Shown: piece after piece, positions 1 through 62,495 of the stretch
Position numbering within the stretch: position 1 is the stretch's first letter
Layout of the letters: every line of letters begins with the position of its first letter
IMG/VR virus record: IMGVR_UViG_3300042140_000143
Span: 1 to 62,495 of that record
Origin: a virus
Taxonomy: Duplodnaviria; Caudoviricetes
Direction: 5' to 3' (one strand)
DNA: 62,495 bases
The notes under the pieces: generated by a model
What the model was told of the DNA's origin: nothing
What the model saw: the letters and a program-made list of their open reading frames with translations, nothing else
Databases searched by the model: none
Position numbers and translations under genes: made by a program

Positions 1-83
1 CAACGGATGCAGCGGACAGCGTATCAACGTCCTTTGGCATGGCTCGTCTCCTCATCGCTGCCGCTGATCCTGTGCGTTCTCAG
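1..83 (+). repeat. attC-like site A (truncated copy; full copy at 61946-62036)
   Basis: caacgg-ATGCAGCGG-AC...G-CCGCTGAT-cctgtgc-GTTCTCAG; identical to 61954-62036. Confidence 0.85.
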
Positions 84-188
84 TCAGAAAATCATGTCTT
101 ATACGATACGTTTTTGCCTTACCACCTTTGCGACAGCCCATCCTCCATCAACGCTTCACCCCGTGCCGTGAACCAATCGACCATGAGA

Positions 189-638
189 CTAAGCCACCTC
201 ATGTCCGTCTCCAGCAAAGCGGCGATAAATCGACAGAAGCCCTTCGCGGGCGCGGTCGGCGGCGCTGTTTGTTGAGTGTTCCAGAAGTCGTATCGCCGCA
301 CGCACGCAATCACGCTCTTCGTCGGTAAGCGCTGGCCTCGCGTAGAGCGGAGCGACATCCCAGTTCCATTCGTCGGCGGCAGCGCGAGCCTGCTCGTAGA
401 GCGAGTAGACCGCCGACGATTCGCTGCCATCGGCGGCGAAGGCTACCCATGCGACAGGCTGCGGCCTATCAGTTTCGCGTTTCGCGAAAGGTCGCAACCT
501 CTCAAGCAGGCTGGAGATATGCGGCCCGTCGTGCATTGCAACGTGGCCGACAACGGCAACGTATTCCAGTGCGTCAAACTCGGCTTCGGTGATGTTCATT
601 CCATATTCCAGAACGCGATCCCGGCGGGTTCTCGTCAC
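189..638 (-). CDS. Cassette protein with PVAW...PLY and LTDEER modules (Ead/Eaa-like phage accessory protein)
   Basis: 149-aa ORF with QPVAW, PLY and LTDEERD motifs shared with neighbouring cassette genes; start uncertain. Confidence 0.7.
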   Translation of the reverse strand: MTRTRRDRVLEYGMNITEAEFDALEYVAVVGHVAMHDGPHISSLLERLRPFAKRETDRPQPVAWVAFAADGSESSAVYSLYEQARAAADEWNWDVAPLYARPALTDEERDCVRAAIRLLEHSTNSAADRAREGLLSIYRRFAGDGHEVA

Positions 639-825
639 CGCTTTATCAGTGCGGTCGATGCCCGCCGGGATCGCTGTGTCATGTTTCGTAGCAAAAAAAC
701 TGCACCCACCGCCGCCCCGCGCTGCCTAAGAGCATGAAGCCCGTGAGCCGCGTGGCACGCAGCCGTTCAGCAGACCGCAGGGCGACGATGGGCCATCGCA
801 GCCCACGCATGGTGGATGCGTCAAG

Positions 826-928
826 ACCGGGTGGCGGGAATCGAACCCGCGCCTTCGCAATCTGGTTGGTACTGCCGGGCGTGGCCCGGTGATCCCGTTT
901 CGATGCGCTACCATTACGCTACACCCGG
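826..928 (-). ncRNA. tRNA-like RNA with an expanded 49-nt anticodon domain
   Basis: Acceptor stem CCGGGTG/CACCCGG, TA, D-arm GCGT-AATGGTA-GCGC, T-arm GCGGG-TTCGATT-CCCGC; no canonical 17-nt anticodon arm. Confidence 0.7.
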
Positions 929-937
929 ATACGTTTT

Positions 938-1028
938 GTGAGAACCAGCCGATGCAACGGACGGCCCTGCGTCGTCATGTGTCATGGTGAGTCCTCGCGT
1001 GGCCGCCGTTGATCTTCCGCGTTCTCAC
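938..1028 (+). repeat. attC-like site B
   Basis: GTGAGAAC-N6-ATGCAACGG-AC...G-CCGTTGAT-N7-GTTCTCAC. Confidence 0.88.
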
Positions 1029-1342
1029 TCAGATCTGGCGAGCAGTGCCGCCATAACATCCGACCGCATCCGGTCTACCTTTTTACCAGAAAGCCGCACT
1101 ATTTTTGCAGCGTAGGCAATCGCCTCCCGCTCCTCGTCGGTGAGCGTGGCGTCCATGGTCACTGTCACGTTGCCGTCGCATACCGACAGCGTGGCGTCCT
1201 GCTCTGCTATGCGGCGAATGGCTTTTTTGAGCCGCTCATTTTCGGCCCGCAGGTCGTACACCTCTTGCGGCGTCCAATCGGCATCGCAGCCGCACTCGGA
1301 TTCCGAATGGGCCGCACACTTGCATCCTTTGCCGTCAGCCAT
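1025..1342 (-). CDS. Cassette protein, Cys-rich N-terminus and LTDEER C-terminal module
   Basis: AAGGAG RBS upstream of ATG 1342; stop TGA lies in R' of attC-B. Confidence 0.8.
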   Translation of the reverse strand: MADGKGCKCAAHSESECGCDADWTPQEVYDLRAENERLKKAIRRIAEQDATLSVCDGNVTVTMDATLTDEEREAIAYAAKIVRLSGKKVDRMRSDVMAALLARSE

Positions 1343-1353
1343 GCTTGCTCCTT

Positions 1354-1405
1354 GTGAGAACCACGCGATGCAGCGGACGGAGCCGCTGATCGCTGGCGTT
1401 ATCAC
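1354..1405 (+). repeat. attC-like site C (minimal, 3-nt terminal loop)
   Basis: GTGAGAAC-cacgcg-ATGCAGCGG-AC-gga-G-CCGCTGAT-cgctggc-GTTATCAC. Confidence 0.88.
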
Positions 1406-1752
1406 TTCAATCGCTCCAGAACGCTCCGCAGCGTATCGGCAGCGACACGGGATCGTGTCACCGGCATCGACTCGCACTCATCAATGGCGACTGCAACGGC
1501 CGCCCGCTCCTCGTCGGTGAGCCTGCCCCACGACCGCAATCGCTCAATCTCGGCCGCCGCCTCATGGCAGTCGAAATAGTGATCCTCGTCATCGGTGCCG
1601 ATCATGTTGGCCCGCGTCTGCCGCAGGCGGGTCACAATATCGCCGGTGCCCTCGCCGGGTCGGCTTGCCGCTTTATCGGTGCGGTGCCTGTCGGCGTCTG
1701 TACGGGCTATCGCCGCCGGCACGGCGTCATGATTTGTGTCAGAAAAACTCAT
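1402..1752 (-). CDS. Cassette protein with EAAAEIERLR and LTDEER...LERL modules
   Basis: ORF ends in R' of attC-C; shared C-terminal motif. Confidence 0.75.
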   Translation of the reverse strand: MSFSDTNHDAVPAAIARTDADRHRTDKAASRPGEGTGDIVTRLRQTRANMIGTDDEDHYFDCHEAAAEIERLRSWGRLTDEERAAVAVAIDECESMPVTRSRVAADTLRSVLERLK

Positions 1753-1768
1753 GCGGTTTTCTTTCGCT

Positions 1769-1860
1769 CTGAGAACCACGCGATGCAGCGGACCCGCGAT
1801 GCCGCCGTCTGGCTGTGGTTTCGTCAGCGGTCGCGGGCCGCTGATCGCTGGCGTTCACTG
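1769..1860 (+). repeat. attC-like site D
   Basis: CTGAGAAC-cacgcg-ATGCAGCGG-AC...G-CCGCTGAT-cgctggc-GTTCACTG. Confidence 0.88.
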
Positions 1861-2202
1861 GCTACTCTGATTCAAGATTTCCGCTGCCGCCAGCCTCCAT
1901 CGCAATCTCGCGTTCTCTGCGTGGAGAGCATTCAACTCCATCTCCATGACCTTGTATGCCTCTTGTCGAGACACGCGATCGCAAGCCGTGCGAATCTCAT
2001 ACCACTCGTTCCACGCATACAGCGGGACGACCTTTCTAACTCTGTCGGCAAATCGCCCCCGCAATCCGTCAACCTCAACCTTGTCGCGGCACAGCGGCAT
2101 AATGCTGCCGATGCCGTCAACCTCAACGATGTATGCCGCAGGAGCGACGCCCGCCAGTGAACCACGCGATGCAGCGGACATCTCATCTACCTCTTTCGTC
2201 AT
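1855..2202 (-). CDS. Cassette protein (PAAY...VVPLY module)
   Basis: RBS (AGGAG) and ATG inside attC-E; stop in R' of attC-D. Confidence 0.8.
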   Translation of the reverse strand: MTKEVDEMSAASRGSLAGVAPAAYIVEVDGIGSIMPLCRDKVEVDGLRGRFADRVRKVVPLYAWNEWYEIRTACDRVSRQEAYKVMEMELNALHAENARLRWRLAAAEILNQSSQ

Positions 2203-2245
2203 GGTTGCTCCTGTGTTCGATGCCGCTGATCGCTGGCGTTCTCAG
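2155..2245 (+). repeat. attC-like site E
   Basis: CAGTGAAC-cacgcg-ATGCAGCGG-AC...G-CCGCTGAT-cgctggc-GTTCTCAG. Confidence 0.88.
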
Positions 2246-2553
2246 CCTAATCGTTCCAGCATCCTGCGCAGCGTATCAGCAGCCTTCCTGCTTCGATCCT
2301 TGTCGTCCGGCTTCAGATCGTCCCAGCCGACGCATAGCGTGTCTGCTGCCCACTGAATCGCGCCCAACTCCGCATCAGCAGGAGGCTCTTGCCGGTACAG
2401 CGGCACAACATCGACGGGGCCGCCGCCCGCCCATTCCTGCGCGTCATACGCTCGGATAGCGACGTAGACAATGCTGCCGCCGTGTTCGACCGCCCACGCC
2501 GCAGCGTGAGAACCAACGGATGCAGCGGACAGCGTATCAACGTCTTTCGGCAT
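2242..2553 (-). CDS. Cassette protein, paralog of 61658-61993
   Basis: MPKDVDTLSAASVGS N-terminus encoded by attC-F; ends LERLG. Confidence 0.8.
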   Translation of the reverse strand: MPKDVDTLSAASVGSHAAAWAVEHGGSIVYVAIRAYDAQEWAGGGPVDVVPLYRQEPPADAELGAIQWAADTLCVGWDDLKPDDKDRSRKAADTLRRMLERLG

Positions 2554-2596
2554 GGTTCGTCTCCTTATCGCTGCCGCTGATCCTGCGTGTTCTGTG
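2506..2596 (+). repeat. attC-like site F (near-identical to A)
   Basis: GTGAGAAC-caacgg-ATGCAGCGG-AC...G-CCGCTGAT-cctgcgt-GTTCTGTG. Confidence 0.88.
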
Positions 2597-2597
2597 G

Positions 2598-2852
2598 CTA
2601 CCAATCAATCTCTGGAGGGGCAGGAAGCGGCATCCAGTGGGTTGGCCAGTTGGGAACCGTCCACCCGTAAAGCGTGTCGATCCATTCGCCGTCTCGGCAG
2701 TAGCCGAAAACCACTCGCCCGCCAAGCCACGCCAGAACCACTTTGCCTGCGTCGGGCAGCCGCTTCGTCACCGGAATCCAACCATCCGGTGTCGCCGGAT
2801 AGTTCGCCACAGAACCACGCATTGGAGCAGACCCGTCAGCGTCCTGTGTCAT
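2598..2852 (-). CDS. Cassette protein, DUF551-like
   Basis: WIPVTKRLP...THWMPLPAPP signature; RBS and ATG within attC-G. Confidence 0.8.
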   Translation of the reverse strand: MTQDADGSAPMRGSVANYPATPDGWIPVTKRLPDAGKVVLAWLGGRVVFGYCRDGEWIDTLYGWTVPNWPTHWMPLPAPPEIDW

Positions 2853-2894
2853 ATCAACGTCTCCTCTCGGGCTGCTCAATGCAGCCGTTCTCAC
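2808..2894 (+). repeat. attC-like site G (divergent L boxes)
   Basis: CACAGAAC-cacgca-TTGGAGCAG-AC...G-CTGCTCAA-tgcagcc-GTTCTCAC; compensatory changes keep pairing and the extra G. Confidence 0.85.
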
Positions 2895-3074
2895 ATTCTG
2901 GAATCTCTAAATGCCCCCGCCCACCCGGTGCGCTACCCATTGTCTGGACGCATTCGTCTAGGGGCTCGCCTCCACCCGCGTAGGCCGGTGACTGCCGCTC
3001 TGCATTCCGCTTTATCAGTGCGGCGCTGGAGCCGGGTGGTGACGTTGTTTCACTCATAATACGGTTTGTCATGG

Positions 3075-3302
3075 TCACTTGTGCTGCGGCACCCTCGTTG
3101 GCTTGCCGGGATGGTCGATCCCGTACATGGGATTTCCCATCACCCGGACCTCGCTGGAATCGACATGGACGACGGCACCCGTGTCGAACTGGTGGACGAG
3201 CCAGACCGTGTTGATGCTGGGGCCGTAGTCGATGAGGAACAGGGCGTGCCCCTCGCCCAGAGGCGTCGTGACCCAGAGCGGCGGGTTGCACTGGTGGATC
3301 AT
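3075..3302 (-). CDS. Hypothetical phage protein
   Basis: 75-aa ORF translationally coupled to the upstream gene. Confidence 0.65.
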   Translation of the reverse strand: MIHQCNPPLWVTTPLGEGHALFLIDYGPSINTVWLVHQFDTGAVVHVDSSEVRVMGNPMYGIDHPGKPTRVPQHK

Positions 3303-3592
3303 GGCCTCTCCGCCAGGAACTCCGCCCGGCCCTGCACCATCACGGCGTTGACGAGCCCGGCCACCACGCCGCCGGCCACCAAGCAGGCAAGCAGCAGGGA
3401 GATGAGCCGGTTGGTGCGGCGCACCTGAGCCATCTTGGCCTCGTGGTGCAGCCGCCAGACCCGCCGTTCCTCCATGTGCTTGGCGAGGAGGGCGTCAACG
3501 GCGTCCCACTCAAAGGCACCGCGAGCCGGAGTGGGCATCCTTTCCCACTCCGGCAGCGCAGCCACGAGGCGGTCGAGGTCTTCGACGGTCAT
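3299..3592 (-). CDS. Hypothetical membrane protein
   Basis: ATGA overlap with ssb; C-terminal hydrophobic helix. Confidence 0.65.
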   Translation of the reverse strand: MTVEDLDRLVAALPEWERMPTPARGAFEWDAVDALLAKHMEERRVWRLHHEAKMAQVRRTNRLISLLLACLVAGGVVAGLVNAVMVQGRAEFLAERP

Positions 3593-3939
3593 GCGAACGG
3601 AATCTCGTCGTCACCCACGCTCACAGCCTCCCGCTTGGGCCACCGGAGGCTGACGCCCACCTCATTTGCCATCAGACGCAAGGAGAAGCCCTGTGTGCCG
3701 TCCTTCTTCTGGTACGTCTCCAGACCCATCCGGCCGGAAACGACCACTCTCTGGCCCTTCTGGAGCGTCTCCGAGCATGTCTCGGCCTGCTCGTCAAAAC
3801 AGACCACCTCCACCCACGTCGTCGGCCCCTCCTTCTTCTCCGTCGAGGCCACCGAGAAGGTCAGCATGGCCTTCCCGCTCTTGGTGATCCGAATCTCGTT
3901 CACCTTGCCCACATTGCCAGTCACGGTCGCTTCGATCAT
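3589..3939 (-). CDS. ssb: Single-stranded DNA-binding protein
   Basis: TGNVG...FSVA...KGQRVVVSGR OB-fold motifs; acidic DDEIPF tail; GAGG RBS. Confidence 0.92.
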   Translation of the reverse strand: MIEATVTGNVGKVNEIRITKSGKAMLTFSVASTEKKEGPTTWVEVVCFDEQAETCSETLQKGQRVVVSGRMGLETYQKKDGTQGFSLRLMANEVGVSLRWPKREAVSVGDDEIPFA

Positions 3940-3977
3940 CGGTTCCTCTCTCTCATTGGGATGCTGGACAGGCGGAC

Positions 3978-4005
3978 AGCATACGCCTGGACGGGCGTAT
4001 AGCAA
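3978..4005 (-). promoter_or_regulatory. Candidate sigma70 promoter overlapping a palindromic operator
   Basis: TTGCTA-N16-TATGCT on the - strand; ATACGCC-N6-GGCGTAT palindrome at 3981-4000. Confidence 0.5.
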
Positions 4006-4024
4006 CCCCCCTACAGGCGTGGGG

Positions 4025-4570
4025 TCAGTATTTTGCGCCTTTTGCGAGGTTGTCTTTTGCCCACAAGGGCTGAAGGTTTGCGTAGTGGAAACACGCGGCC
4101 TGCTCGGACGGGCGAGATAGGTCGAACGATGCGCACGGGCGAATGTGGTCGATGTGCCACATTCGGCGGTTCTCCCATGTCATTCCAGGGAGGAACTTCG
4201 ATTCGATGTGTGACCGAAGCGCGTCGTGAGAACACCCGACAAGCCGAAGAGCGGAAGCGGCCTTCCGCTCTCCGCACAAAACACGGCGCAGTCGCTTTCT
4301 CAGCCGCAGCATCATGTCAAAGCCAGGATCGTGCGCGCGCCGCAACTTGTCCGCTTCCCTCCGGTCCTTTCGGAGTTTGGCGGCATATTCTGGGTCGTCT
4401 GCCCGCCTGCGGCGGCGACGTTCATTCGCAGCCATCCTCTTCTCAGCCTCTCGCATGGCGTAGGCAGAGTCATGCCAAAGCCTGTACAGCCTGCGCTCCT
4501 TGTTTCGCCGGCGGCGGTCGCTTGCAGTCCGCCCCCGACGCTCGCCCCGCGTCATCCATTTTGGATTCAC
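4025..4570 (-). CDS. HNH-like endonuclease
   Basis: WHIDHIRPCASFDL...CFHYANLQPLWAKDNLAKG motif; basic N-terminus. Confidence 0.8.
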   Translation of the reverse strand: MNPKWMTRGERRGRTASDRRRRNKERRLYRLWHDSAYAMREAEKRMAANERRRRRRADDPEYAAKLRKDRREADKLRRAHDPGFDMMLRLRKRLRRVLCGERKAASALRLVGCSHDALRSHIESKFLPGMTWENRRMWHIDHIRPCASFDLSRPSEQAACFHYANLQPLWAKDNLAKGAKY

Positions 4571-4894
4571 AGCACGCCTCCGTGCGGGCAGGCTCCCGCG
4601 CCGACGATCCTCTGGATAGGCTCACCTATTGGTGGGGGTCAATGATTTTGGGAAACTTTTGGCGGGGGGAACGTAACTAGGTGCGTGCGGGCGTTGGGGG
4701 GCTCAGGGGTGGGCCATCTATATGCAGGCCCCGCCGCTGAAAGCAAGGCACCAATCCTTCACGCTGTCCGTCGATACCGTGAACCGACCCGCCGCGACCC
4801 GTTTTGATCGCGGTCCATCCGCTGCGGCGTCTGTTCTGTGTCGGAGCGACGACGACGGGTGATCGTCGTGCTACCGACGAGGAGCATGTGAACC

Positions 4895-5167
4895 ATGAAA
4901 ACGCTCGACGGGCGGCCCCTCGATGTCGAGATTCAGTACGGCAAGTTTGCGGTGTCGATCAACTCGGAGGCCGCCGAAGTCTGCCTTCACCTCCCGCAGT
5001 ACCCGTACCTGCACCGACTGTTCAAGAGCGACGATCTTGACCTGCTGTGTGCTGCGTTCACAGAGGCTTGCGGGCTGGTGGACGCGGGCTTTGACCTGCA
5101 ATCGGATGTGCTGCATTGGACGGGCCGTTCGTTCGCAGTCTGCCCGCTGTCTGCGGTTCGCCGCTGA
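4895..5167 (+). CDS. Hypothetical early protein
   Basis: GAGGAG RBS; flanked by the 15-bp repeat. Confidence 0.7.
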   Translation: MKTLDGRPLDVEIQYGKFAVSINSEAAEVCLHLPQYPYLHRLFKSDDLDLLCAAFTEACGLVDAGFDLQSDVLHWTGRSFAVCPLSAVRR

Positions 5168-5248
5168 TTTCCCCGTTGCGGGGTCCGTCTCTTGTCGGCG
5201 GCACGTTGCCGCCAGCCGTGTCCAGTACCCCACGAGGAGGATCGTTCC

Positions 5249-5431
5249 ATGTACGAGGTCGAAACGGCTGCGGTCACGATGGATTGCAACGACGTGTGGC
5301 AGTTCCGCACGGAGCGTGAGGCTCGGGCGTTCATCAACGAGCGTGCCGACGGCTCCCGCGTGTTCACGCTCCTCGACCCGGATGGCGAGGTCGTCGTGCG
5401 GTCTGCCTTCCCGGTGCTGATGGTGGCGTGA
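5249..5431 (+). CDS. Hypothetical early protein
   Basis: GAGGAGG RBS; ATG 5249. Confidence 0.7.
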   Translation: MYEVETAAVTMDCNDVWQFRTEREARAFINERADGSRVFTLLDPDGEVVVRSAFPVLMVA

Positions 5432-5536
5432 TTTGCCGCTGCGGAGTCTGGATGGTAGCGGCATCGGCTCGTGTCGGTGCCGCCTCCACCCGCACTTCGC
5501 GGGATGTGTTCGATGGTTCCACTGAGGAGACTTGCC

Positions 5537-5977
5537 ATGATTGCCCAGTTCTTGAAGTTCCTGTCCGCGACCGATGCGAAGGCCCACGCTGCCGCTGTCG
5601 CGGAATTGCAGACGATGGCCGTTCCCGCCCCCGTGAAGAAGCGGAAGGGCAATCCCGAAGCCCTCCGCAAGTGGCGGGAGTCGCAGAAGGCCGGGAAGCC
5701 CGCGACGGTCGTGTTCCCGAAGGCCGCGAAGAAGGCCGCCAAGCCCGCGAAGAAGGCCCGCAAGACGAAGGCGGTCAAGGCTGCGGCCGATGGTGCCACG
5801 CGATTCGGCGGGCTGGAGTGCCTGCCCTACGACGGCGGCGTGGTTCTCCGTCCCGCCGGGCGGCGTCGTGGCATCGGGTTCCGCGACTACGCGGAGTTCT
5901 GTGCGTTCGTGAACGCCTGCCGCACGGATGACGCCCACAAGGCCGGTGCCTTCATCAAGGCCCACCTCGCCCGCTGA
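5537..5977 (+). CDS. Basic Lys/Ala-rich protein (histone-H1-like tract)
   Basis: GAGGAG RBS; KAAKKAAKPAKKARK tract. Confidence 0.75.
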   Translation: MIAQFLKFLSATDAKAHAAAVAELQTMAVPAPVKKRKGNPEALRKWRESQKAGKPATVVFPKAAKKAAKPAKKARKTKAVKAAADGATRFGGLECLPYDGGVVLRPAGRRRGIGFRDYAEFCAFVNACRTDDAHKAGAFIKAHLAR

Positions 5978-6108
5978 TCGACCGCTGCGGCGTCTGGTTT
6001 GTGAGGGCCGACGACGGTTCGGGCAGGTTCGTAGCCTGCCCCCTCACTTCGCCCATCGCAACTTCGCGGTGGGCGTTTTTGTTTCCACGTTCCCATGAGG
6101 AGTCTGCC

Positions 6109-6342
6109 ATGAGCAATCCCGAAATCACCGCCGTTCGCAACAGTGAAAACCGCGTCGAGGCGGTCGTGTTTCCCGGCACGGGAGGTTTCTACTTCCTCGA
6201 CATGCGGAGTGCGGCCGAGCCCGTCGGTCCCTTCTCGTCCCGCGAGCGTGCGGCCGAGTCCGCCGACATCACGGTGGAGATCGACCGCGAGATCGACCGG
6301 CTGCTGACCCCGATGGTCGGCCGGGACCGCTGCCTGCGGTAA
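6109..6342 (+). CDS. Hypothetical early protein
   Basis: GAGGAG RBS; ATG 6109. Confidence 0.7.
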   Translation: MSNPEITAVRNSENRVEAVVFPGTGGFYFLDMRSAAEPVGPFSSRERAAESADITVEIDREIDRLLTPMVGRDRCLR

Positions 6343-6432
6343 ATCACCGCTGCGGCGTCTGAGTTTCACACTGCGAACGGGGCCAGTCGTCACGGTGGCG
6401 GCTGGCCCCGTCGCGTTTCACGAGGAGTGCCA

Positions 6433-6783
6433 ATGTACGAGCCGCTCGACAATACCGCCCCGCTCTGGCCCGACGAGTGCGACCACAACTCGCTCGACCC
6501 CACGTCATTCGTCGGCACGTTCAAGATGCTTCACGGGGAAGGCCGCCGCGAGTTGGTGGTGGACGTGTACGTGTTCGATGCGTTGGGTAACACGATGGCA
6601 CAGGGAATCTGCCTGCGGTACGGAACCGAACACCACTACTCCACCGTGCGGGTGAACCAGATGTTCGACCACCCAATCGGCATGGAGTACGACGGCGGGC
6701 TGTTTCGCTGCGCCCGCACGTTCCTGCTGTCGCGTGGCACGTTTCGCTGGCAACCGGAGACAGCGGCCAGCGAAGCCACCTAG
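6433..6783 (+). CDS. Hypothetical early protein
   Basis: GAGGAG RBS; ATG 6433. Confidence 0.7.
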   Translation: MYEPLDNTAPLWPDECDHNSLDPTSFVGTFKMLHGEGRRELVVDVYVFDALGNTMAQGICLRYGTEHHYSTVRVNQMFDHPIGMEYDGGLFRCARTFLLSRGTFRWQPETAASEAT

Positions 6784-6875
6784 TTCGCCCGGCGATTGCC
6801 CGCTGCGGAGTCTGTTCGGTAGTGGCCGGTCGCACTGTGTGGCTGGCCCGCTTTTCACCACGAGAGGAGTGCGTC

Positions 6876-7241
6876 ATGCACAAAGAGATCGCAGACCAAT
6901 GGGTCGCTGCACTGCGAAGCGACGAGTACGGGCAGACCTACGGGTATCTCCGCGAGGAGTACGAGCCCGGCAAGTTTGCCTACTGTGCGTTGGGCGTGCT
7001 ATGCGACCTGCACCGCAAGCACACGGGCGGCAAGTGGATAAATGTCGTCGGCGAGTACAGGTATCTCGGCCGCAAGGCCGAGTTGCCGGAAGCCGTCGCC
7101 GCGTGGGCGGGAACGTCCATAAATCCCGACGCCTTTTGCCGTGAGTTGGGAGGCTACGAGCCAATCTCGGAGATCAACGACGGCGGCATGTCGTTTCCGC
7201 ACCTCGCGGACTTGATCGAGGAGCAGTGGCAGACCGTGTGA
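6876..7241 (+). CDS. Phage protein of the WVAALRS...CALGVLC family
   Basis: GAGGAG RBS; paralog at 10044-10433. Confidence 0.75.
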   Translation: MHKEIADQWVAALRSDEYGQTYGYLREEYEPGKFAYCALGVLCDLHRKHTGGKWINVVGEYRYLGRKAELPEAVAAWAGTSINPDAFCRELGGYEPISEINDGGMSFPHLADLIEEQWQTV

Positions 7242-7321
7242 TTTGCCGCTGCGGAGTCTGTTTCTCGGCCGGCGGCACGTTGCCGTCGGCGGTCCCTTGT
7301 CCCTTGTTCTGAGGAGTTCCC

Positions 7322-7492
7322 ATGCGCACGCATGTCACCACCACCAACCCCCGCCTCATGCACTTCATCTCGCTTGCCAGCGTGGCACGCGAGGTGGGTG
7401 CGAAGTCGCAGCGTCACCTTCTGGCCGACCTCCGCACGCTCACCCATCGTGAGCGTCGTGAGGTGGCCGACCTCGTGAAGAAGGAGGGCTGA
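7322..7492 (+). CDS. Small hypothetical protein
   Basis: GAGGAG RBS; 56 aa. Confidence 0.55.
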   Translation: MRTHVTTTNPRLMHFISLASVAREVGAKSQRHLLADLRTLTHRERREVADLVKKEG

Positions 7493-7495
7493 TAC

Positions 7496-7717
7496 ATGCC
7501 GCACTTCTTGGTCGCACGCGACCGTGCCTACTGGGTGCGAGAGGTGATGCACATAGACGCCGCCACAGAGGAGGAGGCGGAGAACCAGTTCTACGAAACC
7601 TTCGACCCGGAACTGGAAATCGTCGGGCCGTTTCGTTTCGGCAACGCAACCCACGAAACCCCGCTCGAAGTGACTGCGTGCGAACCGCCGTCCCCTCCCG
7701 CTGCGGAGTCTGCGTGA
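7496..7717 (+). CDS. Hypothetical protein
   Basis: GGAGG RBS; 73 aa. Confidence 0.6.
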   Translation: MPHFLVARDRAYWVREVMHIDAATEEEAENQFYETFDPELEIVGPFRFGNATHETPLEVTACEPPSPPAAESA

Positions 7718-7833
7718 TGGGCAACAAGTGGGCCGATCAGCGGTAGGTCACCGCTGCGGCGTCTGGTTTCCGGCATGGGCCGTCCCGTTGTGGGGCGGCC
7801 CTTTCTTTTTCCCCCTTCACTGAGGAGTGAGGC

Positions 7834-9081
7834 ATGAGCGAGGACAACGAGGTCGAGTACGACTACTATGGGTTCGATGGCAACGGCATCCACCGTGACA
7901 CCGGCACGGAGTACGACCCCAACGGGTTCGATGCTGGCGGCATCCACAGCGTCACGGGCACCGAGTTCAGCAACACGACCCGCCGCACACGCGACGGCGA
8001 GCAGCGGGACTCGGAGGGCTACGACTACGGCGGCTACGACGAGGACGGGTACGACCGTGACGGGTACGACTCCGACGGGTACGACCACTGCGGCCACGAC
8101 CCCAGCGGCAACTCACGCTGCGAGAACGGCGAGTGCTACGACGACTCGTGCGAGTGCCACGAGTCCGACTTCGACTCGCAACTGGACGAGTACAGCACCC
8201 GTGCCCATCGCAAGCACACGTGGTCGGCGGACCCTGCTCTTGGCCCTTCGTACATGTACGCCGGGCACGAGATCGAGATGTACTCGGACGACGAGGACAT
8301 CGCGGACGTTGAGTACACGCTCGCCCAAGTGGACGGCCTGTACGCCAAACTCAACCCGCTGACTGGCAACGGCAGGTGTGCCATCGCCAAGCACGACGGC
8401 TCGCTGGAGGACAACGGGCCCGGCGGGTTTGAGTTGGTGACCGTGCCGCTCACGACCGAGCAGGTGTACGGCATCTTCGGGTCGTTCAAGACGCTGGGCA
8501 ACGGGCGCTGCTCCGCGTGGGACAAGGGCGACGACGTTGGGCACCACATCCACCTGTCGAAAGCAGCCGTCGGGCCGCTCACGCTGGGCAAGTTGCTCGT
8601 GTTCCTCAACGCCGAGCCGAACCGGAAGTTCCTTGAGTACATCGCCGGTCGGCCGGCGGGGTTCAACAAGTTCAGCCGCAAGAAGGTGACTGACCAAGAG
8701 AACCGCGACCGCTACGAGGTTCTCAACATCACCGACGAGACGGTCGAGTTCCGCCTGTTCAAGAGCAACCTGTACGGCAAGGCCATCCTCAAGAACCACG
8801 AGTTCGCGGTGGCTTCCGTGCGGTTCTGCGAGCAGGCGGCACACGGGTTCGGCGTGGTCGAGAACTCCACCGACCCGCTGCACTTCATCAACTTCCGCAG
8901 GTTCGTCGCCGCCAATCGCAGGACGTACCGTTACCTGCACGAGTTCATGCTCACCCACCCGGAGATTCGCGGCGGCTACTGCAACAACAGCGGCCTGCCT
9001 GAGAGCGTTGCCAAGCCGAAGGAACGCTCGCCCGTGTTCAACCTCGTCCGCACGTCCATGTCCGCCGTCACCGGTGCCTGA
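7834..9081 (+). CDS. Putative amidoligase (COOH-NH2 ligase type) with N-terminal GYD/GFD repeats
   Basis: GHEIE, HDGSL, GFELVT, HIH, RY..LN and TVEFR motifs. Confidence 0.78.
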   Translation: MSEDNEVEYDYYGFDGNGIHRDTGTEYDPNGFDAGGIHSVTGTEFSNTTRRTRDGEQRDSEGYDYGGYDEDGYDRDGYDSDGYDHCGHDPSGNSRCENGECYDDSCECHESDFDSQLDEYSTRAHRKHTWSADPALGPSYMYAGHEIEMYSDDEDIADVEYTLAQVDGLYAKLNPLTGNGRCAIAKHDGSLEDNGPGGFELVTVPLTTEQVYGIFGSFKTLGNGRCSAWDKGDDVGHHIHLSKAAVGPLTLGKLLVFLNAEPNRKFLEYIAGRPAGFNKFSRKKVTDQENRDRYEVLNITDETVEFRLFKSNLYGKAILKNHEFAVASVRFCEQAAHGFGVVENSTDPLHFINFRRFVAANRRTYRYLHEFMLTHPEIRGGYCNNSGLPESVAKPKERSPVFNLVRTSMSAVTGA

Positions 9082-9106
9082 CCCACCCCACTAAGGAGAC
9101 TTCCGC

Positions 9107-9955
9107 ATGTGCCTTGCCATCTACAAGCCCGCCACCACCCAGCCCGATTGGTCCGCCTACCGCAACGGCTTCGCCGTGAACGACGATTCGTGGGGGTTCG
9201 CCGTCGTCGTTGACGGCACGCTCGTCACCCGCTGCGGTATCGGCAACTTTGAGGAGTTCCGCGAAGCCTTCAGCCCGTACGCCGACCGACAGGCCATCAT
9301 CCACTTCCGATGGGCCACGCACGGCAAGAAGGACACGGGCAACTGCCACCCGTTCATGGTGAGCGACTCGCTCGCCGTGATCCACAACGGCGTGATCTCC
9401 ATCAAGTGCGACGTGGACAAGGATCGCAGTGACACTTGGCACTTCAACGAGTTGGTTCTCAAGCCGCTGCACGCTCGGGACGAGGACTTCTACCGCCGCA
9501 GCGAGGTGGTGTACACGCAGCAACTCGCCCACTCCGGCAGCAAGTTCGTGTTCCTGCGGGCGGACGGAGACTACTGCATCTGGAACGAGGACGATGGCGA
9601 CTGGTCGCGTGATGGTCACTGGTACAGCAACGACTCGCACGAGGGGTCGTACTACCGCAGCATCGGCTACGGCCTGACCTCTCGCACCACGACGGCCCCC
9701 AAGACCGAGCGTTCGTGGGTCGAGGTCGAGGACGGCAAGTGGAAGTACGTGGACGAGGACAACTCCGCGTCCGCCTGCCGCACAGCGTACGACCGCATGG
9801 CCGACGAGCAGGAGGAGGAGGACCGCGAGGATTCGTTCTACACCAACATGCGTGTGGATGACTTGCTCGCCTACGGGTTCAGTCGCAAGTGCTTGGCGGA
9901 AGTTCAGGACATGCTCGGCCACGACGGCATCGAGTTGCTGCACGACGCCATCTGA
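9107..9955 (+). CDS. Class II (Ntn) glutamine amidotransferase
   Basis: N-terminal MC, HFRWATHG, NCHPF, HNG, SDT. Confidence 0.88.
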   Translation: MCLAIYKPATTQPDWSAYRNGFAVNDDSWGFAVVVDGTLVTRCGIGNFEEFREAFSPYADRQAIIHFRWATHGKKDTGNCHPFMVSDSLAVIHNGVISIKCDVDKDRSDTWHFNELVLKPLHARDEDFYRRSEVVYTQQLAHSGSKFVFLRADGDYCIWNEDDGDWSRDGHWYSNDSHEGSYYRSIGYGLTSRTTTAPKTERSWVEVEDGKWKYVDEDNSASACRTAYDRMADEQEEEDREDSFYTNMRVDDLLAYGFSRKCLAEVQDMLGHDGIELLHDAI

Positions 9956-10043
9956 TTTCGCCGCTGCGGAGTCTGGTTCCTGCGGGGCCGGTGGCACTGG
10001 GTCACCGGCCCCGCTTTCTTTCTGACCAAGAGGAGTGTCTGAG

Positions 10044-10433
10044 ATGAAGCGAGACGTTATGGAGAAGTGGGTTGCCGCCCTGAGAAGCGGCGATTACATG
10101 CAGGGGTATGGCCGCCTGAAGCAAGCAGGTGGAAGCGAGCCATTGTTTTGCGCGCTCGGCGTCCTGTGCCAAGTGCATCACGACGAGACGCACTCGGCAT
10201 CGTGGTCACACCAGCCAATCAACGATTGCTGGTCTTACGGACGCTCGGCAATTCGGTCGTGCGACCGCGACAGGTATTCCGAGTGCCTGCCAACCTGTGT
10301 GATGGACTGGGCAGGCATCTCCTCCCCGAACGCACGACTGGATGCGACTCGCAGCGTCTCGTCCATCAACGACGACGGCAAGGACTTCTCCACCATTGCC
10401 GACGCCATCGAGGCTCGCTGGAAAGCCCTGTAA
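10044..10433 (+). CDS. Phage protein of the WVAALRS...CALGVLC family
   Basis: Paralog of 6876-7241. Confidence 0.75.
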   Translation: MKRDVMEKWVAALRSGDYMQGYGRLKQAGGSEPLFCALGVLCQVHHDETHSASWSHQPINDCWSYGRSAIRSCDRDRYSECLPTCVMDWAGISSPNARLDATRSVSSINDDGKDFSTIADAIEARWKAL

Positions 10434-10595
10434 TTCCCCGCTGCGGAGTCTGTCTATACGGCAAGCAAGGAGGCAAGCCATGCACCACTGGACCCATGCT
10501 GAAATCGAAATCTTCCTCGCCATGTGCTTCGTCGCCATGAAGGCGCTGGCACGGTGGGCGAAGTTGGACTGACCCCTCACACAAGGAGAGTGACT

Positions 10596-10922
10596 ATGGC
10601 TACCAAGACTCGTCGTCGCCTGCGTTTCCCCGTGACCGAGTTCATCGTCCAGCACAGCGAGGCTGCGGCGATGGGCCTGAAACTGCACGAGTTCGCCAAG
10701 CGGGCGGGACTCACGTACTCGGCCGTGACCATGCGGCTGCACGCCCTGCGGCAGCGTGGCGTCGTGCTGCCACGCCTCAAGCACGGGCTGCTCGGCAAGC
10801 CCGGCAATCGCAGCGGCAAGGGCACGGGCAAGATCGCCCGCTCTGTGGTCGTGGCCGCCGGGCGCACGGCCCGCATCACGAACCGGTCCAGCAAGTCCAT
10901 CACCATCACCATCGGAGGCTAA
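10596..10922 (+). CDS. Putative helix-turn-helix protein
   Basis: AAGGAG RBS; LHEFAKRAGLTYSAVTMRL. Confidence 0.6.
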   Translation: MATKTRRRLRFPVTEFIVQHSEAAAMGLKLHEFAKRAGLTYSAVTMRLHALRQRGVVLPRLKHGLLGKPGNRSGKGTGKIARSVVVAAGRTARITNRSSKSITITIGG

Positions 10923-10927
10923 TCACC

Positions 10928-11224
10928 ATGACAAAGTTCTGGAACGTGACAGTGCAACTTCACGATGACCGGCCGCAGGACGCCATGACGTTTGTGTTCG
11001 CTGATGAACGCCGCGCAAAGGCCATCATGAACCAATACTCGCGCCTGTTTCCGATGTACTTCTCTCTCGAAGTCAAGCCGTGTGACGCATGGGGGCGGGT
11101 CTGGCCGCAGCAGTATGTGTTTTGCAGCGTGTGCGGACAGCCGGAGATGGAGCCGGAGTTGTGCAGCCACGCCCGCAAGACGGACCACTGGTTTGCCTCA
11201 ATGGACGGAGGATCAAGGACATGA
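10928..11224 (+). CDS. Hypothetical protein with CxxC
   Basis: GGAGG RBS. Confidence 0.6.
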   Translation: MTKFWNVTVQLHDDRPQDAMTFVFADERRAKAIMNQYSRLFPMYFSLEVKPCDAWGRVWPQQYVFCSVCGQPEMEPELCSHARKTDHWFASMDGGSRT

Positions 11225-11439
11225 GTGCGTTCTGGTTTCACTACAACAAGCCCGCCTCTCAGGCGGCCGGGCACCCGGTGATGACAGTGCATCACAAGGG
11301 CGCCTGTCTCTTGGTCCGCAACGTGGTGTGTTCCGTCCCGGTGCGTAGCCGGGAGCGGAACTCACAGCCCCATGTCGTGATCGCCGGGCGCGGCAACGTC
11401 CGCATCGCAGGCGACACGGCTTACATCGAAGGAGAATGA
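11221..11439 (+). CDS. Hypothetical phage protein
   Basis: ATGA-coupled; FWFHYNKPAS motif. Confidence 0.65.
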   Translation: MSAFWFHYNKPASQAAGHPVMTVHHKGACLLVRNVVCSVPVRSRERNSQPHVVIAGRGNVRIAGDTAYIEGE

Positions 11440-11705
11440 CCATGCCATTTGCAGACGCCAGGTATCCGCGTGCCGCCAGCCGGCAGGTATCCACCTATAC
11501 GGGCCTTACTGCCCATGTCGTGCAACTCACCAACGGCGAGCGATTGCTCGTCGAGGAGAGCGAAGACGGCCTGAGTCTTGCCGTGTGCGTCCGGAACTCT
11601 GACGCCCCCGACCTGTGGGTCTGCCGCATCGAGGATGCCGGCGTGATGGCGCTCACCTACAGCGACGACGCATGCTCGCGTCTCGCAAGGAGGTCGTGTG
11701 CCTGA
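11436..11705 (+). CDS. Hypothetical protein
   Basis: ATGA-coupled ORF. Confidence 0.6.
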   Translation: MTMPFADARYPRAASRQVSTYTGLTAHVVQLTNGERLLVEESEDGLSLAVCVRNSDAPDLWVCRIEDAGVMALTYSDDACSRLARRSCA

Positions 11706-11988
11706 CCTGACCCCACGCGAGCGAGAGATTCTCACCCTCATCGCACGCTCGATTGACGCCAATGGATACCAGCCGTCGTACCGGGAGATCGCCGCCCACT
11801 TCGGGTGGACCGGACTTGGCTGGTTGCAGTACCTCGCCCGCAGGATTGCGAGCAAGGGGCACGCACGGGTGATCGGAGCCCGAGCGTGGTCGTTCGACTG
11901 GAAGTCTTACCTCAAGGAGCAGAAGCATGACGCTGAAAGAACTGATGGATCGCGTACTCGCCGTGTTCCCCGACGCCATGTTCGATGA
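11698..11988 (+). CDS. LexA-like winged-HTH DNA-binding protein (no peptidase domain)
   Basis: LTPREREIL...GYQPSYREIAAHFG resembles the LexA N-terminal domain. Confidence 0.75.
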   Translation: MPDLTPREREILTLIARSIDANGYQPSYREIAAHFGWTGLGWLQYLARRIASKGHARVIGARAWSFDWKSYLKEQKHDAERTDGSRTRRVPRRHVR

Positions 11989-12091
11989 GGCGCACGACGG
12001 CGAGGTGATCGTGTTCACGGGCAAGCGCGCCCACCCGGAGGAGGACTGGAACGAGGGGTCGCTCCAACTCCAGCCCATCCTTGACGACTAG
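11927..12091 (+). CDS. Small hypothetical protein
   Basis: AAGGAG RBS; MTLKELMDRVL... Confidence 0.5.
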   Translation: MTLKELMDRVLAVFPDAMFDEAHDGEVIVFTGKRAHPEEDWNEGSLQLQPILDD

Positions 12092-12110
12092 ACCTGTTCA
12101 TAAGTACACT
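12081..12110 (+). promoter_or_regulatory. Candidate sigma70 promoter
   Basis: TTGACG-N18-TACACT upstream of ATG 12128. Confidence 0.5.
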
Positions 12111-12127
12111 CCCACAGGAGAACGGGT

Positions 12128-12304
12128 ATGCCATACCCCACTACTACCGTGACACTCACACCCAGCGAGATCGACCTCATCATCACGGCCCTTCACGAAT
12201 CGGCGGAGGACCGCGAGGAGTTTGACGAGAGCGAGCAGGCGGCGGCCTTCGCCATCCTGCAACGGCGGTTCGTCAAGGCACAGACACAACTCATCGCTCA
12301 CTGA
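12128..12304 (+). CDS. Small hypothetical protein
   Basis: AGGAG RBS; 58 aa. Confidence 0.55.
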   Translation: MPYPTTTVTLTPSEIDLIITALHESAEDREEFDESEQAAAFAILQRRFVKAQTQLIAH

Positions 12305-12315
12305 AAGGAGCAACC

Positions 12316-13194
12316 ATGACCCCGACAACTCTTACCATCGGCGCTGGCTTGGGCGGCATCTGCCTGCTCAACACCAAGTCCGTGCTGCGTGACAGGCTGT
12401 TCGCCGCTGCGGATGCGGTGGGCTGCGGCCGTTTCGTTCCTGCCCAGCCGGCCCGCACGACCGTGCTGCGGGACTGCATGAAGCAGGTGGCCGACAACCT
12501 GTATGGCCGGCAGCGAAAGCGGCACAACGTGGTGCGGCAACTGGACGACCCGGCCTGCTTTGAAGTGGTGCGTGTGGTGCCCGGCCAGACGCAGAACGAC
12601 TACCAGTTCCTTTACTCCGCGACCATCGACTCGCACTGGGGCGTTGCCATCTTGGAGTACAGCACGAGCGGGCCGCCCGGCATGGCCGTGCTGCATGCCC
12701 TCGATCCCATGATCGTGCAGATGCGTGACTACCTTCCGTCCAGCGTGGTCGGCCAAGTGGTGGTCAAGATGCTGCGCTCGTGGCATGCAACGCCACTCAA
12801 GGACGACGGCGGTGCGTGGTTCCTGTCGGGCCAGCACCTTGACGACTACCGCCAGTTCGCCACGATGGTGCGCGGCCCCCACGCGGACGGCCCCCGCTTC
12901 CATGTCACCCAGTTTGAGATCGGCTCCGATCCCGACACGGTGATGCACGTCCTCGACCAACTCGGGCGGGAAGTCCAGGCTGGCATGGACGAGATCATGC
13001 AGGACGTGATGGAGGCCAGCGGCGGCATGTCCGACCGCTCCATCAACGTCCGTCTCGGAAGGGCCGACAAGTTTCTCGACAAGGTGCGGACCTACGAGCA
13101 GGTTCTCGGCAAGCCCATGCCCGACCTGACTGCTGCCATCGAGCAGGTCAAGCAGGCAGTGGCCGTCAATCGGCTGCTCGCTGCCGCCGTGTAG
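12316..13194 (+). CDS. Hypothetical protein upstream of the MoxR/VWA pair
   Basis: AAGGAG RBS; 292 aa; helical C-terminus. Confidence 0.75.
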   Translation: MTPTTLTIGAGLGGICLLNTKSVLRDRLFAAADAVGCGRFVPAQPARTTVLRDCMKQVADNLYGRQRKRHNVVRQLDDPACFEVVRVVPGQTQNDYQFLYSATIDSHWGVAILEYSTSGPPGMAVLHALDPMIVQMRDYLPSSVVGQVVVKMLRSWHATPLKDDGGAWFLSGQHLDDYRQFATMVRGPHADGPRFHVTQFEIGSDPDTVMHVLDQLGREVQAGMDEIMQDVMEASGGMSDRSINVRLGRADKFLDKVRTYEQVLGKPMPDLTAAIEQVKQAVAVNRLLAAAV

Positions 13195-13301
13195 TTTCCC
13201 CGCAGATTCACCGCTGCGGCGTCTGTTCGTTAGGGGAACGGGGTAGCATCGTGCTGCCCCGTCCCCTGCCCTATTGGTTCCCCACGAGGAGAGTCCCTCT
13301 C

Positions 13302-14405
13302 ATGTCTCGCACTGTACTCGGCAATACCCCCGCGTTCCTCGCTTGTCAGGTCGCACCCACGCTCGTCAAGGGTGGCACTGGCGTCGGCAAGTCCTCGACG
13401 TGGGAGGCACTGGCTGGGGCACTGGAGCGGACGTTCGTTCCGCTGCTCGGTGCCACCCACCTGCCCGAAGATTTCTCTGGCTACCCCATCCCTGACCACA
13501 AGGCCGGCGTGGTTCGCATGCTGCCGACCTCGCTGTGGGAAAAGACCAAGAGCGGCAAGGCTCTCGTTCTCGTGGACGAGGTGACCAACGTGCCGTCCGC
13601 TACCCAAGCCGGCCTGCTCTCCGTCCTATCGGAGCGGCGGATCGGTGAGTACGTCATGCCGGCATCGACCATCATCGTCGGTGCCTGCAACCCGCCGGAA
13701 CTGTGCCCCAATGCGGTGCCACTCGCACCTGCCATGCGGGCACGGTTCGTTCACTTCGACTGGGAGGTGGACTACGAACACTGGTTCACCGGCCTGCGAG
13801 CAGGTTGCCAGTGGAAGGCACCCTCCTTCCCCGTCGTGCCTGACCATTGGACCGACTTCCTCCCGCAGTTCGGCTCGCTGGTCGAGGCGTTCCTCCGTGC
13901 GACTCCCGACGCCCGCGAGAAGTTGCCGCAGGACGACGAGACGATGGCGTTCCCCAACCTGCGGACGTGGACGTTCCTCGCCCGGTGCTTCTCGGCGGCG
14001 GGTGCCTGCGGGTATGAGCAGAAAGACCCCATCTACCGGCCGCTTGCGACGGGCTGCGTGGGTGCGGAGATCGGCGGCGAGTTCCTCCGGTACTGGCACC
14101 GGCTCGACCTCCTCAACCCGGAGGCGTACCTGTCCGGTGCGGAGAACTACAAGTACGAGCGGCGACCGGACGCCAACATCTGCTTCCTCACCGGGCTGGT
14201 GAAGTCGCTGCGTGACAACACCAGCAAGGAGCGGTGGACCCGTGCGGCGGAGGCGTTCATCACCATCGGGGAACAGGAGATCGAGTCGTTCTTGATGCAG
14301 TTCCGTTCGTTTTGGAATCCCGTCAGCAAGGGCGGCGTTCGCCCCGACGGCTGGTCGCCGCCGAAGGACGTGCTGGCGAAGTTGATGGCGTTGGTTCAGC
14401 AGTGA
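13302..14405 (+). CDS. MoxR-like AAA+ ATPase
   Basis: Walker A GGTGVGKS, Walker B VLVDE, GACNP, PAMRARF. Confidence 0.88.
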   Translation: MSRTVLGNTPAFLACQVAPTLVKGGTGVGKSSTWEALAGALERTFVPLLGATHLPEDFSGYPIPDHKAGVVRMLPTSLWEKTKSGKALVLVDEVTNVPSATQAGLLSVLSERRIGEYVMPASTIIVGACNPPELCPNAVPLAPAMRARFVHFDWEVDYEHWFTGLRAGCQWKAPSFPVVPDHWTDFLPQFGSLVEAFLRATPDAREKLPQDDETMAFPNLRTWTFLARCFSAAGACGYEQKDPIYRPLATGCVGAEIGGEFLRYWHRLDLLNPEAYLSGAENYKYERRPDANICFLTGLVKSLRDNTSKERWTRAAEAFITIGEQEIESFLMQFRSFWNPVSKGGVRPDGWSPPKDVLAKLMALVQQ

Positions 14406-14429
14406 CACCCACACACAGGAGAACGACAC

Positions 14430-15923
14430 ATGACGCCTCGTCAGTTACTGGGGCAGGCACGGGTACATACCTTTGAGTACGTCCCGTACCTCGCCTCATA
14501 CATCTACTCCCTGCGTGAGCAGGAGACGCCGGGCATCGGCACGGCGGCAGTGGATGAAGCGGGAAACCTGTACTGGGACCCCGCATTCATCACCGCGATT
14601 GGCAAGGAGCAGGGTGCGTACCTCGTGACCCACGAGGTGCTGCATCTGATCTTCGACCACCACTCGCGGGCGAAGGAAATCATCGGGGAGAACCCGAGCG
14701 AGTTTCAGCGGTTCGTCTGCAACGTGGCCGGCGATCTGGTCATCGAGCAGACGCTCTCCATGATGCGTGACCTGCGGCCGGAGGGGGCAGTCCATCTGGG
14801 CTGCGACGTTCCGGACTGGGGCATCCGGCTCGACTTCCCCGAGAACCGGTCGATGCAGGAGTATTACCGGCTCATCATGGAGAAGTTGCAGAAGAACAGT
14901 GACGACAACAAGAACCAGCAGCAACAGGGAGGCAGCGACAATGGCGGCCAGCAACAGCAGGGAGATAGCGGTGCTTCCAATGGGGGCGGGCAGGACGGCG
15001 ATGACGCGGACGGAGATGGCGGTGACGGTGCGGGCGACGATCAACAGCCAGATCATGGAGCAGGCGACTCTGGAGGCGAGGGGGCCGGCGAAGATCAAGC
15101 AACTGGCCCGCAGATGGCGTCTCCAGGCGGAGCGGGATCGCCTCCAACTGGGCAGGGCAAGGCACCGCAGAAGCCCGGTTCGCCGGGCACGGGTGGCTCG
15201 TGTGCGGACGGGTGCCCACGCCCCTACGAGGTAGACAGCGACGGGTCGTGGGAAGCCTACGGCGAGGACATGGCCGCAGCCCAAGCGGAAGATGCCATCG
15301 CCCAGTACGAGGAGAGCCATCCCGGCAAGGTGCCCGGCTCCCTCAAGCAGGCACTCCAGCAGAAGTTGCGGCCCGTGCCAGACCCGTTCGACCAGTTGCG
15401 GTCGGCGGTCTGCACCAGCGTGGCCTCGCCTGTCGGTGGGCGGGACTACTCCCACCGTCGTCGGTCACGCAAGCAGCCGCCGGGCGATGACGACCCGCTC
15501 CTGCACGGCCGCATCACCGTGCAGCCGCATGCCGTCGTGATCGTGGACACGTCGGCATCCATGATGACCAAGCACATCCAGGCGAAGGCGCTCTCCGTCA
15601 TCGCTCAGGGCTTGAGGAAACTGGGGCGGGTCAAGGTGTACTGCGCCGACACGCAGGTGCAGTCCGACGCGATGGTTGCAACGACGAAGGTGTTTGACTG
15701 GCACGGTGGCGGCGGCACGGATATGTCCACCGCCATCGAGCAGGTGGAGAAGGACGAGCGGCCCGACTCCATCGTCCTCGTCACCGACGCCGAGACGAAC
15801 TGGCACGGCAAGAAGCCCCGTGCCCGCGTCGTCGTGGCGTACACGGGCAAGAAGGGTTCTCTCTGGCACACGTCGATCCCCAAATGGGCTCGCGTCGTGC
15901 CGCTACCGCAGGAGGAAGCATGA
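14430..15923 (+). CDS. Metallopeptidase-like (HExxH) plus VWA domain protein (DUF2201-like)
   Basis: HEVLH, low-complexity G/D/Q linker, MIDAS DTSAS, GGGTD, VTD. Confidence 0.85.
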   Translation: MTPRQLLGQARVHTFEYVPYLASYIYSLREQETPGIGTAAVDEAGNLYWDPAFITAIGKEQGAYLVTHEVLHLIFDHHSRAKEIIGENPSEFQRFVCNVAGDLVIEQTLSMMRDLRPEGAVHLGCDVPDWGIRLDFPENRSMQEYYRLIMEKLQKNSDDNKNQQQQGGSDNGGQQQQGDSGASNGGGQDGDDADGDGGDGAGDDQQPDHGAGDSGGEGAGEDQATGPQMASPGGAGSPPTGQGKAPQKPGSPGTGGSCADGCPRPYEVDSDGSWEAYGEDMAAAQAEDAIAQYEESHPGKVPGSLKQALQQKLRPVPDPFDQLRSAVCTSVASPVGGRDYSHRRRSRKQPPGDDDPLLHGRITVQPHAVVIVDTSASMMTKHIQAKALSVIAQGLRKLGRVKVYCADTQVQSDAMVATTKVFDWHGGGGTDMSTAIEQVEKDERPDSIVLVTDAETNWHGKKPRARVVVAYTGKKGSLWHTSIPKWARVVPLPQEEA

Positions 15924-16810
15924 GCATGGCAAAGCGATTGGCAAAGCGGGTCCACACCTACGAGCAGTTGGAGGCGATTCTCGTCGCCCACAAGAAGGGG
16001 CGGCGCAAGACTGCCTACCTCTACGGCAGCGTGCTGGTTCGCGGAACGTACCCAGACCGGAACGCCATCGAGATCGCCTACGCGACCGACCGCACCAGCG
16101 TGCCGCTGGCCCGCGTGTACCGGGCGGCCGGCGGCGATTCCGTGTACTGGGTGCTGCCACCTCCGGACCTGCACCGAAAGCGCAAAGACCCGCTGGCTTA
16201 CAAGAAGACGACCGACATCTGGAAGCGGTACGTCCGGGTGTTCACGCCGTATGACGAGCCGCGCGTGTTCTCCAACTCGACCCTGCGCTACGTGGTGAGC
16301 GGCGGCGGGGCGACCCACGTTTACGACATGCCCGGCTGCTGGAAGTCGTTTCCGCGTGGCACGGTCGCGCTGGAGCCCAGCCAGTGGGCCACCGAGTTCT
16401 TGAAGTCCGCCCGCAAGTACCACACGGTCCCTCGCCGTGCCCGTGTGTTTGCCACGCGGCTGCGGAAGGCGCTGGAGGACGGGCCGCCAGCCGTCACGCA
16501 GGTGTTCGGTGCCCTGCATGGCGACCGGGCCCACATCCCGTTCGTCGGTGCCCAACTCCACGTCTGCACGGCCCCGACCAAGACGCAGCGGGGCAAGCGA
16601 CTGCTGGTCAAGGTCGGGCCCTACAACGACGAGGGCCGGCTGCACCACCACGTTGACGGCGACTACGCCCTCAAGCACTGCCAGTTCTTCGCCGTCGAGG
16701 AAGGCAAGTCGTGGCGGGAGGGCGGCATGCGGTGGAAGTGCAGCAAGGATGCCATCAGCGGCATCAAAGAGTGGGTTCTTGGTGACATCTACATTCCCGG
16801 TCCAGGCTAA
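15920..16810 (+). CDS. Hypothetical protein
   Basis: ATGA-coupled, 296 aa. Confidence 0.7.
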   Translation: MSMAKRLAKRVHTYEQLEAILVAHKKGRRKTAYLYGSVLVRGTYPDRNAIEIAYATDRTSVPLARVYRAAGGDSVYWVLPPPDLHRKRKDPLAYKKTTDIWKRYVRVFTPYDEPRVFSNSTLRYVVSGGGATHVYDMPGCWKSFPRGTVALEPSQWATEFLKSARKYHTVPRRARVFATRLRKALEDGPPAVTQVFGALHGDRAHIPFVGAQLHVCTAPTKTQRGKRLLVKVGPYNDEGRLHHHVDGDYALKHCQFFAVEEGKSWREGGMRWKCSKDAISGIKEWVLGDIYIPGPG

Positions 16811-16827
16811 CAATGAGGAGAACCACC

Positions 16828-17037
16828 ATGTCCTTTCTCGACACCACCTATTGCGGCCGTTCCGTCCGCACCCGTTTCCGCGAGATGCTCGGCCTCGACG
16901 CCGGGCCGGGCGAGTGGCTGATCCGACTCGCAGTCCTCGCCTTCATGGTCCGCACCTGCATGAACCCAGCCGAACACATCTACATCGGGCCGGGCATGTG
17001 GGCGCTGATGATCCTCACGTTCTTCTTCTACCTCTAG
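16828..17037 (+). CDS. Small membrane protein
   Basis: GAGGAG RBS; two hydrophobic segments. Confidence 0.55.
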   Translation: MSFLDTTYCGRSVRTRFREMLGLDAGPGEWLIRLAVLAFMVRTCMNPAEHIYIGPGMWALMILTFFFYL

Positions 17038-17047
17038 GAGACTCACC

Positions 17048-17788
17048 ATGCCCATCGTCTACGCCTACGGCCGGGCATCCACCGGCCGCCAGACCATCAC
17101 GGAGGACGCCCAGCGTTCCGTGTGCGAGGAGTACATCAAGCGGGCCCTCGTGCCGGAGGGCTACACCTACGGGGGCTGGCTCTACGACTCCGCCACCAGC
17201 GGCACCAAGCCCATGTTTGAGCGGGACGAAGGCCGCAAGGTGTGGGCCCTTGTCCAGCCGGGCGACAAGATCGTGTGGGCCAAACTCGACCGGGCCTTCC
17301 GCTCCGTCATCGACGCCGCCCAGACGATGCAGTTGCTCAACCGCAAGGAGGTGTCGTTCAACTCCCTCGATCTCGGGCTGGACACCGGCAGTCCCATCGG
17401 CCGCTGCGTGTTCACCATCCTCACGGCGTTCGCGGAACTGGAGGTGGAGTTCATCCGGCAGCGGACGAGGGACAGCCTGCGGGCCAAGCGCAAGGCCGGC
17501 AAGCCACACGGCCGGCATGCCCCCATCGGCTGGAAGAAGTGCGGCACGGGCAAGGACTCCTACTACCTCCCCGACGACGAGGAGCGACGGCAGGTGGACG
17601 CGATGGCGGCCATGCGTAAGGGCGGTGCCAGCCTGGAGCGCATCACGCTGGCCTTCTACAACGTCCGCCGGCCCAACGGAAGCCGCTGGAACATCAACTC
17701 CATCACCCGTGCCCTCAAGGCACAAGCGGCTCGCTTTGCAAAAGCGTTCCCAGACACTCCAAAGCGACGGCCAGCCGCCGCTGGATAG
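17048..17788 (+). CDS. Serine recombinase (resolvase/invertase family)
   Basis: YGRAST..Q catalytic motif, SGT, LDRAFRS, FAELE. Confidence 0.9.
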   Translation: MPIVYAYGRASTGRQTITEDAQRSVCEEYIKRALVPEGYTYGGWLYDSATSGTKPMFERDEGRKVWALVQPGDKIVWAKLDRAFRSVIDAAQTMQLLNRKEVSFNSLDLGLDTGSPIGRCVFTILTAFAELEVEFIRQRTRDSLRAKRKAGKPHGRHAPIGWKKCGTGKDSYYLPDDEERRQVDAMAAMRKGGASLERITLAFYNVRRPNGSRWNINSITRALKAQAARFAKAFPDTPKRRPAAAG

Positions 17789-18239
17789 TGCGCGGATCGC
17801 AGCCCGACTGCTCGCCCATCTCCCGCAGGCTCAGGCCACGAAAGAACCGCATGTGGATGAGTTTGCGGGACTTGGCGGGCAGTCGGGCGATGGCCGTCTG
17901 GATGCGGGTGGAGAAGCCGTGCTGCTTGCTCACCGCCAGAGCCTCTGCCAACTCCATTGGCACCCTCTCCGCCGAGTCGTAGCGCATGCGGCGGTTGCGG
18001 TCGATCTCCTTGAGCAGGGCGTTCCGAATCGCCATCGAGAAGTACGTCGTGATCTTCGACTGCTCGGGGTCGTAGGTCACTGCCGCCCGGCAGATGGCAA
18101 GATAGGCAACGCTCGTGGCGTCTATCGCGGCGACCTGCTTGCGTAGCGTGGGATACCGGCACCGAAAGGCGATGATTGCCTTCGGCACGATCTCCATCGC
18201 CTGCTCGGCCAGCCGCTGCTGTTCGGGCGTCAGTTGCAT
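17715..18239 (-). CDS. RNA polymerase sigma70-family factor (regions 2 and 4)
   Basis: AAVTYDP...TTYFSMAIRN (region 2); RLP...GLSLREMGEQSG...TIQRRL (region 4 HTH). Confidence 0.85.
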   Translation of the reverse strand: MQLTPEQQRLAEQAMEIVPKAIIAFRCRYPTLRKQVAAIDATSVAYLAICRAAVTYDPEQSKITTYFSMAIRNALLKEIDRNRRMRYDSAERVPMELAEALAVSKQHGFSTRIQTAIARLPAKSRKLIHMRFFRGLSLREMGEQSGCDPRTIQRRLAVALECLGTLLQSEPLVP

Positions 18240-18279
18240 TGCTGCACTCTGACGCACGAAACCTATGTCGATAGGCCGC

Positions 18280-18579
18280 CTACGGACGCACGAATAACGC
18301 CTCAAGCCCCGCCTTGATGTCAGGCCCGAGTTTCTCCAGCAGACGGGCCTCTGCCTGCGCCTGCGTGTAGTCGCCAGCCGCGTCGTACTCGTCGCCCTCC
18401 CAGAGCGTCAGCGGCTTGTCGGCCAGATGCAACCATGCCGATGCCTCCCTGCGGCGGTTGTCATCAACGATTACAAAGTCTATGCGATGGACCGTCTTGG
18501 ATGGTCGCTGCAACGTCGCGCCGTTTGGCAGTTCGACGGCAGGAAATGACACAGTGATGGCAGACGGCAGATTTATCAT
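18280..18579 (-). CDS. Hypothetical protein (fibre-associated)
   Basis: ATGA-coupled; LWEGDEYDAAGDYT motif. Confidence 0.65.
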   Translation of the reverse strand: MINLPSAITVSFPAVELPNGATLQRPSKTVHRIDFVIVDDNRRREASAWLHLADKPLTLWEGDEYDAAGDYTQAQAEARLLEKLGPDIKAGLEALFVRP

Positions 18580-19559
18580 ACAAACCCCAAAACGCTTGAG
18601 CCGTTGATCCCGCGACCATGCTTGGCAATGACCGACAGATGCCCGGTGATGTTGTACGAATTGTCGTAGAACGTCGAAATGGCCGTTTCGGCCGTGTACC
18701 AAGAGGAAGAATTGTCGTAGTAGTTTGCGTTAGAAAACGTCGGCTTGGGACTCCATGGCCCGCCGCCGCCAATGGCGCCAGACGAATTGTAGAAGTTGAT
18801 TGCGCCGGTACTCGGCCATCCGTACATGCCGGCATACCAATCGGCGCGCGACGTGTCCCGCATGGTGATTGTGCTGGTGCTGCTGGCTGATCCGTTGAAC
18901 ACGCTGCTGCCGTTGAATACGGCGTCTCCGGCCAGATAGCAGTCGGAAACTTCCGACCCTTCCAATGTCCCTGCCAGAGCCACCGCACTTCCGTTGAACG
19001 TGGCGAGTCCGTTGACTTGGCCGCAGCACTTGGACGATCCGTTGAACGTGGCGTTGGTGGAAATCTGCCCGCTGTTGAGGGGCCGGATGTATTTGCTGCT
19101 GCCGTTGAACGTAGCGTTGCCCGTGTCAACAACTCCGTTCAGCATGTACGAACTGCCGTTGTATGTGACGTTGCCGTGAATGGTCGATGTATCGGCGTAT
19201 GCGTTGTCGTTGAACGTCACATTTCCAGTGATCTCTGCCGACGATTGGCTCCACGCAGAATCTTGAAACACGCAATTCCCCGTCAGCGTTGCATTGAGTC
19301 GGGCGCTGCCTTGGAAAGTCGCTGTTCCAGTGACGATTGTCGTTATTTGCAGTAGTGTGTTGCCAGTTGGCGCGGTCAGATCCACAACCGTAGGCGTACT
19401 GCCGCCGTTGGCAGTCACGTTGCGCTGTAGCACAACTGAATCGCTGCTGGTTGGCTTCCCGCTGGCCTGATTGGTCGCACCGGAGTTTGTCCACCAGTTG
19501 GAAACATTGTTCCAATCGCCGTCGCCCGTGTTGTCATCATTGAAGTACAGCGTTGCCAT
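18576..19559 (-). CDS. Beta-helix repeat protein, probable receptor-binding fibre or spike
   Basis: Repeated (A/V)TFNGSS units; WNNVSNW N-terminus; lower GC than flanks. Confidence 0.65.
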   Translation of the reverse strand: MATLYFNDDNTGDGDWNNVSNWWTNSGATNQASGKPTSSDSVVLQRNVTANGGSTPTVVDLTAPTGNTLLQITTIVTGTATFQGSARLNATLTGNCVFQDSAWSQSSAEITGNVTFNDNAYADTSTIHGNVTYNGSSYMLNGVVDTGNATFNGSSKYIRPLNSGQISTNATFNGSSKCCGQVNGLATFNGSAVALAGTLEGSEVSDCYLAGDAVFNGSSVFNGSASSTSTITMRDTSRADWYAGMYGWPSTGAINFYNSSGAIGGGGPWSPKPTFSNANYYDNSSSWYTAETAISTFYDNSYNITGHLSVIAKHGRGINGSSVLGFV

Positions 19560-19572
19560 GATGGTTTACCTC

Positions 19573-20076
19573 TCAGTATCCGGTGACCAACGCGACCACA
19601 TCCCACCGATCCCGGCCCGCGTGATAGGTCGCTGCGAGGATGTCCATCGCGTTCGCGGCCGTACTCCACGCCAACGGCGTTGTCGCTGACGACGGAATCT
19701 GGAACTTGTTGCCCAGCGTGACCGTCCGGTTTCCGGTGGCGTCCTGTCGGATGCGCCAGCGGATGGTCTGGCCGTTCACGCCGTTCGTTGGATTGCCGAG
19801 CGTGACGTTGCCGGTCAGCGTCAGGTCGAAGATGCTGGCCGCACTGGCGTCGGTGGTGACGGTGGCGGCGTAGGTCAGAGTCGTTACCGTTGGGCCGCTG
19901 GGGGCGGGGACGGAGACGTATGGCGTATCCGCCCACTTACTTCCGACGCCGATCTTCTGCTTGCCGGTATCCGTCTCGATGCCGAGATCGTTGCGGGCCA
20001 GATACGGGTTCTCGGCCGTCCACTCGGAGGCCGTCTTGGCGAAAATGTCGGCCTTGAAATCCTTGTCGTTCATCAC
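19573..20076 (-). CDS. Tail-fibre-type protein with an Mtd/hyaluronidase-like N-terminal motif
   Basis: WTAENPYLA...LGIETDTGKQKIG; C-terminal QDATGNRTVT. Confidence 0.7.
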   Translation of the reverse strand: MMNDKDFKADIFAKTASEWTAENPYLARNDLGIETDTGKQKIGVGSKWADTPYVSVPAPSGPTVTTLTYAATVTTDASAASIFDLTLTGNVTLGNPTNGVNGQTIRWRIRQDATGNRTVTLGNKFQIPSSATTPLAWSTAANAMDILAATYHAGRDRWDVVALVTGY

Positions 20077-20104
20077 GCCCTCTCTGGGTTACGCCGGCCT
20101 ACGT

Positions 20105-20113
20105 ATTTATGTC
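20105..20113 (-). promoter_or_regulatory. Candidate late promoter motif GACATAAAT (also 23221, 42695, variant 61199)
   Basis: AT-rich motif in a GC-rich genome, 17-41 nt upstream of four - strand start codons. Confidence 0.55.
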
Positions 20114-20160
20114 TCACTGCGGCGGCATCTGCGGCATGGCCGCTTTGTATTCGGCATGCG

Positions 20161-20463
20161 TCAGTTCCTCCCGGCGTCAGGAACGAGGGTGCTGGTCGTG
20201 AGCGGACGCTCTTGGCTGTCCCGCAGGGCATACAGCAGGCGAGTCTGCTCGTGGACGGCGTTGGCTATGTCGCGCTGCGTCACGGCCATCTCCTTGAGGA
20301 ACTGGGAGTGCGCCTCGACCATCGGGATCACAATGTCCACGCGCACGAACCACAGCACGAGGCTCGCCAGCACGAGCCCGAACCCGTACCGCTCCAGCAT
20401 CCGAAGTGCTGTCTCGTATACCTCGACGCTGCTCACTGCTTCCCCCGCATCTCGTATTGCCAT
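20161..20463 (-). CDS. Single-TM protein, holin-like candidate
   Basis: Hydrophobic helix followed by a coiled coil; at the end of the peptidase cluster. Confidence 0.5.
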   Translation of the reverse strand: MAIRDAGEAVSSVEVYETALRMLERYGFGLVLASLVLWFVRVDIVIPMVEAHSQFLKEMAVTQRDIANAVHEQTRLLYALRDSQERPLTTSTLVPDAGRN

Positions 20464-20798
20464 GCCGCCATCTTGACCCGGTTAGCGGAACGATTCAGCC
20501 ACCACTCCAGCACGTACTGCACGACGGCCGACACGACCGCCGACAACACAAACGCCCAGAAGAATCCGTAACGCTTCTCGCCACCACGCACCGCCTCGTA
20601 GGTGCGGCCGACCCTCTCCGTCGTAGCCGCCAGTACCTTCTCCTCCTCAGCCGACCCGCGAGCGCACTGCATAAGCCAGTCGGAGGGCCATTCGGTGACC
20701 GCCATCAGCACGAGGTCGTCCAGCCGCTCCTTGCCCACGAGACGCGCCCGCACGGGGAGTCGGCGGCGAACGTACTCACACAGTTCTTCGACTGGCAT
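20433..20798 (-). CDS. Hypothetical membrane protein
   Basis: YGFFWAFVLSAVVSAVV helix. Confidence 0.65.
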   Translation of the reverse strand: MPVEELCEYVRRRLPVRARLVGKERLDDLVLMAVTEWPSDWLMQCARGSAEEEKVLAATTERVGRTYEAVRGGEKRYGFFWAFVLSAVVSAVVQYVLEWWLNRSANRVKMAAWQYEMRGKQ

Positions 20799-20801
20799 GC
20801 T

Positions 20802-21080
20802 TCACCACTTCACTTTGTGCGACCAGTACCGGGCCGAGAAGATGTCGGGGTCTGCGTCTTGGGCGTTGTGGCGGGCGTAGTAGGACTTGCGCCGCGCCTT
20901 CTCGCTCTCCGTCTGCGGATCGGCTCCGGCCCCCTCGACGCCCTGCTGGCCGAAGCGGATCAGTTTCTCCTCGCCGTCGCTGCATGCCTTGACGACGTGC
21001 GACTTTGTGTCGTGGCCCGGCGTCTTGCGCGGACTGTTGCACTCCAGTTCCGCCTTGAGCGAGCGAATCCTATCGGACAT
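20802..21080 (-). CDS. Conserved small phage protein
   Basis: KLIRFGQQG...RRKSYYARH...SARYWS motif. Confidence 0.7.
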   Translation of the reverse strand: MSDRIRSLKAELECNSPRKTPGHDTKSHVVKACSDGEEKLIRFGQQGVEGAGADPQTESEKARRKSYYARHNAQDADPDIFSARYWSHKVKW

Positions 21081-21306
21081 GACAGGCTCCGTTCTTACAT
21101 TCGGACTGCGGTTTTGGCCGGTTCTTGGCGCACGGGCAGGTGGCCGGGCACTCACACCACACGCGAGTGATCCCGTCTCCGGTCGGCACCATCCCCGTGC
21201 CGTTGCACTTGGCGCAGCACTTCGGCGGCGGCGGACTGGGCTGCGGTGGCAATGCGGCGGGGGCAAACGCGAGCCATACGGCGACAGTAGCGGCGGAAAT
21301 CTTCAT
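21070..21306 (-). CDS. Small secreted Cys-rich protein
   Basis: Signal-like N-terminus; CxxCNGTG...GDG...CEC. Confidence 0.6.
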   Translation of the reverse strand: MKISAATVAVWLAFAPAALPPQPSPPPPKCCAKCNGTGMVPTGDGITRVWCECPATCPCAKNRPKPQSECKNGACHVR

Positions 21307-22250
21307 CCGAGAATCTCCCTGCCGCCCCAGTCTTTGAGCGTCCGCTTCGGAAACCCCACCACGTTCGATACAGCATAGGTGCCGCCCTGCGAGATCATGC
21401 GCTGCGCCGTGCGCTGGTCGATCCAGAAGGAGCCCTCCGGCTGGCCGTGCGCCTTCGGCCCAGTGTGTGCGTTCCAGCCCCACGAGTTCTGGATGCAGAA
21501 GCGGCACCCGTCCGAGTTCGTGTCGTCCGCCGCATGCCATTGCATCGCGTGGTTCCACGTCCCAGACGGGGAAATCATGCCGTTGGAGTCGCGCCGCATG
21601 CCGGAGAAGCCGATATTGGAGCAGCACACCACGCCGAAGCCGTTGGCAATAGCATCGCGGGCCTGCTCCCACGAGGTGACGAGGCTGATCGTGCCGATCT
21701 GGTGCTTCTTCGCCTCGCCGGTGACGTTCGACGGCACGCCCTTAGAGCCCCAGCGGATGCCGATGCCAGCGCTGTACTGCGAGAGGTCGAGATCGAGGTC
21801 GTCGTACCGCTTGCGGAGCATCAGTCCGCCCGTCTTGTGCGCCCACTCAACGATCCGCGAGCAACTCGCGCCCTGCCCGCTGTGCCCGCGAGCGCCGTAC
21901 AGCGGCTCGGTGGCGGTGCGGTCGATCCAGTCCTCAGTGGACTTGATGTCCGGGTCGTTGGCTCTGGCTACGTCCGCCGCGCCACGCACGGCATGGGACA
22001 CACAGTCGCCTGTGGTTTGCGTCTCGTCGTATGGCTTCCGGCCAGCCGCCTGCTCAAAGTGGATGACGGCCTGGAACGCCAGCGACACCTTTCCTGCGCC
22101 CGACCCGTGCAGCGTGTCGCCAAACAGCGGCATCGGCAGCGACTGGAGAAGGCGAGCCGTCGCCTCCGGATCGCAATACGAACCCACCAGCCCATGCTGG
22201 TAGGCATCTATCACGTCGAACGGTGTGGCGAACTCGCCGTCCATCGCCAC
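21303..22250 (-). CDS. Papain-like (C1) cysteine peptidase
   Basis: Q..GDCVSHA catalytic Cys, NHAM His, IQNSWG Asn. Confidence 0.85.
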   Translation of the reverse strand: MAMDGEFATPFDVIDAYQHGLVGSYCDPEATARLLQSLPMPLFGDTLHGSGAGKVSLAFQAVIHFEQAAGRKPYDETQTTGDCVSHAVRGAADVARANDPDIKSTEDWIDRTATEPLYGARGHSGQGASCSRIVEWAHKTGGLMLRKRYDDLDLDLSQYSAGIGIRWGSKGVPSNVTGEAKKHQIGTISLVTSWEQARDAIANGFGVVCCSNIGFSGMRRDSNGMISPSGTWNHAMQWHAADDTNSDGCRFCIQNSWGWNAHTGPKAHGQPEGSFWIDQRTAQRMISQGGTYAVSNVVGFPKRTLKDWGGREILG

Positions 22251-22252
22251 AC

Positions 22253-22669
22253 CTACCTAATTGCCGAGAAGGCCCGTGATGCGGACTGCCGGAGTTCGGG
22301 CGTCAGCGGCAAGTCCTTGTCCCCAATCGCAGCGATAAGGTACTCATCGAGCCGCTGACCCAGCCCGACGTACCGTCCCACCATCCCCGTGTTCTCAAAC
22401 GCCATCGACAGGGCGAACTTGTGGCGGTTGCGGAGGTCGAACACCGTCTTGCACGACGGCTCCTTCGCCTTCCCGTCCCGCACCACGATGTCGGCCATCG
22501 CCTCGTAGAACGACCGCAGGATGGCGGCGTCGGAGGCGCTGACCCCAGCCAGGACGCCTTCCGGCTTGGGCACCACAGGCCCAACAAGTGGCTTGACGGG
22601 CAGGACGCTGGCCGCCATCGCAGCCACGCCCACAAGCAGGCCCGCCCACAGGGCGATAGTCCGGGCCAT
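22253..22669 (-). CDS. Hypothetical protein with N-terminal TM/signal
   Basis: 138-aa ORF in a tight operon. Confidence 0.65.
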   Translation of the reverse strand: MARTIALWAGLLVGVAAMAASVLPVKPLVGPVVPKPEGVLAGVSASDAAILRSFYEAMADIVVRDGKAKEPSCKTVFDLRNRHKFALSMAFENTGMVGRYVGLGQRLDEYLIAAIGDKDLPLTPELRQSASRAFSAIR

Positions 22670-22671
22670 GA

Positions 22672-22911
22672 CTACCTGCCTTTCTTCGGGAGTTCCTTCT
22701 CCGCCACGAGGGCAGAGATCAGAGCCCTTGCCGCAGCGGCGACGGCAGGCTCACCCGACTCGTCGGCCTGACAGGCCAGGACGAACAGCCTGTTGACCCA
22801 GCCGGCCCGCCCGGAAGGCGACACGCCGGCAGGGGCAGACGCCCGGAGGTACGGGAGCGCCGTCGCCGCTGCGGCCACCAAGAAGCCAATGGCGGCGATT
22901 CCGTACAGCAT
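22672..22911 (-). CDS. Small membrane protein
   Basis: Hydrophobic N-terminus; coupled ORF. Confidence 0.6.
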   Translation of the reverse strand: MLYGIAAIGFLVAAAATALPYLRASAPAGVSPSGRAGWVNRLFVLACQADESGEPAVAAAARALISALVAEKELPKKGR

Positions 22912-23180
22912 CAGTCAATCTCCTGCTGCGATACGGCCGCTGCCAAAGCCACCAGATACCGGAACAGTTCTGCCCCCTGCGGGCTCAGGAGGCACGCCTC
23001 CAGCCGCTCACAGAGGTCGTCGTCGATGGGCGTGGCCGTCTTGGTAGCGACAAACCGCATGAGTTTGAGCGCCCCTGCGGCCCGTTCGGTCGCCGTATCG
23101 GCGGCGGAAATCTCGGACAGCAGCGACAAGGCCGGAGCCCAGTCCACCAGCAACTTGATCTTGGCGGCGACGGTTGCCAT
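22911..23180 (-). CDS. Hypothetical protein
   Basis: AAGGAG RBS; TATPIDD motif. Confidence 0.65.
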   Translation of the reverse strand: MATVAAKIKLLVDWAPALSLLSEISAADTATERAAGALKLMRFVATKTATPIDDDLCERLEACLLSPQGAELFRYLVALAAAVSQQEID

Positions 23181-23556
23181 GTGGCTTCTCCTTCTGGCGC
23201 GATACCCACTTCACCAGAAGATTTATGTCCCGCTCAGGCCGGCACAGAGACAGGAGTTTCCGCCGCACCAAAGCCGGGTCGAGGCACAAATCCCGGCACG
23301 TCTGGTCGAACGTGAACTCCCCGCCGGTGCCATCAAAGACCCAGCGATAGGCGGCTACCTGCCGACGCAGGCCCTCCCATTCCTTGCGGCAGGTCGGCTT
23401 CATCTGGGCGAACCCGAGCCGGCGATGCCGCCGGCACAGTTCGCGGATGTGATAGTGGGTCCGAACGAGAACTTCCGCACAAAACCGCCTCCAGCCGGCC
23501 TCGCACTCCTCGATGATGTTCTCGTCGTCGTAGTCCGTTACGGCGACGGCAATCAT
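23008..23556 (-). CDS. Hypothetical protein
   Basis: TAATG-coupled; FTFDQTCRDLCLDP motif; 3' end overlaps the next gene. Confidence 0.6.
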   Translation of the reverse strand: MIAVAVTDYDDENIIEECEAGWRRFCAEVLVRTHYHIRELCRRHRRLGFAQMKPTCRKEWEGLRRQVAAYRWVFDGTGGEFTFDQTCRDLCLDPALVRRKLLSLCRPERDINLLVKWVSRQKEKPHGNRRRQDQVAGGLGSGLVAAVRDFRRRYGDRTGRRGAQTHAVCRYQDGHAHRRRPL

Positions 23557-23915
23557 TATTTGACAGGTGCCTCACAATAGCCGCTGCGAAGCGTTCCTTC
23601 GTTGAGGTGCGGCCATACCTCAAGCGAATGGATTGCCGCCATGACGTTCCATGCGGCGTGTCCCAAGTGGTCTTCCGAGCGGTCGCCGCCCAGAAACAGA
23701 TAGAGATGTCGCAGGGCGTGGTTGAGCATGTCGTTGGCCGGCATGCCCTTCTCCCAGTTGAAGTCGCCGTACTTGGCGGCCCCCTCTGCGCACGCTGCCG
23801 CAACGGCGGCGAGGCCGATGGGCGATATGAGGTCGTACCTCGTCGCCTCCGCATCGCTCGACCGCACAGCCCCGCTCGTGTACTTGACCGACCTGTCCTC
23901 AGTTACCTTCATCAT
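23556..23915 (-). CDS. dATP/dGTP diphosphohydrolase-like protein (DUF5664)
   Basis: RYDLI...GAAKYG..NWEKG...ALRHL...DHLGHAAWN. Confidence 0.85.
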   Translation of the reverse strand: MMKVTEDRSVKYTSGAVRSSDAEATRYDLISPIGLAAVAAACAEGAAKYGDFNWEKGMPANDMLNHALRHLYLFLGGDRSEDHLGHAAWNVMAAIHSLEVWPHLNEGTLRSGYCEAPVK

Positions 23916-24427
23916 TTCGTCAACTCCATGTAACGGTTCTCAAACAACTGCTTGGCTTGCTGCCAGCAATACGGGTTGATGGGCCTGCTCGCCGGCTGCA
24001 CGTCGATGCCCCAGTCGTGGTCGCACGATATGAGGTCGCGCTTCTCGGTCACGAGCGCCCGCAGGTCAGCCTGCTTCACGTCCGCAGGCATGGGCCACCG
24101 CAGCCGAAACACCTTCGCGATGGTGCGCTGCACATGCTCCTCCAGTTCACGGTATCCTGGCAGCATGGACTTGAGCGGCGTAGCCATGTCGCCCAGATAC
24201 GCCTCGCTCGCGTCGTGCAGCAGGCCCCACAGCGCGTTCTCCGGGCTGGTGAGCAGGCTCACGGCCACGCTGTGCTGCGCGACCGAGTACGGCACCTTGC
24301 TGTGCCCTGTGAACCGGTTGATGATCGACAGGGCATGGGCAATGTCGGGGAGCCGCACGTCCTCCTCGCTGAACTGGGCGAGGTCGATCAACTTGCCGGT
24401 AAATGTCTGCATCGTCGTGACGTTCAT
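23912..24427 (-). CDS. HD-domain phosphohydrolase (YfbR/DatZ-like)
   Basis: DIAHAL..INRF.GH...YSVAQH...LLHDASEAYLGD..TPLK. Confidence 0.88.
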   Translation of the reverse strand: MNVTTMQTFTGKLIDLAQFSEEDVRLPDIAHALSIINRFTGHSKVPYSVAQHSVAVSLLTSPENALWGLLHDASEAYLGDMATPLKSMLPGYRELEEHVQRTIAKVFRLRWPMPADVKQADLRALVTEKRDLISCDHDWGIDVQPASRPINPYCWQQAKQLFENRYMELTK

Positions 24428-24898
24428 TCAGCACTCCTTGCACACCAGTGGGTCGATGGGTCGCAGTGCCGACTGCGGCACGAAGTACGCCTCGCCGTAG
24501 TTGCCGTAGTTCGCCCGGAACTTCTGCTGCTTGGCCTCGCTCGCCGGCATCCAGCCGTGAATCGTGAAGTCGTGAGGCCCGCCCGTGACGAGAACGAACA
24601 CGTCGCTGTCCCTGTCGTTGTCGCGGACGATGAGGTCATAGGAATGGCGGGAGCGTGTGCGTATCTGGATGCTGTCGCCCACGTCGCCGCCCGCCTTGAA
24701 GGTGTTGACGCTGCCGTTCCAGTAGCGGTTGGTTGCTTTGGCGAACGCACACTCCCCGAGAGCGCCGAGAATGTGGATCGACCACTCGTCATTGACCTGC
24801 ATGCGGTTGACGCACCCCTTGCGCAGGGCCTCGACGTTCCGAGACACGCCCACTAAGGCCGCCCGGCTCACCTCAAACCACTCCAAGCGGACGTTCAC
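24428..24898 (-). CDS. Hypothetical protein, possible PD-(D/E)XK-like fold
   Basis: GALGECAFAK...DVG..IQIRT; GTG coupled to the upstream stop. Confidence 0.6.
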   Translation of the reverse strand: MNVRLEWFEVSRAALVGVSRNVEALRKGCVNRMQVNDEWSIHILGALGECAFAKATNRYWNGSVNTFKAGGDVGDSIQIRTRSRHSYDLIVRDNDRDSDVFVLVTGGPHDFTIHGWMPASEAKQQKFRANYGNYGEAYFVPQSALRPIDPLVCKEC

Positions 24899-25224
24899 AG
24901 CACTTCCTTGCGCCATCTCGTCACCACCTCTCCGTACAGTGCCCAAAAGGCCGCATCGTGCGCCTCTCCTTCGTAGTCCACCTTCACGGGCGTTGCCTGC
25001 CGCATGGCGTGGACGTGTTCCTCGATGAGCGTTTCCGCCATCTGCTCCTCGTTGCCGCTGTTGCGAATCCAGATGACGGCCCTGTCGCCGTGCCAATAGA
25101 AGATGCCGTGCGCCTTGTGCTTCTTCATCACGTCCACAGGACGCAGCAGCACTCGGCACGGGAACGGCAGCGGATAGGTTTTCCGCAGCCATCGCTTGGT
25201 GCGGTCGTAGTAGCGAACTGGCAT
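24895..25224 (-). CDS. Small putative metallopeptidase-like protein
   Basis: TLIEEHVHA...HDAAFW. Confidence 0.55.
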   Translation of the reverse strand: MPVRYYDRTKRWLRKTYPLPFPCRVLLRPVDVMKKHKAHGIFYWHGDRAVIWIRNSGNEEQMAETLIEEHVHAMRQATPVKVDYEGEAHDAAFWALYGEVVTRWRKEVL

Positions 25225-25928
25225 CACATCGCCCCCTGTACCTGCTGCACGAACCGCTTGAGGTCTTCCAGCGGGAACGTGACCAGCCACTCGGAGTCGT
25301 TCTTGCGGTGCAGGACCACCGGGCACAGTTCGCCGCACTGCTCCCGCGACTTCTCCATGACGGCGTGAAGGTTGAGCCCTCGCTCCACACGCTTCACCTC
25401 CAGCCACAGGTGCGGAGTGCCTGGACTGATGAGGTCGCTGGCCGACTCCGTGCCGCTGTGCTGCTGGCTCCTGCGGCTGTGGGCGTTGGGGACGAGCCGA
25501 TTCCATTCGGCCGCCGCCTCCAATTCGCCACGCTTGCCCTTCTGTCTGCTGTTGATTGCCATGTGCCTCACCTCCGGCGGGACTCCGTTCTTCCTCCGAA
25601 ACACGAACACGCGAACCGGATAGCGCTCCGGGCCATAGCCAAGATGCCGCTTGTGGCGTAACGAAGCCAGGAACTCCGGGTCGTAGTTGGCGTCGTCAAC
25701 CTCCCGCTTGGCCGTGAGGCACATGCCCTTCGTGATGTCGTGCTTGCCGCCGAAGTGCAGCCCCTCGTGGCACCATTGGCACAGCCGCAAGAGGTTCCGG
25801 CGGTCGTGGACTCGGCCGGCACCCTGCTGCAAGTGGTGGATGTGGAGCGCGTCGGTTCGACTCCAGCACACAGCGCAAAACGGGTAAGTTTCCGCGAATA
25901 GCGATAGTTCTTCGCGCCCATCACTCAC
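25224..25928 (-). CDS. HNH-like domain in frame with a PD-(D/E)XK Holliday-junction resolvase
   Basis: CAVC...HH...NLLRLCQWCH, then SRQKGKRGE...DL...EVKR. Confidence 0.7.
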   Translation of the reverse strand: MSDGREELSLFAETYPFCAVCWSRTDALHIHHLQQGAGRVHDRRNLLRLCQWCHEGLHFGGKHDITKGMCLTAKREVDDANYDPEFLASLRHKRHLGYGPERYPVRVFVFRRKNGVPPEVRHMAINSRQKGKRGELEAAAEWNRLVPNAHSRRSQQHSGTESASDLISPGTPHLWLEVKRVERGLNLHAVMEKSREQCGELCPVVLHRKNDSEWLVTFPLEDLKRFVQQVQGAM

Positions 25929-26200
25929 CTCCCCTCTCCCGTCACGGCGTCGATGAGGTGGCGGACGGACGAGTCGAACATCTCGGCGTCCTCCTGCGTC
26001 TTGAACTCGATCTCCCAGCGGAACACCCGCTCTCCGGTGGCGAGATTCGTCGCCGCCTCGCGTCGGTGAATCCGGCAGGCGGCCACGCCGGCCAGCACCT
26101 TCGCGTGCGTCACAATCTCCTCGTTCTCCTTGAACAGCGCACTCAGCGCCTGTGCCATCAGACCGCCCATGACAACGACTCCCTTCGTGAAGTTGGTCAC
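25925..26200 (-). CDS. Hypothetical protein
   Basis: Coupled ORF, 91 aa. Confidence 0.6.
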   Translation of the reverse strand: MTNFTKGVVVMGGLMAQALSALFKENEEIVTHAKVLAGVAACRIHRREAATNLATGERVFRWEIEFKTQEDAEMFDSSVRHLIDAVTGEGR

Positions 26201-26201
26201 A

Positions 26202-26471
26202 TCACCCTCCGTGCTGCTTGAGCCACGTAGCCGCCACCGCGAACCACCACGACAGCAGCGTCAGGTCTTCCGAAGACGTGACGATCACTGCCCCGCTGGT
26301 GTCGATCACGACGGCCGACGCATGCTCCTGCTCGTACCACTTGCTGTCGGCCTCGCTCTCCTCGCCCATGACCTCCCGCAGCGTCTCGATGCCCTCTTTG
26401 GGGCGGCACATCGCCGCCAGCCGCTCACCGCTTCCGTCCGTGTACCGCAGGAGAACAAGGTCTTTTGGCAT
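26202..26471 (-). CDS. Hypothetical protein
   Basis: ATG 26471; 89 aa. Confidence 0.55.
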   Translation of the reverse strand: MPKDLVLLRYTDGSGERLAAMCRPKEGIETLREVMGEESEADSKWYEQEHASAVVIDTSGAVIVTSSEDLTLLSWWFAVAATWLKQHGG

Positions 26472-26731
26472 TTCCGCACCGTTAGTCCGCACCGCTTCCG
26501 TGCTGAGAAGGGCCCCGTGCCCTACGTCAGCAACCCCATGAGGGGTAGCGGTGACAGCCTTATCTGGCCCTCTCTCAGCAACCCACCGGGACGTAGCGTT
26601 CCATGCAGGATCGAGTACCTGCCCGTTGCCCGGATTTCGCGCTGACACCACTGGACCGCCCGATCAAGTTCAAGGCGGCTTGTTTAGGCTCGACCGTTTT
26701 CATTTCTTGAGCGCTGACCGATACGAGAAAC

Positions 26732-27136
26732 TCAACAGCGCTGTTGCTTGATTCGCCGCAGGACGCCCATGTCCGTCCACTTGTCGGCCTGACTCCAGTT
26801 GATCCACGCCCGGCCGGCAGCGTCACGCACCGGCACGCACATGACGGCTCCCGTGCGGGTGTTGACCGCAATGAAAGCGTCGATGTCCTTCGGGCTGTAC
26901 TGGTAGCGCCGACGGCCGCGTCGGATGCGGACTCGGCTGCTGTTTGCCCCGCCGACACGCGAGGCAGACGATTTGACTTGGATGCGCCAATAGCGGTGGC
27001 CGCTGAACGCCAGCAGGTCGAAGCCCTCGTCAACGATGGGGATGGCGACACGGAAGCCGGCCCGCAGGAGCCGCTCCACAGCCATCGACACGCCGATCTC
27101 GCTAATGACCTTTCCATCCAGCGCTCCATCGCTCAT
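26732..27136 (-). CDS. PD-(D/E)XK endonuclease
   Basis: GGAGG RBS; G..VAIP...FDLL...RIQVKS. Confidence 0.8.
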   Translation of the reverse strand: MSDGALDGKVISEIGVSMAVERLLRAGFRVAIPIVDEGFDLLAFSGHRYWRIQVKSSASRVGGANSSRVRIRRGRRRYQYSPKDIDAFIAVNTRTGAVMCVPVRDAAGRAWINWSQADKWTDMGVLRRIKQQRC

Positions 27137-27144
27137 GCGGCCTC

Positions 27145-28713
27145 CTACCGGGACGCAGGCTTCTCCTTGCGGCGGTCCAGTTCCCTCCGAACCGCAGTCT
27201 TGAACGGCGTCTCCTTGCGCTGGCTCTCCAGCACCCACGAGAGGTAGCCCTCCGGGATGGAGTCCAGCCGCACGCCCTTGTACTTGCCGTACATCATCCG
27301 CCAGCCGCGCTTCTTCTTGCCCTCCGGCTCGGAGAACAAGTCGCGGGTGTCGTGATCGAATGTGACGCCGACCACGAGACGCTTCCGCTTCTCGATCAAC
27401 TCCTGCGCCTGTGCCTCCAGTTCGGCAAGGTCGATGGCGTCGGCCTCCTTGATGGCGGCCACAGCGTCCACGCCGTCCATCGAGAGCATCGAGGTGATGC
27501 GGGCGGTGCGGGCGGCCTTCTTCCGGCACTTGGCGTCCAGCACTTGCAGGGCGTTGAGCAGTTGGTGCGACCGGCTAGAGTCCGTGATGTCGTAGATGTT
27601 GAAGTGCGGCTTACCGCTGGCAGCGATGGCCGCCAGCCGCTCGTCGCGGGTCATCTCCGAGTGCAGGATGCCGGGCAGGACGCGGGTGCCTCGCCCGAGA
27701 CGCTGCTCGTAGCGGGACAGGGAGCGAGTCGGGGCCGCCATGTAGACGTTGCGGAGTTCCGGGTGATCCCACCCGTACCCCAAGATGCCGACGTTCACGA
27801 TGATCTTCGTGTCGCCGGCCAGGAAGGCGTCCATGTTCGCCTTCCGCACCTCCGGGTTCTGGCGGCAGTGGACGAGGCTGACCCGTGCCCCGTAACGCTC
27901 AAACACCTGCACGAACAACTCTGCCTGCCGGCGATTGCAGGCGTAGACCACAGACGGCTGCTGATCGTAGGTGGACAGGACGAGGCTCGTGACCTCTTGG
28001 GCGAAATGCTCGGCCGTCAGCACGGCGTGCAGTTGCGCCTTGTTCCACTCGCCGGCCTCCTCCTCCACGAGCGTCAGGTCGAACGACTTGGATTCCGACA
28101 GGAAGCACTTGGGGGAGACGAGCCATCCGTCGTTGATGGCGTCCATCAGCGAGTACACGACCTGCGGGCGAGGCCAGTACCGCAGGGCCTTGCCCTTGCC
28201 CTTGTAGGGCGTGGCCGAGAAGCCAACGATGGTGGCCCCCCGATCCTCAAACCACTTGAGCATTTCCTCCATGCGTGGCGTCATGCCGACGTGGCACTCG
28301 TCCACCAGCACGAGCGTCACCCGCTCATACGCCTTCGCCTTGTAGCGCCCGCACGAGAGCAGGCTGTCACGCGACCCGACGATCACCCGCCGGCGGATGC
28401 CCTCGATGGACTCGGCGTAGTTGCCGCCCTGCTCGATGTCGCACCGCTCGCCCAGCCGCATCTCCAGCCGGTCACGGCCCTGCCGCATGAGGTCCACGAG
28501 CGGCACCACCATGAGCGGGAAGCGGGCGATCCGGCACAATTCCGCCATCACCTCCGTCTTCCCGCTGCCAACGGGCTGGCACACCACGACCCGCCGCTCG
28601 CCACGCTTGGCGGCAAGGCAGACCTGCTCGACAGACCGCCGCTGGTAGTCACGCAGGGCGGCCCGCTCATTCGCCCGCCTCAACTGGCGAGTCACTTCCA
28701 CCTCGTCGCTCAT
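27145..28713 (-). CDS. Superfamily 2 (DExH) helicase
   Basis: PVGSGKT, DECH, SATP, QRLGRGTR; C-terminal YGKYKG...YLSW. Confidence 0.92.
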   Translation of the reverse strand: MSDEVEVTRQLRRANERAALRDYQRRSVEQVCLAAKRGERRVVVCQPVGSGKTEVMAELCRIARFPLMVVPLVDLMRQGRDRLEMRLGERCDIEQGGNYAESIEGIRRRVIVGSRDSLLSCGRYKAKAYERVTLVLVDECHVGMTPRMEEMLKWFEDRGATIVGFSATPYKGKGKALRYWPRPQVVYSLMDAINDGWLVSPKCFLSESKSFDLTLVEEEAGEWNKAQLHAVLTAEHFAQEVTSLVLSTYDQQPSVVYACNRRQAELFVQVFERYGARVSLVHCRQNPEVRKANMDAFLAGDTKIIVNVGILGYGWDHPELRNVYMAAPTRSLSRYEQRLGRGTRVLPGILHSEMTRDERLAAIAASGKPHFNIYDITDSSRSHQLLNALQVLDAKCRKKAARTARITSMLSMDGVDAVAAIKEADAIDLAELEAQAQELIEKRKRLVVGVTFDHDTRDLFSEPEGKKKRGWRMMYGKYKGVRLDSIPEGYLSWVLESQRKETPFKTAVRRELDRRKEKPASR

Positions 28714-29021
28714 TTGCCCCTCCCCTTCTTTGCACGGCCGGAAGCCTTCGCGGCCTTCCTCTTCTTGGCCGGCTCCGGGCGGACGGGGGCAGGCTGCGGA
28801 TGGGCCTCAGGCTCGGGGGGCTGAGGCTCCGGCGGCTGCGGGGCCGGAAACATCTGTGCCAGCCGTGCGTCCACGCGGCGGGCCAAATCCAGTTCCACCA
28901 GCAGGGATGGCAGGATCACGCGGCAGAACCGGATCGCCGTGTCTTCGTTCAGCGTCCCGTCCTGCGCATGGGCCGCCACGCCCTGAGCCAGCGAGATGTA
29001 GCGTTCGATGTCTTGTGTCAT
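28710..29021 (-). CDS. Hypothetical protein
   Basis: Pro/Lys-rich tail; coupled to the helicase. Confidence 0.55.
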   Translation of the reverse strand: MTQDIERYISLAQGVAAHAQDGTLNEDTAIRFCRVILPSLLVELDLARRVDARLAQMFPAPQPPEPQPPEPEAHPQPAPVRPEPAKKRKAAKASGRAKKGRGK

Positions 29022-29092
29022 AGGTAAAAGTGCCGGATGGTGGAGACGGCATCCGGCGTGCCGCTGAGGAGGTGCCTCCACCTGCATTTCGA

Positions 29093-29749
29093 TCACGAAG
29101 CCGCCACCGGCTCCCGCTGTTCCTTCTTCTGGGCCGGCTTGGCGACCTTCGCCATGCAGTCCTTCGCCACGACGGCGATGCGTGCGGCCGACTCCTTCGA
29201 CAACTGCCCGCCCTCGACGCCCCTGTCGGTCTGGTCGAGAACGGCCTGCACGCCAGCCGCGTCCTTCGCAGCCCGCACCTTCGCCACCAGCGCCCGCTCG
29301 ATCTTCAACTCGTCGTTGACTGCGGACTCGACGGCGGCCTTCTGGGCGGTGTCGCCATCGTCCTCGTCCTCTGCCGCCACGCCGACGATGGCCGCCAACT
29401 CGACCCGCTTGAGGTAGGTCGCAGTGGCCGCCAACTGCTGCGGCTGGAGGGATGCCTTGATGGGCAGGAAGGAGCGGATGAACTGCCCGCTGGTGTGGCC
29501 CAGCGTCGTCACCAGCATGACGTAGTTCTCGTCATACGGAACGAAGCACTGGATCACGTCCAGGCCGTTCTCCGAGAGCGGCTTGCGGATCGTGTCGATC
29601 ACGGTCGCGAGGTCGGCGTACATGCCGAAGTGCGACTTGCTGGTGCGAGGGGCGTTCTTCATGGCCCCCAGCGCCTTGCTCTTGGCCTCAAACAGTTTGT
29701 CGAGTTGCGGGCTGCTAGCCGGCCACTCTGCAATCACGGATGTCATCAC
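29093..29749 (-). CDS. ERF-family single-strand annealing protein
   Basis: YADLATVID..RKPL..NGL...HTSGQ...TYLKR...EDEDDG. Confidence 0.85.
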   Translation of the reverse strand: MMTSVIAEWPASSPQLDKLFEAKSKALGAMKNAPRTSKSHFGMYADLATVIDTIRKPLSENGLDVIQCFVPYDENYVMLVTTLGHTSGQFIRSFLPIKASLQPQQLAATATYLKRVELAAIVGVAAEDEDDGDTAQKAAVESAVNDELKIERALVAKVRAAKDAAGVQAVLDQTDRGVEGGQLSKESAARIAVVAKDCMAKVAKPAQKKEQREPVAAS

Positions 29750-30567
29750 AGTCTCCCCAGAACATGAGCCGGAAACGAAAGTTCAACGACCTCGCCGTGC
29801 GCTTCCGGCAACCACCAGTCGAGGTCTTCACGAAGACGGAGTTCAGCCAGCGCCTCATTCATGCGCTGGCGGCCAGCCGCAGTGACGTGCGGCGGCAGGG
29901 TCACGACCTGACAGTCGTGAGGGATGGCGGTGGAGATGACGATGAAGTGCAGGGGCTTGGACTCCAGCCCCATCGCCTCCATGCCGCACCGATACCATGC
30001 GTCCTGCAAGTGGTAGCGGAACCGAGCCACCGCACTCGGGAAGTCGGCGAGGATGTCGCCCTCGCGGGTGGTCTTGAGATCAACGACGATGCCGTCGCTG
30101 GTCAGCATGTCGAAGCGGCACTTGAGCCGGTGCCCGTCCTGCTCCCAGTACACGCTGAGTTCGTGTTCACTGGGCCTGGACAGCAGTTCAGCGGCAGACG
30201 GGTTGCTGAGGATGGCGTCCACCTCAGCCAGAATCTGGGCCCGCTCCTTCGGGTTGACCAAAATGGCCCCCTGCGGAGCCTCGTTTTTGGCCCACTTCTC
30301 CGCTTCTTTGCCCACGAGCCCGGTGGCCGTTAGGGTGGAAGCAGGAGGCACGACCAGCAATTCAAGGAAGTCTTCGCCCTCTTCCATCCACCGGTGCAGC
30401 AGGGTGCCGTGATCCATCGCGGCGCTGCTGAACGGCGGCAGGGACTTGGCGATGTACCGCTGGTGGTACAGGACGGGAGAGTCAAGGAGCGTTTTGACTC
30501 GACTGCATGACCTGTGCGTTTCATTGGCGTGATAGTCGGCGTTCGCTTCTCCTCGCCGAATCACGGT
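29746..30567 (-). CDS. RecE/ExoVIII-like PD-(D/E)XK exonuclease (DUF3799-like)
   Basis: DYHA, GTLLH, LKCRFD...DLKTT, YHLQDAWY; start uncertain. Confidence 0.85.
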   Translation of the reverse strand, partial: TVIRRGEANADYHANETHRSCSRVKTLLDSPVLYHQRYIAKSLPPFSSAAMDHGTLLHRWMEEGEDFLELLVVPPASTLTATGLVGKEAEKWAKNEAPQGAILVNPKERAQILAEVDAILSNPSAAELLSRPSEHELSVYWEQDGHRLKCRFDMLTSDGIVVDLKTTREGDILADFPSAVARFRYHLQDAWYRCGMEAMGLESKPLHFIVISTAIPHDCQVVTLPPHVTAAGRQRMNEALAELRLREDLDWWLPEAHGEVVELSFPAHVLGRL

Positions 30568-30688
30568 GCGCACATGGTGCGTGTGCGCACCGAACGTGAC
30601 AGGCGTAGCGGAAAGAGCGGTCGTGCTGGCCTGCCCAACGGTGCCGGCATCACCGCAACCTTCCTCTACTCTTGTAGGGGATATAACC

Positions 30689-31504
30689 ATGACCAGCCTC
30701 CGTGCCTTGATTGAGCGTTACCTGCAATCCCGATGCGTCAGCGCGGGCTACCGCGCCAACCTGAGAACCCTAGCCCGCTCCTGCAAAACGATGACTGTCC
30801 CAGCCGTCAACAGGCACCTGACTCGCCGCATGTCTGAGGTCAAGCCGATCTCGGTTGATTCTGACAGGCGCATGATCGTGAGCGTGTGGAGGTGGGCCTA
30901 CGAAACCGGCTTAGTGGATTCGCTGCCGCGTGGACTCGTCAAGATCAAAGTGCCTCGACTGCCCACGAAGGCATGGACTGTAGAACAGTGCTGTACGGCT
31001 GTCAAGGGGACTTACGAGCGGACTGCCATCATTCGCCAGAAGGGCGTCACGGAGGGCGAGTTGCTCCGCTGCTGGATACTGCTAGGCTACGAAACTGGGG
31101 CAAGGCAGGGCGACTTGTGGGAGATGCGCGACTCCGACTTTATCGACGGGGCTGTTCGGTGGGGACAGCACAAGACCGGCGAGCCGCACGTCAAGATTCT
31201 CAGCCCTGCCTGCATGAAGGCCGTCAACGACATGCTGGCGCGCTCGCCAGATGGGCGCGTGCTGGGGTGGGTGATGTCGAGTGGTGGCGGACGCAGGAAG
31301 ATGAAAAAATACCTCGCCTCCCTGCGGCTATCGGGGTCATCAAAGTGGCTGCGGCGTAGCGGGGCCACCCACATCGAGATGGAACATCCCGGCAAGGGGC
31401 GTCTGCATCTTGGTCACAAGACGCACGGGCTGGCCGAGCGTTGCTACATCGACTGGTCGCAGGTCAGGAGGGACATCCCAAGCACGCCCGTGCTACTCAA
31501 ATAG
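30689..31504 (+). CDS. Tyrosine recombinase (phage integrase family)
   Basis: YETGAR..DL, HKTG, WLRRSGAT, LGH, ERCY; lone + strand gene between replication and virion modules. Confidence 0.88.
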   Translation: MTSLRALIERYLQSRCVSAGYRANLRTLARSCKTMTVPAVNRHLTRRMSEVKPISVDSDRRMIVSVWRWAYETGLVDSLPRGLVKIKVPRLPTKAWTVEQCCTAVKGTYERTAIIRQKGVTEGELLRCWILLGYETGARQGDLWEMRDSDFIDGAVRWGQHKTGEPHVKILSPACMKAVNDMLARSPDGRVLGWVMSSGGGRRKMKKYLASLRLSGSSKWLRRSGATHIEMEHPGKGRLHLGHKTHGLAERCYIDWSQVRRDIPSTPVLLK

Positions 31505-34500
31505 CGTCAGCGAGCCAGTGTCGGACTTCCGCTTCTTGGGCTTCCGCTTGCCCTTCTCGGCCTTCGGCTTGCGGGCCTCGCGGCGAGTGCGGCCCAGCGA
31601 CCGCTGCACGGCCAGCCGCTGGAGCGCCCACTGCGGCACGTCTGGCTGCATGGCCTCCGGGATGTAGACCTGCTTGAACTCGCGCGTGTACGGGTCAATG
31701 GACTCCTCGATCTGACGCATGGCGTCGGACAGGGCGTCCTGCTGGTCAACGTCTCTGACCTTTAGGCCCGACACGGCGTTGAGGGCCGTCTTGGCCGTCC
31801 GGTGTCCGAGAGACTGGCCCCCGCGATCATCCAGCAGGGACCGAACTGCGTACAGCGGGCGGCCGGCGAACGGCACGATCTCGGCCGTCTTGTCGATAAG
31901 GAATGGCACGTCGGCGTTCTGGTTACCGGTCACGCGGCGGGCGATGACATCGAGCGGCGACGTGGCCTCCCCAAGCGGGCGGTTCGTGAACAGGTCTTTG
32001 CCGAACGCCATCTCCACGATCATCCTCGCGGCGGGATGCAACTGCATGCCAATCTGCCGAGCCGTTCCGGTGCCGGTGCCCGCAAGCGTTCCTGGCGTCT
32101 CGATCATGTTGATCTGGTCGAAGCCCGGAAAGTCGAGGTCGGTGACATACGTTTGCGTGCCCGGTGCCGGGACGCCACCAAACTCCTCCGGCAGCGGAAA
32201 CGCAAACTGCGAACGCACGCCGCTGGGGATGTACGTGCCGTCGTCGCCCTCGTCCTGCAACGACTCGGTGGCGTGAATCAACTGGCCGTAGCGACCGCCC
32301 GGCCGCTCCGACAGTTGACGCAGCACCTCGCGGAAAATGCGGGACTGGTATGAATACCAGGGAAACACGCGGCGCATCACGTTCTTCTCAAACGACGACA
32401 GCGACGAATAGTCCACATGGGCGCGCTTGATGCGGGCCGCAGCAGCCATCGGGTCCACGCCCTGACTCACGAGCGACATCCACCCCGACAGCCGGTTGAT
32501 GCCGTCGGTCAGGCTGTTGATGCGCTCGCTGGCCCGCATGATCGGGTTGGCCGTCTCCTGCAACGGCTTGAGGCTGGACCGCCACTGCCAGAAATCCTTG
32601 CGATTCCACCCCTTGCCCAACTCCCGCCCAATGCTCGACAGGCTGATCGGGTCCATGCCGACCATCTGCCCGCCTGCGGTGGCGTTGAGGACGCTGGCCC
32701 CGATGTCGGTGGACTGACCGGACGGCACGATTCCAGACCGGGCGAGGTCGGAATAGAACTGCACGATGCCGTCGTCGCCCTGCCATCGAGGCGTCGAGGC
32801 CAGCAGGTCGCGGAAGGCAGCGGACTCAGGGCCAGCCGTCACCAGCCCCGCTGCCGCAAAGACCGACTTGCGGTCCAGCGCGCCCTCCAGCCAGTTGCTG
32901 ACCGAGCCGGAGTACAGGTCGCGGGTTGCCCGAGCAGGCCACGCGAGGATGGCTCCCTTCCACGCCGACGTGACGTGATCGAGCCGTTGCAGGAAGTCGG
33001 ACGGAGCCTTGCCGGTGCTGTACAGGTCGCGGGCCCGAGTCAGGCGCTCGATGTGCGATTCGGGAACGCTGAATTGGTTGAGGTTGATTTCGTCGGCATC
33101 CACGCCGAGCAACTTGCCAAGCCGCTCCCGCATCTGCTGCGCCGCACCGGACTCCTGCGGCAGCGTGCGCGACGTGCCATCCGGAAGCACCTCAAAGATG
33201 TCGTCGCCCAGCCCCTCGTCGTAGGTCTTGAGGCCGAGCCGCTGGAGGGCCGTTTGCAGCGGGATGTGCTTGCCGCCTTCGACGCTGATGGCGGGCGTAT
33301 CGACGGCGAACGTCGCCAGCGAGTCGTACAGCGTCCTGGCCGTGCCGACGTTCTGTCCCTTGCCGACCATGTACGAGCCGATCATGTCGGTCGGGTGCTG
33401 GCCGAACAGCGGCGACTTGGCGACCACATCGTCGGGCATGCGGGCCATCAGTCTTGCCAGCCGCTCGGCCTGCTTCTGCGATACTTCCGGCTGGCCGGCG
33501 GTCAGCATGGCATTGAGTTTGCCGCGAATGTATGTGGCGGCCTCATCTTCCCGCTGGAGCGCACGATTGCTTCCAGACACCTGCGTGTCGCGTGACAAGT
33601 CGATGATGGTGTCGCGACCGCCGGGCACCTGCATGTAGGCTTCACGCTGAAGGCCGTCGCTAGAAAACGCGGACAGGGCTTGCCCGAGTTTGCGGTTGCT
33701 GCGGGCCTGCATCTCCAGCGCAGGGTCCGCCTTGCGCGGCAGATACTCGATGCCGTACTTGTCTGTCAGCGGCACCCCGTTGAGGCCAAACTTGCGAGAC
33801 TCGGCAAGGGCGCTCTGGCGGTTGTTGATCCAGTAGTCGGCGTATGCCTTGAGCGACGGCCTGCTCTCGACGTATGCCACGTCCGCTGCGGTGCGAACAG
33901 CCGGCCCCTCCAAGTACCGACCAAGCGCCCGATTGCCCTGCTCGTCGGCAAACACCTCCGGATGCTCAAGGCGCAGTCGGGCGAGGTGCCGCATGTGTTC
34001 GCCGGCAGCGGCGTCACCGCCTACCTTGCGGGCCTGCCAGTTGGCGATGTTGGTGATCTGCTCCTCCGCGTCGATGGCCTCGCCCACGCGACCGTCGAAC
34101 GCCGATGCCACGCGCCGGCCGACGGGCGACCAGCGGTATGCCTGACCAACGGTGTCCATGATGTCGGCGTAGGTGTCGCCAAAGCCCTTGCCGAGAGCGT
34201 CCCCGACGATGATCGGGTCGCCCAATGGCAGGCCGATGCCGAACGACTTGGCGAGCGGCTGGTTCCGAATCTTGTCGAGATCGGCCCCCAGCAGGTTCCT
34301 GGCGGCCTGCTCGGCGGCCTCCGGGTCATCGGCGTACTTGATGAGGTCGTCCAGCGTCCCCGCCCTGCGGGCCGTTCTCGTGCCGTATAAGGGGCGACCG
34401 ACCGTAGCCGGGTCTAGGGTACTGATCGTGCGTCCAGTGGCCTCTAATTGGCTCTTGGTGCGTCTGGCGACCATCGGGAGGGCGTCGTCGGCCATCCCTG

Positions 34501-34966
34501 TGGAAATAGCCTTCCGGGTCAGGGCCGTCGGGGCCGTGTCCAGCAGGTTCCCGACCGGCCCGGCCAGTTTCTCAGCCGCCTTTCCAGCCGCCGTCAGGGA
34601 CCGTGCGGGACCGGACAGCAGGGAAAGGGGGTCGGTGACAATCTCGGTGGCGAGGCCGCCGATGAAGTTGCCCCAGTTGTCCTCCGGGCCAGCCAGACCG
34701 GCCATCCGGTTGAGTTCCCGGCCCGTCACGCGCTCGCCGGTCTTGCCGGCCAGCATCCCGCGCAGGTAGTCGCCGGGCATGGCGAAGGCATCGCCCACGC
34801 GCGACAGGGTGCCGCCAGTGAGGGCACCGATCTCGCCCAGCACGGACGCCTGCTCCTCCGGCGTCACCGCCTCCCGCTTGACGGGCTCGTCGGCAAGCAG
34901 TTCGCTGTCGAACAGCGACATGCCCGCCATCGGCTTGCGGCCACGCGGCTGCTCAAAGAGGAGCAT
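31493..34966 (-). CDS. Large internal virion/ejection-type protein
   Basis: 1157 aa; position at the end of the virion operon; FPWYSY motif. Confidence 0.6.
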   Translation of the reverse strand: MLLFEQPRGRKPMAGMSLFDSELLADEPVKREAVTPEEQASVLGEIGALTGGTLSRVGDAFAMPGDYLRGMLAGKTGERVTGRELNRMAGLAGPEDNWGNFIGGLATEIVTDPLSLLSGPARSLTAAGKAAEKLAGPVGNLLDTAPTALTRKAISTGMADDALPMVARRTKSQLEATGRTISTLDPATVGRPLYGTRTARRAGTLDDLIKYADDPEAAEQAARNLLGADLDKIRNQPLAKSFGIGLPLGDPIIVGDALGKGFGDTYADIMDTVGQAYRWSPVGRRVASAFDGRVGEAIDAEEQITNIANWQARKVGGDAAAGEHMRHLARLRLEHPEVFADEQGNRALGRYLEGPAVRTAADVAYVESRPSLKAYADYWINNRQSALAESRKFGLNGVPLTDKYGIEYLPRKADPALEMQARSNRKLGQALSAFSSDGLQREAYMQVPGGRDTIIDLSRDTQVSGSNRALQREDEAATYIRGKLNAMLTAGQPEVSQKQAERLARLMARMPDDVVAKSPLFGQHPTDMIGSYMVGKGQNVGTARTLYDSLATFAVDTPAISVEGGKHIPLQTALQRLGLKTYDEGLGDDIFEVLPDGTSRTLPQESGAAQQMRERLGKLLGVDADEINLNQFSVPESHIERLTRARDLYSTGKAPSDFLQRLDHVTSAWKGAILAWPARATRDLYSGSVSNWLEGALDRKSVFAAAGLVTAGPESAAFRDLLASTPRWQGDDGIVQFYSDLARSGIVPSGQSTDIGASVLNATAGGQMVGMDPISLSSIGRELGKGWNRKDFWQWRSSLKPLQETANPIMRASERINSLTDGINRLSGWMSLVSQGVDPMAAAARIKRAHVDYSSLSSFEKNVMRRVFPWYSYQSRIFREVLRQLSERPGGRYGQLIHATESLQDEGDDGTYIPSGVRSQFAFPLPEEFGGVPAPGTQTYVTDLDFPGFDQINMIETPGTLAGTGTGTARQIGMQLHPAARMIVEMAFGKDLFTNRPLGEATSPLDVIARRVTGNQNADVPFLIDKTAEIVPFAGRPLYAVRSLLDDRGGQSLGHRTAKTALNAVSGLKVRDVDQQDALSDAMRQIEESIDPYTREFKQVYIPEAMQPDVPQWALQRLAVQRSLGRTRREARKPKAEKGKRKPKKRKSDTGSLTLFE

Positions 34967-34967
34967 G

Positions 34968-36761
34968 TCACCCCCCGCCCCAAGCCTGTGGCGACGTGCC
35001 GCTCAGGCCGGTAAAACCACCCCACCAGTTGACTTGGTTCTGCACGCCCCTGCCAATGCCGGCTGCGGCGTCGGCACCACGCTGCGCTGCGGCCTGCGGC
35101 GTGCGGCCAGTGGCCTGCAACCACATCTGCTCCGCCTGCTCCTTCGGAAGGTTCATCTGCTGCGTCACAAAGGCGATGAACGCCGGCTTGTTGTTGGCAA
35201 GCGACTTGAGATGCGACTGCACAAACTCTCCCTGCGGGTTTGCCGACGCCTCGTGGGCCATGACGGCACTTTGCACGGCCGCCGGAATCTGCTCCTCTGG
35301 CACTCCCGACTTGCGGAAGAGGACGCCCAGCGCCGTCTCGCGCAGGCCAGGAGACATGCGGACGGCCGCCATGTACTCCGGGCTCATCTGGTCGGCCAGC
35401 GTCCGCGAGGGCTGGGCCTGACCCGGCCGATTGGCGATCTGGGCCTGTGCCACGTTCCCGGCCACCGCACGCTCCTGCATCGCCATGTCCATCGCCCGCT
35501 GGGCACCACGCTGATTGCCGGCGATGTCCTGAGCCACCGACAGGGCCATCGGATCGCCAGCCTTCACTGCGTCCATCAGCGACCGGACGTACATGCCCGG
35601 AGCGTAGTTGGGGTTTCGCAAGTCGCGAGTCAGGCTGAAATTGGCCTGCCGGTCACGCCACGTCTGGTGTTGCAGGTCGCCCAGCCGGAACCGCATCTGC
35701 TCGTTGATTTCGCGGAGTTTGGTGAAGCCGTCTGGCGTATGCACCAGCGAGAGCATGGCTTCCTTCTCTTCCGGAGACATCATGCGGCCGTAGCGATTGG
35801 CGATGGTGCGAGCAAACTCCATCTTCCGCTGCGGCGACATCTGCGCCTCGTTGTCGAGGACGGCGGCCTGCAACTTCTGCGGGTTGGCCTTGTAGCGCGT
35901 GCCGCCCATCGGCGTCTTCACGACATCGTACTTCTTGCCCAGACGGTCGTGCCGCTCCTGCTCTCGGGCCACGTCCGCCCGCAGCAGGTTCACGTCCTCC
36001 GGCCGGTACTGCGACGTGTCGATGCCGTAGGCCCGGCCCATCGCGACCATGTGTTCAAAACTGCCATCGCCGTAGTATTCGGCCGCCTTCTGGGCATCGG
36101 TCAAAGCGGAGGCGTTGGGGGCGCGGGAACTCCGGCTCCCGTCCGCATTGAGCGTGAACGTGCCCCCGAACGGCGTCATCGGCACTTCCGGCGAGTGGAC
36201 GTTCCGCGACATGGTGCGGCGCTGCTCGGGCGTGTACTGCCCCAGTTTGTAGCCCTCCGGCAGAGGCTTGCCGGAGGCGACACGAGCGCGAGCCGCAGGA
36301 CTCAACTCATTGGGCGAGCCGTACTCGGCACGCAGTGCCATCTCGCGAATGTCAGGCGGCATGTCGCCGTACTTGCCGGAGATGTAGTCCTCAAAACTCT
36401 CCGTGTGGACTCGGGAGCCGCTCTCGTAGTTCCGCCTGACGGCCGCCTGCTCGTCCGGAGACAGCCGCTTGAACACGTCCATCGTCGTGACCTGCTCCTC
36501 GCCTGGAAGCGTGCCAGACTCTGGCGCGGGAGCCGACGGAGCGGCTCGAAGGCCCGCAGGCGTCCGCATGCCGGGTGGGCCACTCACGATGCCGTGAACC
36601 GGACGTGGCGGCAGCGCGTCCATCGGCCCCTGCGGTGCGGGCCTCTCCGGGACCGGCATGTTGAGTTCCTCCTCCGACGGGAGGCCAAGCGGGTTCATCG
36701 GGTCGTCTTGCGCCCCGACCTGCTGCCGGTGAGTGCGGATGCGGTCTTCGATGGATGCCAT
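34968..36761 (-). CDS. Putative internal virion protein
   Basis: 597 aa; helical, Ala/Gln-rich. Confidence 0.55.
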   Translation of the reverse strand: MASIEDRIRTHRQQVGAQDDPMNPLGLPSEEELNMPVPERPAPQGPMDALPPRPVHGIVSGPPGMRTPAGLRAAPSAPAPESGTLPGEEQVTTMDVFKRLSPDEQAAVRRNYESGSRVHTESFEDYISGKYGDMPPDIREMALRAEYGSPNELSPAARARVASGKPLPEGYKLGQYTPEQRRTMSRNVHSPEVPMTPFGGTFTLNADGSRSSRAPNASALTDAQKAAEYYGDGSFEHMVAMGRAYGIDTSQYRPEDVNLLRADVAREQERHDRLGKKYDVVKTPMGGTRYKANPQKLQAAVLDNEAQMSPQRKMEFARTIANRYGRMMSPEEKEAMLSLVHTPDGFTKLREINEQMRFRLGDLQHQTWRDRQANFSLTRDLRNPNYAPGMYVRSLMDAVKAGDPMALSVAQDIAGNQRGAQRAMDMAMQERAVAGNVAQAQIANRPGQAQPSRTLADQMSPEYMAAVRMSPGLRETALGVLFRKSGVPEEQIPAAVQSAVMAHEASANPQGEFVQSHLKSLANNKPAFIAFVTQQMNLPKEQAEQMWLQATGRTPQAAAQRGADAAAGIGRGVQNQVNWWGGFTGLSGTSPQAWGGG

Positions 36762-36764
36762 GAT

Positions 36765-39700
36765 TTACCTCGCGAACAAGTAGTTCTGTAGGGTCTGGTA
36801 AGACTGCTGCGCAGGGGCAGAGCGAGCGCCACGAATACGATCCAAAGCCCGCTCGATAGCCTGCTCCTCCGTCATTGCGTCATTTGCCACAGAGCCGCTT
36901 GCGCCCACATCGACCGGAATCGGGTAGTAGTCGCCTCCACCACCACCGCCGCCGCCGGGACCGCCCGGAGGCAGCGGGATGTCAATGGTCCCACCACCGC
37001 CGGCACTGTTGATGCGCGCCAAGCCGCCGATGCCGACCCCTACCGCCGTCGCGCCACCGGCGAGCCAGGGGAACCACCTACGCTTTTTCTTGTCCGCTGA
37101 GGGGGCGTCAGCAGGCTTCGGCTTCGTATCCACTTCGGGCAACTCGGAGATGTCGGCTCCGTCGTCGCCCGGTTTTGGCCCGGCCGGCTCCGCCACATCG
37201 TCCACAATGTCAACCCCGTCGGCGTCGGGCCGGGCACCCACGTCCGCAGAGTCGCCAGCCACTGGCTTGACGCCATCGGCAGTGGCCGGAGCATCAGCAG
37301 CCGGCGGGGCGTCCTTCTTGCCCCTACGTCCGCGAGACGGCTTGGCAGCGCCGTCGGTCGCGCCGACGGGACTAACATCTCCTCCGGTCGCCTTGATCCT
37401 GGCCGCACGCTCCTTTGCGATGTATTCGTCCCGCTCTTTCGCGGCCTGCTTCTTCCGCTGCGACCTCGACAGTCCGCTGTCCGGGTCGCGGTCGAGCGAG
37501 TCTTGGTAGACCTGCTCCGCTTCGCTCAGGATGTCCTGCTCGATCTCTGCGGCCGTCTTGCCGCCAACAGGAGCGGCGTCCCCGCTGACATCGCTGAGGT
37601 CTGTGGCCGACGCCTCCAGTTTGTCGTCCACGCCAGCCTGCGCCTTCTTGCTGCGGCGTGGCTTCTTGGCGGGCGATTCGGGAGTCTCCGGCAGCGGGTC
37701 CACTGTCGCCGCTTCTTGGACACGCGACGACACAGGCTCCATCGGCACGGGCCTGACGACGCCATCCTCGCCGATGGACACGGGCTTGCTGGCGGCGGTC
37801 GCCTGCTTGCCGTAGGTGCGGTCAAGAATGTCGGCGATCTTGTCGCGGGCCAAGTCGTAAGCCGCCGTGCCGGGCTTGAAAAGGGTCTGCTTCGACAGCA
37901 GGTCTTCGGCCGCCTCGCGAGGGCTGTCAAAAAACCGATAGGCTACTTCGCCCTGCTCGATATGCCGGAGCGGGTTGATGTCGCCGTAGAGGGTTTGGAG
38001 CGCACCTTGCACGCGACTGCCCTGCTGCTGCCCGCCGAGCCGGCCCTTCTTGCCAGCCCCAGTCGTCCCACCCACGTCATCGTCTGGCATCATCTCCAAC
38101 AGGTCGCGCTCGCCAAGTTGGGTCGCAGCATCGCCGGCCAGCACGGCCCGCTCGGCCGGCGACAGATCGGGGTTGGAGCGGTCCAGTCTCGGCTGCACCT
38201 TCGGCCTGCCGCCTACCAGCGTCACGACAAGGGAGTCATACGTCTCCTGCTGGCCCGGACGGTTGATCCAGCGCTCGGACTTTGCGGAGCGGCCTCCCGG
38301 AAAGGCGTCGTCACGCGCCTTGAGTGCAGCCCGGTAGTTCTGCTGCGCGCGGGCCAACTCTGCGGCACCCTGAGCGTTCTGCAACTCAGCGTCGGCCTGA
38401 CGCACGGCCTCCTCAAGTTTCATCGCCTTTGCGATGGCCTCGTCGTCATTGGCGTCCGTGAGCCGCGAGCCTGGAGGGCGAGACTCAAACGGATCGGAGC
38501 GGTCGCGCCCACGAAACGCCAGCGGGGCGTCCTCGCCAAGCCACGCCTTGCGCATGCTCTCGGGCAGACCGCCGCCAGGAGCCTGCTTGTCGAGGCGCTC
38601 CTCGCGCTCTCTGGCGACCGCCATCGCGTCCGCCTCAGCGCCCGGCATGTCCACCTGCTCAAGGTCGCGTGTTGCCACGACAGGCGTGCGGGCGTCTGGG
38701 GCAATGGCCGGGCGAGGCGCGGGCATCTGCGATGCGGCGATCATCCGCGCCTGCTCCTCCGCGTACAGCGGATCGGTGCCGATGATGGCGCTACGGAGGT
38801 CCGCTGCGGCCTGCTGGCGGCGCATGAACGACTGCGAGGCTTCCTGCGCCATCGCCTGGAACGCTTCTTCCGAGATGTCTGGGCGAGTGCGGATGTCCTC
38901 GACAACCTCGCGAGCGGCCTCGACAGCGGCTGGATCGCCAGACCGCTTGGCGGCGTCCAGTTGAATGAGCGCGTCCTCCAGAGGATTGACGCCACGCGAA
39001 ACGCCGGCCAGTGCGTTGGGCGTGAACGCCGGGCCCTCCGGGCCGTCGGCAAGCATGGACTGCACAAACGGACGCGAAGCCTCTGGGTCGGACGTGGACC
39101 AACGCACCTTCATCGCATGCGGCCGCGCCACGCTCGCCGTTGCCGGCGCCAGTTCCTGACCAGAGGACAGACGAGCAAGGACTTCCGCCCGTCGCTCGGC
39201 CGGCAGGGCGTTGAACACCGATGCTAGTGCGTTCCAGTCGCCCTCCGGCATCGACTCCTCAAGCAACTGCCGTGCGGCCTGCACGTCATCCGGCGACTTA
39301 GCACGAGCAGCATCTGGCGTTCGCGGCGCGGCGGCGATGTCTCGCGCGTCTGCGGCACGGGCCAACTGCTCGACAGCCCGCTCCTGCGTGCCGATCCCTG
39401 CGATCCGCTCAAACTCATCCAGGCGGGCCTGCGCGCGGGCGATGGCCTCTGCCCGGACGGCAGGGTCACGCTTGGCGGCAACGGACTCGATGCCCTCCGC
39501 CAGCGCCGGATGCGTCAGGAGTTGATCCCGGCTGGCGCTGCGAAACATCCGGCGGATCGCCGGAGTCAGGGCCAGCGGCTCGTCACTGGGCGTGGTGTAG
39601 GAACGGATGGCCTCCGCCAGCGTGTCCAACTGCTCCGGCCGCTGCGCGTTGGCCGTCAGGTTGAATCGCGGGCCGGTGGCGTCGGTGTCGATGGGCGTGG

Positions 39701-40448
39701 CAGACGCCTCAAGTGGATCAAGGGATGCGCTGGCATCGGTCGTGGTCAGGTCGCCGGGCATGCGGCGCTCGATGACGTTGCCGAGCGTGTCCACGACGGT
39801 GCCGTCCTCAAACAGATAGCGGTCGTCGCCAATTTGCGTCACCGGCGTGCCGTCCTCGCCCACCAACTGCTTGGTGTTGCCGATCTGGGCAAACGGACGC
39901 ACCTCGCCGCCGGCGGCGGGAGTTACGGTCTGGGGCGGCGGAGGCATATCGGGCTGCACCTGACTGCGGCGCAGGCCAGCCAGTTCCTCCGGAGTCAGCG
40001 GGGCACCAGACTGCACCTTGCGCAGGATGGCCCGCACCTGCGCCTGCGGGAGCGGGCCGGCGTACACGAGTTCCGGGTCCGCCCCAGCCCGCACGAGTTC
40101 CAGCGCGTCCTCGATGGACAGCGCGTCGGGCCCGGAGTTGCCAAGCGCCCGGACCATGTTGATGAGTTCCGGCGCACTGGCGTTCGGCGTCTCCGTGACA
40201 GACTCCGCAACGACGCGAGGCTCCGCGAACTCGGCGGGGCTCATGCCCTCGCCGGGCATGGTCGCCGGCACCTCGCCGGGCGTCGGGTCCATGTACAGCG
40301 GCGCATCGTCCAGCGGCACAGCGCGAGGATTGGGCATGCTGCGCTGCCGTGCGGCAACCTGCATGGCCTCGCGCTGCGCAGCCTCTACGGCGGCACGGCG
40401 AGCCTCTTGCTGCAACCGGAGAATGCGAAGCGCTGCTGGGGAGGCCAT
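36765..40448 (-). CDS. Large putative internal virion protein
   Basis: 1227 aa; Ala/Pro-rich with a C-terminal hydrophobic segment. Confidence 0.55.
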   Translation of the reverse strand: MASPAALRILRLQQEARRAAVEAAQREAMQVAARQRSMPNPRAVPLDDAPLYMDPTPGEVPATMPGEGMSPAEFAEPRVVAESVTETPNASAPELINMVRALGNSGPDALSIEDALELVRAGADPELVYAGPLPQAQVRAILRKVQSGAPLTPEELAGLRRSQVQPDMPPPPQTVTPAAGGEVRPFAQIGNTKQLVGEDGTPVTQIGDDRYLFEDGTVVDTLGNVIERRMPGDLTTTDASASLDPLEASATPIDTDATGPRFNLTANAQRPEQLDTLAEAIRSYTTPSDEPLALTPAIRRMFRSASRDQLLTHPALAEGIESVAAKRDPAVRAEAIARAQARLDEFERIAGIGTQERAVEQLARAADARDIAAAPRTPDAARAKSPDDVQAARQLLEESMPEGDWNALASVFNALPAERRAEVLARLSSGQELAPATASVARPHAMKVRWSTSDPEASRPFVQSMLADGPEGPAFTPNALAGVSRGVNPLEDALIQLDAAKRSGDPAAVEAAREVVEDIRTRPDISEEAFQAMAQEASQSFMRRQQAAADLRSAIIGTDPLYAEEQARMIAASQMPAPRPAIAPDARTPVVATRDLEQVDMPGAEADAMAVAREREERLDKQAPGGGLPESMRKAWLGEDAPLAFRGRDRSDPFESRPPGSRLTDANDDEAIAKAMKLEEAVRQADAELQNAQGAAELARAQQNYRAALKARDDAFPGGRSAKSERWINRPGQQETYDSLVVTLVGGRPKVQPRLDRSNPDLSPAERAVLAGDAATQLGERDLLEMMPDDDVGGTTGAGKKGRLGGQQQGSRVQGALQTLYGDINPLRHIEQGEVAYRFFDSPREAAEDLLSKQTLFKPGTAAYDLARDKIADILDRTYGKQATAASKPVSIGEDGVVRPVPMEPVSSRVQEAATVDPLPETPESPAKKPRRSKKAQAGVDDKLEASATDLSDVSGDAAPVGGKTAAEIEQDILSEAEQVYQDSLDRDPDSGLSRSQRKKQAAKERDEYIAKERAARIKATGGDVSPVGATDGAAKPSRGRRGKKDAPPAADAPATADGVKPVAGDSADVGARPDADGVDIVDDVAEPAGPKPGDDGADISELPEVDTKPKPADAPSADKKKRRWFPWLAGGATAVGVGIGGLARINSAGGGGTIDIPLPPGGPGGGGGGGGDYYPIPVDVGASGSVANDAMTEEQAIERALDRIRGARSAPAQQSYQTLQNYLFAR

Positions 40449-40744
40449 TACTTGCCCTTCTTCTTGGAGGGCTTGATCTCGGCCTCGATCTCCTCGTCCT
40501 CGTCGTCCGACTCCTCCTCATCGTCCTGCGAGAGTTCCGGAGGCAGGTCGTCCTTCGTCACGGGGATCGGAGCGGGCTTGCCGTTCGTCTCCTCGTGCAG
40601 GTCGGACAGGGCCTCACGCTCCTCGTCCGCCGTCTCGGCGTCCTTGCCCTCCGGCTTCTTGCCGGCCTTCGCCAGCATGCTCTTGATGAGTTTGCGAAGG
40701 GCCTTCGGCGGAAGGTCTTCAAGATCGAGTTCTGCGGCATCCAT
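40448..40744 (-). CDS. Small acidic protein
   Basis: AAGGAG RBS; TAATG-coupled. Confidence 0.65.
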   Translation of the reverse strand: MDAAELDLEDLPPKALRKLIKSMLAKAGKKPEGKDAETADEEREALSDLHEETNGKPAPIPVTKDDLPPELSQDDEEESDDEDEEIEAEIKPSKKKGK

Positions 40745-40755
40745 GCCTATCTCCT

Positions 40756-41286
40756 TCAATCCAAGAGTTTCGACAGCAACGGCGTCCAATCGAGTTGCTG
40801 CTGGTCAAGTCCGAACTGGCCCCTGCGGTACGCCTCGTACATGTCCTGCTGCACGTTGCGACCGGCGAGGCGCTCCATCGCGTCGTTGTTGCGCAGGCCC
40901 TCAAGCAGCCCGGCGTTGGCGATCTGCTCGTTGCGCAGCGTCGAGTCGTATGCCTGACGGGCCTGAGCGTTTGCTGCCGCTGCGGCCATCTCCGTCTGGG
41001 CGGCACCGACCGACCCCTTCACGTCCGCAGCGTCTTGGGCCATCTGCGCCGCATAGCGCTGGCCCTTGCCGCGAGACATGCCACGACGGTCAGCGTCGGA
41101 CAGGGCCATCTCGCGAGCCCCGAAGCCTGCGGCCATCTGGTTGTTGACGGCCCCCTGCACGGCGGCATCAGAAATGGCCGGCGGCCTGCCAAGTCCGGGA
41201 CTCGCGGCCTGCATCGGCGCAGAGCGGCGCGGCTGCAAGGGCGATGCCCCACGCGCCGGCAGCGAACGGTCGAGCCCAACGGCCAT
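40756..41286 (-). CDS. Gln/Ala-rich putative pilot/ejection protein
   Basis: Composition and position. Confidence 0.55.
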   Translation of the reverse strand: MAVGLDRSLPARGASPLQPRRSAPMQAASPGLGRPPAISDAAVQGAVNNQMAAGFGAREMALSDADRRGMSRGKGQRYAAQMAQDAADVKGSVGAAQTEMAAAAANAQARQAYDSTLRNEQIANAGLLEGLRNNDAMERLAGRNVQQDMYEAYRRGQFGLDQQQLDWTPLLSKLLD

Positions 41287-41651
41287 CAGAAGTCCCTCGC
41301 GAGGCCGTTGAGGAGCATCTGCTGGAGGCCCAACTGCCGCCGCTTCTGGAGGCTGGCGTAGTCAAAGCCCATGTTGACATCGAACAGGCTGCTGCGGCTG
41401 TCGGCGCTCCGACGAGCAGTGCGCTCCTGAGACGCATTGGCCGCCTGCTGCGCGGAGTTGCGGGCCATCGCCTGCCGCTGCTGGCTGTCGTCTTGCATCT
41501 GCTTGAGAGCGAAGTCTTGGTTCTTCTGCTCGCGGTCCATGTTCAAGCCGGAAGCAGCCTGCATCGCCTGCCCCTTCGCAAAGGGACTGGACTTCGGGGA
41601 CAGGCCAGACAGGAGCGAGTCGGGCTTGAAGCCAATGGCTTGCTGGTACAC
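41286..41651 (-). CDS. Gln-rich putative pilot/ejection protein
   Basis: GGAGG RBS, GTG start. Confidence 0.55.
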   Translation of the reverse strand: MYQQAIGFKPDSLLSGLSPKSSPFAKGQAMQAASGLNMDREQKNQDFALKQMQDDSQQRQAMARNSAQQAANASQERTARRSADSRSSLFDVNMGFDYASLQKRRQLGLQQMLLNGLARDF

Positions 41652-41666
41652 GGCGTTCCTCCCGGA

Positions 41667-42047
41667 CTAGCGGCTTCCGCCCATGCCAGACGGCTTGCCG
41701 CCGAAGCCCTGCTTCTTCTGCGCCGAGCCCAGCGGAGTCAGACGCATGGACGACATGCCGTCGTACATGCCTCCGGTCATGTCGCCGCCACCCCACTGCT
41801 TGACGAGCCCGTCGAGGACGCCGTACTTGCGCTCCTGCGACTGCCGCGCCGTCTCGGAGTCGTACATGCGCCGCTGCTGCTCGCCCTGCTGGAGCGAACG
41901 CTCGTATGCCTCGCGCTGCCCCTCCACGCTCTGGCCGTAGGCCCGAAACTGCGATTGGCGATCCGCCTCAGCCTGCGCGGCTCCGTAGGTGTACTGCGGC
42001 CCGCCGTAGAACTGATTCGCGCCGTACTGCATCCCTGCGTATGACAC
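41667..42047 (-). CDS. Gly/Gln-rich virion-associated protein
   Basis: AAGGAG RBS. Confidence 0.55.
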   Translation of the reverse strand: MSYAGMQYGANQFYGGPQYTYGAAQAEADRQSQFRAYGQSVEGQREAYERSLQQGEQQRRMYDSETARQSQERKYGVLDGLVKQWGGGDMTGGMYDGMSSMRLTPLGSAQKKQGFGGKPSGMGGSR

Positions 42048-42065
42048 CGCATGACTCCTTGAGAA

Positions 42066-42677
42066 CTAGGCCGTGTACCGAAAGCGCCTGCCGTCACCGT
42101 CCACAACCGGCGCACCCCTGACGGCCTCCTCGTCGTACTCCGACAGCCGATCCGGGATTTGCACCATCGGGGCGCTGCCGTACCGCTTCGGAGGCGGCGG
42201 TGCCACTGGCGCGCCAGCCGGCAGCGGTGGCGGGAGCGGCGGAGGCGGCGGGCCGTCTTTCTCCTGCTTGCGCTGCGGCGGCGGATTGTTCGGCTGCGGC
42301 GGCACGCCAGCGCCGTCTTGCTCGGCCTGCTTGAAGCCGCCTCCGCCTCCGCTGTTGCTGCTGCTAGTGCTGCGCGATGCCACCCGCACAAGCGGGGCAG
42401 CGATCTGATTGGGATTGCGCTCCGTAGCGCCTGGAGCGTTCTGGCGGACGGCCGACAGCAGTTCGCGAATCTTGTTGCCAGCCGACACGGAGCCAGCCAC
42501 GTCGCCGCTATACAGGGCCGCGAACTTGGCGTCCCGCATGGCGCCTACCGCGTCCTGCCTCTTGAGGTGATCCTCAAGGCCGCCGTAGTCGTATGTCTCG
42601 CTGAGACTCGACTGCGACTCAGAGCGAGGCGCGGAATACTCAAATGCCTGTGCGCCGGGAGCCCGAAAAACAGCCAT
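42066..42677 (-). CDS. Pro-rich hypothetical protein
   Basis: GAGG RBS; preceded by GACATAAAT. Confidence 0.6.
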   Translation of the reverse strand: MAVFRAPGAQAFEYSAPRSESQSSLSETYDYGGLEDHLKRQDAVGAMRDAKFAALYSGDVAGSVSAGNKIRELLSAVRQNAPGATERNPNQIAAPLVRVASRSTSSSNSGGGGGFKQAEQDGAGVPPQPNNPPPQRKQEKDGPPPPPLPPPLPAGAPVAPPPPKRYGSAPMVQIPDRLSEYDEEAVRGAPVVDGDGRRFRYTA

Positions 42678-42713
42678 AAGCAACCTCTCTCTGGATTTAT
42701 GTCCGGAGGCGGG

Positions 42714-43169
42714 CTACTTAGCGGCGGCGTTTCTGGCCCTCCTGACGGCGACTAGGACCATCTGTCTGGCTGCGGCCCGGACAAACGGCAGGCCCCGCCG
42801 CTTGGCCTCCTCCTCCAGCCAGCCGACGATCTCGTCTAGCCGGCGTTCGCACTCGTCTGGGCCCCAGAGGTCCATCTGGACGGCGTGGGCGTTGCACGGG
42901 CAGGTGGGGGTAGCCTGGATGCCAAGCCAGCGGCGCAGCATGTCCTTGAGTTCCGTGCCAGGACCGCCGGCCGGTGGGGCGCGAACGGATGCGGGCAGGC
43001 TCGTCACCACATCCCCGACAGCCAGCGTCTTCTTGGGGTAGGCGGGATGCGACGGGTCCACGACTATCCAGTCGCTGTCCTCGCTCGCGATGCACGCCCG
43101 CACCTGCTCAAGCGTGTAGCCCCGCTCTCGGCAGCGCTGCTCTAGGTGATGGAGTTTGCAGCGGATCAC
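42714..43169 (-). CDS. Conserved Cys-containing phage protein (GPGTELK family)
   Basis: GPGTELK..L...GI...CPC...MDLWGPD.C; GTG coupled to the upstream stop. Confidence 0.7.
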   Translation of the reverse strand: MIRCKLHHLEQRCRERGYTLEQVRACIASEDSDWIVVDPSHPAYPKKTLAVGDVVTSLPASVRAPPAGGPGTELKDMLRRWLGIQATPTCPCNAHAVQMDLWGPDECERRLDEIVGWLEEEAKRRGLPFVRAAARQMVLVAVRRARNAAAK

Positions 43170-43825
43170 GGCAGCGGGTTCTCCGGGCACGGCTGGTTCT
43201 GCACGTTCTGTTCTGTCCCATAGCAGACATCCAACTGCATGCTTTGGGAGCAATTCCAATAGGCGAGCCCGCTCACCGACTGGGCGTCCGCACCGCCGCA
43301 CGTCTCGCTATAGATTCCAGTCCAGCATCCGGGCACTACTTCCTCTAATGTGGTGCAGCAATCCTCGCAACTCTCTACGAGACGAGCGCGCCAGTACCAC
43401 TGCGAGAACAGTCGCGGCGCATCCTCCCAGCCCTCCTCCTGCATTTCCTCCTGCGTCGGAAACGGGCACGGCTCTCCTCCCTGCTGCCATGCCTGTCGCG
43501 GCGGAGGAGGCGGCGCGGTGAAGGCCCATGTCAGGTCGTTCGCGCAATACCAAGACAGTCCGCCGCACGGCAACACATCCGCGTAGACGGCAAGTATCCC
43601 TGCTGGCTGCGGCGGAACCTGTTGCCGCAGCGTCGTTGCGCAAAAGTCACCGACCTTCTCATTGGTCCATGTGGAGGTGTAGGTACTCAACACCTTCTCG
43701 TAGCACACCAGATAGCACTGGCAGTCGTTGCAGCAATCCGAATTGCCCGCGAGCGCTGGCGGATAAAAAGTCGGGGCCGGGTTGGCCCACAGGACGAGTT
43801 GCGTGCCGTTCCGCCAGAGCCCCAT
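43166..43825 (-). CDS. Cys-rich virion-associated protein
   Basis: Multiple CC/CxC motifs. Confidence 0.6.
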   Translation of the reverse strand: MGLWRNGTQLVLWANPAPTFYPPALAGNSDCCNDCQCYLVCYEKVLSTYTSTWTNEKVGDFCATTLRQQVPPQPAGILAVYADVLPCGGLSWYCANDLTWAFTAPPPPPRQAWQQGGEPCPFPTQEEMQEEGWEDAPRLFSQWYWRARLVESCEDCCTTLEEVVPGCWTGIYSETCGGADAQSVSGLAYWNCSQSMQLDVCYGTEQNVQNQPCPENPLP

Positions 43826-43828
43826 GCG

Positions 43829-45274
43829 TCATTCGCCTAGCGTGCTTGGCGGGCAGTCTTGGACCGGTATCAAGCCGTCGTCCGCCTCTTCTTCCGCCAG
43901 CACATAGAGTTTCTTCTTGTGAATCACGAGCCCGGATGTGGTCAGCGTCACGTCCGTCACTACTGTGACCAGATGAGATCGCCACATGAGGCACGGCTCC
44001 TGCGCCGGGTCGGTCGCGCCCGGCAGCGCATACGACAGCGCCGATGGCTTGGTGGCGTCGTAGCCAGACAGGCCCGTGACCAGCAGGCCGTTCAGCGAGG
44101 CGAACGCCGTACACTCCTCAGCGTTCTGGATTTCGATGGCGTAATACTCGGCAAGCGGGTTGCCTGCCACCTGCACATACTCGCCCACCACGTCGTACTG
44201 CTGCTCTGCGGTGTAGGTCGTGGACGGCCGATCCGCCTCCTTGTCGATCTGTTCGGACTCGTTGAGCGTGGTCGCCGGCGCTACTGGCAGGTCGGGCACC
44301 TTGTCCCGCGTGCGCACTCCGTACAGCACATACTTGGTGCTTGGAGTGTTGGGGACCGTCTGCGTGCGGTTGATGACATCCACCTGCGTCCCGGACGTAG
44401 GCCACACGGCAGTGACCTGCTTGGTGGCGTTGCGCGCCCAACCGCCCGTGAACGTGCCGATGCGGTAGGTGTTGAAGTACGAGGGGGACTGTCCTACAGA
44501 CCCGAAGGCCGGAATAGTGCGCCGGCGTCCGTACAGGCCATGCTTGTCGTCCACGACCTCCGATACCACTGTCTGCTCAACCGTCGGGATCGTGTCCAGC
44601 CGCTGCCGGTTCTCGTCCCACGCCTTGATTCGCTTGTAGGTGACCTCCAGCCCCTTGCCTTCCACGAACTCCACCTTCGTCACCACGTCGTAGTCGGCGC
44701 GGTTGAGCATCTGGAGATTCCAGAGAACTTCCCGGTTGTTCTCTTGGATGTCCAGCCGAGCCGTCCCGTCGTTGGGGCCGACCTGCGCTCTGGGTGCCTT
44801 GCCGACCAACTGATTGGCCTGACTGTCGAGCATCGTCAGCGGCAGGCCCGCCGGAGGGCGAGCCGCCACGACATTGTTGACATCCACCCGCGCCGCCCGC
44901 CCGTTGCCGACCACGCTGGTGAGCGTGCCGTTGGCGACCCGGAAGTTCGCCTCGATCTGCTGTGGTGCCACAACGGAAATGACGTTCGGCTCTGGCTGGC
45001 TGACGACCTTCTCCTCCGAGTCCGCGACACGCTGCGGGCGGTAATCCGGGTCGGCGGCCCGGTCGTCCATGTTGACGAACCGAGTCTTCCGCTGCTCCGG
45101 GCCGACCATGCGGAAGTCGGCGGGCGTGCTGTCGTGCGTGACAGAGCCCGAGTGCCGCATCTCTTGGGCGCTGTTGCCCAAGATGTTGGCAATCTGCGTG
45201 GCAGCGTCAGGCGACAGCCCGGCCTGCACCAGTGCCCCGCGAATCTGCCGGCGCTGCTCGCCAAACGCGGACAT
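43829..45274 (-). CDS. Putative tail protein
   Basis: 481 aa downstream of the large tail gene; GTFTGGW motif. Confidence 0.55.
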   Translation of the reverse strand: MSAFGEQRRQIRGALVQAGLSPDAATQIANILGNSAQEMRHSGSVTHDSTPADFRMVGPEQRKTRFVNMDDRAADPDYRPQRVADSEEKVVSQPEPNVISVVAPQQIEANFRVANGTLTSVVGNGRAARVDVNNVVAARPPAGLPLTMLDSQANQLVGKAPRAQVGPNDGTARLDIQENNREVLWNLQMLNRADYDVVTKVEFVEGKGLEVTYKRIKAWDENRQRLDTIPTVEQTVVSEVVDDKHGLYGRRRTIPAFGSVGQSPSYFNTYRIGTFTGGWARNATKQVTAVWPTSGTQVDVINRTQTVPNTPSTKYVLYGVRTRDKVPDLPVAPATTLNESEQIDKEADRPSTTYTAEQQYDVVGEYVQVAGNPLAEYYAIEIQNAEECTAFASLNGLLVTGLSGYDATKPSALSYALPGATDPAQEPCLMWRSHLVTVVTDVTLTTSGLVIHKKKLYVLAEEEADDGLIPVQDCPPSTLGE

Positions 45275-45277
45275 GCG

Positions 45278-48226
45278 CTACTCTCCGGATGCGTTCGATG
45301 TCCCGTACACATCCAGCGCGTAGATCACGACCGGATCGGCATTCTTCCTGGCCCCGAGCAGTTCGACGGCCACATGGCGATCCGCCGACTTGATGTCGTC
45401 GATGCTGCGGTTGGCGAACGAGCCCTTCGCCACCCCGCTGTCGTACCCGGTCCTGGAGGTAAGCGCTCCCATGTCGAGCCGCGTGGCGCTGTCGTTGACG
45501 CCGCTGGAGAAGCCCGTGCCGCGATTTCTGGCGGCCACGTTTGGGCGTGGATACTGCGAGTTGTTGTAGTAGAGCCGCACCGCCACGTCGCACGAACTGG
45601 GCTGCGGCTTGTAGGTCAGGCTGATGTCTCGCGGCTGCCCAGTGCCGCCGCCCTTCGCGGTCATGTCTGTCGGGAACGACCGGTTGCCTGTCTTGTAGCG
45701 GTACACTGGGGCGATTGCAGTATCGACGGAGGTGGACGTGGCCGTGAACGTCGCCGTCGCTTGCACTGGGGCGGCGCAGTCGGGGTCGTCGGGCGGAGAA
45801 ATGTACAGCGAGCCACCCGCAAACCCGTAGCCGGGATGGATGATCCAGACGCCGCTCAGGCGCCCCTGCGCGTCGAGGCTGGCCTGCAACTCGCCTCCCA
45901 CGCCGCCGGGCGCGGAAACGACCGGAGGGGAACGGTATCCGGCGCCCTTGTTGGTGATCGTCACAGTTGCGATTGCCCCGCGAGCCGCGTCCGAGCGGCC
46001 CTCGTCCAGCAAGTACAGCCCGCCCTCGCCGGCGTAGACGCTGCGGTGCGCGCCGCTGTTCATCGGCACATTCGTTCCGGACGAGATGCGGTGCGGATAC
46101 CGCTCGATCCACCAAGTGTTCGTCTCAATGGAGTAGCACAGCACGCGGGACGGGTAGTCGCCGGGATTGTCGGCAACGAACGGCACAAACGCCCGCACCA
46201 CCTTCTTGGCGGCATCCACGAGCAGGAAGGTCCATGCCGGCGTGTCCCACTTGAGCCTGCTGCGAAACACGTCCGCTATCGGGGCCGACAAGTCCTTGAC
46301 TTCTCCCTGCGGCGTAATCGAGTACAGGCCGTGCTGGTCGAGGACGTAACACAGCCCCTCGTGGATGTCCCAACAGCGCTGATTGAGGCATCCGCGATTA
46401 GCGAGCGGCGTCACGTCTCCGTCGCGCAGGGGCTGCTTTGAGAACGACATGGAGTACGCATGTCGCGACTGCATGATGAGCATGACGGACCCAAACGGAA
46501 TGAGGGCCGTGATGGCGTCTGCATCGCGGGCATTCTGCTGCAACACGAACTCGTTGATGTCGGGAACACTTTCGGGCTCGTCTACCTCAGAGAAGTAGAT
46601 GGAATTGGATTCCGTGCCGCTGGTATCGACGCCGTACCAGAAGCGGTCTTGGAAGCGCACCACCACAGCCTTGTTGTTGGGCGGCGGCGTGAATCGCATG
46701 GCATTGAGGTCGCCGTTCGGCAGGACAATCGGCATCGCCGCATATCCGGCCCGGTCTGGGTTCCGCACCTCCTCGTCCGTCAGGTCGTCCACGAACGAGG
46801 TGGCCGTGCCGACCCTGTACAGCATGAGCGCTTGGTTGCCGGTGGTCCGCCACAACTCGACCGTCAGCGTGCGGCCGTCAGTGTTGGTGGCCGCCGGAAC
46901 GGTCCACGTCATGGACCGCGCCCCCTCGCCGGCATCGACCTCTAGCACGGGCGACAGGTTGCTGGGTATCGGCCCGCCATTCGCAGCAAGGGTGTTGTCC
47001 ACGTAGCGGTAGTAGCACTGGTACTTCCCGCGCAAGTGCGGCCGGGCCACAGCGAACGCCTCCGCGCCGCCAGCCACAGCCTGCACGACCGGGACCGTCT
47101 TGAATCCGCCGCCGCCGTTTTCTACCGTGACCGACGTGATTTCGCCCTTGCTCACCGCGCATGTTGCATACGCCCCAAAGCCGGAGGACGAGACGATCTT
47201 GATCTCGGGGGCGACGACGTATCCGGTGCCGCGTGCGGTCGGCGACACCGTGATCGCCTTGAGGGAGTACCGCTGTGCGGCCGTGTTCTTGGAGTGGCCC
47301 GTCGGATAGCCCTCGATGATGAGGTTTTTGGTGGGGCCTCCAGCGAGCGGCGCGATGGTGATGGTGACCGCCGTGTTTGGGTCATAGCCCGACCCTTGTG
47401 CCTTCACGCTCACGGAACGCACGAACATCGAGGAGGCGTAGTACACAAACGACACGCTGCCGACGCAGGCAGTCCGGTACACCTTCTGGCCGTAGAAGTT
47501 GACGCGCGCCACCGCGCCGCTGCCTGAGCCCGCCCCCGTGACGGTGTAGTTCAGAGTGAGTGTGACGGGGTAGTAACTGCCGAGATTCGTGGGCCCGAGC
47601 CCGCAGGCGTTGTGGTACAGCGACGGCGTTACGGTGATGGTTCCTGACCCATTGCTGATCGGGATGTCTACGGGGCCCCACGTTCCCCACTGCGTGCGGT
47701 ACGCCAGAGGGTAGTCCGTCTCGTCATCGAACGGCGGGCCTTGAATGACCTCAAACTGCGTGATCGCGTCTGCGGGAGCCGGCGTGCCGTCCAGCACGGC
47801 CGTCAGCACGGCGTTCTTTCCGTGCGTATCGGAGAGCGTGATCGACGGAGGCTCGGTGTAGTTCTTGCCGCCATTGGTAATCCGCACCTCACTCACCACC
47901 GACTGATTGAGGTAGGCGGTCGCCTTTGCGGCCACATGACCTGTAGGCTGGGCCGCGAGAGTCGTGAACGTCACGGCCGGCGGCGCGTTGTAGACGGCTC
48001 CAGGCTTATGCACGTCAGCACGGGCGACGTAGTAGCGGGCCGGCGTCTGGAGCGTGATGGCGGGGGCGGCCGCCGGCGCAGCGATGCCGGCGTTGGTGGC
48101 CGTACCGGACCCGCTCCACCGCTTGGGCTGCACGCCGTTGCCCTGCGCAACAATGAGTTCACCGTAACGCCCCTGAGCGCACGAGATAGGCCGCGAACCG
48201 CTGAACCCGCTGGCGATGACGGTCAC
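45278..48226 (-). CDS. Large tail (nozzle/tubular-B-like) protein
   Basis: Beta-rich; IYFSE..EPE, GCL motif, repeated ITN.G.GY...P.V units; GTG start coupled to the upstream stop. Confidence 0.65.
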   Translation of the reverse strand: MTVIASGFSGSRPISCAQGRYGELIVAQGNGVQPKRWSGSGTATNAGIAAPAAAPAITLQTPARYYVARADVHKPGAVYNAPPAVTFTTLAAQPTGHVAAKATAYLNQSVVSEVRITNGGKNYTEPPSITLSDTHGKNAVLTAVLDGTPAPADAITQFEVIQGPPFDDETDYPLAYRTQWGTWGPVDIPISNGSGTITVTPSLYHNACGLGPTNLGSYYPVTLTLNYTVTGAGSGSGAVARVNFYGQKVYRTACVGSVSFVYYASSMFVRSVSVKAQGSGYDPNTAVTITIAPLAGGPTKNLIIEGYPTGHSKNTAAQRYSLKAITVSPTARGTGYVVAPEIKIVSSSGFGAYATCAVSKGEITSVTVENGGGGFKTVPVVQAVAGGAEAFAVARPHLRGKYQCYYRYVDNTLAANGGPIPSNLSPVLEVDAGEGARSMTWTVPAATNTDGRTLTVELWRTTGNQALMLYRVGTATSFVDDLTDEEVRNPDRAGYAAMPIVLPNGDLNAMRFTPPPNNKAVVVRFQDRFWYGVDTSGTESNSIYFSEVDEPESVPDINEFVLQQNARDADAITALIPFGSVMLIMQSRHAYSMSFSKQPLRDGDVTPLANRGCLNQRCWDIHEGLCYVLDQHGLYSITPQGEVKDLSAPIADVFRSRLKWDTPAWTFLLVDAAKKVVRAFVPFVADNPGDYPSRVLCYSIETNTWWIERYPHRISSGTNVPMNSGAHRSVYAGEGGLYLLDEGRSDAARGAIATVTITNKGAGYRSPPVVSAPGGVGGELQASLDAQGRLSGVWIIHPGYGFAGGSLYISPPDDPDCAAPVQATATFTATSTSVDTAIAPVYRYKTGNRSFPTDMTAKGGGTGQPRDISLTYKPQPSSCDVAVRLYYNNSQYPRPNVAARNRGTGFSSGVNDSATRLDMGALTSRTGYDSGVAKGSFANRSIDDIKSADRHVAVELLGARKNADPVVIYALDVYGTSNASGE

Positions 48227-48588
48227 GGGGGCTCTCCGGCGTGGTCGTAGAAGTCGCCCAAGTAATTGCTCTGCACCTGACCGGCGGACGGCGCAAGCGT
48301 CGGGCTCAACGGCGCGGCAGGCGCCGTTCCGTAGGAGATGCTGGACAGCAGCACCAGTTCGCCGCTGGCGTTCAAGGCCACCATCTGTGTCGCCGTGCTG
48401 GTGACGCGCGGATACACATCGCGCACGCCTGCGGCGGATGGCGTGGAGGCAGCAGGCCACATGCCGCCGCGAGTCGTCAACTGTCCAGGCACCGTCGTGA
48501 CCAGATTGGTCTGCTCGACGGCCGCACCGGGAGGAATCGCATACGGGCTGGCGTTGGTGACCAACCCAGCCCACAGTCCTTCGGCCAT
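48223..48588 (-). CDS. Tail-associated protein
   Basis: WAGLVTNASP...N...G.L..RGG resembles the N-terminal part of nozzle proteins. Confidence 0.55.
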   Translation of the reverse strand: MAEGLWAGLVTNASPYAIPPGAAVEQTNLVTTVPGQLTTRGGMWPAASTPSAAGVRDVYPRVTSTATQMVALNASGELVLLSSISYGTAPAAPLSPTLAPSAGQVQSNYLGDFYDHAGEPP

Positions 48589-48590
48589 GA

Positions 48591-49475
48591 CTACACCCCC
48601 GTGTCTGGGCCGCTGGGCGAGTAGTACCCAAGAGCGCGGGGTCCGCCCACGACAATGCCGTCCGTCCGGTGGCCGCTTAGTGGCGCGACGACATCCGCCT
48701 CAAATGCCATGCGCAGGTCGCGGGCGTATACCGTCATGGCGCCCTCGACGTTCTTGCCGAGCATCTTGGCGGCCCACACTTCGGCGCACGACAGGATGGC
48801 CGTAAACATCGTGTCGCTGGCATCCACATAGTCGGACACGACCGTCTTGGCATTGACCGGCGGCGTGCCGACGAGGCTCCCGGCCACGCCGACGATCTCC
48901 TCCGCCGTGAAGGGGTTGATGCCGGCCGGGCCCTCTGGGAACGCAGTGGCCGTGCCGTACCGCTTGACCAGACCGGTGGTCGTCAGCGATCCGTTGCGGC
49001 TGGCTTCCTCGTAGCCCATGTACCGGAGCGGAGGCGGCTTGCGGCGATAGGTGTAGGTGAAGGTCACGGTCGTGTCGGGGGCGCCGGCAATCTTGAGAAC
49101 CCAGCGGTCGTACAGCGACGGATGCTTCATCACCGTCCAGAACAGTGGCGAGTTCAGCGTCGGCAGAACGACGTTCAGCCGCGTCCAGTCTGCGGGAGAG
49201 ACGTACTCCACTCCGTGCAGGCTGGTCACCGGCGGAATGATGGAGTCCACGTTCCGCACATTGGCCGGCAGCGTGTAACTCTTGCCCGGTCCCGGCCCCG
49301 CATCCGGCGTCGTGAGCGTCCCGGTCGTGATGTGCCACTGCCAGTCCCTCGCACTGGTCACGTCCCGGTAGGCGTGGTGCGCAGCGGCACGAAGCAGGCG
49401 ATGCTCGCTGTCCTGCGCCCCGCCACCGACGGAGTTCATCAGATACTCCATGATGTCCTGAGCGCAGTAGTACAT
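48591..49475 (-). CDS. Head-tail adaptor (tubular-A-like) protein
   Basis: DWQW...SYTLPAN motif; position after the portal block. Confidence 0.6.
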   Translation of the reverse strand: MYYCAQDIMEYLMNSVGGGAQDSEHRLLRAAAHHAYRDVTSARDWQWHITTGTLTTPDAGPGPGKSYTLPANVRNVDSIIPPVTSLHGVEYVSPADWTRLNVVLPTLNSPLFWTVMKHPSLYDRWVLKIAGAPDTTVTFTYTYRRKPPPLRYMGYEEASRNGSLTTTGLVKRYGTATAFPEGPAGINPFTAEEIVGVAGSLVGTPPVNAKTVVSDYVDASDTMFTAILSCAEVWAAKMLGKNVEGAMTVYARDLRMAFEADVVAPLSGHRTDGIVVGGPRALGYYSPSGPDTGV

Positions 49476-49501
49476 CGCGAACCCCCGTTACGCCTGCGGC
49501 A

Positions 49502-49831
49502 TCAACCCTTGACGCTGATGCGGAACGTGGCGGTGCCGACATCGGCAACGGCGGCGATGAACGGAGCCCCGAACAGTGCCTCCGGAAGCGGGTAGGCGTT
49601 TCCGGCCGAGATCGTCGTGGTCACCGCTCCGCTGCTTTGGATGGGCACTGCCGTGCCTTCCGGCCCGAAGGCGACATACCACGTCAGCGTGGCCGCCCCG
49701 CCAGTAACGCCGTCCACGATGAGAGTCCCGCCCGATGCGGCACCAAACGGAATCTTCGGCGTCGTGCTGGCGCTCGCAGTGGCGACAATCGAGCCGGTCA
49801 CGGAACACAGTCGCTCAATCTTGTTGGGCAT
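49502..49831 (-). CDS. Hypothetical virion protein
   Basis: Beta-rich, 109 aa. Confidence 0.6.
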   Translation of the reverse strand: MPNKIERLCSVTGSIVATASASTTPKIPFGAASGGTLIVDGVTGGAATLTWYVAFGPEGTAVPIQSSGAVTTTISAGNAYPLPEALFGAPFIAAVADVGTATFRISVKG

Positions 49832-50385
49832 TACTTCTTCTTCCTTTTCCAGTGCGGAACGATTCGATCCTTGACCTTCTCGATGGCCTCGCCACGCTTG
49901 AGTTTCGGGTTGTTCTTCATCTCCTCGCGGACATGCTCGCGAAGGATGCGGGGGTTGATGTCCACCTCCTTCGGCGGACCCTTCTGCGGCGGCACGTAGT
50001 CCACGATGCCATGCACCTCAAGATCGCGCTTCTTGGCGACCCGAACGATGTCGGCGGTGGAGTCCACCCACGCCTCTGGGTCGAGGTGCCCACGCTTGTC
50101 GGCAATCCCGCCCATGTAGAACTTGCCGGTCGTGTCGATGCCGGCGGCTCGGGCTTGGCCGATCAGCCAGTCGGCCTGCTTGCGGGGCAGGTTGTTGAGC
50201 CACTCGCCAGCCAGCCGTCCCTGCATGAACGCCCGGTCGGTGCCCCGCGTTCCCGGCGGCTGCTGGAGGGCACACATGGCGGCAAACTGGGGCGTCTGGC
50301 CGTCCTCCAGCATGCGCAGGTAATGATCCTGCACGTCCCATGACGCAGCGGCGATTTCCGGAGGCAGTTCAGTTTCAGTGCGCAT
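49831..50385 (-). CDS. Hypothetical protein
   Basis: 184 aa, TAATG-coupled. Confidence 0.65.
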   Translation of the reverse strand: MRTETELPPEIAAASWDVQDHYLRMLEDGQTPQFAAMCALQQPPGTRGTDRAFMQGRLAGEWLNNLPRKQADWLIGQARAAGIDTTGKFYMGGIADKRGHLDPEAWVDSTADIVRVAKKRDLEVHGIVDYVPPQKGPPKEVDINPRILREHVREEMKNNPKLKRGEAIEKVKDRIVPHWKRKKK

Positions 50386-50405
50386 GGCGGCTATAGGTTC
50401 TTGTC

Positions 50406-52433
50406 CTACTGCGGCATCATCTCGGGCGGAACCTGCGGGGGCGGCTGGTCAGGCGGAGGAGGCTCGCCAGGAGGAACTGGGCCTCCCTCGCCTTCCGGGC
50501 CTGCCGGCGGCATGGGGCCGCCAGGAGGGGCCGGTGGGGGCGGCGGTGGCGGCTGGGGAATGAGGTATGGCTTGGCGTCGATGTCCAGGCTGTCCGCCCA
50601 GTCGGAAACGAGGGCATTGAGCGGGTCCACCATCCCCATAGGCACGAGCCCTTGCAGGATCGGGCCCAGCGTCTGGAGGGCCGCCTGCATCTGCTCGACG
50701 CGGGTTGCCTTGTTCGGCTTGCGAGCCGAGCCGGCCTCGACCCGGTACTCAAACTCCCTCGCCACCGTCGCAGGGTCCATGCTTGAGACGTGCTGCGACC
50801 ACGCCGCCGCACCCAGCGGGCCGACGATGGACTCCACGTCCTGCGGACGCAGCAGCCAGCGTGCGGCGAGCGCCTCGCGACGGGCCAGAAGGCTCATGGC
50901 GTCCTCCAACCGGTTCGCCATGTCGTCCGGGCGCACGCTCAGTTGCTCCGCCTTCACGTTGGCCTCTGTGGCGCTCCGTATCTGGCTGGAGGTCATGGCG
51001 TAGGCCAGTTCCGTCAGGCCGACGCGCTTGTCGAACTGCTGCGCCACCGCTTCCACGATGCGCCACAGTTCCGGAGACACCTCCGGCAACTGGAACACGG
51101 AGATCAAGTCGTTCACGCTGCGACCCAGCGTCTCGCTGATCTCCACCACCTTGAAGCCCTTTTCCGACTGGGCCAGTATCTGGTCCTTGATGTCTTGGTC
51201 GGCCGCCTTGCTCACGCCCAGCAGCGTCTCGCAACTCGTGGCGACACGCTGGGCGATGAACGACATCGCGAAGTTCAAGAACCGCAGTTCCCCGATGCCC
51301 GGCTTGATGTGGCTGATCGGCCAGACGTAGCCCGGCTTGCGGTGGAAGTCGAGATGCACGAACGGCCAGCCGTTGGCCTCCGCCCAGAACGGGATCGGCC
51401 ACTGCACGGCACGGAACAGGCCCGGCGGCACGCCCGTCGCATCGTCCACCGGCTCCTCCAGAGCCGACGGGGGCATGTTCAGCGGGTACGGGATGCCCTC
51501 GCACACGACGATGTAGCAGTTGTCGCCGACGGCATCGAACGCCCCGACGAGTTCTTTGGGCGTGTCCTTGAGCCTGTCGCCCAGACCGGTCTTGCTCCAA
51601 ATCTTCCAGTACGTCACCAGTTCGTTGGACTTGCCGACGCGGCGACCCTTGTACTGCGAGTCGTCCTCGTTGAATATCTGGTCGGTATCGCCGTCCAGAG
51701 GCTTTGCGCCGTCGATGTGCCCCTTGAGTTGCTCGCGGTCCAGGCCGTACTGGCGGGCAACAACGTCAATGGGGTGGACGCACCGGCGGGCGCACCAAGT
51801 GATGTCCTCGATCTCGGTGGCGTCCGGGTCCATCGTGAAGTTGTCCACGCTGTCGGCAAACGAGCCGACCACGCCGATGTCCGAGCCCGGCAGCGTGACC
51901 ATCTCCGTCCACCACACGCCCATGCCCTTGATGATGGCCTCGTCCACGACGCGACGGCTGTGCGTCTTGAGGTCGAGTTCGTTGGGCGTGTAGTTGAGAT
52001 ACCGCTCCATGAGCAGGGCGGCGATCTTGCGGATTTCCGTCCGCTGCATCGTCTCCTGAGCGGCCTGCTGGTACGCCATCATGGACTGCGGGTCCATGAC
52101 GCCCACCACCTCCGGCGATACGAACGGGTACTTGGCGTGCGTCACCGTCCGCACCGGGTTGCGGTGGTAGATGACGCTGCCAAACAACTTCACCGCCTCA
52201 AACACCCGGTTGACCTGCATGCGGAACGCAGGCGGGGCGATGGTGCGGTTGTAGCCGTACTCGTGGCGGGCGTAGGTGTCCTTCCAGAACCAGTTGTGTG
52301 GTCCGTCAAAGAACGACATCGCCTCACGCCCATCCTCCGTGAAGGGGCGCTTGTGCTTGAGTGACAGTTCGATCTTCTTGAGCCAGCCCGTTGCGATTGA
52401 CCGCAGGGCATCCTCACCCGTTCTTGGTTCCAC
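50406..52433 (-). CDS. Portal protein
   Basis: About 675 aa after terminase; SATEA motif, VEAGS, Pro-rich tail typical of podovirus-like portals. Confidence 0.75.
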   Translation of the reverse strand: MEPRTGEDALRSIATGWLKKIELSLKHKRPFTEDGREAMSFFDGPHNWFWKDTYARHEYGYNRTIAPPAFRMQVNRVFEAVKLFGSVIYHRNPVRTVTHAKYPFVSPEVVGVMDPQSMMAYQQAAQETMQRTEIRKIAALLMERYLNYTPNELDLKTHSRRVVDEAIIKGMGVWWTEMVTLPGSDIGVVGSFADSVDNFTMDPDATEIEDITWCARRCVHPIDVVARQYGLDREQLKGHIDGAKPLDGDTDQIFNEDDSQYKGRRVGKSNELVTYWKIWSKTGLGDRLKDTPKELVGAFDAVGDNCYIVVCEGIPYPLNMPPSALEEPVDDATGVPPGLFRAVQWPIPFWAEANGWPFVHLDFHRKPGYVWPISHIKPGIGELRFLNFAMSFIAQRVATSCETLLGVSKAADQDIKDQILAQSEKGFKVVEISETLGRSVNDLISVFQLPEVSPELWRIVEAVAQQFDKRVGLTELAYAMTSSQIRSATEANVKAEQLSVRPDDMANRLEDAMSLLARREALAARWLLRPQDVESIVGPLGAAAWSQHVSSMDPATVAREFEYRVEAGSARKPNKATRVEQMQAALQTLGPILQGLVPMGMVDPLNALVSDWADSLDIDAKPYLIPQPPPPPPPAPPGGPMPPAGPEGEGGPVPPGEPPPPDQPPPQVPPEMMPQ

Positions 52434-52773
52434 CGTTTTGCTTCCTTGCAATGGCAACCTGTTCCGTCAGGTTGGCGATCTGAGACATGAGCCCGTCCAG
52501 TTTCCGCAACTGGGCCGACTGCGGCGTGTACTCCCAGCAACCCCACTGCCGCCAATCCGAGTTCTCCTGCAAGCCGGGATCGTCCTTGTGCCGCACGGAC
52601 GGCCGCTCCAGAAATCCGGTCGTGGGCGAGAAGGTCAGCACGCTGACGGTCAACACGCCCGGCCGCTCAACGATCCAGCCCAGCGTGGGGTCGTTGCAGT
52701 TGAGGGGGTCGTGATACCAGTACACGCTGTCGCCAATGCGGACAGACGGCGGGCTAAACGATTCGGCTTCCAT
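52414..52773 (-). CDS. Hypothetical protein
   Basis: AGGAG RBS; 119 aa. Confidence 0.65.
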   Translation of the reverse strand: MEAESFSPPSVRIGDSVYWYHDPLNCNDPTLGWIVERPGVLTVSVLTFSPTTGFLERPSVRHKDDPGLQENSDWRQWGCWEYTPQSAQLRKLDGLMSQIANLTEQVAIARKQNGGTKNG

Positions 52774-54460
52774 ACTTCGCTCCTGACTGTGGGCCTAAGA
52801 AGATGTAGTCGTCGGCTTCGGCGGACATGCGCTTCTTGCGCTTCCGCACCCACTCGACGTACCAGGGGTCGGGACCGACATCGACTTTAGGCTTGTGCCA
52901 TCGAGGTCGATAGGCACAGAGGTACTCAAGACACTGGCAGGCGTGGACTTCCCCCCGCGTGTTGGGCTGGTCGGTCACGATGTAGGCACCCCCGACCAAC
53001 TGGGTTTTGTGCTTGTACCGCTTGAGTTCCCGCTCCAAGTCGGGGACGGCCGACCTCAGCACCCGCAGCGTCGGGGTGCCGTTGGGGCGGATGTGGAGGT
53101 AGTTGCGGACGGCCGACATGCGGGCCTGCACGTCGTCGCAGCCGGCCAGGAAACTGTGCCCCGTCGTCTCGGAGGCCACCCCCTGAGCCTTGAGTTGCTC
53201 GGTGTACAGTTCCACCGGCAGACGCCCTGAGCCGATCTCGCGCAGCCGGCCGCCGTGCATGTCGATGATGAAGGCGTAGAAGTTCTGCCCCTTGCACTTC
53301 TCCTTCATCTTCTCGCCAAAGATGATGGCGTTGCAGTTGCGGATGTAGAGTTGGTCGTAGATCAGCAGCATGGACTCGTCGGGCGGTACGGCCGCGAACA
53401 GGACCGACGTGACGGCGTGTCCAGGGTCGATGGCGGCGTACCGGCACCAGTCGTCCGGGACGGTCAGGTTCGCCAGTTCCGTCCTGTCGTGGCCGTGAAT
53501 GTGCATGGAGAACGTGGGGTAGCACAGGATCGAGTCGCTGATGAACTCGCCCTCGCTGCGCATCCGCAGCACGTCGTCGCCCAGCGCCGCCCAGCCCTCG
53601 ATACGCTTCCGCTTCTCGTCGTCCGGGATGTGGGGATTGTCCAGAAAGCGCAGTTGGAACTTGACGATGGTGGGGTTCTCGACGCCCTCCTCCGCCAACT
53701 TGTCCGCCCGCTCCGCAAGCGACTGGAGCGAGTCGTTCTTGCTGTGCGGCATGGCGGACCACGCAAACACACCGCGACGGTCAGAGAGGCGGGCCTGCAT
53801 TTCGGGCACCCACGCATCCCCGTTGTTTACGTCCTCGTCGATGTGGACCCTGTTCGCCTGCCAGCCCTGCGGCGGCTCTCCTTCCGACGAGAAGAAGTAG
53901 ATTTGCCAGCCGTTCGTCAGGGTGCAGGACTGGATGTAGCGGGCGGACTTGAGAATCCACGACTTCTTCGCCACCATGCGCGGCGGGATCAGCGGCGGGG
54001 CGGGCTTTGCCTCCTTCTCGCGAGCAGAGTCAGCGGCCGGGTTGTAGGCCCGCCATTCGCCGGTCTGCTCGTCCTTGATGATCTTGAACGCCCCAGCCAT
54101 GAACAGCATGGGGTAGACCACGAGGCCGATGTGCTTCCAATCCTTGCCGACGATGGCGAGGATGCCGTCCTTCTCGGGGTACTTCCCGTGCGGGTCTTTG
54201 CCGCAGACGGCTCGGGCGTCTTCCACGAACGTGCAGAGCGACTTGCCGGAGCGGTTGCCGCCCAGCACCAGCATCTCACTCGCCCGGCACTGGTGGACTT
54301 CCTCCTGCTTGGGCGTCGGCTGGTACAGCCGCAGGGCCTCGATCCGCCGGCTCGCCAACTCCGCCTGCATCTCCTTGAGTTCGTTCTGCTGGAACGAACC
54401 CAATCGCTTGACGGACGGCAGCGGCGAAATCGCTGGGGGTTTGCGGCGTGACTTCGACAT
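52754..54460 (-). CDS. terL: Terminase large subunit
   Basis: Walker A GGNRSGKS, HIDED, FLDNPHI, AIDPG nuclease motif; start uncertain. Confidence 0.9.
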   Translation of the reverse strand: MSKSRRKPPAISPLPSVKRLGSFQQNELKEMQAELASRRIEALRLYQPTPKQEEVHQCRASEMLVLGGNRSGKSLCTFVEDARAVCGKDPHGKYPEKDGILAIVGKDWKHIGLVVYPMLFMAGAFKIIKDEQTGEWRAYNPAADSAREKEAKPAPPLIPPRMVAKKSWILKSARYIQSCTLTNGWQIYFFSSEGEPPQGWQANRVHIDEDVNNGDAWVPEMQARLSDRRGVFAWSAMPHSKNDSLQSLAERADKLAEEGVENPTIVKFQLRFLDNPHIPDDEKRKRIEGWAALGDDVLRMRSEGEFISDSILCYPTFSMHIHGHDRTELANLTVPDDWCRYAAIDPGHAVTSVLFAAVPPDESMLLIYDQLYIRNCNAIIFGEKMKEKCKGQNFYAFIIDMHGGRLREIGSGRLPVELYTEQLKAQGVASETTGHSFLAGCDDVQARMSAVRNYLHIRPNGTPTLRVLRSAVPDLERELKRYKHKTQLVGGAYIVTDQPNTRGEVHACQCLEYLCAYRPRWHKPKVDVGPDPWYVEWVRKRKKRMSAEADDYIFLGPQSGAKYGSRIV

Positions 54461-54953
54461 TGAGGAACCCTCCACCAATACTCATGGCAATGCGGCTAAG
54501 GCGCTGATCCAACTCGGACTCCAACTCCTCGTCAGACCACTGAGTCAGGGGCTTCTTGGCCCCGCCCAGTTCGGTGTTCTTCGTGACAAGGCGGACGATG
54601 CCCTCCAGCAACTTGGTGCGGTGCGAGCCGCCAGGAGGGGCGTCGAAATACTGCTTGACCATCATGGCGGCGAACCCGTTGGACCCGCCGAAATACTCCA
54701 TCAGCCGCTCCAGCAGTTCGCTGGAGTGCGGGATGTTCTCCCCTCCCCTGCCGGCGGCCTGCGTGAAGGCGTTGAGGGCACCGTCCTCGATGGCCTTCAT
54801 GTCCCGCTTCTTCTGCTTCAACTTCTTGCCACGATTCACGCGGGCCCGGCAGGTGACGCAGCGGGCGTCCCACGACCCGTCCTTCTTGACGCGGAAGTGG
54901 TTCTTGGACAGGGGGAAAGACTGGCCGCAGTCGGTGCAGGTCTTGTCGGCCAT
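54276..54953 (-). CDS. Probable terminase small subunit (Zn-ribbon N-terminus)
   Basis: CxxC...CxxC; WSDEEL motif; directly upstream of terL. Confidence 0.55.
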   Translation of the reverse strand: MADKTCTDCGQSFPLSKNHFRVKKDGSWDARCVTCRARVNRGKKLKQKKRDMKAIEDGALNAFTQAAGRGGENIPHSSELLERLMEYFGGSNGFAAMMVKQYFDAPPGGSHRTKLLEGIVRLVTKNTELGGAKKPLTQWSDEELESELDQRLSRIAMSIGGGFLNVEVTPQTPSDFAAAVRQAIGFVPAERTQGDAGGVGEPADRGPAAVPADAQAGGSPPVPGE

Positions 54954-54956
54954 GCG

Positions 54957-55166
54957 TCACCTGTCAGCCTGTGGCACCGACGAGATCATGGGTGCCATCC
55001 CGTCCTTCGGGGCCGGCACGCTGCCTGCGCCCACCTCTCGCTTCACCTTGAAGTCCTCCAACTCCGGGAAGTCCAGCAGCCCGGCCTTCTGCAACTGGGC
55101 CATGATCGCCTGCCGGTCAGGCTGGTCGAACTGGCCCATCGGATTAGGGTCGTTGGCGAGCGGCAT
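54957..55166 (-). CDS. Hypothetical protein
   Basis: AGGAG RBS. Confidence 0.6.
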   Translation of the reverse strand: MPLANDPNPMGQFDQPDRQAIMAQLQKAGLLDFPELEDFKVKREVGAGSVPAPKDGMAPMISSVPQADR

Positions 55167-55255
55167 TGAAGAAACTCCTGCCCATCAAAAAAGAAGGCCG
55201 CAGGGGGGCGTCCCTTCCCTCCTGCGGCCAAACGTCGCGACGTTGATAGCGAGAC

Positions 55256-55792
55256 TCAGGAACCAGCGTCCGTCTTGACGAGGATGCGGCCGGAGGTCGT
55301 AGCGCTCGTCTCGATGGCGTAGCCCAGCAGCGGGTTCGTGGACTTGGCCGCCGCCGAGCCAGCCGTAGCGGACAGGCCATAGGCCGCGCCCGCCGACACG
55401 CTGGTCGAGGTCTTCGTCACCGTCGAGGGGCCGCCCACCACGAGCCAGAACACCTCGTTGTTGGCAACGCCAGCAGCGGGGAGGTACTCGTCCACGATGC
55501 CCATGAGCAGGGTCGAGGTCGTGGCCGCACCGTCCACCTCCGTGAGGATGGCCGCGTCCTTGAACTTGGCGACCGCACCCGGAAGCAGAGCGCTGCCGCT
55601 CGTGTTCTTCACGGCGATGCACTCGACCGTGTGGTTGCTCTTGAGAGCGCCGGTCTTCGGGTCTTCGTCGCGGAACACCTTGCGGGTGCCCACAACCGTC
55701 GAGCCGTCGCCGTTCTCGGCCTCGTACATCGTCACGGTGACGCCAAGCGTCTGGCCGCGAGCGAATCCGGGATCAGCAGTCAGCGTACTCAT
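55256..55792 (-). CDS. Capsid decoration/cement-like protein
   Basis: Follows the capsid gene; Ala/Thr/Gly-rich, GIVDEYL. Confidence 0.6.
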   Translation of the reverse strand: MSTLTADPGFARGQTLGVTVTMYEAENGDGSTVVGTRKVFRDEDPKTGALKSNHTVECIAVKNTSGSALLPGAVAKFKDAAILTEVDGAATTSTLLMGIVDEYLPAAGVANNEVFWLVVGGPSTVTKTSTSVSAGAAYGLSATAGSAAAKSTNPLLGYAIETSATTSGRILVKTDAGS

Positions 55793-55826
55793 CTGCGAGA
55801 ACTCTCCTTCTGGTGGCTGTTGAGGA

Positions 55827-56945
55827 CTAGGCGAGGGCCGCGAACTTCACAAAGTTGCGGGGCGACTTCATCTTGATGTTGGCAAGGACCGACACGGCGT
55901 AGCGGTACGCGGAAAGTTCCTCGTTGTAGAACGGTCCCTCCGCTTCCAGCAGGTTGCCGGTCATCACCTTCATCTCCATGTTGCCGATGGAGAGGGCGTA
56001 ACCGACGCCCGGCGGAACGGCATAGTCGCTCGCCGTCTCGATGCCGTCGATCTCGACCACATCGCCGAAGCCGTAGGACCGCAGCCCGTTGGTCTTCGAC
56101 ACGATGGCCCGCTCGCGGCTGTCTAGCCGGTTGAGGAACTGGATGTAGAGCGTGCGGTCGAGAAGGATCATGTCGATCTGGTTCTCGCGAGTGTCGTTCC
56201 GCTTCGCATGGTTGACCGACTCGCGGATCGCCTCGATGCACTGATCCTTCCACGTCGCCGTCGCACCGCCGAAGGCCGTGCTGGTGTAGTTGCAGACGAT
56301 GGGCGACCAGAAGTCATACTCCGGATCGGCCGGAACTCGCGGCCACGAGCCGGTCGCCAACTGCGAGCCGGCGTACTGGCCCAGACCGGTCTTGAGGCCG
56401 GCGTACTCGTCGTTCGGGAACCCGAAGGGGTCGGCGGCATTCGCCGCCCGCTGGGCACCGGTGGCGACGTTGATCGTCCCGTTCACGGCGAACATGGACT
56501 CCAGGCCATGCCACCGGTTCTCGTTACCGCTGGCATAACCGTCGATGAACACCTCCCTGGCGAGATGCTCCTGCATCGACTCCGTGAGCCGGTTCGTCAT
56601 CTTCCCGGCCACGTCGATCAGTTGGGCCTGACCGCGATTCTCCAGCATCTCCCGCTTGCTGATCTGATCGGTGACCGAGTAGCCCCGATACGGGAGGTTG
56701 GCTCGCTGCCAGAGCGCGTGACGTGCGAAGACTCGCGGCGACTCGCCCGTGTACGTGGACACGGGGATGTTGCGGTAGCGAACCTGCCAGTCGAACCCGC
56801 GACCGCCTTGATTCATGGCGACGTTGCCGTTCGCCTGGAGGGCGGCGAAGACCTTGAACTTGCGGAAGGTCGTCTGCTCCTCTTCCTTCAAATGAAGGGT
56901 CAGAGTCGTGCCAATAGAACGGGCCCAGTCAACGCTCGACGCCAT
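55827..56945 (-). CDS. Major capsid protein
   Basis: 372 aa; HGLES motif, C-terminal SPR; downstream of a scaffold-like gene. Confidence 0.78.
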   Translation of the reverse strand: MASSVDWARSIGTTLTLHLKEEEQTTFRKFKVFAALQANGNVAMNQGGRGFDWQVRYRNIPVSTYTGESPRVFARHALWQRANLPYRGYSVTDQISKREMLENRGQAQLIDVAGKMTNRLTESMQEHLAREVFIDGYASGNENRWHGLESMFAVNGTINVATGAQRAANAADPFGFPNDEYAGLKTGLGQYAGSQLATGSWPRVPADPEYDFWSPIVCNYTSTAFGGATATWKDQCIEAIRESVNHAKRNDTRENQIDMILLDRTLYIQFLNRLDSRERAIVSKTNGLRSYGFGDVVEIDGIETASDYAVPPGVGYALSIGNMEMKVMTGNLLEAEGPFYNEELSAYRYAVSVLANIKMKSPRNFVKFAALA

Positions 56946-56959
56946 GTCGCGTTACCCTT

Positions 56960-58060
56960 TCAGTTGATGCCGTCTCGTGCCAGTTGGCGAGCGAGACGCT
57001 GTTCAAAGGTCAGAGGTGCTTGCGGTGTTCTCGGGTCGCTTGACCCCGCAGCCCTACTCGGATTGCGAGACGCTTCCCTTCTAAGAAACTCTATGTCCTT
57101 TTGGGCCTGAGTTGCGGCATCGGCAGCAGGCGCAGGGGCCGCAGGAGCCACAGCGGCAGGTGCAGTTTGCTGCGGTAAACCAGCCTCAAACGCACTTCGC
57201 TGTGCGTTCTGCGACTGCATGCCACGCAGCGAATCAAGCAAATCACGCTCGATCATTTTCGTGGCGTATTCCCACCGCGCTTCGGGGCTTTGGATGCCCA
57301 ACTGAGCCGCCTGCTCGATGTACTGCTGGGCCGCCAAGCCCTCCTTCGTCGGCGTCTTGCCGTCCGCCTCGTACAGCCAGTCCGCGTTCTCCTTCTCAAG
57401 CCCGGAGACGTACTGGTGCTGCTGCATTTCCGCAAACTGGGACTGCACGATCTGGGCCGCCTGCTGCTGGGCGATCTCTTGGATCATCGGACCCAGCGCC
57501 TCCTCCGGGTTGGTGAGGAACTTCTGAGCGAAGTCGGCCTTGTACTTCTGGTACTCGTACAGGGAGTGCTTCGCGTCCAGCGGCGCGTCGGCGGAGATCA
57601 CCTCCCGGCCGTTCTCGTCGCGGACGAGGTACTGCTTGTAGGACTCACGGACCTCCGGCGGGTTCCACCACCGCCTCACCGCCTCTGCGGCCGTCGTCTT
57701 CTGGACAGGCTGCTGGGGGGCGGGCTGCTCTCGCTGGGAGGCGAGCCATCGCTCAAATGGCTCTCGGTTCTGGAGGTACTGCTGGGCGTATGGGATGTAC
57801 TGCTGGTACTGCTGGAGGGCTTGAGTTGCGGCTTTCTCCCGCTCCATTGAGGCATATAGGCGACGAGCAATCGCCAAGTCGTCCTGCCCCTGGAACTCAT
57901 CGAGATTCTTGAAGGCGTCCCAGACCGACTGCTGCGGAGCCGGTGCAGCAGCAGCCGCAGGCGCAGTTTCCGGCGTCGAGGGAACACTGGCGGCGCTTTC
58001 GGTCGAGGTGTCGGGCGTGGAATCTACGGTTTCTTCAACGACTGCGGCTTCGTCGCTCAT
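56960..58060 (-). CDS. Scaffolding-like protein
   Basis: Acidic, Gln/Ala-rich and helical; immediately upstream of the capsid gene. Confidence 0.6.
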   Translation of the reverse strand: MSDEAAVVEETVDSTPDTSTESAASVPSTPETAPAAAAAPAPQQSVWDAFKNLDEFQGQDDLAIARRLYASMEREKAATQALQQYQQYIPYAQQYLQNREPFERWLASQREQPAPQQPVQKTTAAEAVRRWWNPPEVRESYKQYLVRDENGREVISADAPLDAKHSLYEYQKYKADFAQKFLTNPEEALGPMIQEIAQQQAAQIVQSQFAEMQQHQYVSGLEKENADWLYEADGKTPTKEGLAAQQYIEQAAQLGIQSPEARWEYATKMIERDLLDSLRGMQSQNAQRSAFEAGLPQQTAPAAVAPAAPAPAADAATQAQKDIEFLRREASRNPSRAAGSSDPRTPQAPLTFEQRLARQLARDGIN

Positions 58061-58067
58061 GGCATGC

Positions 58068-59447
58068 CTACTGCTTGTTGGACGAGTTCATCCTCCACTG
58101 CGGACGCGGGTGGAGGTCGCTGCCGGGCGGCGGGAGAGCGCCCGTAGCGACGAGCCGGTTGTATGCCTCGTTGTCCGCTCTCGATACTCCGTCGTCGTCC
58201 TTCAATCGCCCATACAGGTCGCCGGCGGCTTGGTTCGCCTGCGTCACCTGACTGGCCGACTTGTAAACCGCCGGCTCGTGCCCGCCCACGAGGAAGCCCT
58301 TCCAGTCCCGGCCCGGCATGCCGCCGAACCCCGTCAGCGCTGCGCCGACACCGGCCTCCGACGCGAACTCCATGCCGGCATCCTTGCCGGCCTGCTTGGC
58401 AACTCCGCTGACAATCGGGCGCTGCCATCCCGACCCGGCGATCCTGCCAGCCTGCGACAGTGCCCGAGAAATCATCGGCATCTTGGCGGCCGCCCCTGCC
58501 GCCGGGATCAGCACGGTGGGGTCCACCATCGTTATCGCGAGGTCACCAGCGTCCGAAATCCAGCCGGCAGGCACAAAGCCCGCAGTCCGCTTCCAACGCT
58601 CGTCCGCCATCGGCACCGACGCATCAACCACCTCCTGCTGGAGTTCCGCAATCCTGCGGGCGATGTCCTTTTCGGTCGCGCCGGCCGGCAGGTCCGCTAT
58701 GGGGTGCGGCGAGTTGATCCGGTAGCGATTGTTCGCCAGACGGTTGGCCTGCGCTCGCTGCCACGACTGCCCGGAGGTGTCCGTCTCGCCGCTGCCCTCC
58801 AGCCGGATGTGATTGGGCACAGTCTCGGAGGCCACCATGTAGTTTCCGAGCGGCACGTCTGGGTTGGACGTGTTGTCCAGCGCCGCGTTCGCCACAGTGT
58901 CGAATCGCTGGTAGCCATTGACGACGGAGGCCGGGTTGAGCCCGCCAGCGCCAGAAAGCCGCTCGCCCCTGTTGCTGTCGTAAGCGCGAATGGAGTTGGC
59001 GTCGAGCATTCGGCGAGGCGTTCGCAGAGTCTCCGACGCTTGCTGCGACCCCAGTTCGCTTTGCAGGAAGTCGATGTCACGCCCGAAGTTCTGCATGTAC
59101 TGGTAGGTGCGGGGGTCGAGCAGGTGCGTGGACTCATTCCACCGCTTGCTCACCTCCGCAGGCGTCTTGCCCTGCCGGGCGTACTCCTCGCGGGCACTGG
59201 CCCGCTCCTCCGGGTTGGCCCACGCCGAAGGGCGGCCACCGTCCACGCCCAGCGCCGTCCGCATCTGGGCCCGCTGCTCGATCTGCTGGATGGCCTCGTC
59301 CAGCGGCGTGCCGGGCTTGATCTTGTGGCGGCGGTAGACCTCCGCGCGGATGGCGTCTGCCCGCTTCATGCCGAGCGCGCCCTTGCGGGCCTCCGGGTCG
59401 GGCCTGGAGGACAGGAAGTCGCTGATCTCGTCTTCGGTCATCGCCAT
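58068..59447 (-). CDS. Hypothetical virion-associated protein
   Basis: 459 aa. Confidence 0.6.
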   Translation of the reverse strand: MAMTEDEISDFLSSRPDPEARKGALGMKRADAIRAEVYRRHKIKPGTPLDEAIQQIEQRAQMRTALGVDGGRPSAWANPEERASAREEYARQGKTPAEVSKRWNESTHLLDPRTYQYMQNFGRDIDFLQSELGSQQASETLRTPRRMLDANSIRAYDSNRGERLSGAGGLNPASVVNGYQRFDTVANAALDNTSNPDVPLGNYMVASETVPNHIRLEGSGETDTSGQSWQRAQANRLANNRYRINSPHPIADLPAGATEKDIARRIAELQQEVVDASVPMADERWKRTAGFVPAGWISDAGDLAITMVDPTVLIPAAGAAAKMPMISRALSQAGRIAGSGWQRPIVSGVAKQAGKDAGMEFASEAGVGAALTGFGGMPGRDWKGFLVGGHEPAVYKSASQVTQANQAAGDLYGRLKDDDGVSRADNEAYNRLVATGALPPPGSDLHPRPQWRMNSSNKQ

Positions 59448-59448
59448 A

Positions 59449-61182
59449 TCACCGCTGCTCCGTGAGGCCAGAAAGAACGCCGGGCTGCTGGGCTGCGGCG
59501 GCACCTCCGGCAATGGCTGTCGGCAGCATCAAGGACTGGAGGATGTTGCGGGCACTGCGGAATCGCACGTCCAGAGGAGCGAGGTCGGCTCGCCGCAGCA
59601 CCCTTGCGCCGGCAGGAGTGAATGCGGTCGAAAGCCCAGCCTCGTCGCTCACGAGCGTGCCTTTCGCGCCGGCGGCCATCAGCGGCTCCGTGTAGCCCTT
59701 GCGATGCTCGGCCACGTCGAAACTCGGATACGTCCCGCCGCCAAGTGACGTCGTTTCGGATTCTGGCGACACCCTCTCCAGCCGCTTCAGCGCATGCTCT
59801 CGCCAGTCGTGCCAGTCTTCCAAGTCGCCGGCCGGGTTGAGGTTCTCGGCCAAGTGAGATGTCCGCAGCCAGATGCGCTGCCGCTCTGGGGACTCCGGAT
59901 ACTTGGCTTTCAGCGAAGCCGCCTGCCGCTGCTTGAAGGCGTCGTATGCCTCCGGCGGCATCCGGTCGATCCCCGCGATCCCGGAATTGGGGCCGAGCAA
60001 CGGGTATAGCGTGATTTCGTCGCGCGGCACCTGCACGCCGAGCCGCGCGTAGTCAGGGTTGTGGCTCGTGTAGACAAGCCCTTCGCTCTTGGGCTGCAAG
60101 TTGACGAACTTCATTCCGCCCTTGTCTAGCCGTCTCTTGTTCGCCTGCGACAGCGCGGCGCCAGTAAAGCCCTTCATCTCCTTTTTGAGCGGCGAGTCCC
60201 AGCGATACCAGACGGCATTGGGGTCCAAGTCCATTGCCGCAGCGCGGTCTGCGCGCGAAGCAGCGTCCATCCGCAAGTCTCCGGACGCGATGGCGTCCAG
60301 CGTTCGCTGATCCACGCCGTGAGCGGACAGGTAGTCGAGGTAGTCGCGGTTTCTGGCATTGTGAAGTGCGGCTGCGGGACCGGAATCTTCTGGCAAGAAG
60401 CCAGTGATGTGGCCTTTCTTGATGGCGTCGGCAAACCCCTCCTCCATCGCATTCACGGCTCGCGCCACGCCCTTGCGATGCTCTGGCGACTGCGCCAGTT
60501 CGCGCAGTTTAGCGACGTATTCGCGGATGCCCATTTCGGGCGGTCGCTCGTAGTATTCCTGCGGCGGGCGAAATTGCGGCGTCGGCTTGGGGCCCGAAGA
60601 CGACCACAACGCGCCATCCGGCAAATCCCAGCCGCCACCGCCACCGCCTGCGGCGAGCAGTTCGGACTGCAACGACACATCCGGAGACGGAAGCCCTTTT
60701 TCTGTGTGGAAGAAATCCGGAGGAAGGTGCTGTGCCGCCAGTTGCTCGATCTCCTTGCCGGCGGACGGCGCGGCCGCATTGTCGATGAGGCCCATTCCGG
60801 CAAGCGCCTTCTGGGCTTCCGATTGCTTTTTTGACCAGAAGTGCGGGTCGATCTTGAACCAGTGATCCCACACCTTCTGGGAGAACGCAGGCGTCCACTC
60901 GGACTCGTAGCCTTGTGCTACGGCCGTCTTTTTCAGCGGCTCATCGGTGTCGCTAGACAGCCACGAGTCGAGGTCTTCGGCCGTCGCGCCGGAAAGCAGG
61001 TCGTCTGCCGGCTTGGCGTAGCCAGAGGCGGCGTCCTTCTGCTTGTAGTAGTCGGCCAGTTCGCTGATGTGGATGAGGTCGGAGCCCTTGTCCGCCGCCT
61101 TCGCCGCCTGCGCGGCCTTCTTCGCGGCCTGCAAGGCAGCGATCTTCTTGGCGTGCAGGGCGAGTTGAGACGGTGATGCCAT
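59449..61182 (-). CDS. Hypothetical virion-associated protein
   Basis: 577 aa; preceded by GCCATAAAT. Confidence 0.65.
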   Translation of the reverse strand: MASPSQLALHAKKIAALQAAKKAAQAAKAADKGSDLIHISELADYYKQKDAASGYAKPADDLLSGATAEDLDSWLSSDTDEPLKKTAVAQGYESEWTPAFSQKVWDHWFKIDPHFWSKKQSEAQKALAGMGLIDNAAAPSAGKEIEQLAAQHLPPDFFHTEKGLPSPDVSLQSELLAAGGGGGGWDLPDGALWSSSGPKPTPQFRPPQEYYERPPEMGIREYVAKLRELAQSPEHRKGVARAVNAMEEGFADAIKKGHITGFLPEDSGPAAALHNARNRDYLDYLSAHGVDQRTLDAIASGDLRMDAASRADRAAAMDLDPNAVWYRWDSPLKKEMKGFTGAALSQANKRRLDKGGMKFVNLQPKSEGLVYTSHNPDYARLGVQVPRDEITLYPLLGPNSGIAGIDRMPPEAYDAFKQRQAASLKAKYPESPERQRIWLRTSHLAENLNPAGDLEDWHDWREHALKRLERVSPESETTSLGGGTYPSFDVAEHRKGYTEPLMAAGAKGTLVSDEAGLSTAFTPAGARVLRRADLAPLDVRFRSARNILQSLMLPTAIAGGAAAAQQPGVLSGLTEQR

Positions 61183-61210
61183 AGAAATCCCTCACGGGAT
61201 TTATGGCCCC

Positions 61211-61354
61211 CTACTTCGCCAGCAGGTACAGCCCCACGTTGGAAAAGGCGTACCCCAGATAGGCGACCCCCATGCCGGGATTGCCACGCCAGAACTGCTC
61301 TACGGAGACGTAGGCGTAGATCACGCCGGTCAGTGCGATCAGCCAGCCGCTCAT
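61211..61354 (-). CDS. Small membrane protein
   Basis: MSGWLIALTG...GYAFSNVGL; ATGA-coupled. Confidence 0.6.
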   Translation of the reverse strand: MSGWLIALTGVIYAYVSVEQFWRGNPGMGVAYLGYAFSNVGLYLLAK

Positions 61355-61560
61355 TTTGTGCGCTCCAGCAGGGCCCGCAGCGTGTTGGCTTCCGCAGACG
61401 GCGAGACGAATCCGATCAGTCTGTCAATCGCCGCCCGCTCGTCAGCCGTCAGCAGGCCCGAAGCCTCCTCCTGCAACTCCTGCATCTCGCGCCACATCCG
61501 TCGCTCTCTGGGCGTGCAGTCGCAGTTCATCGGCTTCTGGTCGCAGATCGGGCAGGGCAT
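61351..61560 (-). CDS. Small protein with the cassette-type LT.DER...LLER module (outside the array)
   Basis: GAGGA RBS; CPIC...CDC. Confidence 0.7.
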   Translation of the reverse strand: MPCPICDQKPMNCDCTPRERRMWREMQELQEEASGLLTADERAAIDRLIGFVSPSAEANTLRALLERTK

Positions 61561-61623
61561 TGGCTTGTCCTCATAACGCGGGCTTGTGGCTGTTTCTCGG
61601 CCTATAACCGCACTCGCCGCCGG

Positions 61624-61663
61624 ATTAGGCTGCGAACTGGCAGCCTAATTCTTGTTCTCAGCC
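61624..61663 (+). other. attI-like head site of the cassette array
   Basis: ATTAGGCTGC-N6-GCAGCCTAAT hairpin, then TCTT-GTTCTCAGCC; a GTT core with no attC arms. Confidence 0.55.
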
Positions 61664-61993
61664 TAGCCGTTCCAGCAATCCCCGAAGCGCCACAGCGTCA
61701 GCCGCCGCAGCCTTGTCACCAAATAGTCTCGCGTCCTGCTCTGCCCCCTCCAGCGCCTCCCGAATCGCCGCTCGCTCCGCTGCCGTAAGGGTTGGAGGCG
61801 GCGTCAGGTACAGAGGCAGAATGTCCTGCTCGCTCCTGCCGTTGTGCCGTGCGCTTGCCTCTGCCCACTTTCGCTGTGGATGTACCGACACCGCCCGCGT
61901 GCGGCTGCTGACGAGTGCCGGATTGCCGACCGACCAAGCAACCGGCTGAGAACCAACGGATGCAGCGGACAGCGTATCAACGTCCTTTGGCAT
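61658..61993 (-). CDS. First cassette protein (PVAW...PLY and LT..ER...LERLG)
   Basis: RBS and ATG inside attC-A; stop in the GTTCTCA core at 61654. Confidence 0.8.
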   Translation of the reverse strand: MPKDVDTLSAASVGSQPVAWSVGNPALVSSRTRAVSVHPQRKWAEASARHNGRSEQDILPLYLTPPPTLTAAERAAIREALEGAEQDARLFGDKAAAADAVALRGLLERLG

Positions 61994-62036
61994 GGCTCGT
62001 CTCCTCATCGCTGCCGCTGATCCTGTGCGTTCTCAG
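61946..62036 (+). repeat. attC-like site A (full copy)
   Basis: CTGAGAAC-caacgg-ATGCAGCGG-AC...G-CCGCTGAT-cctgtgc-GTTCTCAG. Confidence 0.88.
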
Positions 62037-62044
62037 TCAGAAAA

Positions 62045-62290
62045 TCATGTCTTATACGATACGTTTTTTGTCGGCCCCGCCCCGCCTACATCAGTGACCG
62101 ACGCGGTGCGTGGGCCTTCGACGGGAGCAGGGCCGACGTTCGGGATGGCAAGCCGCATGGCGGCCTCAATCATTTGAGTGGCGCGGCCGTGCTCTGGCTG
62201 GTCGCAAACATCCATCAGAGTGTCGCGGTAGTCCTGCGCACAACTGACGCAGAACAGGATGGCCTCGCATTCTTCGGCGGTGAGTGTCAT
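62045..62290 (-). CDS. Alternative cassette protein
   Basis: MTLTAEECEAI...; ATGA-coupled to a 22-aa leader starting at 62355 inside attC-B'. Confidence 0.65.
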   Translation of the reverse strand: MTLTAEECEAILFCVSCAQDYRDTLMDVCDQPEHGRATQMIEAAMRLAIPNVGPAPVEGPRTASVTDVGGAGPTKNVSYKT

Positions 62291-62307
62291 GTTTTTTCGC
62301 AGAAAAA

Positions 62308-62398
62308 CTGAGAACCAGCCGATGCAACGGACGGCCATGCGTCGTCATGTGTCATGGTGAGTCCTCCGGTGGCCGCCGTTGATCTTCCGCGTTCTCAC
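62308..62398 (+). repeat. attC-like site B' (allele of B)
   Basis: Same as 939-1028 with 3 internal substitutions. Confidence 0.88.
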
Positions 62399-62495
62399 TC
62401 AGATCTGGCGAGCAGTGCCGCCATAACATCCGACCGCATCCGGTCTACCTTTTTACCAGAAAGCCGCACTATTTTTGCAGCGTAGGCAATCGCCT

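What the first reader, a model, noticed from the sequence alone, without database searches (positions are those of the whole stretch)
1..2894. A phage-borne integron-like gene-cassette array (seven attC sites, no adjacent IntI)
Seen: seven imperfect palindromes (A 61946/1, B 938, C 1354, D 1769, E 2155, F 2506, G 2808) separate short, mostly single-gene units. All have GAAC-N6-ATGCAGCGG-AC-[variable 3 to ~40 nt]-G-CCGCTGAT-N7-GTT, or a compensated variant (ATGCAACGG/CCGTTGAT in B, TTGGAGCAG/CTGCTCAA in G). Known: this is the geometry of integron attC sites such as aadA7 (TAAC-N6-TTCAAGCCG-AC...G-CGGCTTAA-N7-GTTA), including the unpaired third base of L'' and the second unpaired A. The array continues across the contig join from 61654. 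The cargo is phage accessory genes rather than resistance or defence genes. Inference: the phage has built its hypervariable accessory region as a cassette array, probably shuffled by a host integron integrase acting in trans. I am not aware of this being a described feature of tailed phage genomes.
Basis: partly seen in the sequence, partly recalled or inferred. Interest (0 to 1): 0.95.

Follow-up and report, generated by a model that had tools for sequence, protein, structure and literature searches.

The report
Reversed integron cassette array in phage
This lake-water phage keeps its small accessory genes in swappable cassettes bounded by the folded DNA sites that bacterial integrons use, but every gene faces backwards through its site and the phage has no integron integrase of its own.

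Summary
The window (a 62.5-kb IMG/VR phage record, CheckV 98%) carries eight complete sites and one site cut by the contig start. All are on the + strand, at 1-2893 and 61947-62397.

A covariance model built only from 12 sites beside a bona fide integron integrase in a Pirellulales MAG finds exactly these sites (30.8-69.2 bits; background at most 12.3). So they are integron attC sites of a planctomycete type, and the array is a CALIN: there is no IntI in the window.

The cassette genes run antisense. In five of seven long sites the loop holds the ribosome-binding site and the start codon. The same design recurs in at least 61 other IMG/VR loci but is rare in bacterial arrays of the same site type.

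Close relatives carry different cassettes at the same place. Homology breakpoints between phage contigs cluster at the G|TT crossover point. The two contig ends are alternative cassettes in one slot.

IntI action in trans is inferred, not shown.

Phage CALINs are in print (Qi et al. 2023). In four literature searches I did not find the reversed, self-translating design or its wide spread described. Follow-up agents of this scan reported the same family on other DNA.

The parts
1..82 (+). attC A, second copy, cut by the contig start (the R'' box is missing). G|TT lies at 76|77. Bases 1-115 are identical to 61954-62068.
   Evidence: (R1 18.3 bits at 5-70)
189..599 (-). Cassette gene c2' (136 aa, no family). 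Its cassette is 77-1021 and is the alternative to c2 at the other contig end.
711..786 (-). DUF3800-VIII RNA motif inside cassette c2'.
   Evidence: 43.4 bits, gathering score 40.2
826..928 (-). tRNA-like element inside cassette c2'. The acceptor, D and T arms are canonical; 43 nt stand where the anticodon arm has 11 model positions.
   Evidence: RF00005, 52.3 bits; ARAGORN finds none
939..1027 (+). attC B (ATGCAACGG/CCGTTGAT variant). The loop holds an SD and an ATG that open only a short ORF.
   Evidence: (30.8 bits)
1025..1342 (-). Cassette gene c3 (105 aa). Its start lies after attC C, not in the loop.
1355..1404 (+). attC C, a mini form with a 3-nt loop.
   Evidence: (43.4 bits)
1402..1752 (-). 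Cassette gene c4 (116 aa). Its start lies after attC D.
1770..1859 (+). attC D, with G|TT at 1853|1854.
   Evidence: (69.2 bits)
1855..2202 (-). Cassette gene c5 (115 aa). Its SD and ATG lie in the loop of attC E, and codons 8-15 are read from L'' and R''.
2156..2244 (+). attC E.
   Evidence: (45 bits)
2242..2553 (-). Cassette gene c6 (103 aa). It starts in the loop of attC F.
2507..2595 (+). attC F.
   Evidence: (33 bits)
2598..2852 (-). Cassette gene c7 (84 aa, DUF551). It starts in the loop of attC G.
   Evidence: PF04448, 43.3 bits, cut-off 22
2809..2893 (+). attC G (TTGGAGCAG/CTGCTCAA variant), the last site of the array.
   Evidence: (50.6 bits)
61624..61660 (+). Array start: a 26-nt perfect palindrome, then TCTT, then a lone G|TTCTCAG box with no attC arms.
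   Evidence: In run X17 a contig joins this palindrome (inverted) and TCTT directly to base 1021. A similar hairpin followed by GTT lies about 400 nt before the first site of L024.
61658..61993 (-). Cassette gene c1 (111 aa). It starts in the loop of attC A, and its stop TGA lies in the lone R' box.
61947..62035 (+). attC A.
   Evidence: (37.8 bits)
62045..62290 (-). Cassette gene c2 (81 aa). A DUF3800-VIII RNA motif at 62071-62136 overlaps its 3' part.
62309..62397 (+). attC B'. It differs from B at 3 loop positions.
   Evidence: (35.5 bits)
30689..31504 (+). Divergent tyrosine recombinase-like gene, 31 kb from the array. It is not an integron integrase. It is probably the phage's lysogeny integrase and is a rival candidate enzyme.
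   Evidence: (PF00589, 17.4 bits, cut-off 27.1)

Best explanation
The array is a cluster of integron attC sites lacking an integrase (a CALIN) in an uncultivated freshwater tailed phage. The sites belong to the attC family found beside integron integrases and in long arrays in genomes of the phylum of a Pirellulales MAG.

Reading the + strand as the attC top strand, each cassette runs from the TT of one GTT box to the G of the next. The cassette gene lies antisense. Its stop codon is the TGA of TGAGAAC, which is the R' box read on the bottom strand. In most long sites its ribosome-binding site, start codon and first 10-15 codons are written into the attC loop, L'' and R''. Each cassette therefore brings its own translation signals and can be expressed wherever it lands in the leftward phage operon.

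Proposed mechanism: during infection or lysogeny the host's integron integrase acts in trans on folded bottom strands. It excises, inserts and exchanges cassettes at G|TT, giving the phage a plug-and-play accessory region.

Shown here:
- the sites match integron attC sites in sequence and structure;
- the array is co-oriented;
- the phage has no IntI;
- the reversed design is present;
- cassettes vary between relatives and within populations, with junctions at G|TT.

Inferred: catalysis by a host IntI, the identity of the host, and the function of the cargo.
For: (1) Model R1 was built only from 12 sites lying 0.4-12 kb downstream of a TIGR02249 integrase (465.5 bits, cut-off 265) in Pirellulales MAG G004:C6. 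A finder that does not use the phage L boxes located those sites. R1 finds 8 full sites and 1 truncated site in the window, all on +, with E from 5e-17 to 2e-6 (truncated site 0.0075). The next hit has E 0.35.

(2) The bacterial array holds both phage L-box variants, ATGCAGCGGAC/CCGCTGAT and TTGGAGCAGAC/CTGCTCAA. It also has the same 6/7 spacers, the same bulge position and the same 80-83-nt length.

(3) Covariation on 134 phage sites (129 distinct): the L helix is 93.1% paired, and 16 of 17 pairs show changes on both sides. The covariation score is 0.290 against 0.086 in shuffles (0 of 500 reach it) and at most 0.065 when the partners are slid.

(4) Bottom strands fold with two 3'-arm bulges. 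The bulged base is G in 173 of 178 sites. 'AC' follows L'' in 173 of 178 sites, and G precedes L' in 178 of 178.

(5) There is no IntI in the window. 0 of 10 other array-bearing virus records have a hit over the IntI cut-off; 7 of them are at least 90% complete.

(6) Relatives L079 and L076 share structural proteins with the window, mostly at 85-98% amino-acid identity. After the same conserved membrane-protein gene they carry other cassettes.

(7) I examined homology ends among 62 oriented arrays. Of 112 left ends, 22 lie at -3..-1 from the first T of G|TT, 24 lie at -21..-10 (inside the conserved L'/spacer), 9 lie on the loop/L''/R'' side and 48 are far. Of 108 right ends, 33 lie at +1..+5, 9 lie on the loop/L''/R'' side and 46 are far.

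(8) The two contig ends differ only between 116 and 998, that is, inside one cassette slot bounded by G|TT at 76|77 and 1021|1022.

(9) Freshwater metagenome contigs:
- In run X17 a 479-nt contig joins the array-start palindrome and TCTT directly to base 1021, so c3 is the first cassette.
- In X7 and X17 contigs enter at exactly 1853 (the G of GTT) from a different attC.
- In X1 and X7 one contig joins 115 to 939 while another follows the window across 115.

(10) R1 hits 29 of 151 sampled genomes of G004's phylum, with 26-28 hits in three of them.
Against: No recombination was observed and no integrase was tested.

The host is unknown. The 574-aa structural protein found no prophage in 301 sampled genomes of that phylum.

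None of the 11 proteins tested (8 cassette, 3 flanking) matched the bacterial arrays fetched from 5 genomes (tblastn, E up to 0.01) or the 131 other bacterial loci held. Exchange with host integrons is therefore not shown.

In the two alternative cassettes at the contig ends, identity runs 38 nt past G|TT on the left (77-115). That pair alone does not fix the crossover.

The G|TT box is also the gene boundary, because it holds the stop codon. Selection for intact genes would by itself pull breakpoints towards it.

About 45% of the homology ends lie far from any site.

The arrays analysed were picked through the phage's own left-arm pattern, and pairs of loci are not independent events.

The R boxes (GAGAAC / GTTCTCA) do not fit the classical purine/pyrimidine consensus beyond AAC/GTT.

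Every one of 5 near-complete relatives searched also encodes one ordinary tyrosine recombinase, so another enzyme is not excluded.

The metagenome evidence comes from contigs laid at 90% likeness. Several joints there have short sides or come from repeats.
Confidence: 0.72

Rival explanations
1. The sites are attC-derived, but a phage-encoded tyrosine recombinase works them: the divergent integrase-like gene at 30689-31504, or its counterparts in related phages. The host IntI is not involved.
For: The window has such a gene. 5 of 5 near-complete array-bearing virus records have exactly one PF00589 hit, 4 of them over the cut-off. Two of these are detectable homologues of the window's protein, at 30% and 27% identity. 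Notes of this scan describe Xer-like recombinases beside hairpin arrays in Bacteroidota phages (unchecked here).
Against: The gene is 31 kb from the array in the window, and it is not adjacent to the array in any of the 5 relatives (coordinates). It has no match to the integron-integrase model. One integrase per temperate phage is ordinary. The site family is the one that sits beside true IntI genes in bacteria.
Confidence: 0.1
2. The array is a relic. The sites descend from integron attC sites but are no longer recombined site-specifically. Cassette turnover comes from ordinary homologous or illegitimate recombination between the conserved arms, filtered by selection for intact genes.
For: Each arm offers about 23 nt of near-identity in many sites. 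24 left ends lie inside the conserved L'/spacer, where the crossover cannot be placed, and some ends lie at R''. The alternative cassettes at the contig ends share 38 nt beyond G|TT. Cassette proteins are mosaics of shared modules. One X17 contig shows c3 next to a D-like site in place of C.
Against: Ends fall on the R'/L' arm 47 and 42 times, against 9 and 9 on the loop/L''/R'' side, although both arms are equally conserved. 22 left ends sit exactly at -3..-1 and none at -9..-4. Bulges, spacer asymmetry and pairing are kept through many compensatory changes, which argues for continuing selection on the folded site.
Confidence: 0.12
3. The hairpins are RNA signals in the leftward mRNA (translation control or a processing site). 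Their likeness to attC is secondary.
For: The bottom strand is the mRNA strand. 89 of 127 long sites in phage loci carry an SD and a start codon in the loop. An RNA role could coexist with a DNA role.
Against: The same site family stands in bacterial arrays beside IntI. There the genes are sense (52 of 67 cassettes) and only 2 of 79 long sites have an SD and start in the loop, so the fold is conserved without that RNA use. The mini sites (41-50 nt, 51 of 178) carry no start codon yet keep the whole geometry. Rfam has no RNA family matching the sites.
Confidence: 0.05

Closest known systems
CALINs (clusters of attC sites lacking an integron integrase) in phage genomes: Qi, Rajabal, Ghaly, Tetu, Gillings 2023, Front Microbiol, PMC9892861 (outline, section 3.4 and found passages read)
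   Same: Both are arrays of attC sites bounding small cassettes in tailed phage genomes with no IntI on the phage. The authors showed that IntI1 recombines 5 of 6 such phage sites.
   Different: They found 17 CALINs in 10,705 NCBI phage genomes, with a minimum of two sites each. They describe the cassettes of TJE1 and PH101 as oriented as in bacterial arrays. Here there are 8-9 sites with all genes antisense, and the RBS and start codon lie inside the attC. There is a mini-attC class of 41-50 nt. The same design is present in at least 61 of 116 IMG/VR loci fetched. Their supplementary tables were not open to me, so a similar case there cannot be excluded.
Sedentary chromosomal integron of a Pirellulales MAG (G004:C6: intI at 716-1660, array from 2072; a second array at 395807-401017 beside a partial intI)
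   Same: It has the same attC family: the same L-box variants, the 6/7 spacers, the bulge position, the 80-83-nt length and GAGAAC/GTTCTC-type R boxes.
   Different: It has its own IntI. Its cassette genes are sense to the attC top strand: 52 of 67 sense and 5 antisense across the bacterial arrays examined. Only 2 of 81 sites are mini sites. It shares none of the window's cassette proteins.
IntegronFinder definitions of attC and CALIN (Cury et al. 2016, PMC4889954; found passages read)
   Same: R and L boxes, unpaired central spacers, a variable terminal structure and extrahelical bases are all present. There are at least 2 co-oriented sites with no nearby intI.
   Different: Their covariance model was built from sites of mobile integrons and could not be run here. 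A stand-in model from one chromosomal integron was used.
Promoter-plus-stem-loop 'mobile regulatory cassettes' of T4-type phage hyperplastic regions
   Same: In both, small accessory genes of a phage are bounded by conserved structured intergenic elements that carry expression signals and mark shuffling boundaries.
   Different: Those elements are not attC-like and, as far as I recall, are thought to act through homologous recombination. Here the boundary element belongs to the integron attC family.

Membership tests
Integron attC site | Outer inverted R''/R' boxes with conserved AAC ... GTT | tested here: met
   All 8 full sites have them. Among the 134 model hits, 133 have AAC and 132 have GTT at the expected places.
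Integron attC site | Classical 7-nt purine/pyrimidine consensus of the R boxes beyond AAC/GTT (consensus recalled, not looked up) | tested here: inconclusive
   The window has GAGAAC / GTTCTCA and variants, which depart from the recalled consensus. The 12 sites beside the Pirellulales IntI show the same departures (GTTCTCC, GTTCTGC) next to classical-looking boxes. I treat this as family variation, not as a failed defining feature.
Integron attC site | Inner L''/L' imperfect inverted repeat with extrahelical bases on one arm | tested here: met
   There are 8 of 8 pairs, with the third base of L'' bulged, in all 8 sites. A second unpaired base follows L''. DNA folds of all 8 bottom strands show two 3'-arm bulges.
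Integron attC site | Asymmetric unpaired central spacers between the R and L boxes | tested here: met
   The spacers are 6 nt on the left and 7 nt on the right in all 8 sites and in all 178 sites of the strict finder. They partly pair in the folds.
Integron attC site | Variable terminal structure of free length and sequence | tested here: met
   Loops range from 3 nt (site C) to about 40 nt. Site lengths cluster at 41-50 and 77-83 nt in the phage loci.
Integron attC site | Recognised by a covariance model of attC sites | tested here: met
   The stand-in model R1, built from 12 sites beside a TIGR02249 integrase, scores the window's sites at 30.8-69.2 bits and background at most 12.3 bits. IntegronFinder's own model was not available. 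Three of R1's 20 pairs were mis-specified by me (see Tried and rejected).
Integron attC site | Recombined by an integron integrase at G|TT of R' | not testable with these tools
   Indirect evidence only: homology breakpoints and metagenome junctions lie at G|TT.
CALIN (Cury et al. 2016, PMC4889954) | At least two attC sites clustered on one strand, with no integron integrase nearby | tested here: met
   8-9 co-oriented sites are spaced 300-950 nt apart. TIGR02249 gives no hit in the whole 62.5-kb record at E up to 10.
Complete integron | intI gene with attI and a Pc promoter next to the array | tested here: not met
   There is no IntI. The only tyrosine recombinase-like gene is 31 kb away and is not IntI-like. 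The lone GTT box at 61654 is at most attI-like. Promoters were not examined.

The most novel reading that the evidence does not exclude
A broad group of freshwater phages, possibly of Planctomycetota, runs its own phage-only cassette pool on the host's integron machinery. The cassettes are built back to front. The attC therefore supplies the ribosome-binding site, the start codon and a common N-terminal leader. Any cassette is expressed on insertion into a phage operon, and it would be antisense to the cassette promoter if a host integron captured it. Mini-attC sites of about 41 nt, shorter than nearly all sites in the bacterial arrays examined, belong to the same system.
Probability: 0.45. 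Interest if true: 0.85.

Novelty: new variant of a known kind. Interest (0 to 1): 0.7.

Why it matters
Integrons are regarded as a bacterial device, and the one paper I found on phage CALINs treats them as rare passengers.

Here one attC family is shared between planctomycete-type chromosomal integrons and many phage contigs. The phage cassettes have a distinct, consistent architecture and mostly unknown, phage-type cargo.

If a host IntI shuffles them, phages are using a host recombinase as their own accessory-gene exchange system. That would give a concrete, testable mechanism for the hyperplastic regions of phage genomes. It would also give a new source of small phage genes, candidate host-takeover or anti-defence factors, that can be recovered by attC-targeted methods.

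The attC type may also serve as a host clue for uncultivated phages.

The reversed design bears on the open question of how cassettes are made, because here the attC overlaps the 5' end of the gene, not its 3' end.

Tried and rejected
Searches that found nothing or were uninformative:
- blastn of bases 1-3300 against 50,697 phage records gave no match.
- ARAGORN found no tRNA, although Rfam does find one.
- Host search: the 574-aa protein found nothing in 301 sampled genomes of G004's phylum. This says nothing about the host.
- The 11 proteins tested (8 cassette, 3 flanking) had no tblastn hit in the 131 bacterial loci held or in arrays fetched from 5 genomes. This is a small sample and does not show absence.
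They are diluted by chance hits: only 62 of 116 viral loci and 15 of 120 bacterial loci have the full element.

An error of mine: in the structure given to build R1 I paired AAC with columns 82-84. GTT is in columns 85-87, so 3 of the 20 pairs are wrong. That is why 'helix 1' is only 30.8% paired. The other 17 pairs come from RNAalifold. I checked AAC and GTT separately.

Metagenome contigs (laid at 90% likeness): many joints have short sides or lie in repeats, for example 83>2507, 1024>2871 and the 'goes back' joints. I could not interpret them as circles or excisions and I do not use them. Loose ends at R'' starts are what any repeated element gives. Parts without cover in X15 and X17 are not evidence.

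Ideas rejected:
- Tandem duplication as the sole origin. It is rejected because the same cassettes recur in unrelated contigs and the same sites stand in bacterial integrons.
- A pure RNA hairpin (see the rival explanations).

Not done:
- IntegronFinder and HattCI, which were not available;
- structure prediction of the recombinase;
- large protein searches for the cassette proteins;
- promoter scans;

The supplementary tables of Qi et al. 2023 were closed. They may list phage CALINs with more sites or with antisense genes.

Only Qi et al. 2023 addressed phage CALINs.

Full report
WHAT IS THERE

The window is a whole IMG/VR virus record of 62,495 bases. It is classed as linear, with a CheckV completeness of 98% and 64% G+C. 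It encodes a portal protein, a helicase, an ATPase, an HNH endonuclease and large virion proteins.

Bases 1-2893 and 61947-62397 hold eight complete copies and one truncated copy of an imperfect palindrome, all on the + strand.

- The left arm alone occurs 7 times on + and never on -. It never occurs in the backwards control or in 100 shuffles.
- A strict geometric finder returns exactly these 8 sites and nothing else in the record, on either strand, even when one mismatch is allowed.
An eighth (B', 62309-62397) was not listed, and bases 1-82 are a second copy of site A cut by the contig start.

ARE THEY attC SITES?

Rfam has no matching family, and IntegronFinder's model was not available, so I looked for an independent reference.

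A scan of the bacterial genome collection with the left-arm pattern mostly gave chance hits. However, 15 of 120 loci held the whole element, 7 of them from Planctomycetota MAGs.

One of these genomes is a Pirellulales MAG, G004. It has a bona fide integron integrase (TIGR02249, 465.5 bits, cut-off 265) at C6:716-1660. I scanned the DNA downstream of this gene with a finder that knows only the geometry and not the phage's L-box sequence. It found 12 co-oriented sites between 2072 and 13693, with these properties:
- 6/7-nt spacers;
- a bulged third base in L'';
- lengths of 80-83 nt;
- R boxes such as GAGAAC/GTTCTCC;
- both of the phage's L-box variants, including the rarer TTGGAGCAGAC/CTGCTCAA of site G.

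Within this array 16 of 20 predicted pairs show compensatory changes.

A covariance model built from these 12 bacterial sites alone was run over the whole window with filters off. The scores were:

| Site (window) | Bits |
|---|---|
| 1770-1859 | 69.2 |
| 2809-2893 | 50.6 |
| 2156-2244 | 45.0 |
| 1355-1404 | 43.4 |
| 61947-62035 | 37.8 |
| 62309-62397 | 35.5 |
| 2507-2595 | 33.0 |
| 939-1027 | 30.8 |
| 5-70 (truncated copy) | 18.3 |

The best unrelated hit scores 12.3 bits (E 0.35), and the reverse strand of the best site scores 20 bits.

One caveat applies: three of the model's 20 pairs were mis-specified by me (AAC was paired with the wrong columns). The remaining 17 pairs are sound, and I checked AAC and GTT separately.

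The same model hits 29 of 151 sampled genomes of G004's phylum, with 26-28 hits in three of them.

On 134 phage sites (129 distinct) the L helix is 93.1% paired, and 16 of 17 pairs change on both sides. The covariation score is 0.290, against 0.086 for shuffles (0 of 500 reach it) and at most 0.065 for slid partners.

Folded as single-stranded DNA, all eight bottom strands give an outer stem, an asymmetric internal loop and an inner stem with two one-base bulges on the 3' arm. The bulge identities are nearly invariant across 178 sites.

I conclude that these are integron attC sites of a planctomycete-type family.

There is no integron integrase in the record, so the array is a CALIN in the sense of Cury et al. 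2016 (PMC4889954, passages read).

THE REVERSED DESIGN

All cassette genes lie on the - strand, antisense to the attC top strand.
- The stop codon of each gene is the TGA of TGAGAAC, which is the R' box read on the bottom strand.
- In sites A, E, F and G the loop holds the SD and the ATG of the next gene, whose first 10-15 codons are read from the loop, L'' and R''.
- Sites B and B' keep an SD and an ATG that open only a short frame.
- After sites C and D the start codon follows the site.

With a crossover at G|TT, each cassette therefore carries its own translation start and its own stop.

This design is general in phage contigs and rare in bacteria:

| Measure | Phage loci plus window (178 sites) | Bacterial arrays (81 sites from 4 genomes) |
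|---|---|---|
| Long sites with a bottom-strand ATG/GTG in the loop opening at least 40 codons | 97 of 127 | 16 of 79 |
| ... of which with an SD-like motif upstream | 89 | 2 |
| Cassettes with the antisense ORF clearly longer | 59 of 115 | 5 of 67 |
| Cassettes with the sense ORF clearly longer | 17 of 115 | 52 of 67 |
| Ties | 39 of 115 | 10 of 67 |
| Mini sites (41-50 nt) | 51 of 178 | 2 of 81 |

CARGO

One of the eight cassette proteins is a DUF551 protein, a family typical of phages. The other seven have no Pfam or PHROG family at E up to 0.01 beyond two or three sub-threshold hits.

Their relatives in other phage loci often match only parts of the protein, so the proteins are mosaics.

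One cassette also holds a DUF3800-VIII RNA motif and a tRNA-like element.

IS IT MOBILE?

(a) The site family is widespread in IMG/VR. 61 of 116 fetched loci have at least one strict site, 46 have at least 2, 29 have at least 3 and 9 have at least 5. No locus has sites on both strands. The model gives 163 hits in 100 loci.

(b) L079 and L076 share the window's structural genes, mostly at 85-98% amino-acid identity. After the same small membrane-protein gene they carry entirely different cassettes.

(c) I took homology ends between oriented arrays, using HSPs of at least 150 nt and at least 88% identity from 456 unique pair HSPs, counted once per locus, site and offset.
- Of 112 left ends, 22 lie at -3..-1 from the first T of G|TT, 24 lie at -21..-10 inside the conserved L'/spacer, 9 lie on the loop/L''/R'' side and 48 are far from any site.
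- Of 108 right ends, 33 lie at +1..+5, 9 lie on the loop/L''/R'' side and 46 are far.
- Both arms are about equally conserved, so the bias to the R' end fits a site-specific crossover better than homologous exchange. The R' box is also the gene boundary, however, and the events are not independent.

(d) The two ends of the contig are the same place read twice.
- Bases 1-115 equal 61954-62068.
- Bases 939-1125 equal 62309-62495 except at 967, 997 and 998, all inside the loop of site B.
- Bases 116-938 and 62069-62308 are unrelated.
- All differences thus fall inside one cassette slot, bounded by G|TT at 76|77 and 1021|1022. This looks like a circular or permuted genome assembled through two alleles.

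(e) The array is present in 20 freshwater or lake metagenome runs from 11 studies. I laid contigs of four of these runs on bases 1-3300.
- In X1 and X7 one contig joins 115 to 939 while another follows the window across 115. This is consistent with both alleles coexisting.
- In X17 a 479-nt contig joins the array-start palindrome and TCTT directly to base 1021, so c3 is the first cassette and c1 and c2 are absent.
- In X7 and X17 contigs enter at exactly 1853 from a different attC.
- These are contigs laid at 90% likeness. They show presence only, and several other joints were uninterpretable.

WHO DOES THE CUTTING?

This was not shown. The phage has one divergent tyrosine recombinase-like gene at 30689-31504. 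It scores 17.4 bits on PF00589 (below the cut-off), matches lambda integrase at E 0.003, and has no IntI signal.

Five of five near-complete relatives searched have one ordinary tyrosine recombinase each, never next to the array. None of ten virus records has an IntI over the cut-off.

The sites are of the family that flanks true IntI genes. I therefore rank a host IntI acting in trans first, the phage recombinase second, and relic status with homologous exchange third.

The host could not be identified. I found no cassette shared with the bacterial arrays examined. If exchange happens, it may be mainly among phages.

WHAT IS KNOWN

Qi et al. 2023 (PMC9892861; outline, section 3.4 and passages read) screened 10,705 phage genomes. 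They found 3 complete integrons, one In0 and 17 CALINs, and showed that IntI1 recombines 5 of 6 attC sites from virulent phages.

A phage CALIN is therefore a known kind. I did not find the following in that text or in four literature searches:
- the reversed cassette with translation signals inside the attC;
- the mini-attC class;
- the match of the site family to planctomycete-type integrons;
- the spread across many uncultivated freshwater phages.

Earlier follow-up agents of this scan reported the same family and the same reversed design on other phage DNA. I read those follow-up notes after searches had given the main result. One search had already listed this record's first-reader notes, among them the title of e1-6295023 (genes antisense to attC, with RBS and start inside it), before I measured the design across loci. 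My tests agree with these notes. For this window's cassettes I could not confirm the claim that they also sit in bacterial integrons.

VERDICT

This is a new variant of a known kind, with the enzymology still to be shown.

Noticed in passing
window 826-928 (-): A tRNA-like element is carried as cassette cargo. Rfam tRNA scores 52.3 bits, with canonical acceptor, D and T arms, but 43 nt stand where the anticodon arm has 11 model positions. ARAGORN does not call it. The short ORF that starts in attC B runs into it.
   Followed up: partly
window 711-786 (-) and 62071-62136 (-): Two copies of the Rfam DUF3800-VIII RNA motif (43.4 and 61.5 bits, gathering score 40.2) are present. One lies in each of the two alternative cassettes of the A-B slot. 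Their role is unknown, and there is no DUF3800 gene next to them.
   Followed up: partly
window 4819-13232 (+): A second repeat family, CCGCTGCGG[C/A]GTCTG with extended flanks, occurs at least 7-12 times between + strand genes of the early region. It may be a phage promoter, an operator or a terminator.
   Followed up: no
window 61624-61649, and run X17: The 26-nt perfect palindrome before the array-start GTT box appears in an X17 contig as its exact reverse complement (loop flipped), followed by the same TCTT. A related hairpin followed by GTT lies about 400 nt before the first attC of L024.
   Followed up: partly
window 640-656, 1670-1686, 3008-3024: A small hairpin, CCGCTTTATC[A/G]GTGCGG, recurs in three units, twice inside cassettes and once just beyond the last attC.
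   Followed up: no
window 30689-31504 (+): A lone + strand gene among - strand genes encodes a very divergent tyrosine recombinase (PF00589, 17.4 bits). Homologues at 27-30% identity are present in 2 of 5 related complete phage records, and one related record is flagged as a provirus. The group may be temperate.
   Followed up: partly
G004:C6:394000-404635 (L258), and G004:C6:1-14000 (L252): The Pirellulales contig has an integrase and an attC array at both of its ends: a full intI at 716-1660 with an array on +, and a partial intI at 401832-402359 with an array on -. This may be one integron split by the assembly, or two integrons.
   Followed up: no
letters between joints 1800>1380 in X1 and X7: The same lake samples hold attC sites with the phage's arms but with a loop like that of planctomycete MAG sites (for example L229). 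Bacterial and phage members of the site family co-occur in one habitat.
   Followed up: no

Follow-up and report, generated by a model that had tools for sequence, protein, structure and literature searches.

The concepts of the gene cassette and of the attC site reportedly go back to original analyses by Hall, Stokes and colleagues. In the definition given by Joss et al. (2009; ACID, PMC2674596), a cassette's attC site is the site found in its circular form, and complementarity between the two ends of one cassette (own-end pairing) follows directly from this definition. Nivina et al. (2016; PMC5027507) name, among the features of attC sites, a central spacer that stays unpaired, extrahelical bases in the L'' arm and a terminal structure that varies. 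CALINs have already been reported in phages: the main text of Qi, Rajabal, Ghaly, Tetu and Gillings (2023, Front Microbiol, PMC9892861) describes 17 of them, with phage attC sites recombined by IntI1, and proposes a role in accessory-gene traffic. For attI1, the account in review PMC8876359 includes an embedded translation start (ORF-11 / ORF-18).

The window analysed here is an entire phage record of about 62 kb (62.5 kb) from lake water. Its array is a CALIN by structural template, that is, at least two attC sites in tandem with no integron integrase nearby, a class assigned because the phage record holds no integron integrase. Like the phage CALINs described in the main text of Qi et al. 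(2023; PMC9892861), which occur in temperate and virulent phages, the array is bounded by attC sites and lacks IntI. Nevertheless, according to that main text, the cassettes reported there follow the direction typical of bacterial arrays, whereas the window genes lie on the opposite strand; in addition, the window sites, unlike the set described there, belong to a single attC family present in at least 117 IMG/VR contigs. With respect to the textbook cassette definition, as worded by Joss et al., nothing fundamental differs; the present analysis measures the rule statistically on phage arrays and on an attC family that is new.

Eight complete attC sites were found in the window, plus one cut by the contig start, all in a single orientation (Table 1). 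H2 and its copy at 938-1028 show three internal differences (62337, 62367 and 62368). Upstream of the R' core that opens cassette C1, attC arms are absent, and a different small palindrome lies at 61624-61650. In Pfam and PHROGs, DUF551 for C7 was the sole family assignment among the cassette proteins. Rfam does report a tRNA-like gene in cassette Y, while ARAGORN found no tRNA. The INPHARED collection gave no match for positions 30000-45000 (megablast) or 1-3000 (blastn) of the window.

Table 1. Cassettes, attC sites, reading frames and RNA elements of the array (window positions).
Feature	Position	Strand	Remarks
R' core GTTCTCAGCC opening cassette C1	61654..61663	+	pairs 10/10 with 61944-61953
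Cassette C1	61655..62029	+	spans T of GTT to G of next GTT
C1 ORF, 111 aa	61993 down to 61658	-	start in attC loop
attC H1	61944..62037	+	R'' GGCTGAGAAC, R' GTTCTCAGT; structural scan, alignment, fold
Cassette X	62030..62391	+	81-aa ORF on minus strand; own ends pair 9/9
DUF3800-VIII RNA motif in cassette X	62071-62136	-	
attC H2	62307..62398	+	R'' ACTGAGAAC, R' GTTCTCAC; structural scan
Second attC H1 copy, truncated by contig start	1..84	+	window position 1 = 61954
Cassette Y	77..1021	+	occupies, alternatively, the slot of X; own ends pair 7 nt only
ORF in cassette Y, 149 aa	638-189	-	
DUF3800-VIII RNA in cassette Y	711-786	-	
tRNA-like gene in cassette Y	826-928	-	Rfam
attC H2'	938..1028	+	R'' GTGAGAAC, R' GTTCTCAC; alignment, structural scan
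Cassette C3	1022..1398	+	own ends pair 8/8
C3 ORF, 105 aa	1342-1025	-	own ribosome site, outside short attC
attC H3, short form	1354..1405	+	AAC to GTT 42 nt, loop 3 nt; R' GTTATCAC
Cassette C4, exception	1399..1853	+	ends GTTATCAC / CTGAGAAC; GTT/AAC alone pair
C4 ORF, 116 aa	1752-1402	-	
attC H4	1769..1862	+	R'' CTGAGAAC, R' GTTCACTGGC; alignment, structural scan
Cassette C5	1854..2238	+	own ends pair 10/10
C5 ORF, 115 aa	2202-1855	-	start in loop of attC H5
attC H5	2153..2247	+	R'' GCCAGTGAAC, R' GTTCTCAGCC; alignment, structural scan, fold
Cassette C6	2239..2589	+	own ends pair 7 nt (consensus level)
C6 ORF, 103 aa	2553-2242	-	start in loop of attC H6
attC H6	2506..2598	+	R'' GTGAGAAC, R' GTTCTGTGGC; alignment, structural scan, fold
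Cassette C7	2590..2887	+	own ends pair 10/10
C7 ORF, 84 aa, DUF551 protein	2852-2598	-	domain begins after attC-encoded leader
attC H7, final site of array	2806..2894	+	R'' GCCACAGAAC, R' GTTCTCAC; alignment, structural scan, fold

Judged from sequence and predicted fold, the hairpins are integron attC sites: they combine R and L boxes with a spacer left unpaired, two bulged bases that are conserved, and a loop that varies. A structural template (AAC, 3 nt, 5 bp, 1 bulge, 6 bp, loop, mirror arm, 4 nt, GTT) retrieved from the 62.5-kb window exactly the eight complete hairpins, in one orientation, and gave 531 hits in 1.71 Mb of related loci against 10 in block-shuffled controls. The AAC and GTT triplets are both present in 8/8 complete window sites, and the R-box consensus GAAC/GTTC departs from the classical RYYYAAC/GTTRRRY at the fourth base. 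L boxes vary with compensation within the window (GCGAT..CAGCGG, CGGAT, CAACGG, GCATT..GAGCAG), that of H7 being fully compensated relative to the other window sites; 57 distinct L-box sequences were counted in viral loci and 72 in genome loci. The central spacer is unpaired, 3 x 4 nt, and the two bulges are 7 nt apart on the R''-L'' arm. At the bulged positions, which the template leaves free, the first base is G in 228/246 viral and 196/215 genome hairpins, and the second is A in 228/246 and 201/215, respectively. Read on the bottom strand these are C and T, as against the G and T named for attCaadA7 in Nivina et al. (2016; PMC5027507). Loops range from 3 to about 45 nt, and short 40-nt sites make up 56/246 phage hairpins compared with 3/215 in genomes.

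The earlier note had described, for five cassettes, a match between the R'' and the R' core at the cassette's own start, together with one exception, and all the strings that it quoted were located where it had placed them. Matches of 10/10 were recovered for GTTCTGTGGC (2589) / GCCACAGAAC (2806) and for GTTCTCAGCC (61654) / GGCTGAGAAC (61944), of 9/9 for GTTCTCAGT (62029) / ACTGAGAAC (62307), and of 8/8 for GTTCTCAC (1021) / GTGAGAAC (1354), each as described. The match GTTCACTGG (1853) / CCAGTGAAC (2154), given as 9/9, turned out to be longer, reaching 10/10 as GTTCACTGGC / GCCAGTGAAC from 2153. Cassette C4 is indeed exceptional, since GTTATCAC (1398) and CTGAGAAC (1769) pair only at GTT/AAC. 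Two further cassettes (2238-2513 and the long unit 76-945) pair only over the 7 nt of the family consensus GTTCTCA/TGAGAAC. Thus, among the eight window cassettes, pairing goes beyond the consensus in 5/8, stays at consensus level in 2/8 and is missing in 1/8.

Contiguous own-end matches of these eight cassettes were 10, 9, 7, 8, 3, 10, 7 and 10 nt, and those between the arms of one hairpin were 8, 7, 8, 3, 4, 4, 5 and 5 nt. Scoring against shuffled pairings, which had been suggested as a check, placed the own-end pairing of the window above chance: an exact permutation test, re-pairing the 8 left ends with the 8 right ends in every order, set the observed sum of 64 against a mean of 47.75 (sd 4.26, maximum 65), and 96 of the 40,320 permutations reached 64. 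With a near-duplicate unit excluded (7 cassettes), the sum was 57 against 40.9 (12/5,040 permutations). The window signal is carried mainly by four cassettes with ends departing from the consensus.

That weakness is removed by the excess found family-wide, in 321 non-redundant cassettes from other phage and bacterial contigs, the window being excluded. Own-end pairing had a mean of 7.04 nt (median 8), compared with 4.63 between the arms of the same hairpin (505 hairpins), 4.53 between skip-one neighbours (205) and 4.26 in shuffled pairs (sd 0.06; maximum 4.52 in 2,000 shuffles). The excess over random pairing across homologous arrays is much stronger than in the window, and the proposal that a cassette's R'' matches the R' at its own start better than the R' of the attC in which it now sits holds on average for the family (7.04 vs 4.63). 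It was found in viral loci (177 cassettes; 7.38 vs 4.80 shuffled, maximum 5.21) and in genome loci, which include IntI-linked bacterial arrays (144 cassettes; 6.61 vs 4.04 shuffled, maximum 4.33).

The same attC family is associated with integron integrases in Planctomycetota genomes, where it forms arrays directly after IntI genes scoring 444-466 bits on TIGR02249 (cut-off 265). In one genome, the IntI gene at G002:C6:716-1660 (465.5 bits) is followed by 13 sites at 2072-13693; in a second, the gene at L220 3561-4469 is followed by 9 sites. No fewer than 10 additional genome loci contain IntI homologues. In these chromosomal integrons (Pirellulales MAGs), intI runs in the same direction as the array, the attC template is shared with the phage window, and own-end pairing resembles that of the phage arrays. 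L-box sequences are also shared in part: the first site after IntI in L219 has GCGAT-G-CAGCGG / CCGCTGATCGC, identical to window sites H3-H5.

Whereas the planctomycete integrons possess IntI, the phage array does not. The TIGR02249 profile had no match in the entire 62.5-kb record at E<=1, tblastn with planctomycete IntI returned nothing in the window or in any fetched viral locus, and 0/5 other large phage records carrying the family had an integron integrase. The layout of a complete integron, with intI, attI and Pc beside the array, was likewise not found, intI being missing from the record. As the phage lacks an IntI of its own, the most likely source of the enzyme acting on its cassettes is the host, which is probably a planctomycete. 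The record does encode a divergent tyrosine recombinase at 30566-31504(+), matching the PHROG 1 integrases (E 4.4e-14), and a serine recombinase at 17048-17788(+), matching the Resolvase N-terminal domain (E 2e-28). The former was rejected as an IntI, with no NCBIfam hit and no BLASTP similarity to planctomycete IntI; it has weak matches only to lambda-Int in PDB and 17 bits on PF00589.

Differences in cassette content indicate turnover at the locus. Seven phage contigs with structural genes 73-93% identical carry arrays that differ in cassette number and content, all downstream of one conserved gene; in two of them (L088 and L069) the gene flanking the array's other end is present too, which delimits the locus completely. 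If a cassette extends from the TT of one R' to the G of the following one, the 3' hairpin should travel with the cassette body. Indeed, when homologous cassettes in differing contexts were compared under a strict classification, 13/15 informative pairs kept the top-strand 3' hairpin with the body and 2/15 kept the left hairpin instead; a looser first comparison was mixed because all hairpins look alike. In Logan contigs of four freshwater runs (X1, X7, X14 and X16; 90% likeness, uncovered X16 parts left out), contigs break or switch partner at R boxes, at places 1400, 2241, 2243, 941, 2507 and 2811. These joints at hairpins show heterogeneity only and are not taken for excision products, and related phages of the same lakes may be its source. 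In the three runs with core depth, unit Y had a depth of 11, 10 and 0 against 54, 22 and 11.5 for the phage core. A comparison of 191 phage cassette bodies with a small sample of 12 IntI-linked bacterial loci found no common cassette; the cargo of the two sets matched only in one weak blastn alignment (79 nt, 76%), and tblastx gave nothing.

Together, the pairing excess, the attC anatomy, the IntI-linked arrays and the 3' hairpin kept with the body support the integron-cassette interpretation of the earlier note. In our view, it is highly probable that the repeats are integron attC sites and delimit integron-type gene cassettes carried in the phage's early region, which IntI would move. Each cassette would begin at the TT of an R' core, comprise the gene and the attC belonging to it, and end at the G of the R' core that follows; excision by the integron integrase would join its two ends. 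In the folded single-stranded site of the excised cassette, the own R'' would lie opposite the remainder of the own R', and cassettes paired in this way alone would be good substrates for the next insertion. Own ends would stay complementary because only such cassettes insert well next, and each R box in the array would be a hybrid of two neighbours. The integrase would be supplied by a host that has sites of the same attC family in its chromosomal integrons. Within this scheme we infer the circular intermediate, the exact G/TT crossover and the use of host IntI; for the crossover, the position is taken from the literature, with which the data are compatible.

Repeats of this kind could also be shuffled without any site-specific recombinase, by homologous recombination between conserved hairpins of about 80 nt. 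Promoter/stem-loop modules proposed for T4-type phages resemble such a process. In its favour, the hairpins of one cassette and another share 85-98% identity over about 80-90 nt, genes for a PD-(D/E)XK nuclease and a helicase are present in the phage, and contig graphs contain many alternative joins at hairpins. We regard it as improbable, however, given that homologous recombination provides no reason for outer ends complementary beyond the consensus, and does not predict the retention of the 3' hairpin in 13/15 informative pairs; moreover, IntI-linked bacterial arrays have the same pairing. It appears quite improbable that the array is an immobile fossil, acquired as one block from an integron or CALIN of the host, with pairing that is only inherited history. 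The missing phage IntI and the lost pairing of the cassette at 1399-1853 would suit it, but close phage relatives hold different cassettes at this locus, unit Y shows within-sample polymorphism, no cassette is common with the 12 IntI-linked loci, and the phage design is absent from bacterial arrays (bottom-strand ORFs, 141/176 viral vs 16/140 genome cassettes; ribosome site and ATG in the loop, 128/246 vs 3/215 hairpins).

Movement of the units by the phage's own tyrosine or serine recombinase is, in our opinion, very improbable even though both genes are present in the record. The tyrosine enzyme fails the IntI model, its gene lies about 30 kb away from the array, and the attC family is the one found beside IntI in bacteria; as for the serine enzyme, we know of no serine recombinase that acts on folded single strands. 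Finally, the hairpins might operate purely at the RNA level, in translation start or processing, with the end complementarity acting as long-range mRNA pairing that brackets each cistron. The mRNA-sense hairpin does present a ribosome site and AUG in its loop; yet 8-10 bp over about 300 nt make a weak RNA stem, the pairing is equally found in bacterial arrays with genes on the other strand, and whole-unit differences between related phages go unexplained, so that a purely RNA-level origin is scarcely credible. An RNA role may well coexist with integron recombination.

Under the integron-cassette reading, own-end pairing is the classical signature of passage through a circular form, and its strength in integrase-less phages suggests integron recombination that exchanges small early genes, beyond dead copies. 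The comparison of own-end with same-hairpin pairing also provides a sequence-only test by which arrays of mobile cassettes can be told apart from ordinary hairpin repeats between genes. Whereas the pairing rule itself is textbook, the reversed cassette design is the less ordinary part. Planctomycetota cassettes carry the ORF on the attC top strand, gene first and then R'' (79 top vs 16 bottom of 140). Phage cassettes are reversed, with the ribosome site and start codon within the attC loop. In the window, 5 of 6 ORFs were called on the bottom strand and 1 was ambiguous, a departure from the canonical top-strand design, where the ORF stops at or within R'' and expression comes from upstream. 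As in the description of attI1 ORF-11 / ORF-18 (PMC8876359), the recombination site gives the ribosome site and start codon for the adjacent cassette; there, however, the start lies in attI and acts by coupling on the first cassette only, whereas the phage start lies in the loop of a cassette's own attC, on the bottom strand. A search of open-access full texts found no paper on cassette genes that start, on the bottom strand, inside the loop of the attC belonging to them.

Taken with the reversed design, the pairing suggests that freshwater Planctomycetota have an integron gene pool on the phage side, which, if true, would extend the known reach of integrons past bacterial adaptation. More tentatively, and with slightly less than even confidence, we suggest that the phages infecting freshwater planctomycetes maintain a separate pool of back-to-front cassettes, reshuffled by host IntI during infection, and that the pairing is a trace of active circle-mediated exchange. 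Each cassette would then be a self-contained translation unit: its attC loop would contribute a neutral Ser/Ala/Gly leader as well as ribosome site and start codon, and the stop codon would come from the R' core. Because their genes run opposite to those of host cassettes, the phage and host pools would share one recombination system and be unable to express each other's cargo. In the window, cassette genes start in the attC loop and end at a TGA stop codon in the R' core. The attC arm is translated as the protein N-terminus, for instance as MTKEVDEMSAASRGS, and the DUF551 domain of C7 confirms one bottom-strand frame.

The hairpin repeats of the window, eight complete and one cut, lie on the plus strand and measure about 80 nt each, with one copy of 42 nt (see table). 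Every end string quoted in the earlier note was found where the note had placed it. Own-end pairing, scored as the contiguous complementarity between the opening GTT... of a unit and its closing ...AAC, amounted to 10, 9, 7, 8, 3, 10, 7 and 10 nt in the eight cassettes taken in array order (C1, X, Y and C3 to C7), versus 8, 7, 8, 3, 4, 4, 5 and 5 nt for the arms of the same hairpin. The claim that a cassette's own ends usually match thus held beyond consensus for five of the eight units, but two units that had gone unlisted pair at consensus level only (7 nt).

Features of the window and their coordinates
Feature	Position	Strand	Basis	Remark
Hairpin repeats	61944-62037, 62307-62398, 1-84, 938-1028, 1354-1405, 1769-1862, 2153-2247, 2506-2598, 2806-2894	+		1-84 truncated by contig start
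Portal	50406-52457	-	Protein match	Weak matches
Helicase	27145-28713	-	Protein match	
PD-(D/E)XK nuclease	29746-30690	-	Protein match	
AAA and DUF2201 proteins		+	Protein match	
Tyrosine recombinase	30566-31504	+	PHROG 1 integrase, E 4.4e-14; only 17 bits on PF00589	Divergent, not IntI-like
Serine recombinase	17048-17788	+	Resolvase domain, E 2e-28	
tRNA-like gene	826-928	-	Rfam tRNA, 52.3 bits	Within cassette Y
DUF3800-VIII RNA	711-786	-	Rfam, 43.4 bits (gathering score 40.2)	In Y
DUF3800-VIII RNA	62071-62136	-	Rfam, 61.5 bits (gathering score 40.2)	In X

The left arm of the hairpin was present in more than 117 IMG/VR contigs, among the matches listed, and in 90 bacterial genome contig stretches, mostly labelled Planctomycetota, Planctomycetia or Pirellulales. 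A structure-only template (AAC, 3 nt, 5 bp, one bulge, 6 bp, loop, mirror arm, 4 nt, GTT; up to 2 of the 11 bp allowed to mismatch) recovered from the 62.5-kb window exactly the eight complete hairpins, in a single orientation and with no other match, and 531 hairpins when the window and 1.71 Mb of fetched loci were scanned together, versus 10 in block-shuffled copies. The comparison with shuffled pairings proposed in the earlier note came out in its favor on both scales. In the window, the own-end sum was 64 against a mean of 47.75, a value attained by 96 of the 40,320 pairings of an exact permutation test. Outside it, 321 non-redundant cassettes gave an own-end mean of 7.04 nt (median 8), versus 4.63 for the same hairpin, 4.53 for the neighbor-but-one and 4.26 for shuffled pairs (sd 0.06; highest of 2,000 shuffles, 4.52). 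Own-end pairing exceeded shuffled pairing both in the viral loci alone (7.38 vs 4.80; 177 cassettes) and in the genome loci alone (6.61 vs 4.04; 144 cassettes). The pairing of own ends is thus genuine and greatly exceeds what chance would give.

By their anatomy, the repeats correspond to integron attC sites. The outer repeats carry terminal AAC (R'') and GTT (R') triplets, the unpaired spacer is 3 x 4 nt, and the terminal loop ranges from 3 to about 45 nt. The L box is preserved through compensated changes, with four versions in the window and 57 and 72 among viral and genome relatives, respectively. About 93% of sites have G and A as the two bulged bases of the R''-L'' arm, which lie 7 nt apart and were unconstrained by the template; in identity these bases differ from those of attCaadA7. 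Decisive for the association with integrons is the genomic adjacency of this hairpin family to IntI. In a Pirellulales genome the gene at C6:716-1660 matches TIGR02249, the IntI model, at 465.5 bits (cut-off 265) and is followed by 13 template sites at 2072-13693, the first of which has an L box identical to that of hairpins H3 to H5 of the window. A second genome carries IntI and then nine template sites, and IntI homologs were detected in at least 10 further fetched genome loci. In two planctomycete integrons (L219, G002:C6:1-20000, and L220), intI is co-directional with the cassette array, the so-called "inverted integrase" layout.

The window (an entire IMG/VR virus record of 62,495 bases, classed linear, 64% G+C, CheckV completeness 98%) looks like a tailed phage by its gene content, and no similar record was found in the INPHARED collection (megablast of 30000-45000; blastn of 1-3000). 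Both of its recombinase genes are located far away from the attC array. TIGR02249 yielded nothing at E<=1 in the window and no match in five other large phage records with the attC family (four at least 90% complete), and tblastn with the planctomycete IntI gave no match in any fetched viral locus. Since no integron integrase lies nearby, the phage array is a CALIN, the term for a cluster of attC sites lacking such a gene in its vicinity. Qi et al. (2023; PMC9892861) reported CALINs in phages and the ability of IntI1 to recombine phage attC sites. The host is probably a planctomycete, judging from where the attC family occurs.

To identify the unit of movement, we considered as informative those pairs of homologous cassette bodies in different contexts in which one flanking hairpin was at least 85% conserved and the other was not. 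The top-strand 3' hairpin was the conserved one in 13 of 15 such pairs, both exceptions coming from one array sequenced twice. This co-travel matches the circle joints predicted in the earlier note, as well as the standard cassette, which according to Joss et al. (2009; PMC2674596) starts at the first T of R' and extends as far as the G of the following R', its own attC being the one in the circle. Seven phage contigs with structural genes 73-93% identical to those of the window carry arrays that differ in cassette number and content, although one and the same conserved gene precedes the array in each. Two of these related loci, L088 and L069, also include the conserved gene that bounds the array on its other side; as they hold both flanks, the window array spans its two contig ends. 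Because the array is continuous in related phages, a circular or circularly permuted genome is probable, with a length some 1 kb below that of the record. At the window's ends lie alternative units, X (62030-62391) and Y (77-1021), each between near-identical attC copies. In contigs from the three freshwater runs in which the phage core had depth, the X form was close to core depth (47 vs 54, 21 vs 22 and 7.5 vs 11.5), and Y was below core or zero (11, 10 and 0); a fourth run, X16, showed no depth at the X joint or core and 7.6 for Y, and falls outside the X/Y comparison. These depths fit a circular genome whose assembly ran past a polymorphic slot. Contig-end repeats (1-115/61954-62068 and 937-1126/62307-62495) surround the two alternatives. 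The attC copies after X and Y show three internal differences and are identical from 62369 onward.

The reading of end pairing as a footprint of circular intermediates is supported. Most likely, excision by an integron integrase joins the two ends of a cassette, and once the circle's attC folds as a single strand, the cassette's R'' would pair with the remainder of its own R'. In the array, each R box is a hybrid of two neighbors and pairs over just 4-5 nt or so. We propose that pairing is retained because cassettes with pairing ends recombine well. It cannot be a coding by-product, since the ends, read on the gene strand as Gly-Ser-x on the N-terminal side and x-stop on the C-terminal side, encode unrelated codons. 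Homologous recombination between the hairpin repeats, persistence of the array as a fossil, movement of the units by a recombinase of the phage itself and a function of the hairpins confined to RNA all explain less than cassette circularization does.

The own-end rule is textbook knowledge and CALINs in phages are already in print; what sets this case apart is a phage-specific, reversed cassette design, together with the breadth of the attC family in phage contigs. The ORFs of IntI-linked bacterial arrays follow the canonical layout, in which the gene lies on the attC top strand and precedes R''. By a heuristic based on ORF length and GC3, 141 of 176 cassettes from phage loci have their ORF on the attC bottom strand (5 top, 23 ambiguous, 7 without call), versus 16 of 140 from genome loci (79 top, 28 ambiguous, 17 without call). 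A loop with ribosome site and ATG, whose frame stays open and reads R'' as GGT TCN, was found in 128 of 246 viral versus 3 of 215 genome hairpins. Four ORFs of the window, those of C1, C5, C6 and C7, start in attC loops (with MPKDVDTLSAASVGS and MTKEVDEMSAASRGS among the leaders), the DUF551 domain in C7 begins downstream of the attC-encoded leader, and the stop codon TGA of cassette ORFs sits within the R' core. Given a crossover at R', start signals and gene stay in one cassette.

Short attC sites (about 40 nt, like H3) account for 56 of 246 unique phage and 3 of 215 bacterial hairpins, and cassettes behind them have their own ribosome site outside attC. From the start in the loop of H2, the hairpin closing X, a 22-codon frame read by eye (62354-62288, minus strand) crosses the attC arm, and its TGA overlaps the ATG of the cassette X ORF (ATGA), which suggests translational coupling instead of N-terminal fusion.

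In the tRNA-like gene of cassette Y the acceptor, D and T arms are intact, the anticodon region spans 43 nt vs 11 in the model, and ARAGORN made no call; a short frame starting in the loop of the adjacent hairpin H2' heads towards it. The ORF following the DUF3800-VIII RNA copy in Y (638-189) had no match in Pfam or PHROG. A C-terminal module (LT..ER.A.I ... TLR.LLER, then G or K) is common to several small proteins, including those of C1, C4 and C6; the cargo is in part a paralogous family. The protein at 61351-61560 (minus strand), just outside the array, carries the same module.

Follow-up and report, generated by a model that had tools for sequence, protein, structure and literature searches.

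Integrons are, in the textbook description, arrays of promoterless cassettes that are served by one platform promoter, with the orientation of the cassettes guaranteed by strand selectivity. Vibrio chromosomal arrays also hold toxin-antitoxin cassettes with their own promoter, or cassettes with reversed genes, which form a minority in arrays of sense genes. In T4-type phages, the PeSL cassettes consist of small accessory genes flanked by conserved stem-loops with expression signals and are shuffled among related phages; these stem-loops include promoters, and their movement is ascribed to homologous recombination.

Integrase-less cassette clusters (CALINs) are defined by two or more attC sites that share a strand, are spaced by under 4 kb and have no intI in the neighbourhood (Cury et al. 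2016, PMC4889954). They are already known from phages: Qi et al. 2023 (PMC9892861) count 17, mostly with two or few sites, and present cassettes running in the same direction as the typical structure. Section 3.4 of their paper describes neither genes antisense to attC nor starts within attC; orientations may be listed in its supplementary tables.

Here, we analyse a window of 62,495 nucleotides, the whole of a Caudoviricetes record (IMGVR_UViG_3300042140_000143), in which an array with at least nine hairpin repeats extends from 61.6 kb to 2.9 kb, wrapping the contig ends. Eight complete sites and a boundary box occupy a single strand over about 3.8 kb, and the record encodes no IntI, which makes the array a CALIN in the sense given above. 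As in the phage CALINs that Qi et al. describe, there is no intI, DNA methyltransferases belong to the cargo and one boundary falls at a terminator-like hairpin with GTT boxes; compared with that description, the present phage has at least nine sites by itself, and one attC family is shared by over 100 contigs. The array resembles the Vibrio toxin-antitoxin cassettes in that its genes are independent of Pc and in that some of the Vibrio genes also face the other way, but in the phage the reversal extends to the entire array, scans revealed no promoter-like site and the start signals are inside the attC loop. PeSLs differ from the phage sites by having no AAC/GTT core sites, no bulge geometry and no link to an integron integrase. 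A uniformly reversed design, with the start embedded in attC, appears to be new.

Geometry of the hairpin repeats

On the + strand, each repeat reads NNNNAAC, 5 nt, an L arm with two bulged bases, a loop, the other L arm, 6 nt and GTTNNNN. The copies, all on the + strand, are A (61947-62035, with a cut second copy at 1-82), B' (62309-62397), B (939-1027), C (1355-1404, a short site of 50 nt without a loop), D (1770-1859), E (2156-2244), F (2507-2595) and G (2809-2893, degenerate). A and F are 93% identical, and the R' boxes of C and D are altered. The motif GAACCNNNNGATGCARCGGAC has seven exact matches on the + strand of the window and eight with at most three mismatches, as against 0.65 expected; none of 100 shuffles reached eight. 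Every window repeat starts with NNNNAAC and ends with GTTNNNN, so that the AAC/GTT triplets are present in 8 of 8 copies, and over 144 elements 99.3% of the cells in these columns are paired. Beyond these triplets, the window boxes (TGAGAAC, AGTGAAC and ACAGAAC; GTTCTCA, GTTATCA, GTTCACT and GTTCTGT) depart from the extended consensus RYYYAAC/GTTRRRY, as do the IntI-linked bacterial sites of the same family (e.g. GTTCTGC, GTTCGCC); AAC is described in PMC5027507 as the sole stretch conserved across all attC sites.

The two unpaired bases, 6 bp apart, and the shorter spacer are found in the 5' arm on the + strand, i.e. the 3' arm of the - strand, and this placement of the bulged bases matches the bottom-strand geometry given in PMC5027507. 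The first-pass annotation had counted spacers of 6 and 7 nt; the one-base asymmetry stands, and the count varies with the definition, an L box starting at GAT/ATC giving 5 and 6 nt. The top strand has more G:T pairs (0.52, vs 0.28 on the bottom), and folding makes the bottom strand on average just 0.3 kcal/mol more stable (161 of 271 elements have the more stable fold on the bottom strand and 97 on the top strand), a pattern that is unlike the strand bias published for mobile-integron attCs and speaks against the attC reading.

The left boundary of the array (61622-61660, + strand) consists of a terminator-like hairpin of 12 bp (61622-61651) and, just after it, a solitary GTTCTCA (61654-61660), which together form a candidate secondary or attI-like entry site. 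A complete integron, in which the array is accompanied by intI, attI and Pc, is not present in the window: IntI is missing, and scans of the array gave no sigma-70-like site and weak terminator-like sites only, although promoters of Planctomycetota or of phages may differ from this type. GC skew revealed no replication origin.

Relationship to Planctomycetota integrons

In Planctomycetota bins, repeats of the same family are found next to genes for integron integrases, and the cassette genes there run sense to them. The integron integrase model TIGR02249 matched over its cut-off in three of the five bins holding the element, with 263 and 104 bits in a fourth, and in none of 14 control genomes. 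At one locus (G001:C48), intI is followed by six sites of the phage-array family, and another (G005:C147) carries a related but divergent site family; no site of the phage-array family occurs within the stretches examined at the IntI loci G002:C260 and G002:C286. Because the same family lies beside integron integrase genes, the window repeats can be taken as attC sites, belonging to a family of Planctomycetota (Pirellulales-like) chromosomal integrons. The bacterial and the phage arrays share the AAC/GTT boxes, the unpaired spacer, the L boxes, the two bulges 6 bp apart, a variable loop, an outer R' that is part of the next cassette, and an organisation in many small cassettes. The Planctomycetota integrons have intI, sense ORFs and a conserved non-coding loop (TCGCGAT...GGTCGCG), whereas the phage arrays have no intI, antisense ORFs and, in about two thirds of the long-site loops, a Shine-Dalgarno sequence, an ATG and eight codons.

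The 62.5-kb record lacks IntI, and so do all 48 related viral records, among which 17 have a completeness of 90% or more. As the window encodes none, the recombinase would have to act in trans, and since the same holds for all 48 records, the array may be regarded as a phage CALIN that is probably recombined by a host IntI. What the window does encode is a divergent phage-type tyrosine integrase (30566-31504, + strand), which matches PHROG phrog_1 (E 4.4e-14) and, with 17 bits and below the cut-off, PF00589; it has no NCBIfam match and hence none to TIGR02249. It could be argued that this enzyme, with its counterparts in the relatives, recombines the cassettes in place of a host IntI, as the ORF is a PHROG integrase and PF00589 matches occur in 30 of the 48 related records, among them 15 of the 17 with a completeness of 90% or more. 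We consider this improbable: the gene lies 29 kb from the array, its matches in the PDB are weak and to lambda Int only, two of the 17 near-complete records have no PF00589 match at all, the attC family and its bulge geometry are those of true IntI arrays, and temperate phages are expected to carry an integrase anyway.

Conservation of the sites and cassettes in different contexts

At least 117 IMG/VR contigs carry the motif, which occurs in phage records of 32 to 154 kb, and 105 of the 117 loci listed contain two-armed elements, which fall into two size classes. In 144 long elements, gathered by a consensus pattern and so favouring well-paired copies, the L helix is 92% paired and both partners vary in 11 of its 15 pairs; covariation reaches a score of 0.253, vs 0.093 after shuffling (0 of 500 shuffles reach it) and at most 0.081 when the partners are slid. 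Complementarity also extends across the cassette: the 6 nt after GTT of one site and the 6 nt before AAC of the next are complementary at 4.52 of 6 positions on average and perfectly so in 36 of 149 pairs (3.04 within one site, 2.71 in the reverse control, 2.90 at random), counts that do not represent independent events, as many pairs stem from related cassettes such as those with DUF551.

In cassettes shared between contigs, homology mostly ends at GTT (e.g. GTT|ATGC vs GTT|CTGT). Five of 16 pairs of homologous bodies from different contigs keep the body with its right-hand attC while the left attC differs; judged by element identity, which is partly informative because attC subfamilies are common to many cassettes, the 16 pairs divide into five right, three left and eight similar, and in several both flanking elements differ. 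The left-linked pairs and those in which both elements differ imply either that exchange within the conserved arms also happens or that strand choice is loose. The complementarity of R' and R'' across the cassette and the homology breaks at GTT are both signatures of integron crossover. On these comparisons, the outer R' belongs to the next cassette and the crossover would take place at G|TT, the exact phosphodiester bond being beyond their resolution and exceptions existing. A cassette then begins with the TT of a GTTNNNN box and extends to the G of the following one, and with these bounds each + strand body carries its own attC at its right end.

The homology of a relative (L256, 95% identical backbone) to the window stops at 61658, inside GTTCT, where a different cassette follows, and identical cassettes are found between different neighbours in other contigs. 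In four lake/freshwater runs, contigs continue into unlike sequence at R boxes, although repeats of at least 31 nt would also branch in this manner. Contigs of run X15 leave 2245-4200 almost uncovered, which under the rule applied does not count as absence. Sixteen DNA runs, from lakes with the phage, contain at least 60% of the words, and just 5-6% of the words are present in the RNA runs X17-X20. A distant-mode blastn of positions 1-4100 against 50,697 deposited phages gave no match, and only one relative was retrieved with the 577-aa neighbour protein.

Orientation of the cassette genes

Among the 120 antisense ORFs scanned from the 117 motif-bearing phage contigs, 18 match DUF551 in Pfam and single ones match C5 and N6/N4 methylases, Mom, Dam, HAD and AP2; none of 100 top-strand ORFs has any match. 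In the bacterial arrays, 38 top-strand ORFs match 24 families, and the one match among 35 antisense ORFs is to an IS110 transposase. The canonical layout, with the ORF on the attC top strand and upstream of its attC, was not encountered in the phage cassettes. Counts of synonymous and nonsynonymous changes in six frames of nine body pairs show codon periodicity, the sense frame and the antisense frame sharing its third position being inseparable, and the median open-frame share is 0.98 for antisense and 0.85 for top-strand frames, a contrast that is weak, as is to be expected with a GC content of 64%.

The first-pass annotation had read + as the attC top strand, the genes as lying on the bottom strand, and each unit as having its own translation start. 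Three independent comparisons support this: + is the top strand because, after the integrase gene of a Pirellulales bin, Pfam-confirmed genes are sense to that orientation; the phage genes are on the bottom strand because their Pfam matches are solely antisense; and ORF, start and stop fall within one cassette according to the R'/R'' cross-complementarity and the homology breaks at GTT.

Cassettes of the window and their translation signals

The coordinates put every cassette ORF of the window on the - strand, as had been claimed. The cassette with attC A (61655-62029, -) encodes ORF 61658-61993 (111 aa, MPKDVDTLSAASVGS...), with Shine-Dalgarno sequence and ATG in the loop. Cassettes Y and X are alternatives at one position and are seen as such since the contig ends overlap. 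Y, with attC B' (62030-62391, -), has a 22-aa leader ORF whose ATG (62355) lies in the loop and whose end overlaps the main ORF in an ATGA, as well as a DUF3800-VIII RNA (62071-62136, Rfam); X, with attC B (77-1021, -), contains ORF 189-599, another DUF3800-VIII RNA (711-786) and a tRNA-like gene (826-928) that matches the Rfam tRNA model, although ARAGORN called no tRNA. The Rfam scan of the window gave solely tRNA and DUF3800-VIII matches. The cassettes with attC C (1022-1398, -) and attC D (1399-1853, -) encode ORFs 1025-1342 and 1402-1752, which start just outside R'', in the case of C with a Shine-Dalgarno sequence AAGGAG; the loops of both are without ATG, that of D being of the bacterial non-coding type. 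In the cassette with attC E (1854-2238, -), ORF 1855-2202 (115 aa, MTKEVDEMSAASRGS...) has AGGAG 5 nt ahead of its ATG (2202) in the attC E loop, and the cassette ends (TTCACTGG...CCAGTGAAC) are complementary at 9 of 9 positions. The cassette with attC F (2239-2589, -) encodes ORF 2242-2553 (103 aa, MPKDVDTLSAASVGS...), whose stop is the TGA of TGAGAAC, the R' of E. The cassette with the degenerate attC G (2590-2887, -) encodes ORF 2598-2852 (84 aa, MTQDADGSAPMRGS...), a DUF551 protein (Pfam E 7e-11), and its ends (GTTCTGTGG...CCACAGAAC) are again complementary at 9 of 9 positions. On the right-hand (ssb) side, an ORF (2854-3072, -) runs across R' and L' of attC G to a stop 1 nt short of the ATG of 2598-2852. 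A putative SSB-like ORF (3589-4005, -), named from a reading of its sequence, is encoded on the same strand and lies upstream relative to the cassette genes.

DUF551 apart, Pfam gave nothing significant for the nine cassette ORFs of the window, and the best ESM Atlas values for ORFs 1855-2202 and 2242-2553 (0.84 and 0.86) are below the meaningful level. Several of the cassette proteins are paralogues, with the motifs LTDEER..A and ADTLR..LERL in common. Their GC3 is 0.58-0.72, vs 0.80-0.90 in four backbone genes.

It had been proposed that a ribosome-binding site and an ATG lie in the loop of A, B, B', E, F and G, and an ATG with GGAG or AGGAG ahead was found in each; the L''/R'' arm is translated exactly as described, i.e. 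SAASVGS (A, F), SVASAGS (B, B'), SAASRGS (E) and SAPMRGS (G). The idea that the start is written into attC holds for this long class only and fails for C and D. The view that stops mostly fall in R' (TGAGAAC on -) is borne out by five ORFs whose TGA is inside the box (1855-2202, 2242-2553, 61658-61993, 1025-1342 and 1402-1752), and ORF 2598-2852 ends with a TAG 2 nt outside it. More generally, the loop of the sites of about 89 nt is made of a Shine-Dalgarno sequence, an ATG and eight codons, and the L''/R'' arm is read as S-x-A-S-x-G-S. An in-frame ATG is present in the loop of 78 of 119 long phage sites; 58 of these 78 ORFs end no more than 13 nt from the R box that follows, and for 28 the stop is precisely the TGA of TGAGAAC. 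At the second codon of the arm, the residue can be A, V, P, G or I, and the opposite arm changes in compensation, which shows that pairing is under selection and the peptide is not. Dozens of unrelated proteins can, on this evidence, acquire a fixed seven-residue 'tag' through a constraint on the nucleic acid.

Such signals raise the question of whether the hairpins are mainly mRNA elements of the - strand, serving translational coupling, start-site presentation or stabilisation and spread by duplication and homologous shuffling, with an incidental likeness to attC. The Shine-Dalgarno sequence and ATG do stand at a fixed distance in the loop with the upstream stop at the base of the stem, leader ORFs overlap the following gene in an ATGA, some bodies have different right-hand elements with breaks in the conserved arm as under homologous exchange, and no strong preference for either DNA strand emerges from G:T counts or folding energy. 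We nevertheless judge this unlikely, because the same arms flank sense cassettes beside intI, where they lie downstream of the genes with a loop devoid of ATG, because complementarity across the cassette, and not within the hairpin, has no RNA rationale, and because the loopless short sites keep arms and bulges with no start signal. A secondary RNA role of the hairpins is likely. That the array is a fossil, derived from a single entry from a host integron or from tandem duplication of paralogues, with immobile cassettes and repeats kept by descent, is very unlikely: the paralogy of several cassette proteins, the near identity of A and F, the degeneracy of G and the altered R' boxes of C and D would fit, but the alternative cassettes X and Y, the different first cassette on a 95% identical backbone, the identical cassettes with different neighbours, the branching at R boxes in the freshwater runs (with the reservation about repeats made above), the spread of the motif over phage records of very different size and the GC3 gap between cassettes and backbone all speak against it.

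Discussion

The locus is most probably an integrase-less cassette cluster in a probably temperate freshwater phage, whose genes are reversed through their own attC sites and whose recombinase, a host IntI, is supplied in trans. In the long sites (~89 nt), the Shine-Dalgarno sequence, the ATG and the first eight codons occupy the terminal loop, codons 9-15 form the L''/R'' arm, and at the other end of the cassette the stop falls within the TTNNNN remnant or next to it; with start and stop inside the cassette, a moved cassette takes along its whole translation unit. The orientation of the genes and the lack of promoter-like sites suggest that the cassettes are transcribed by read-through on the - strand from the ssb side, in which case the recombinogenic bottom strand would be the non-template strand. 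It would also be the lagging-strand template if replication is co-directional, and folding would thereby be favoured; a coupling of transcription to hairpin extrusion is speculation. Host IntI would then recombine the cassettes in trans, in lysogeny or during infection.

A broader reading, which we offer tentatively and regard as rather unlikely, is that Planctomycetota phages keep their own mirror-image cassette pool, in which attC, positioned ahead of the gene on the coding strand, is at once recombination site, 5' leader, ribosome entry and N-terminal coding sequence. If this is true, a recombinogenic bottom strand that is the non-template strand and, with co-directional replication, the lagging-strand template would make the arrays hyper-mobile whenever a host (SOS-inducible) IntI is present. 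A phage cassette in a host integron would face Pc and a host cassette in a phage would be antisense, so that the two pools would be kept apart in their expression, and the host integrase would let anti-defence genes (methylases, Mom, DUF551) pass between unrelated phages of 32-154 kb.

Whatever the fate of that reading, a large environmental phage family uses the same sites as integrons with the opposite gene orientation and with the translation start within the recombination hairpin. Integron finders that assume sense ORFs will mis-annotate such arrays. The family provides a natural test of how attC strand, transcription and the direction of replication set cassette mobility, and integron-type exchange would constitute a route of accessory-gene flux between unrelated phages of one host group.

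An array of attC sites

An array continues across the contig ends of the 62,495-base window (a whole IMG/VR virus record; 64% G+C; completeness 98% by CheckV), and 1855-2894 is its right-hand third. On the + strand the array opens at 61622-61660, where a single GTTCTCA stands behind a 12-bp hairpin, and contains repeats A (61947-62035, with a second, cut copy at 1-82), B' (62309-62397), B (939-1027), C (1355-1404, of a short class), D (1770-1859), E (2156-2244), F (2507-2595) and G (2809-2893), all on that strand. Each copy is laid out as NNNNAAC, 5 nt, GAT-G-CAGCGG-A, a loop of 3-45 nt, CCGCTG-ATC, 6 nt and GTTNNNN. The arm motif matches the window eight times against 0.65 expected, a count reached by none of 100 shuffles. 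By DNA folding, the repeat forms a long imperfect hairpin from either strand, whose two single-base bulges, separated by 6 bp, are G and A in the 5' arm of the + strand and C and T in the 3' arm of the - strand.

The arm pattern is present in at least 117 IMG/VR contigs, and with relaxed two-arm criteria 250 complete elements were recovered from 105 of the 117 contig loci listed, in two size classes of about 50-58 nt (nearly loopless) and about 87-91 nt. In an alignment of 144 distinct long elements, which were collected by a consensus pattern and are thus biased towards paired copies, the L helix (the inner inverted-repeat arms) is 92% paired, 11 of its 15 pairs vary on both sides, and the covariation score is 0.253 versus 0.093 in shuffles (0 of 500 reach 0.253) and at most 0.081 with slid partners.

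That these repeats are attC sites is supported by (i) their geometry, (ii) a crossover signature, (iii) the occurrence of cassettes in varied contexts and (iv) a link to integron integrases (IntI). The core boxes are AAC/GTT, the unpaired spacer is unequal, a second inverted repeat is present and only one arm bears bulges, the geometry that Nivina et al. give for attC; by the bulges described there, the bottom strand is -. The sites of the window do not fit the extended consensus RYYYAAC/GTTRRRY, nor do those of the IntI-linked bacterial arrays of the same family. Within the sites as they stand, pairing at the four outer R-box positions is only 62%. Across a cassette, the 6 nt after GTT and the 6 nt before the next AAC are complementary at 4.52 of 6 positions on average and perfectly so in 36 of 149 cases, against 3.04 within one site, 2.71 reversed and 2.90 for random pairs; many such pairs come from related cassettes and are not independent events, at least ten different box sequences showing the pattern. 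The window's own cassette ends GTTCACTGG/CCAGTGAAC and GTTCTGTGG/CCACAGAAC are each complementary at 9 of 9 positions. In integron arrays, such complementarity is the product of a G|TT crossover.

Cassettes in different contexts

The two contig ends overlap: 1-107 equals 61954-62060 (1-115 and 61954-62068 in all), and 939-1125 equals 62309-62495 with three differences. They differ only between A and B, where one end has 823 nt and the other about 250 nt, some 35 nt directly after R' of A being common to both. The assembly therefore carries two alternative cassettes, X and Y, at one position. The phage population thus has at least two variants between sites A and B, which are probably the reason why the assembler left the genome unclosed. 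GC3 is 0.58-0.72 in cassette ORFs versus 0.80-0.90 in four backbone genes, in agreement with a separate, exchanged gene pool. Overall G+C is 0.61 in 1-3000 versus 0.64-0.68 in the rest of the window, and nowhere in the genome is GC skew more strongly negative.

Homologous cassette bodies were found in different contigs as 16 pairs. In five of these, the body and its right-hand site are identical and the left-hand site is different; homology begins at the left GTTNNNN and stops just after the right GTT (e.g. GTT|ATGC vs GTT|CTGT). In a relative with a 95% identical backbone, homology breaks off within the boundary GTTCT (61658), and another cassette follows. In three pairs it is the left element that is more similar, and in several both flanking elements differ; for these exceptions, there is additional exchange within the conserved 20-nt arms, or else strand choice is loose. 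Populations were sampled through Logan contigs of 16 freshwater or lake DNA runs holding at least 60% of sampled words of window 1-3300. In four runs, contigs break at the sites, long contigs cover 2515-4200, and several contigs leave R boxes for unlike sequence (among the break points: after 2241-2243, after 1400, after 2890 and before 1853). Such breaks are compatible with variable neighbours and give this weak support, as repeats of at least 31 nt would alone branch assemblies.

Cassette X also contains a tRNA-like gene (826-928, -) that scores 52 bits with the Rfam tRNA model and has intact acceptor, D and T arms; in its anticodon arm, 43 nt take the place of an expected 11, and ARAGORN leaves the gene uncalled. 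A tRNA with an intron, a disrupted one or a tRNA mimic could thus be among the cassette cargo. The Rfam DUF3800-VIII RNA motif matches at 711-786 (-) in X and 62071-62136 (-) in Y (43 and 61 bits), and would be a structured non-coding RNA carried as integron-type cassette cargo. A perfect 14-bp inverted repeat (615-628/661-674) flanks the motif CCGCTTTATCAGTGCGG, variants of which lie at 1660-1687 and 2999-3026, inside two other - strand ORFs.

Bacterial relatives linked to IntI

Species-representative genomes were scanned, and 27 of 120 matched loci contained complete elements; among the matches listed with titles, the majority are Planctomycetota, Pirellulales or Planctomycetia bins. Three of five such bins encode an IntI above the NCBIfam cut-off (TIGR02249, 384-459 bits vs 265); none of 14 control genomes scores above it. 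A fourth bin matches TIGR02249 in two frames (263 and 104 bits). On a chromosomal contig of this Pirellulales bin (G001:C48), intI is followed by six sites of the phage repeat family on the same strand. The intI gene (7700-8560, -, of locus L254) matches in two overlapping frames, residues 1-96 and 129-315, which reflects either an assembly error or a frameshift in a pseudogene. The gene faces its array, a 'reverse integron' layout.

Cassette genes antisense to attC

The first-pass annotation placed every cassette gene antisense to its attC and, in A, B/B', E, F and G, the ribosome-binding site and ATG in the loop of the site. The orientation holds, and for the whole phage family. The G001:C48 cassettes encode PemK toxin, a short-chain dehydrogenase fragment and DUF2442, each gene upstream of its own site and on the strand equal to window +. 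From each strand of every cassette, the longest ORF with 50 aa or more was scanned with Pfam, duplicates removed. In the bacterial set (39 cassettes, 11 loci), 38 top-strand ORFs matched 24 families and 35 antisense ORFs gave one member, an IS110 transposase; this lone match marks an insertion sequence that sits within a cassette array. In phages, 100 top-strand ORFs gave no Pfam match, and a random 120 of 136 antisense ORFs gave DUF551 in 18, with single members of C5 methylase, N6/N4 methylase, Mom, Dam, HAD hydrolase and AP2. In the window, ORF 2598-2852 (-) encodes a DUF551 protein (E 7e-11), and the - strand cassette proteins at 61351-62008, 189-599, 1402-1752 and 2242-2553 share PLY, LTDEER..A and a C-terminal ADTLR..LERL[GK]. 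The strand contrast, the DUF551 match and these motifs together confirm the antisense genes. Several of the cassette proteins are paralogues; these four match no Pfam family.

The start within the site stands for A, B/B', E, F and G, where a loop ATG is preceded by GGAG or AGGAG and the L''/R'' arm is read in frame as SAASVGS, SVASAGS, SAASRGS or SAPMRGS. C (short) and D (with a loop like the bacterial non-coding type) have no loop ATG, and their genes begin just outside R''. Family-wide, 78 of 119 long right-hand sites have an in-frame loop ATG; of these 78 ORFs, 58 end no more than 13 nt from the R box that follows, and 28 of them use precisely the TGA of TGAGAAC as their stop. The layout described in the first-pass annotation is confirmed, and its structural interpretation is supported. 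Codon 2 of the arm peptide is GCT, GTT, CCT, GGT or ATT and the other arm changes to match, so base pairing is conserved rather than the peptide. The loop starts of B and B' yield just a leader of 22-23 codons, that of B' overlapping the main ORF at ATGA; ORF 2854-3072 crosses R' and L' of G, its stop one base ahead of the next ATG. Both arrangements may reflect translational coupling via the hairpin.

Phage clusters of attC sites lacking integrase (CALINs), with methyltransferase cargo and attCs recombinable by IntI1, have been described (Qi et al. 2023, PMC9892861). That work calls same-direction cassettes typical, and its section 3.4 mentions neither antisense genes nor starts in attC. Our full-text literature searches found no description of reversed cassettes with a translation start in the attC loop.

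Integrase, transcription and strand

The window encodes no IntI; its sole tyrosine recombinase (30566-31504) is classed as an integrase by PHROG, matches lambda Int weakly and has no match in NCBIfam. None of 48 related viral records, 17 of them at least 90% complete, matches IntI at E 1e-5 or better, and 30 of the 48 carry a phage-type integrase, including 15 of the 17 near-complete ones. These records span 32-154 kb and so do not form one phage lineage.

From 4570 down through the array to the structural genes all ORFs lie on the - strand, and a promoter scan found no sigma-70-like promoter in the array. Read-through transcription from the right-hand flank, which holds an SSB-like ORF (3589-4005, -), would be the economical reading and would make the bottom strand the non-template strand. 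A second repeat family, (C)CGCTGCGG(C/A)GTCTG then a T-rich stretch, lies 3' of all the small + strand genes that make up the divergent early block (+ strand copies at about 4808-4830, 5435-5455, 5980-6000, 6790, 7215 and 7705); its first copy is terminator-like by scan.

Loot et al. (PMC5371416) report more excision when the attC bottom strand is on the lagging-strand template, an orientation that large chromosomal arrays avoid. If phage replication were co-directional with transcription, the reversed design might, speculatively, put the recombinogenic strand where folding is easiest. IntI also inserts cassettes at GWT in double-stranded DNA without strand bias, according to bioRxiv 10.1101/2022.09.11.507474, which could account for seeding of the array at the hairpin-GTTCTCA boundary. 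The simplest reading would be that the array is a CALIN carried by temperate phages, with the IntI of the host acting in trans.
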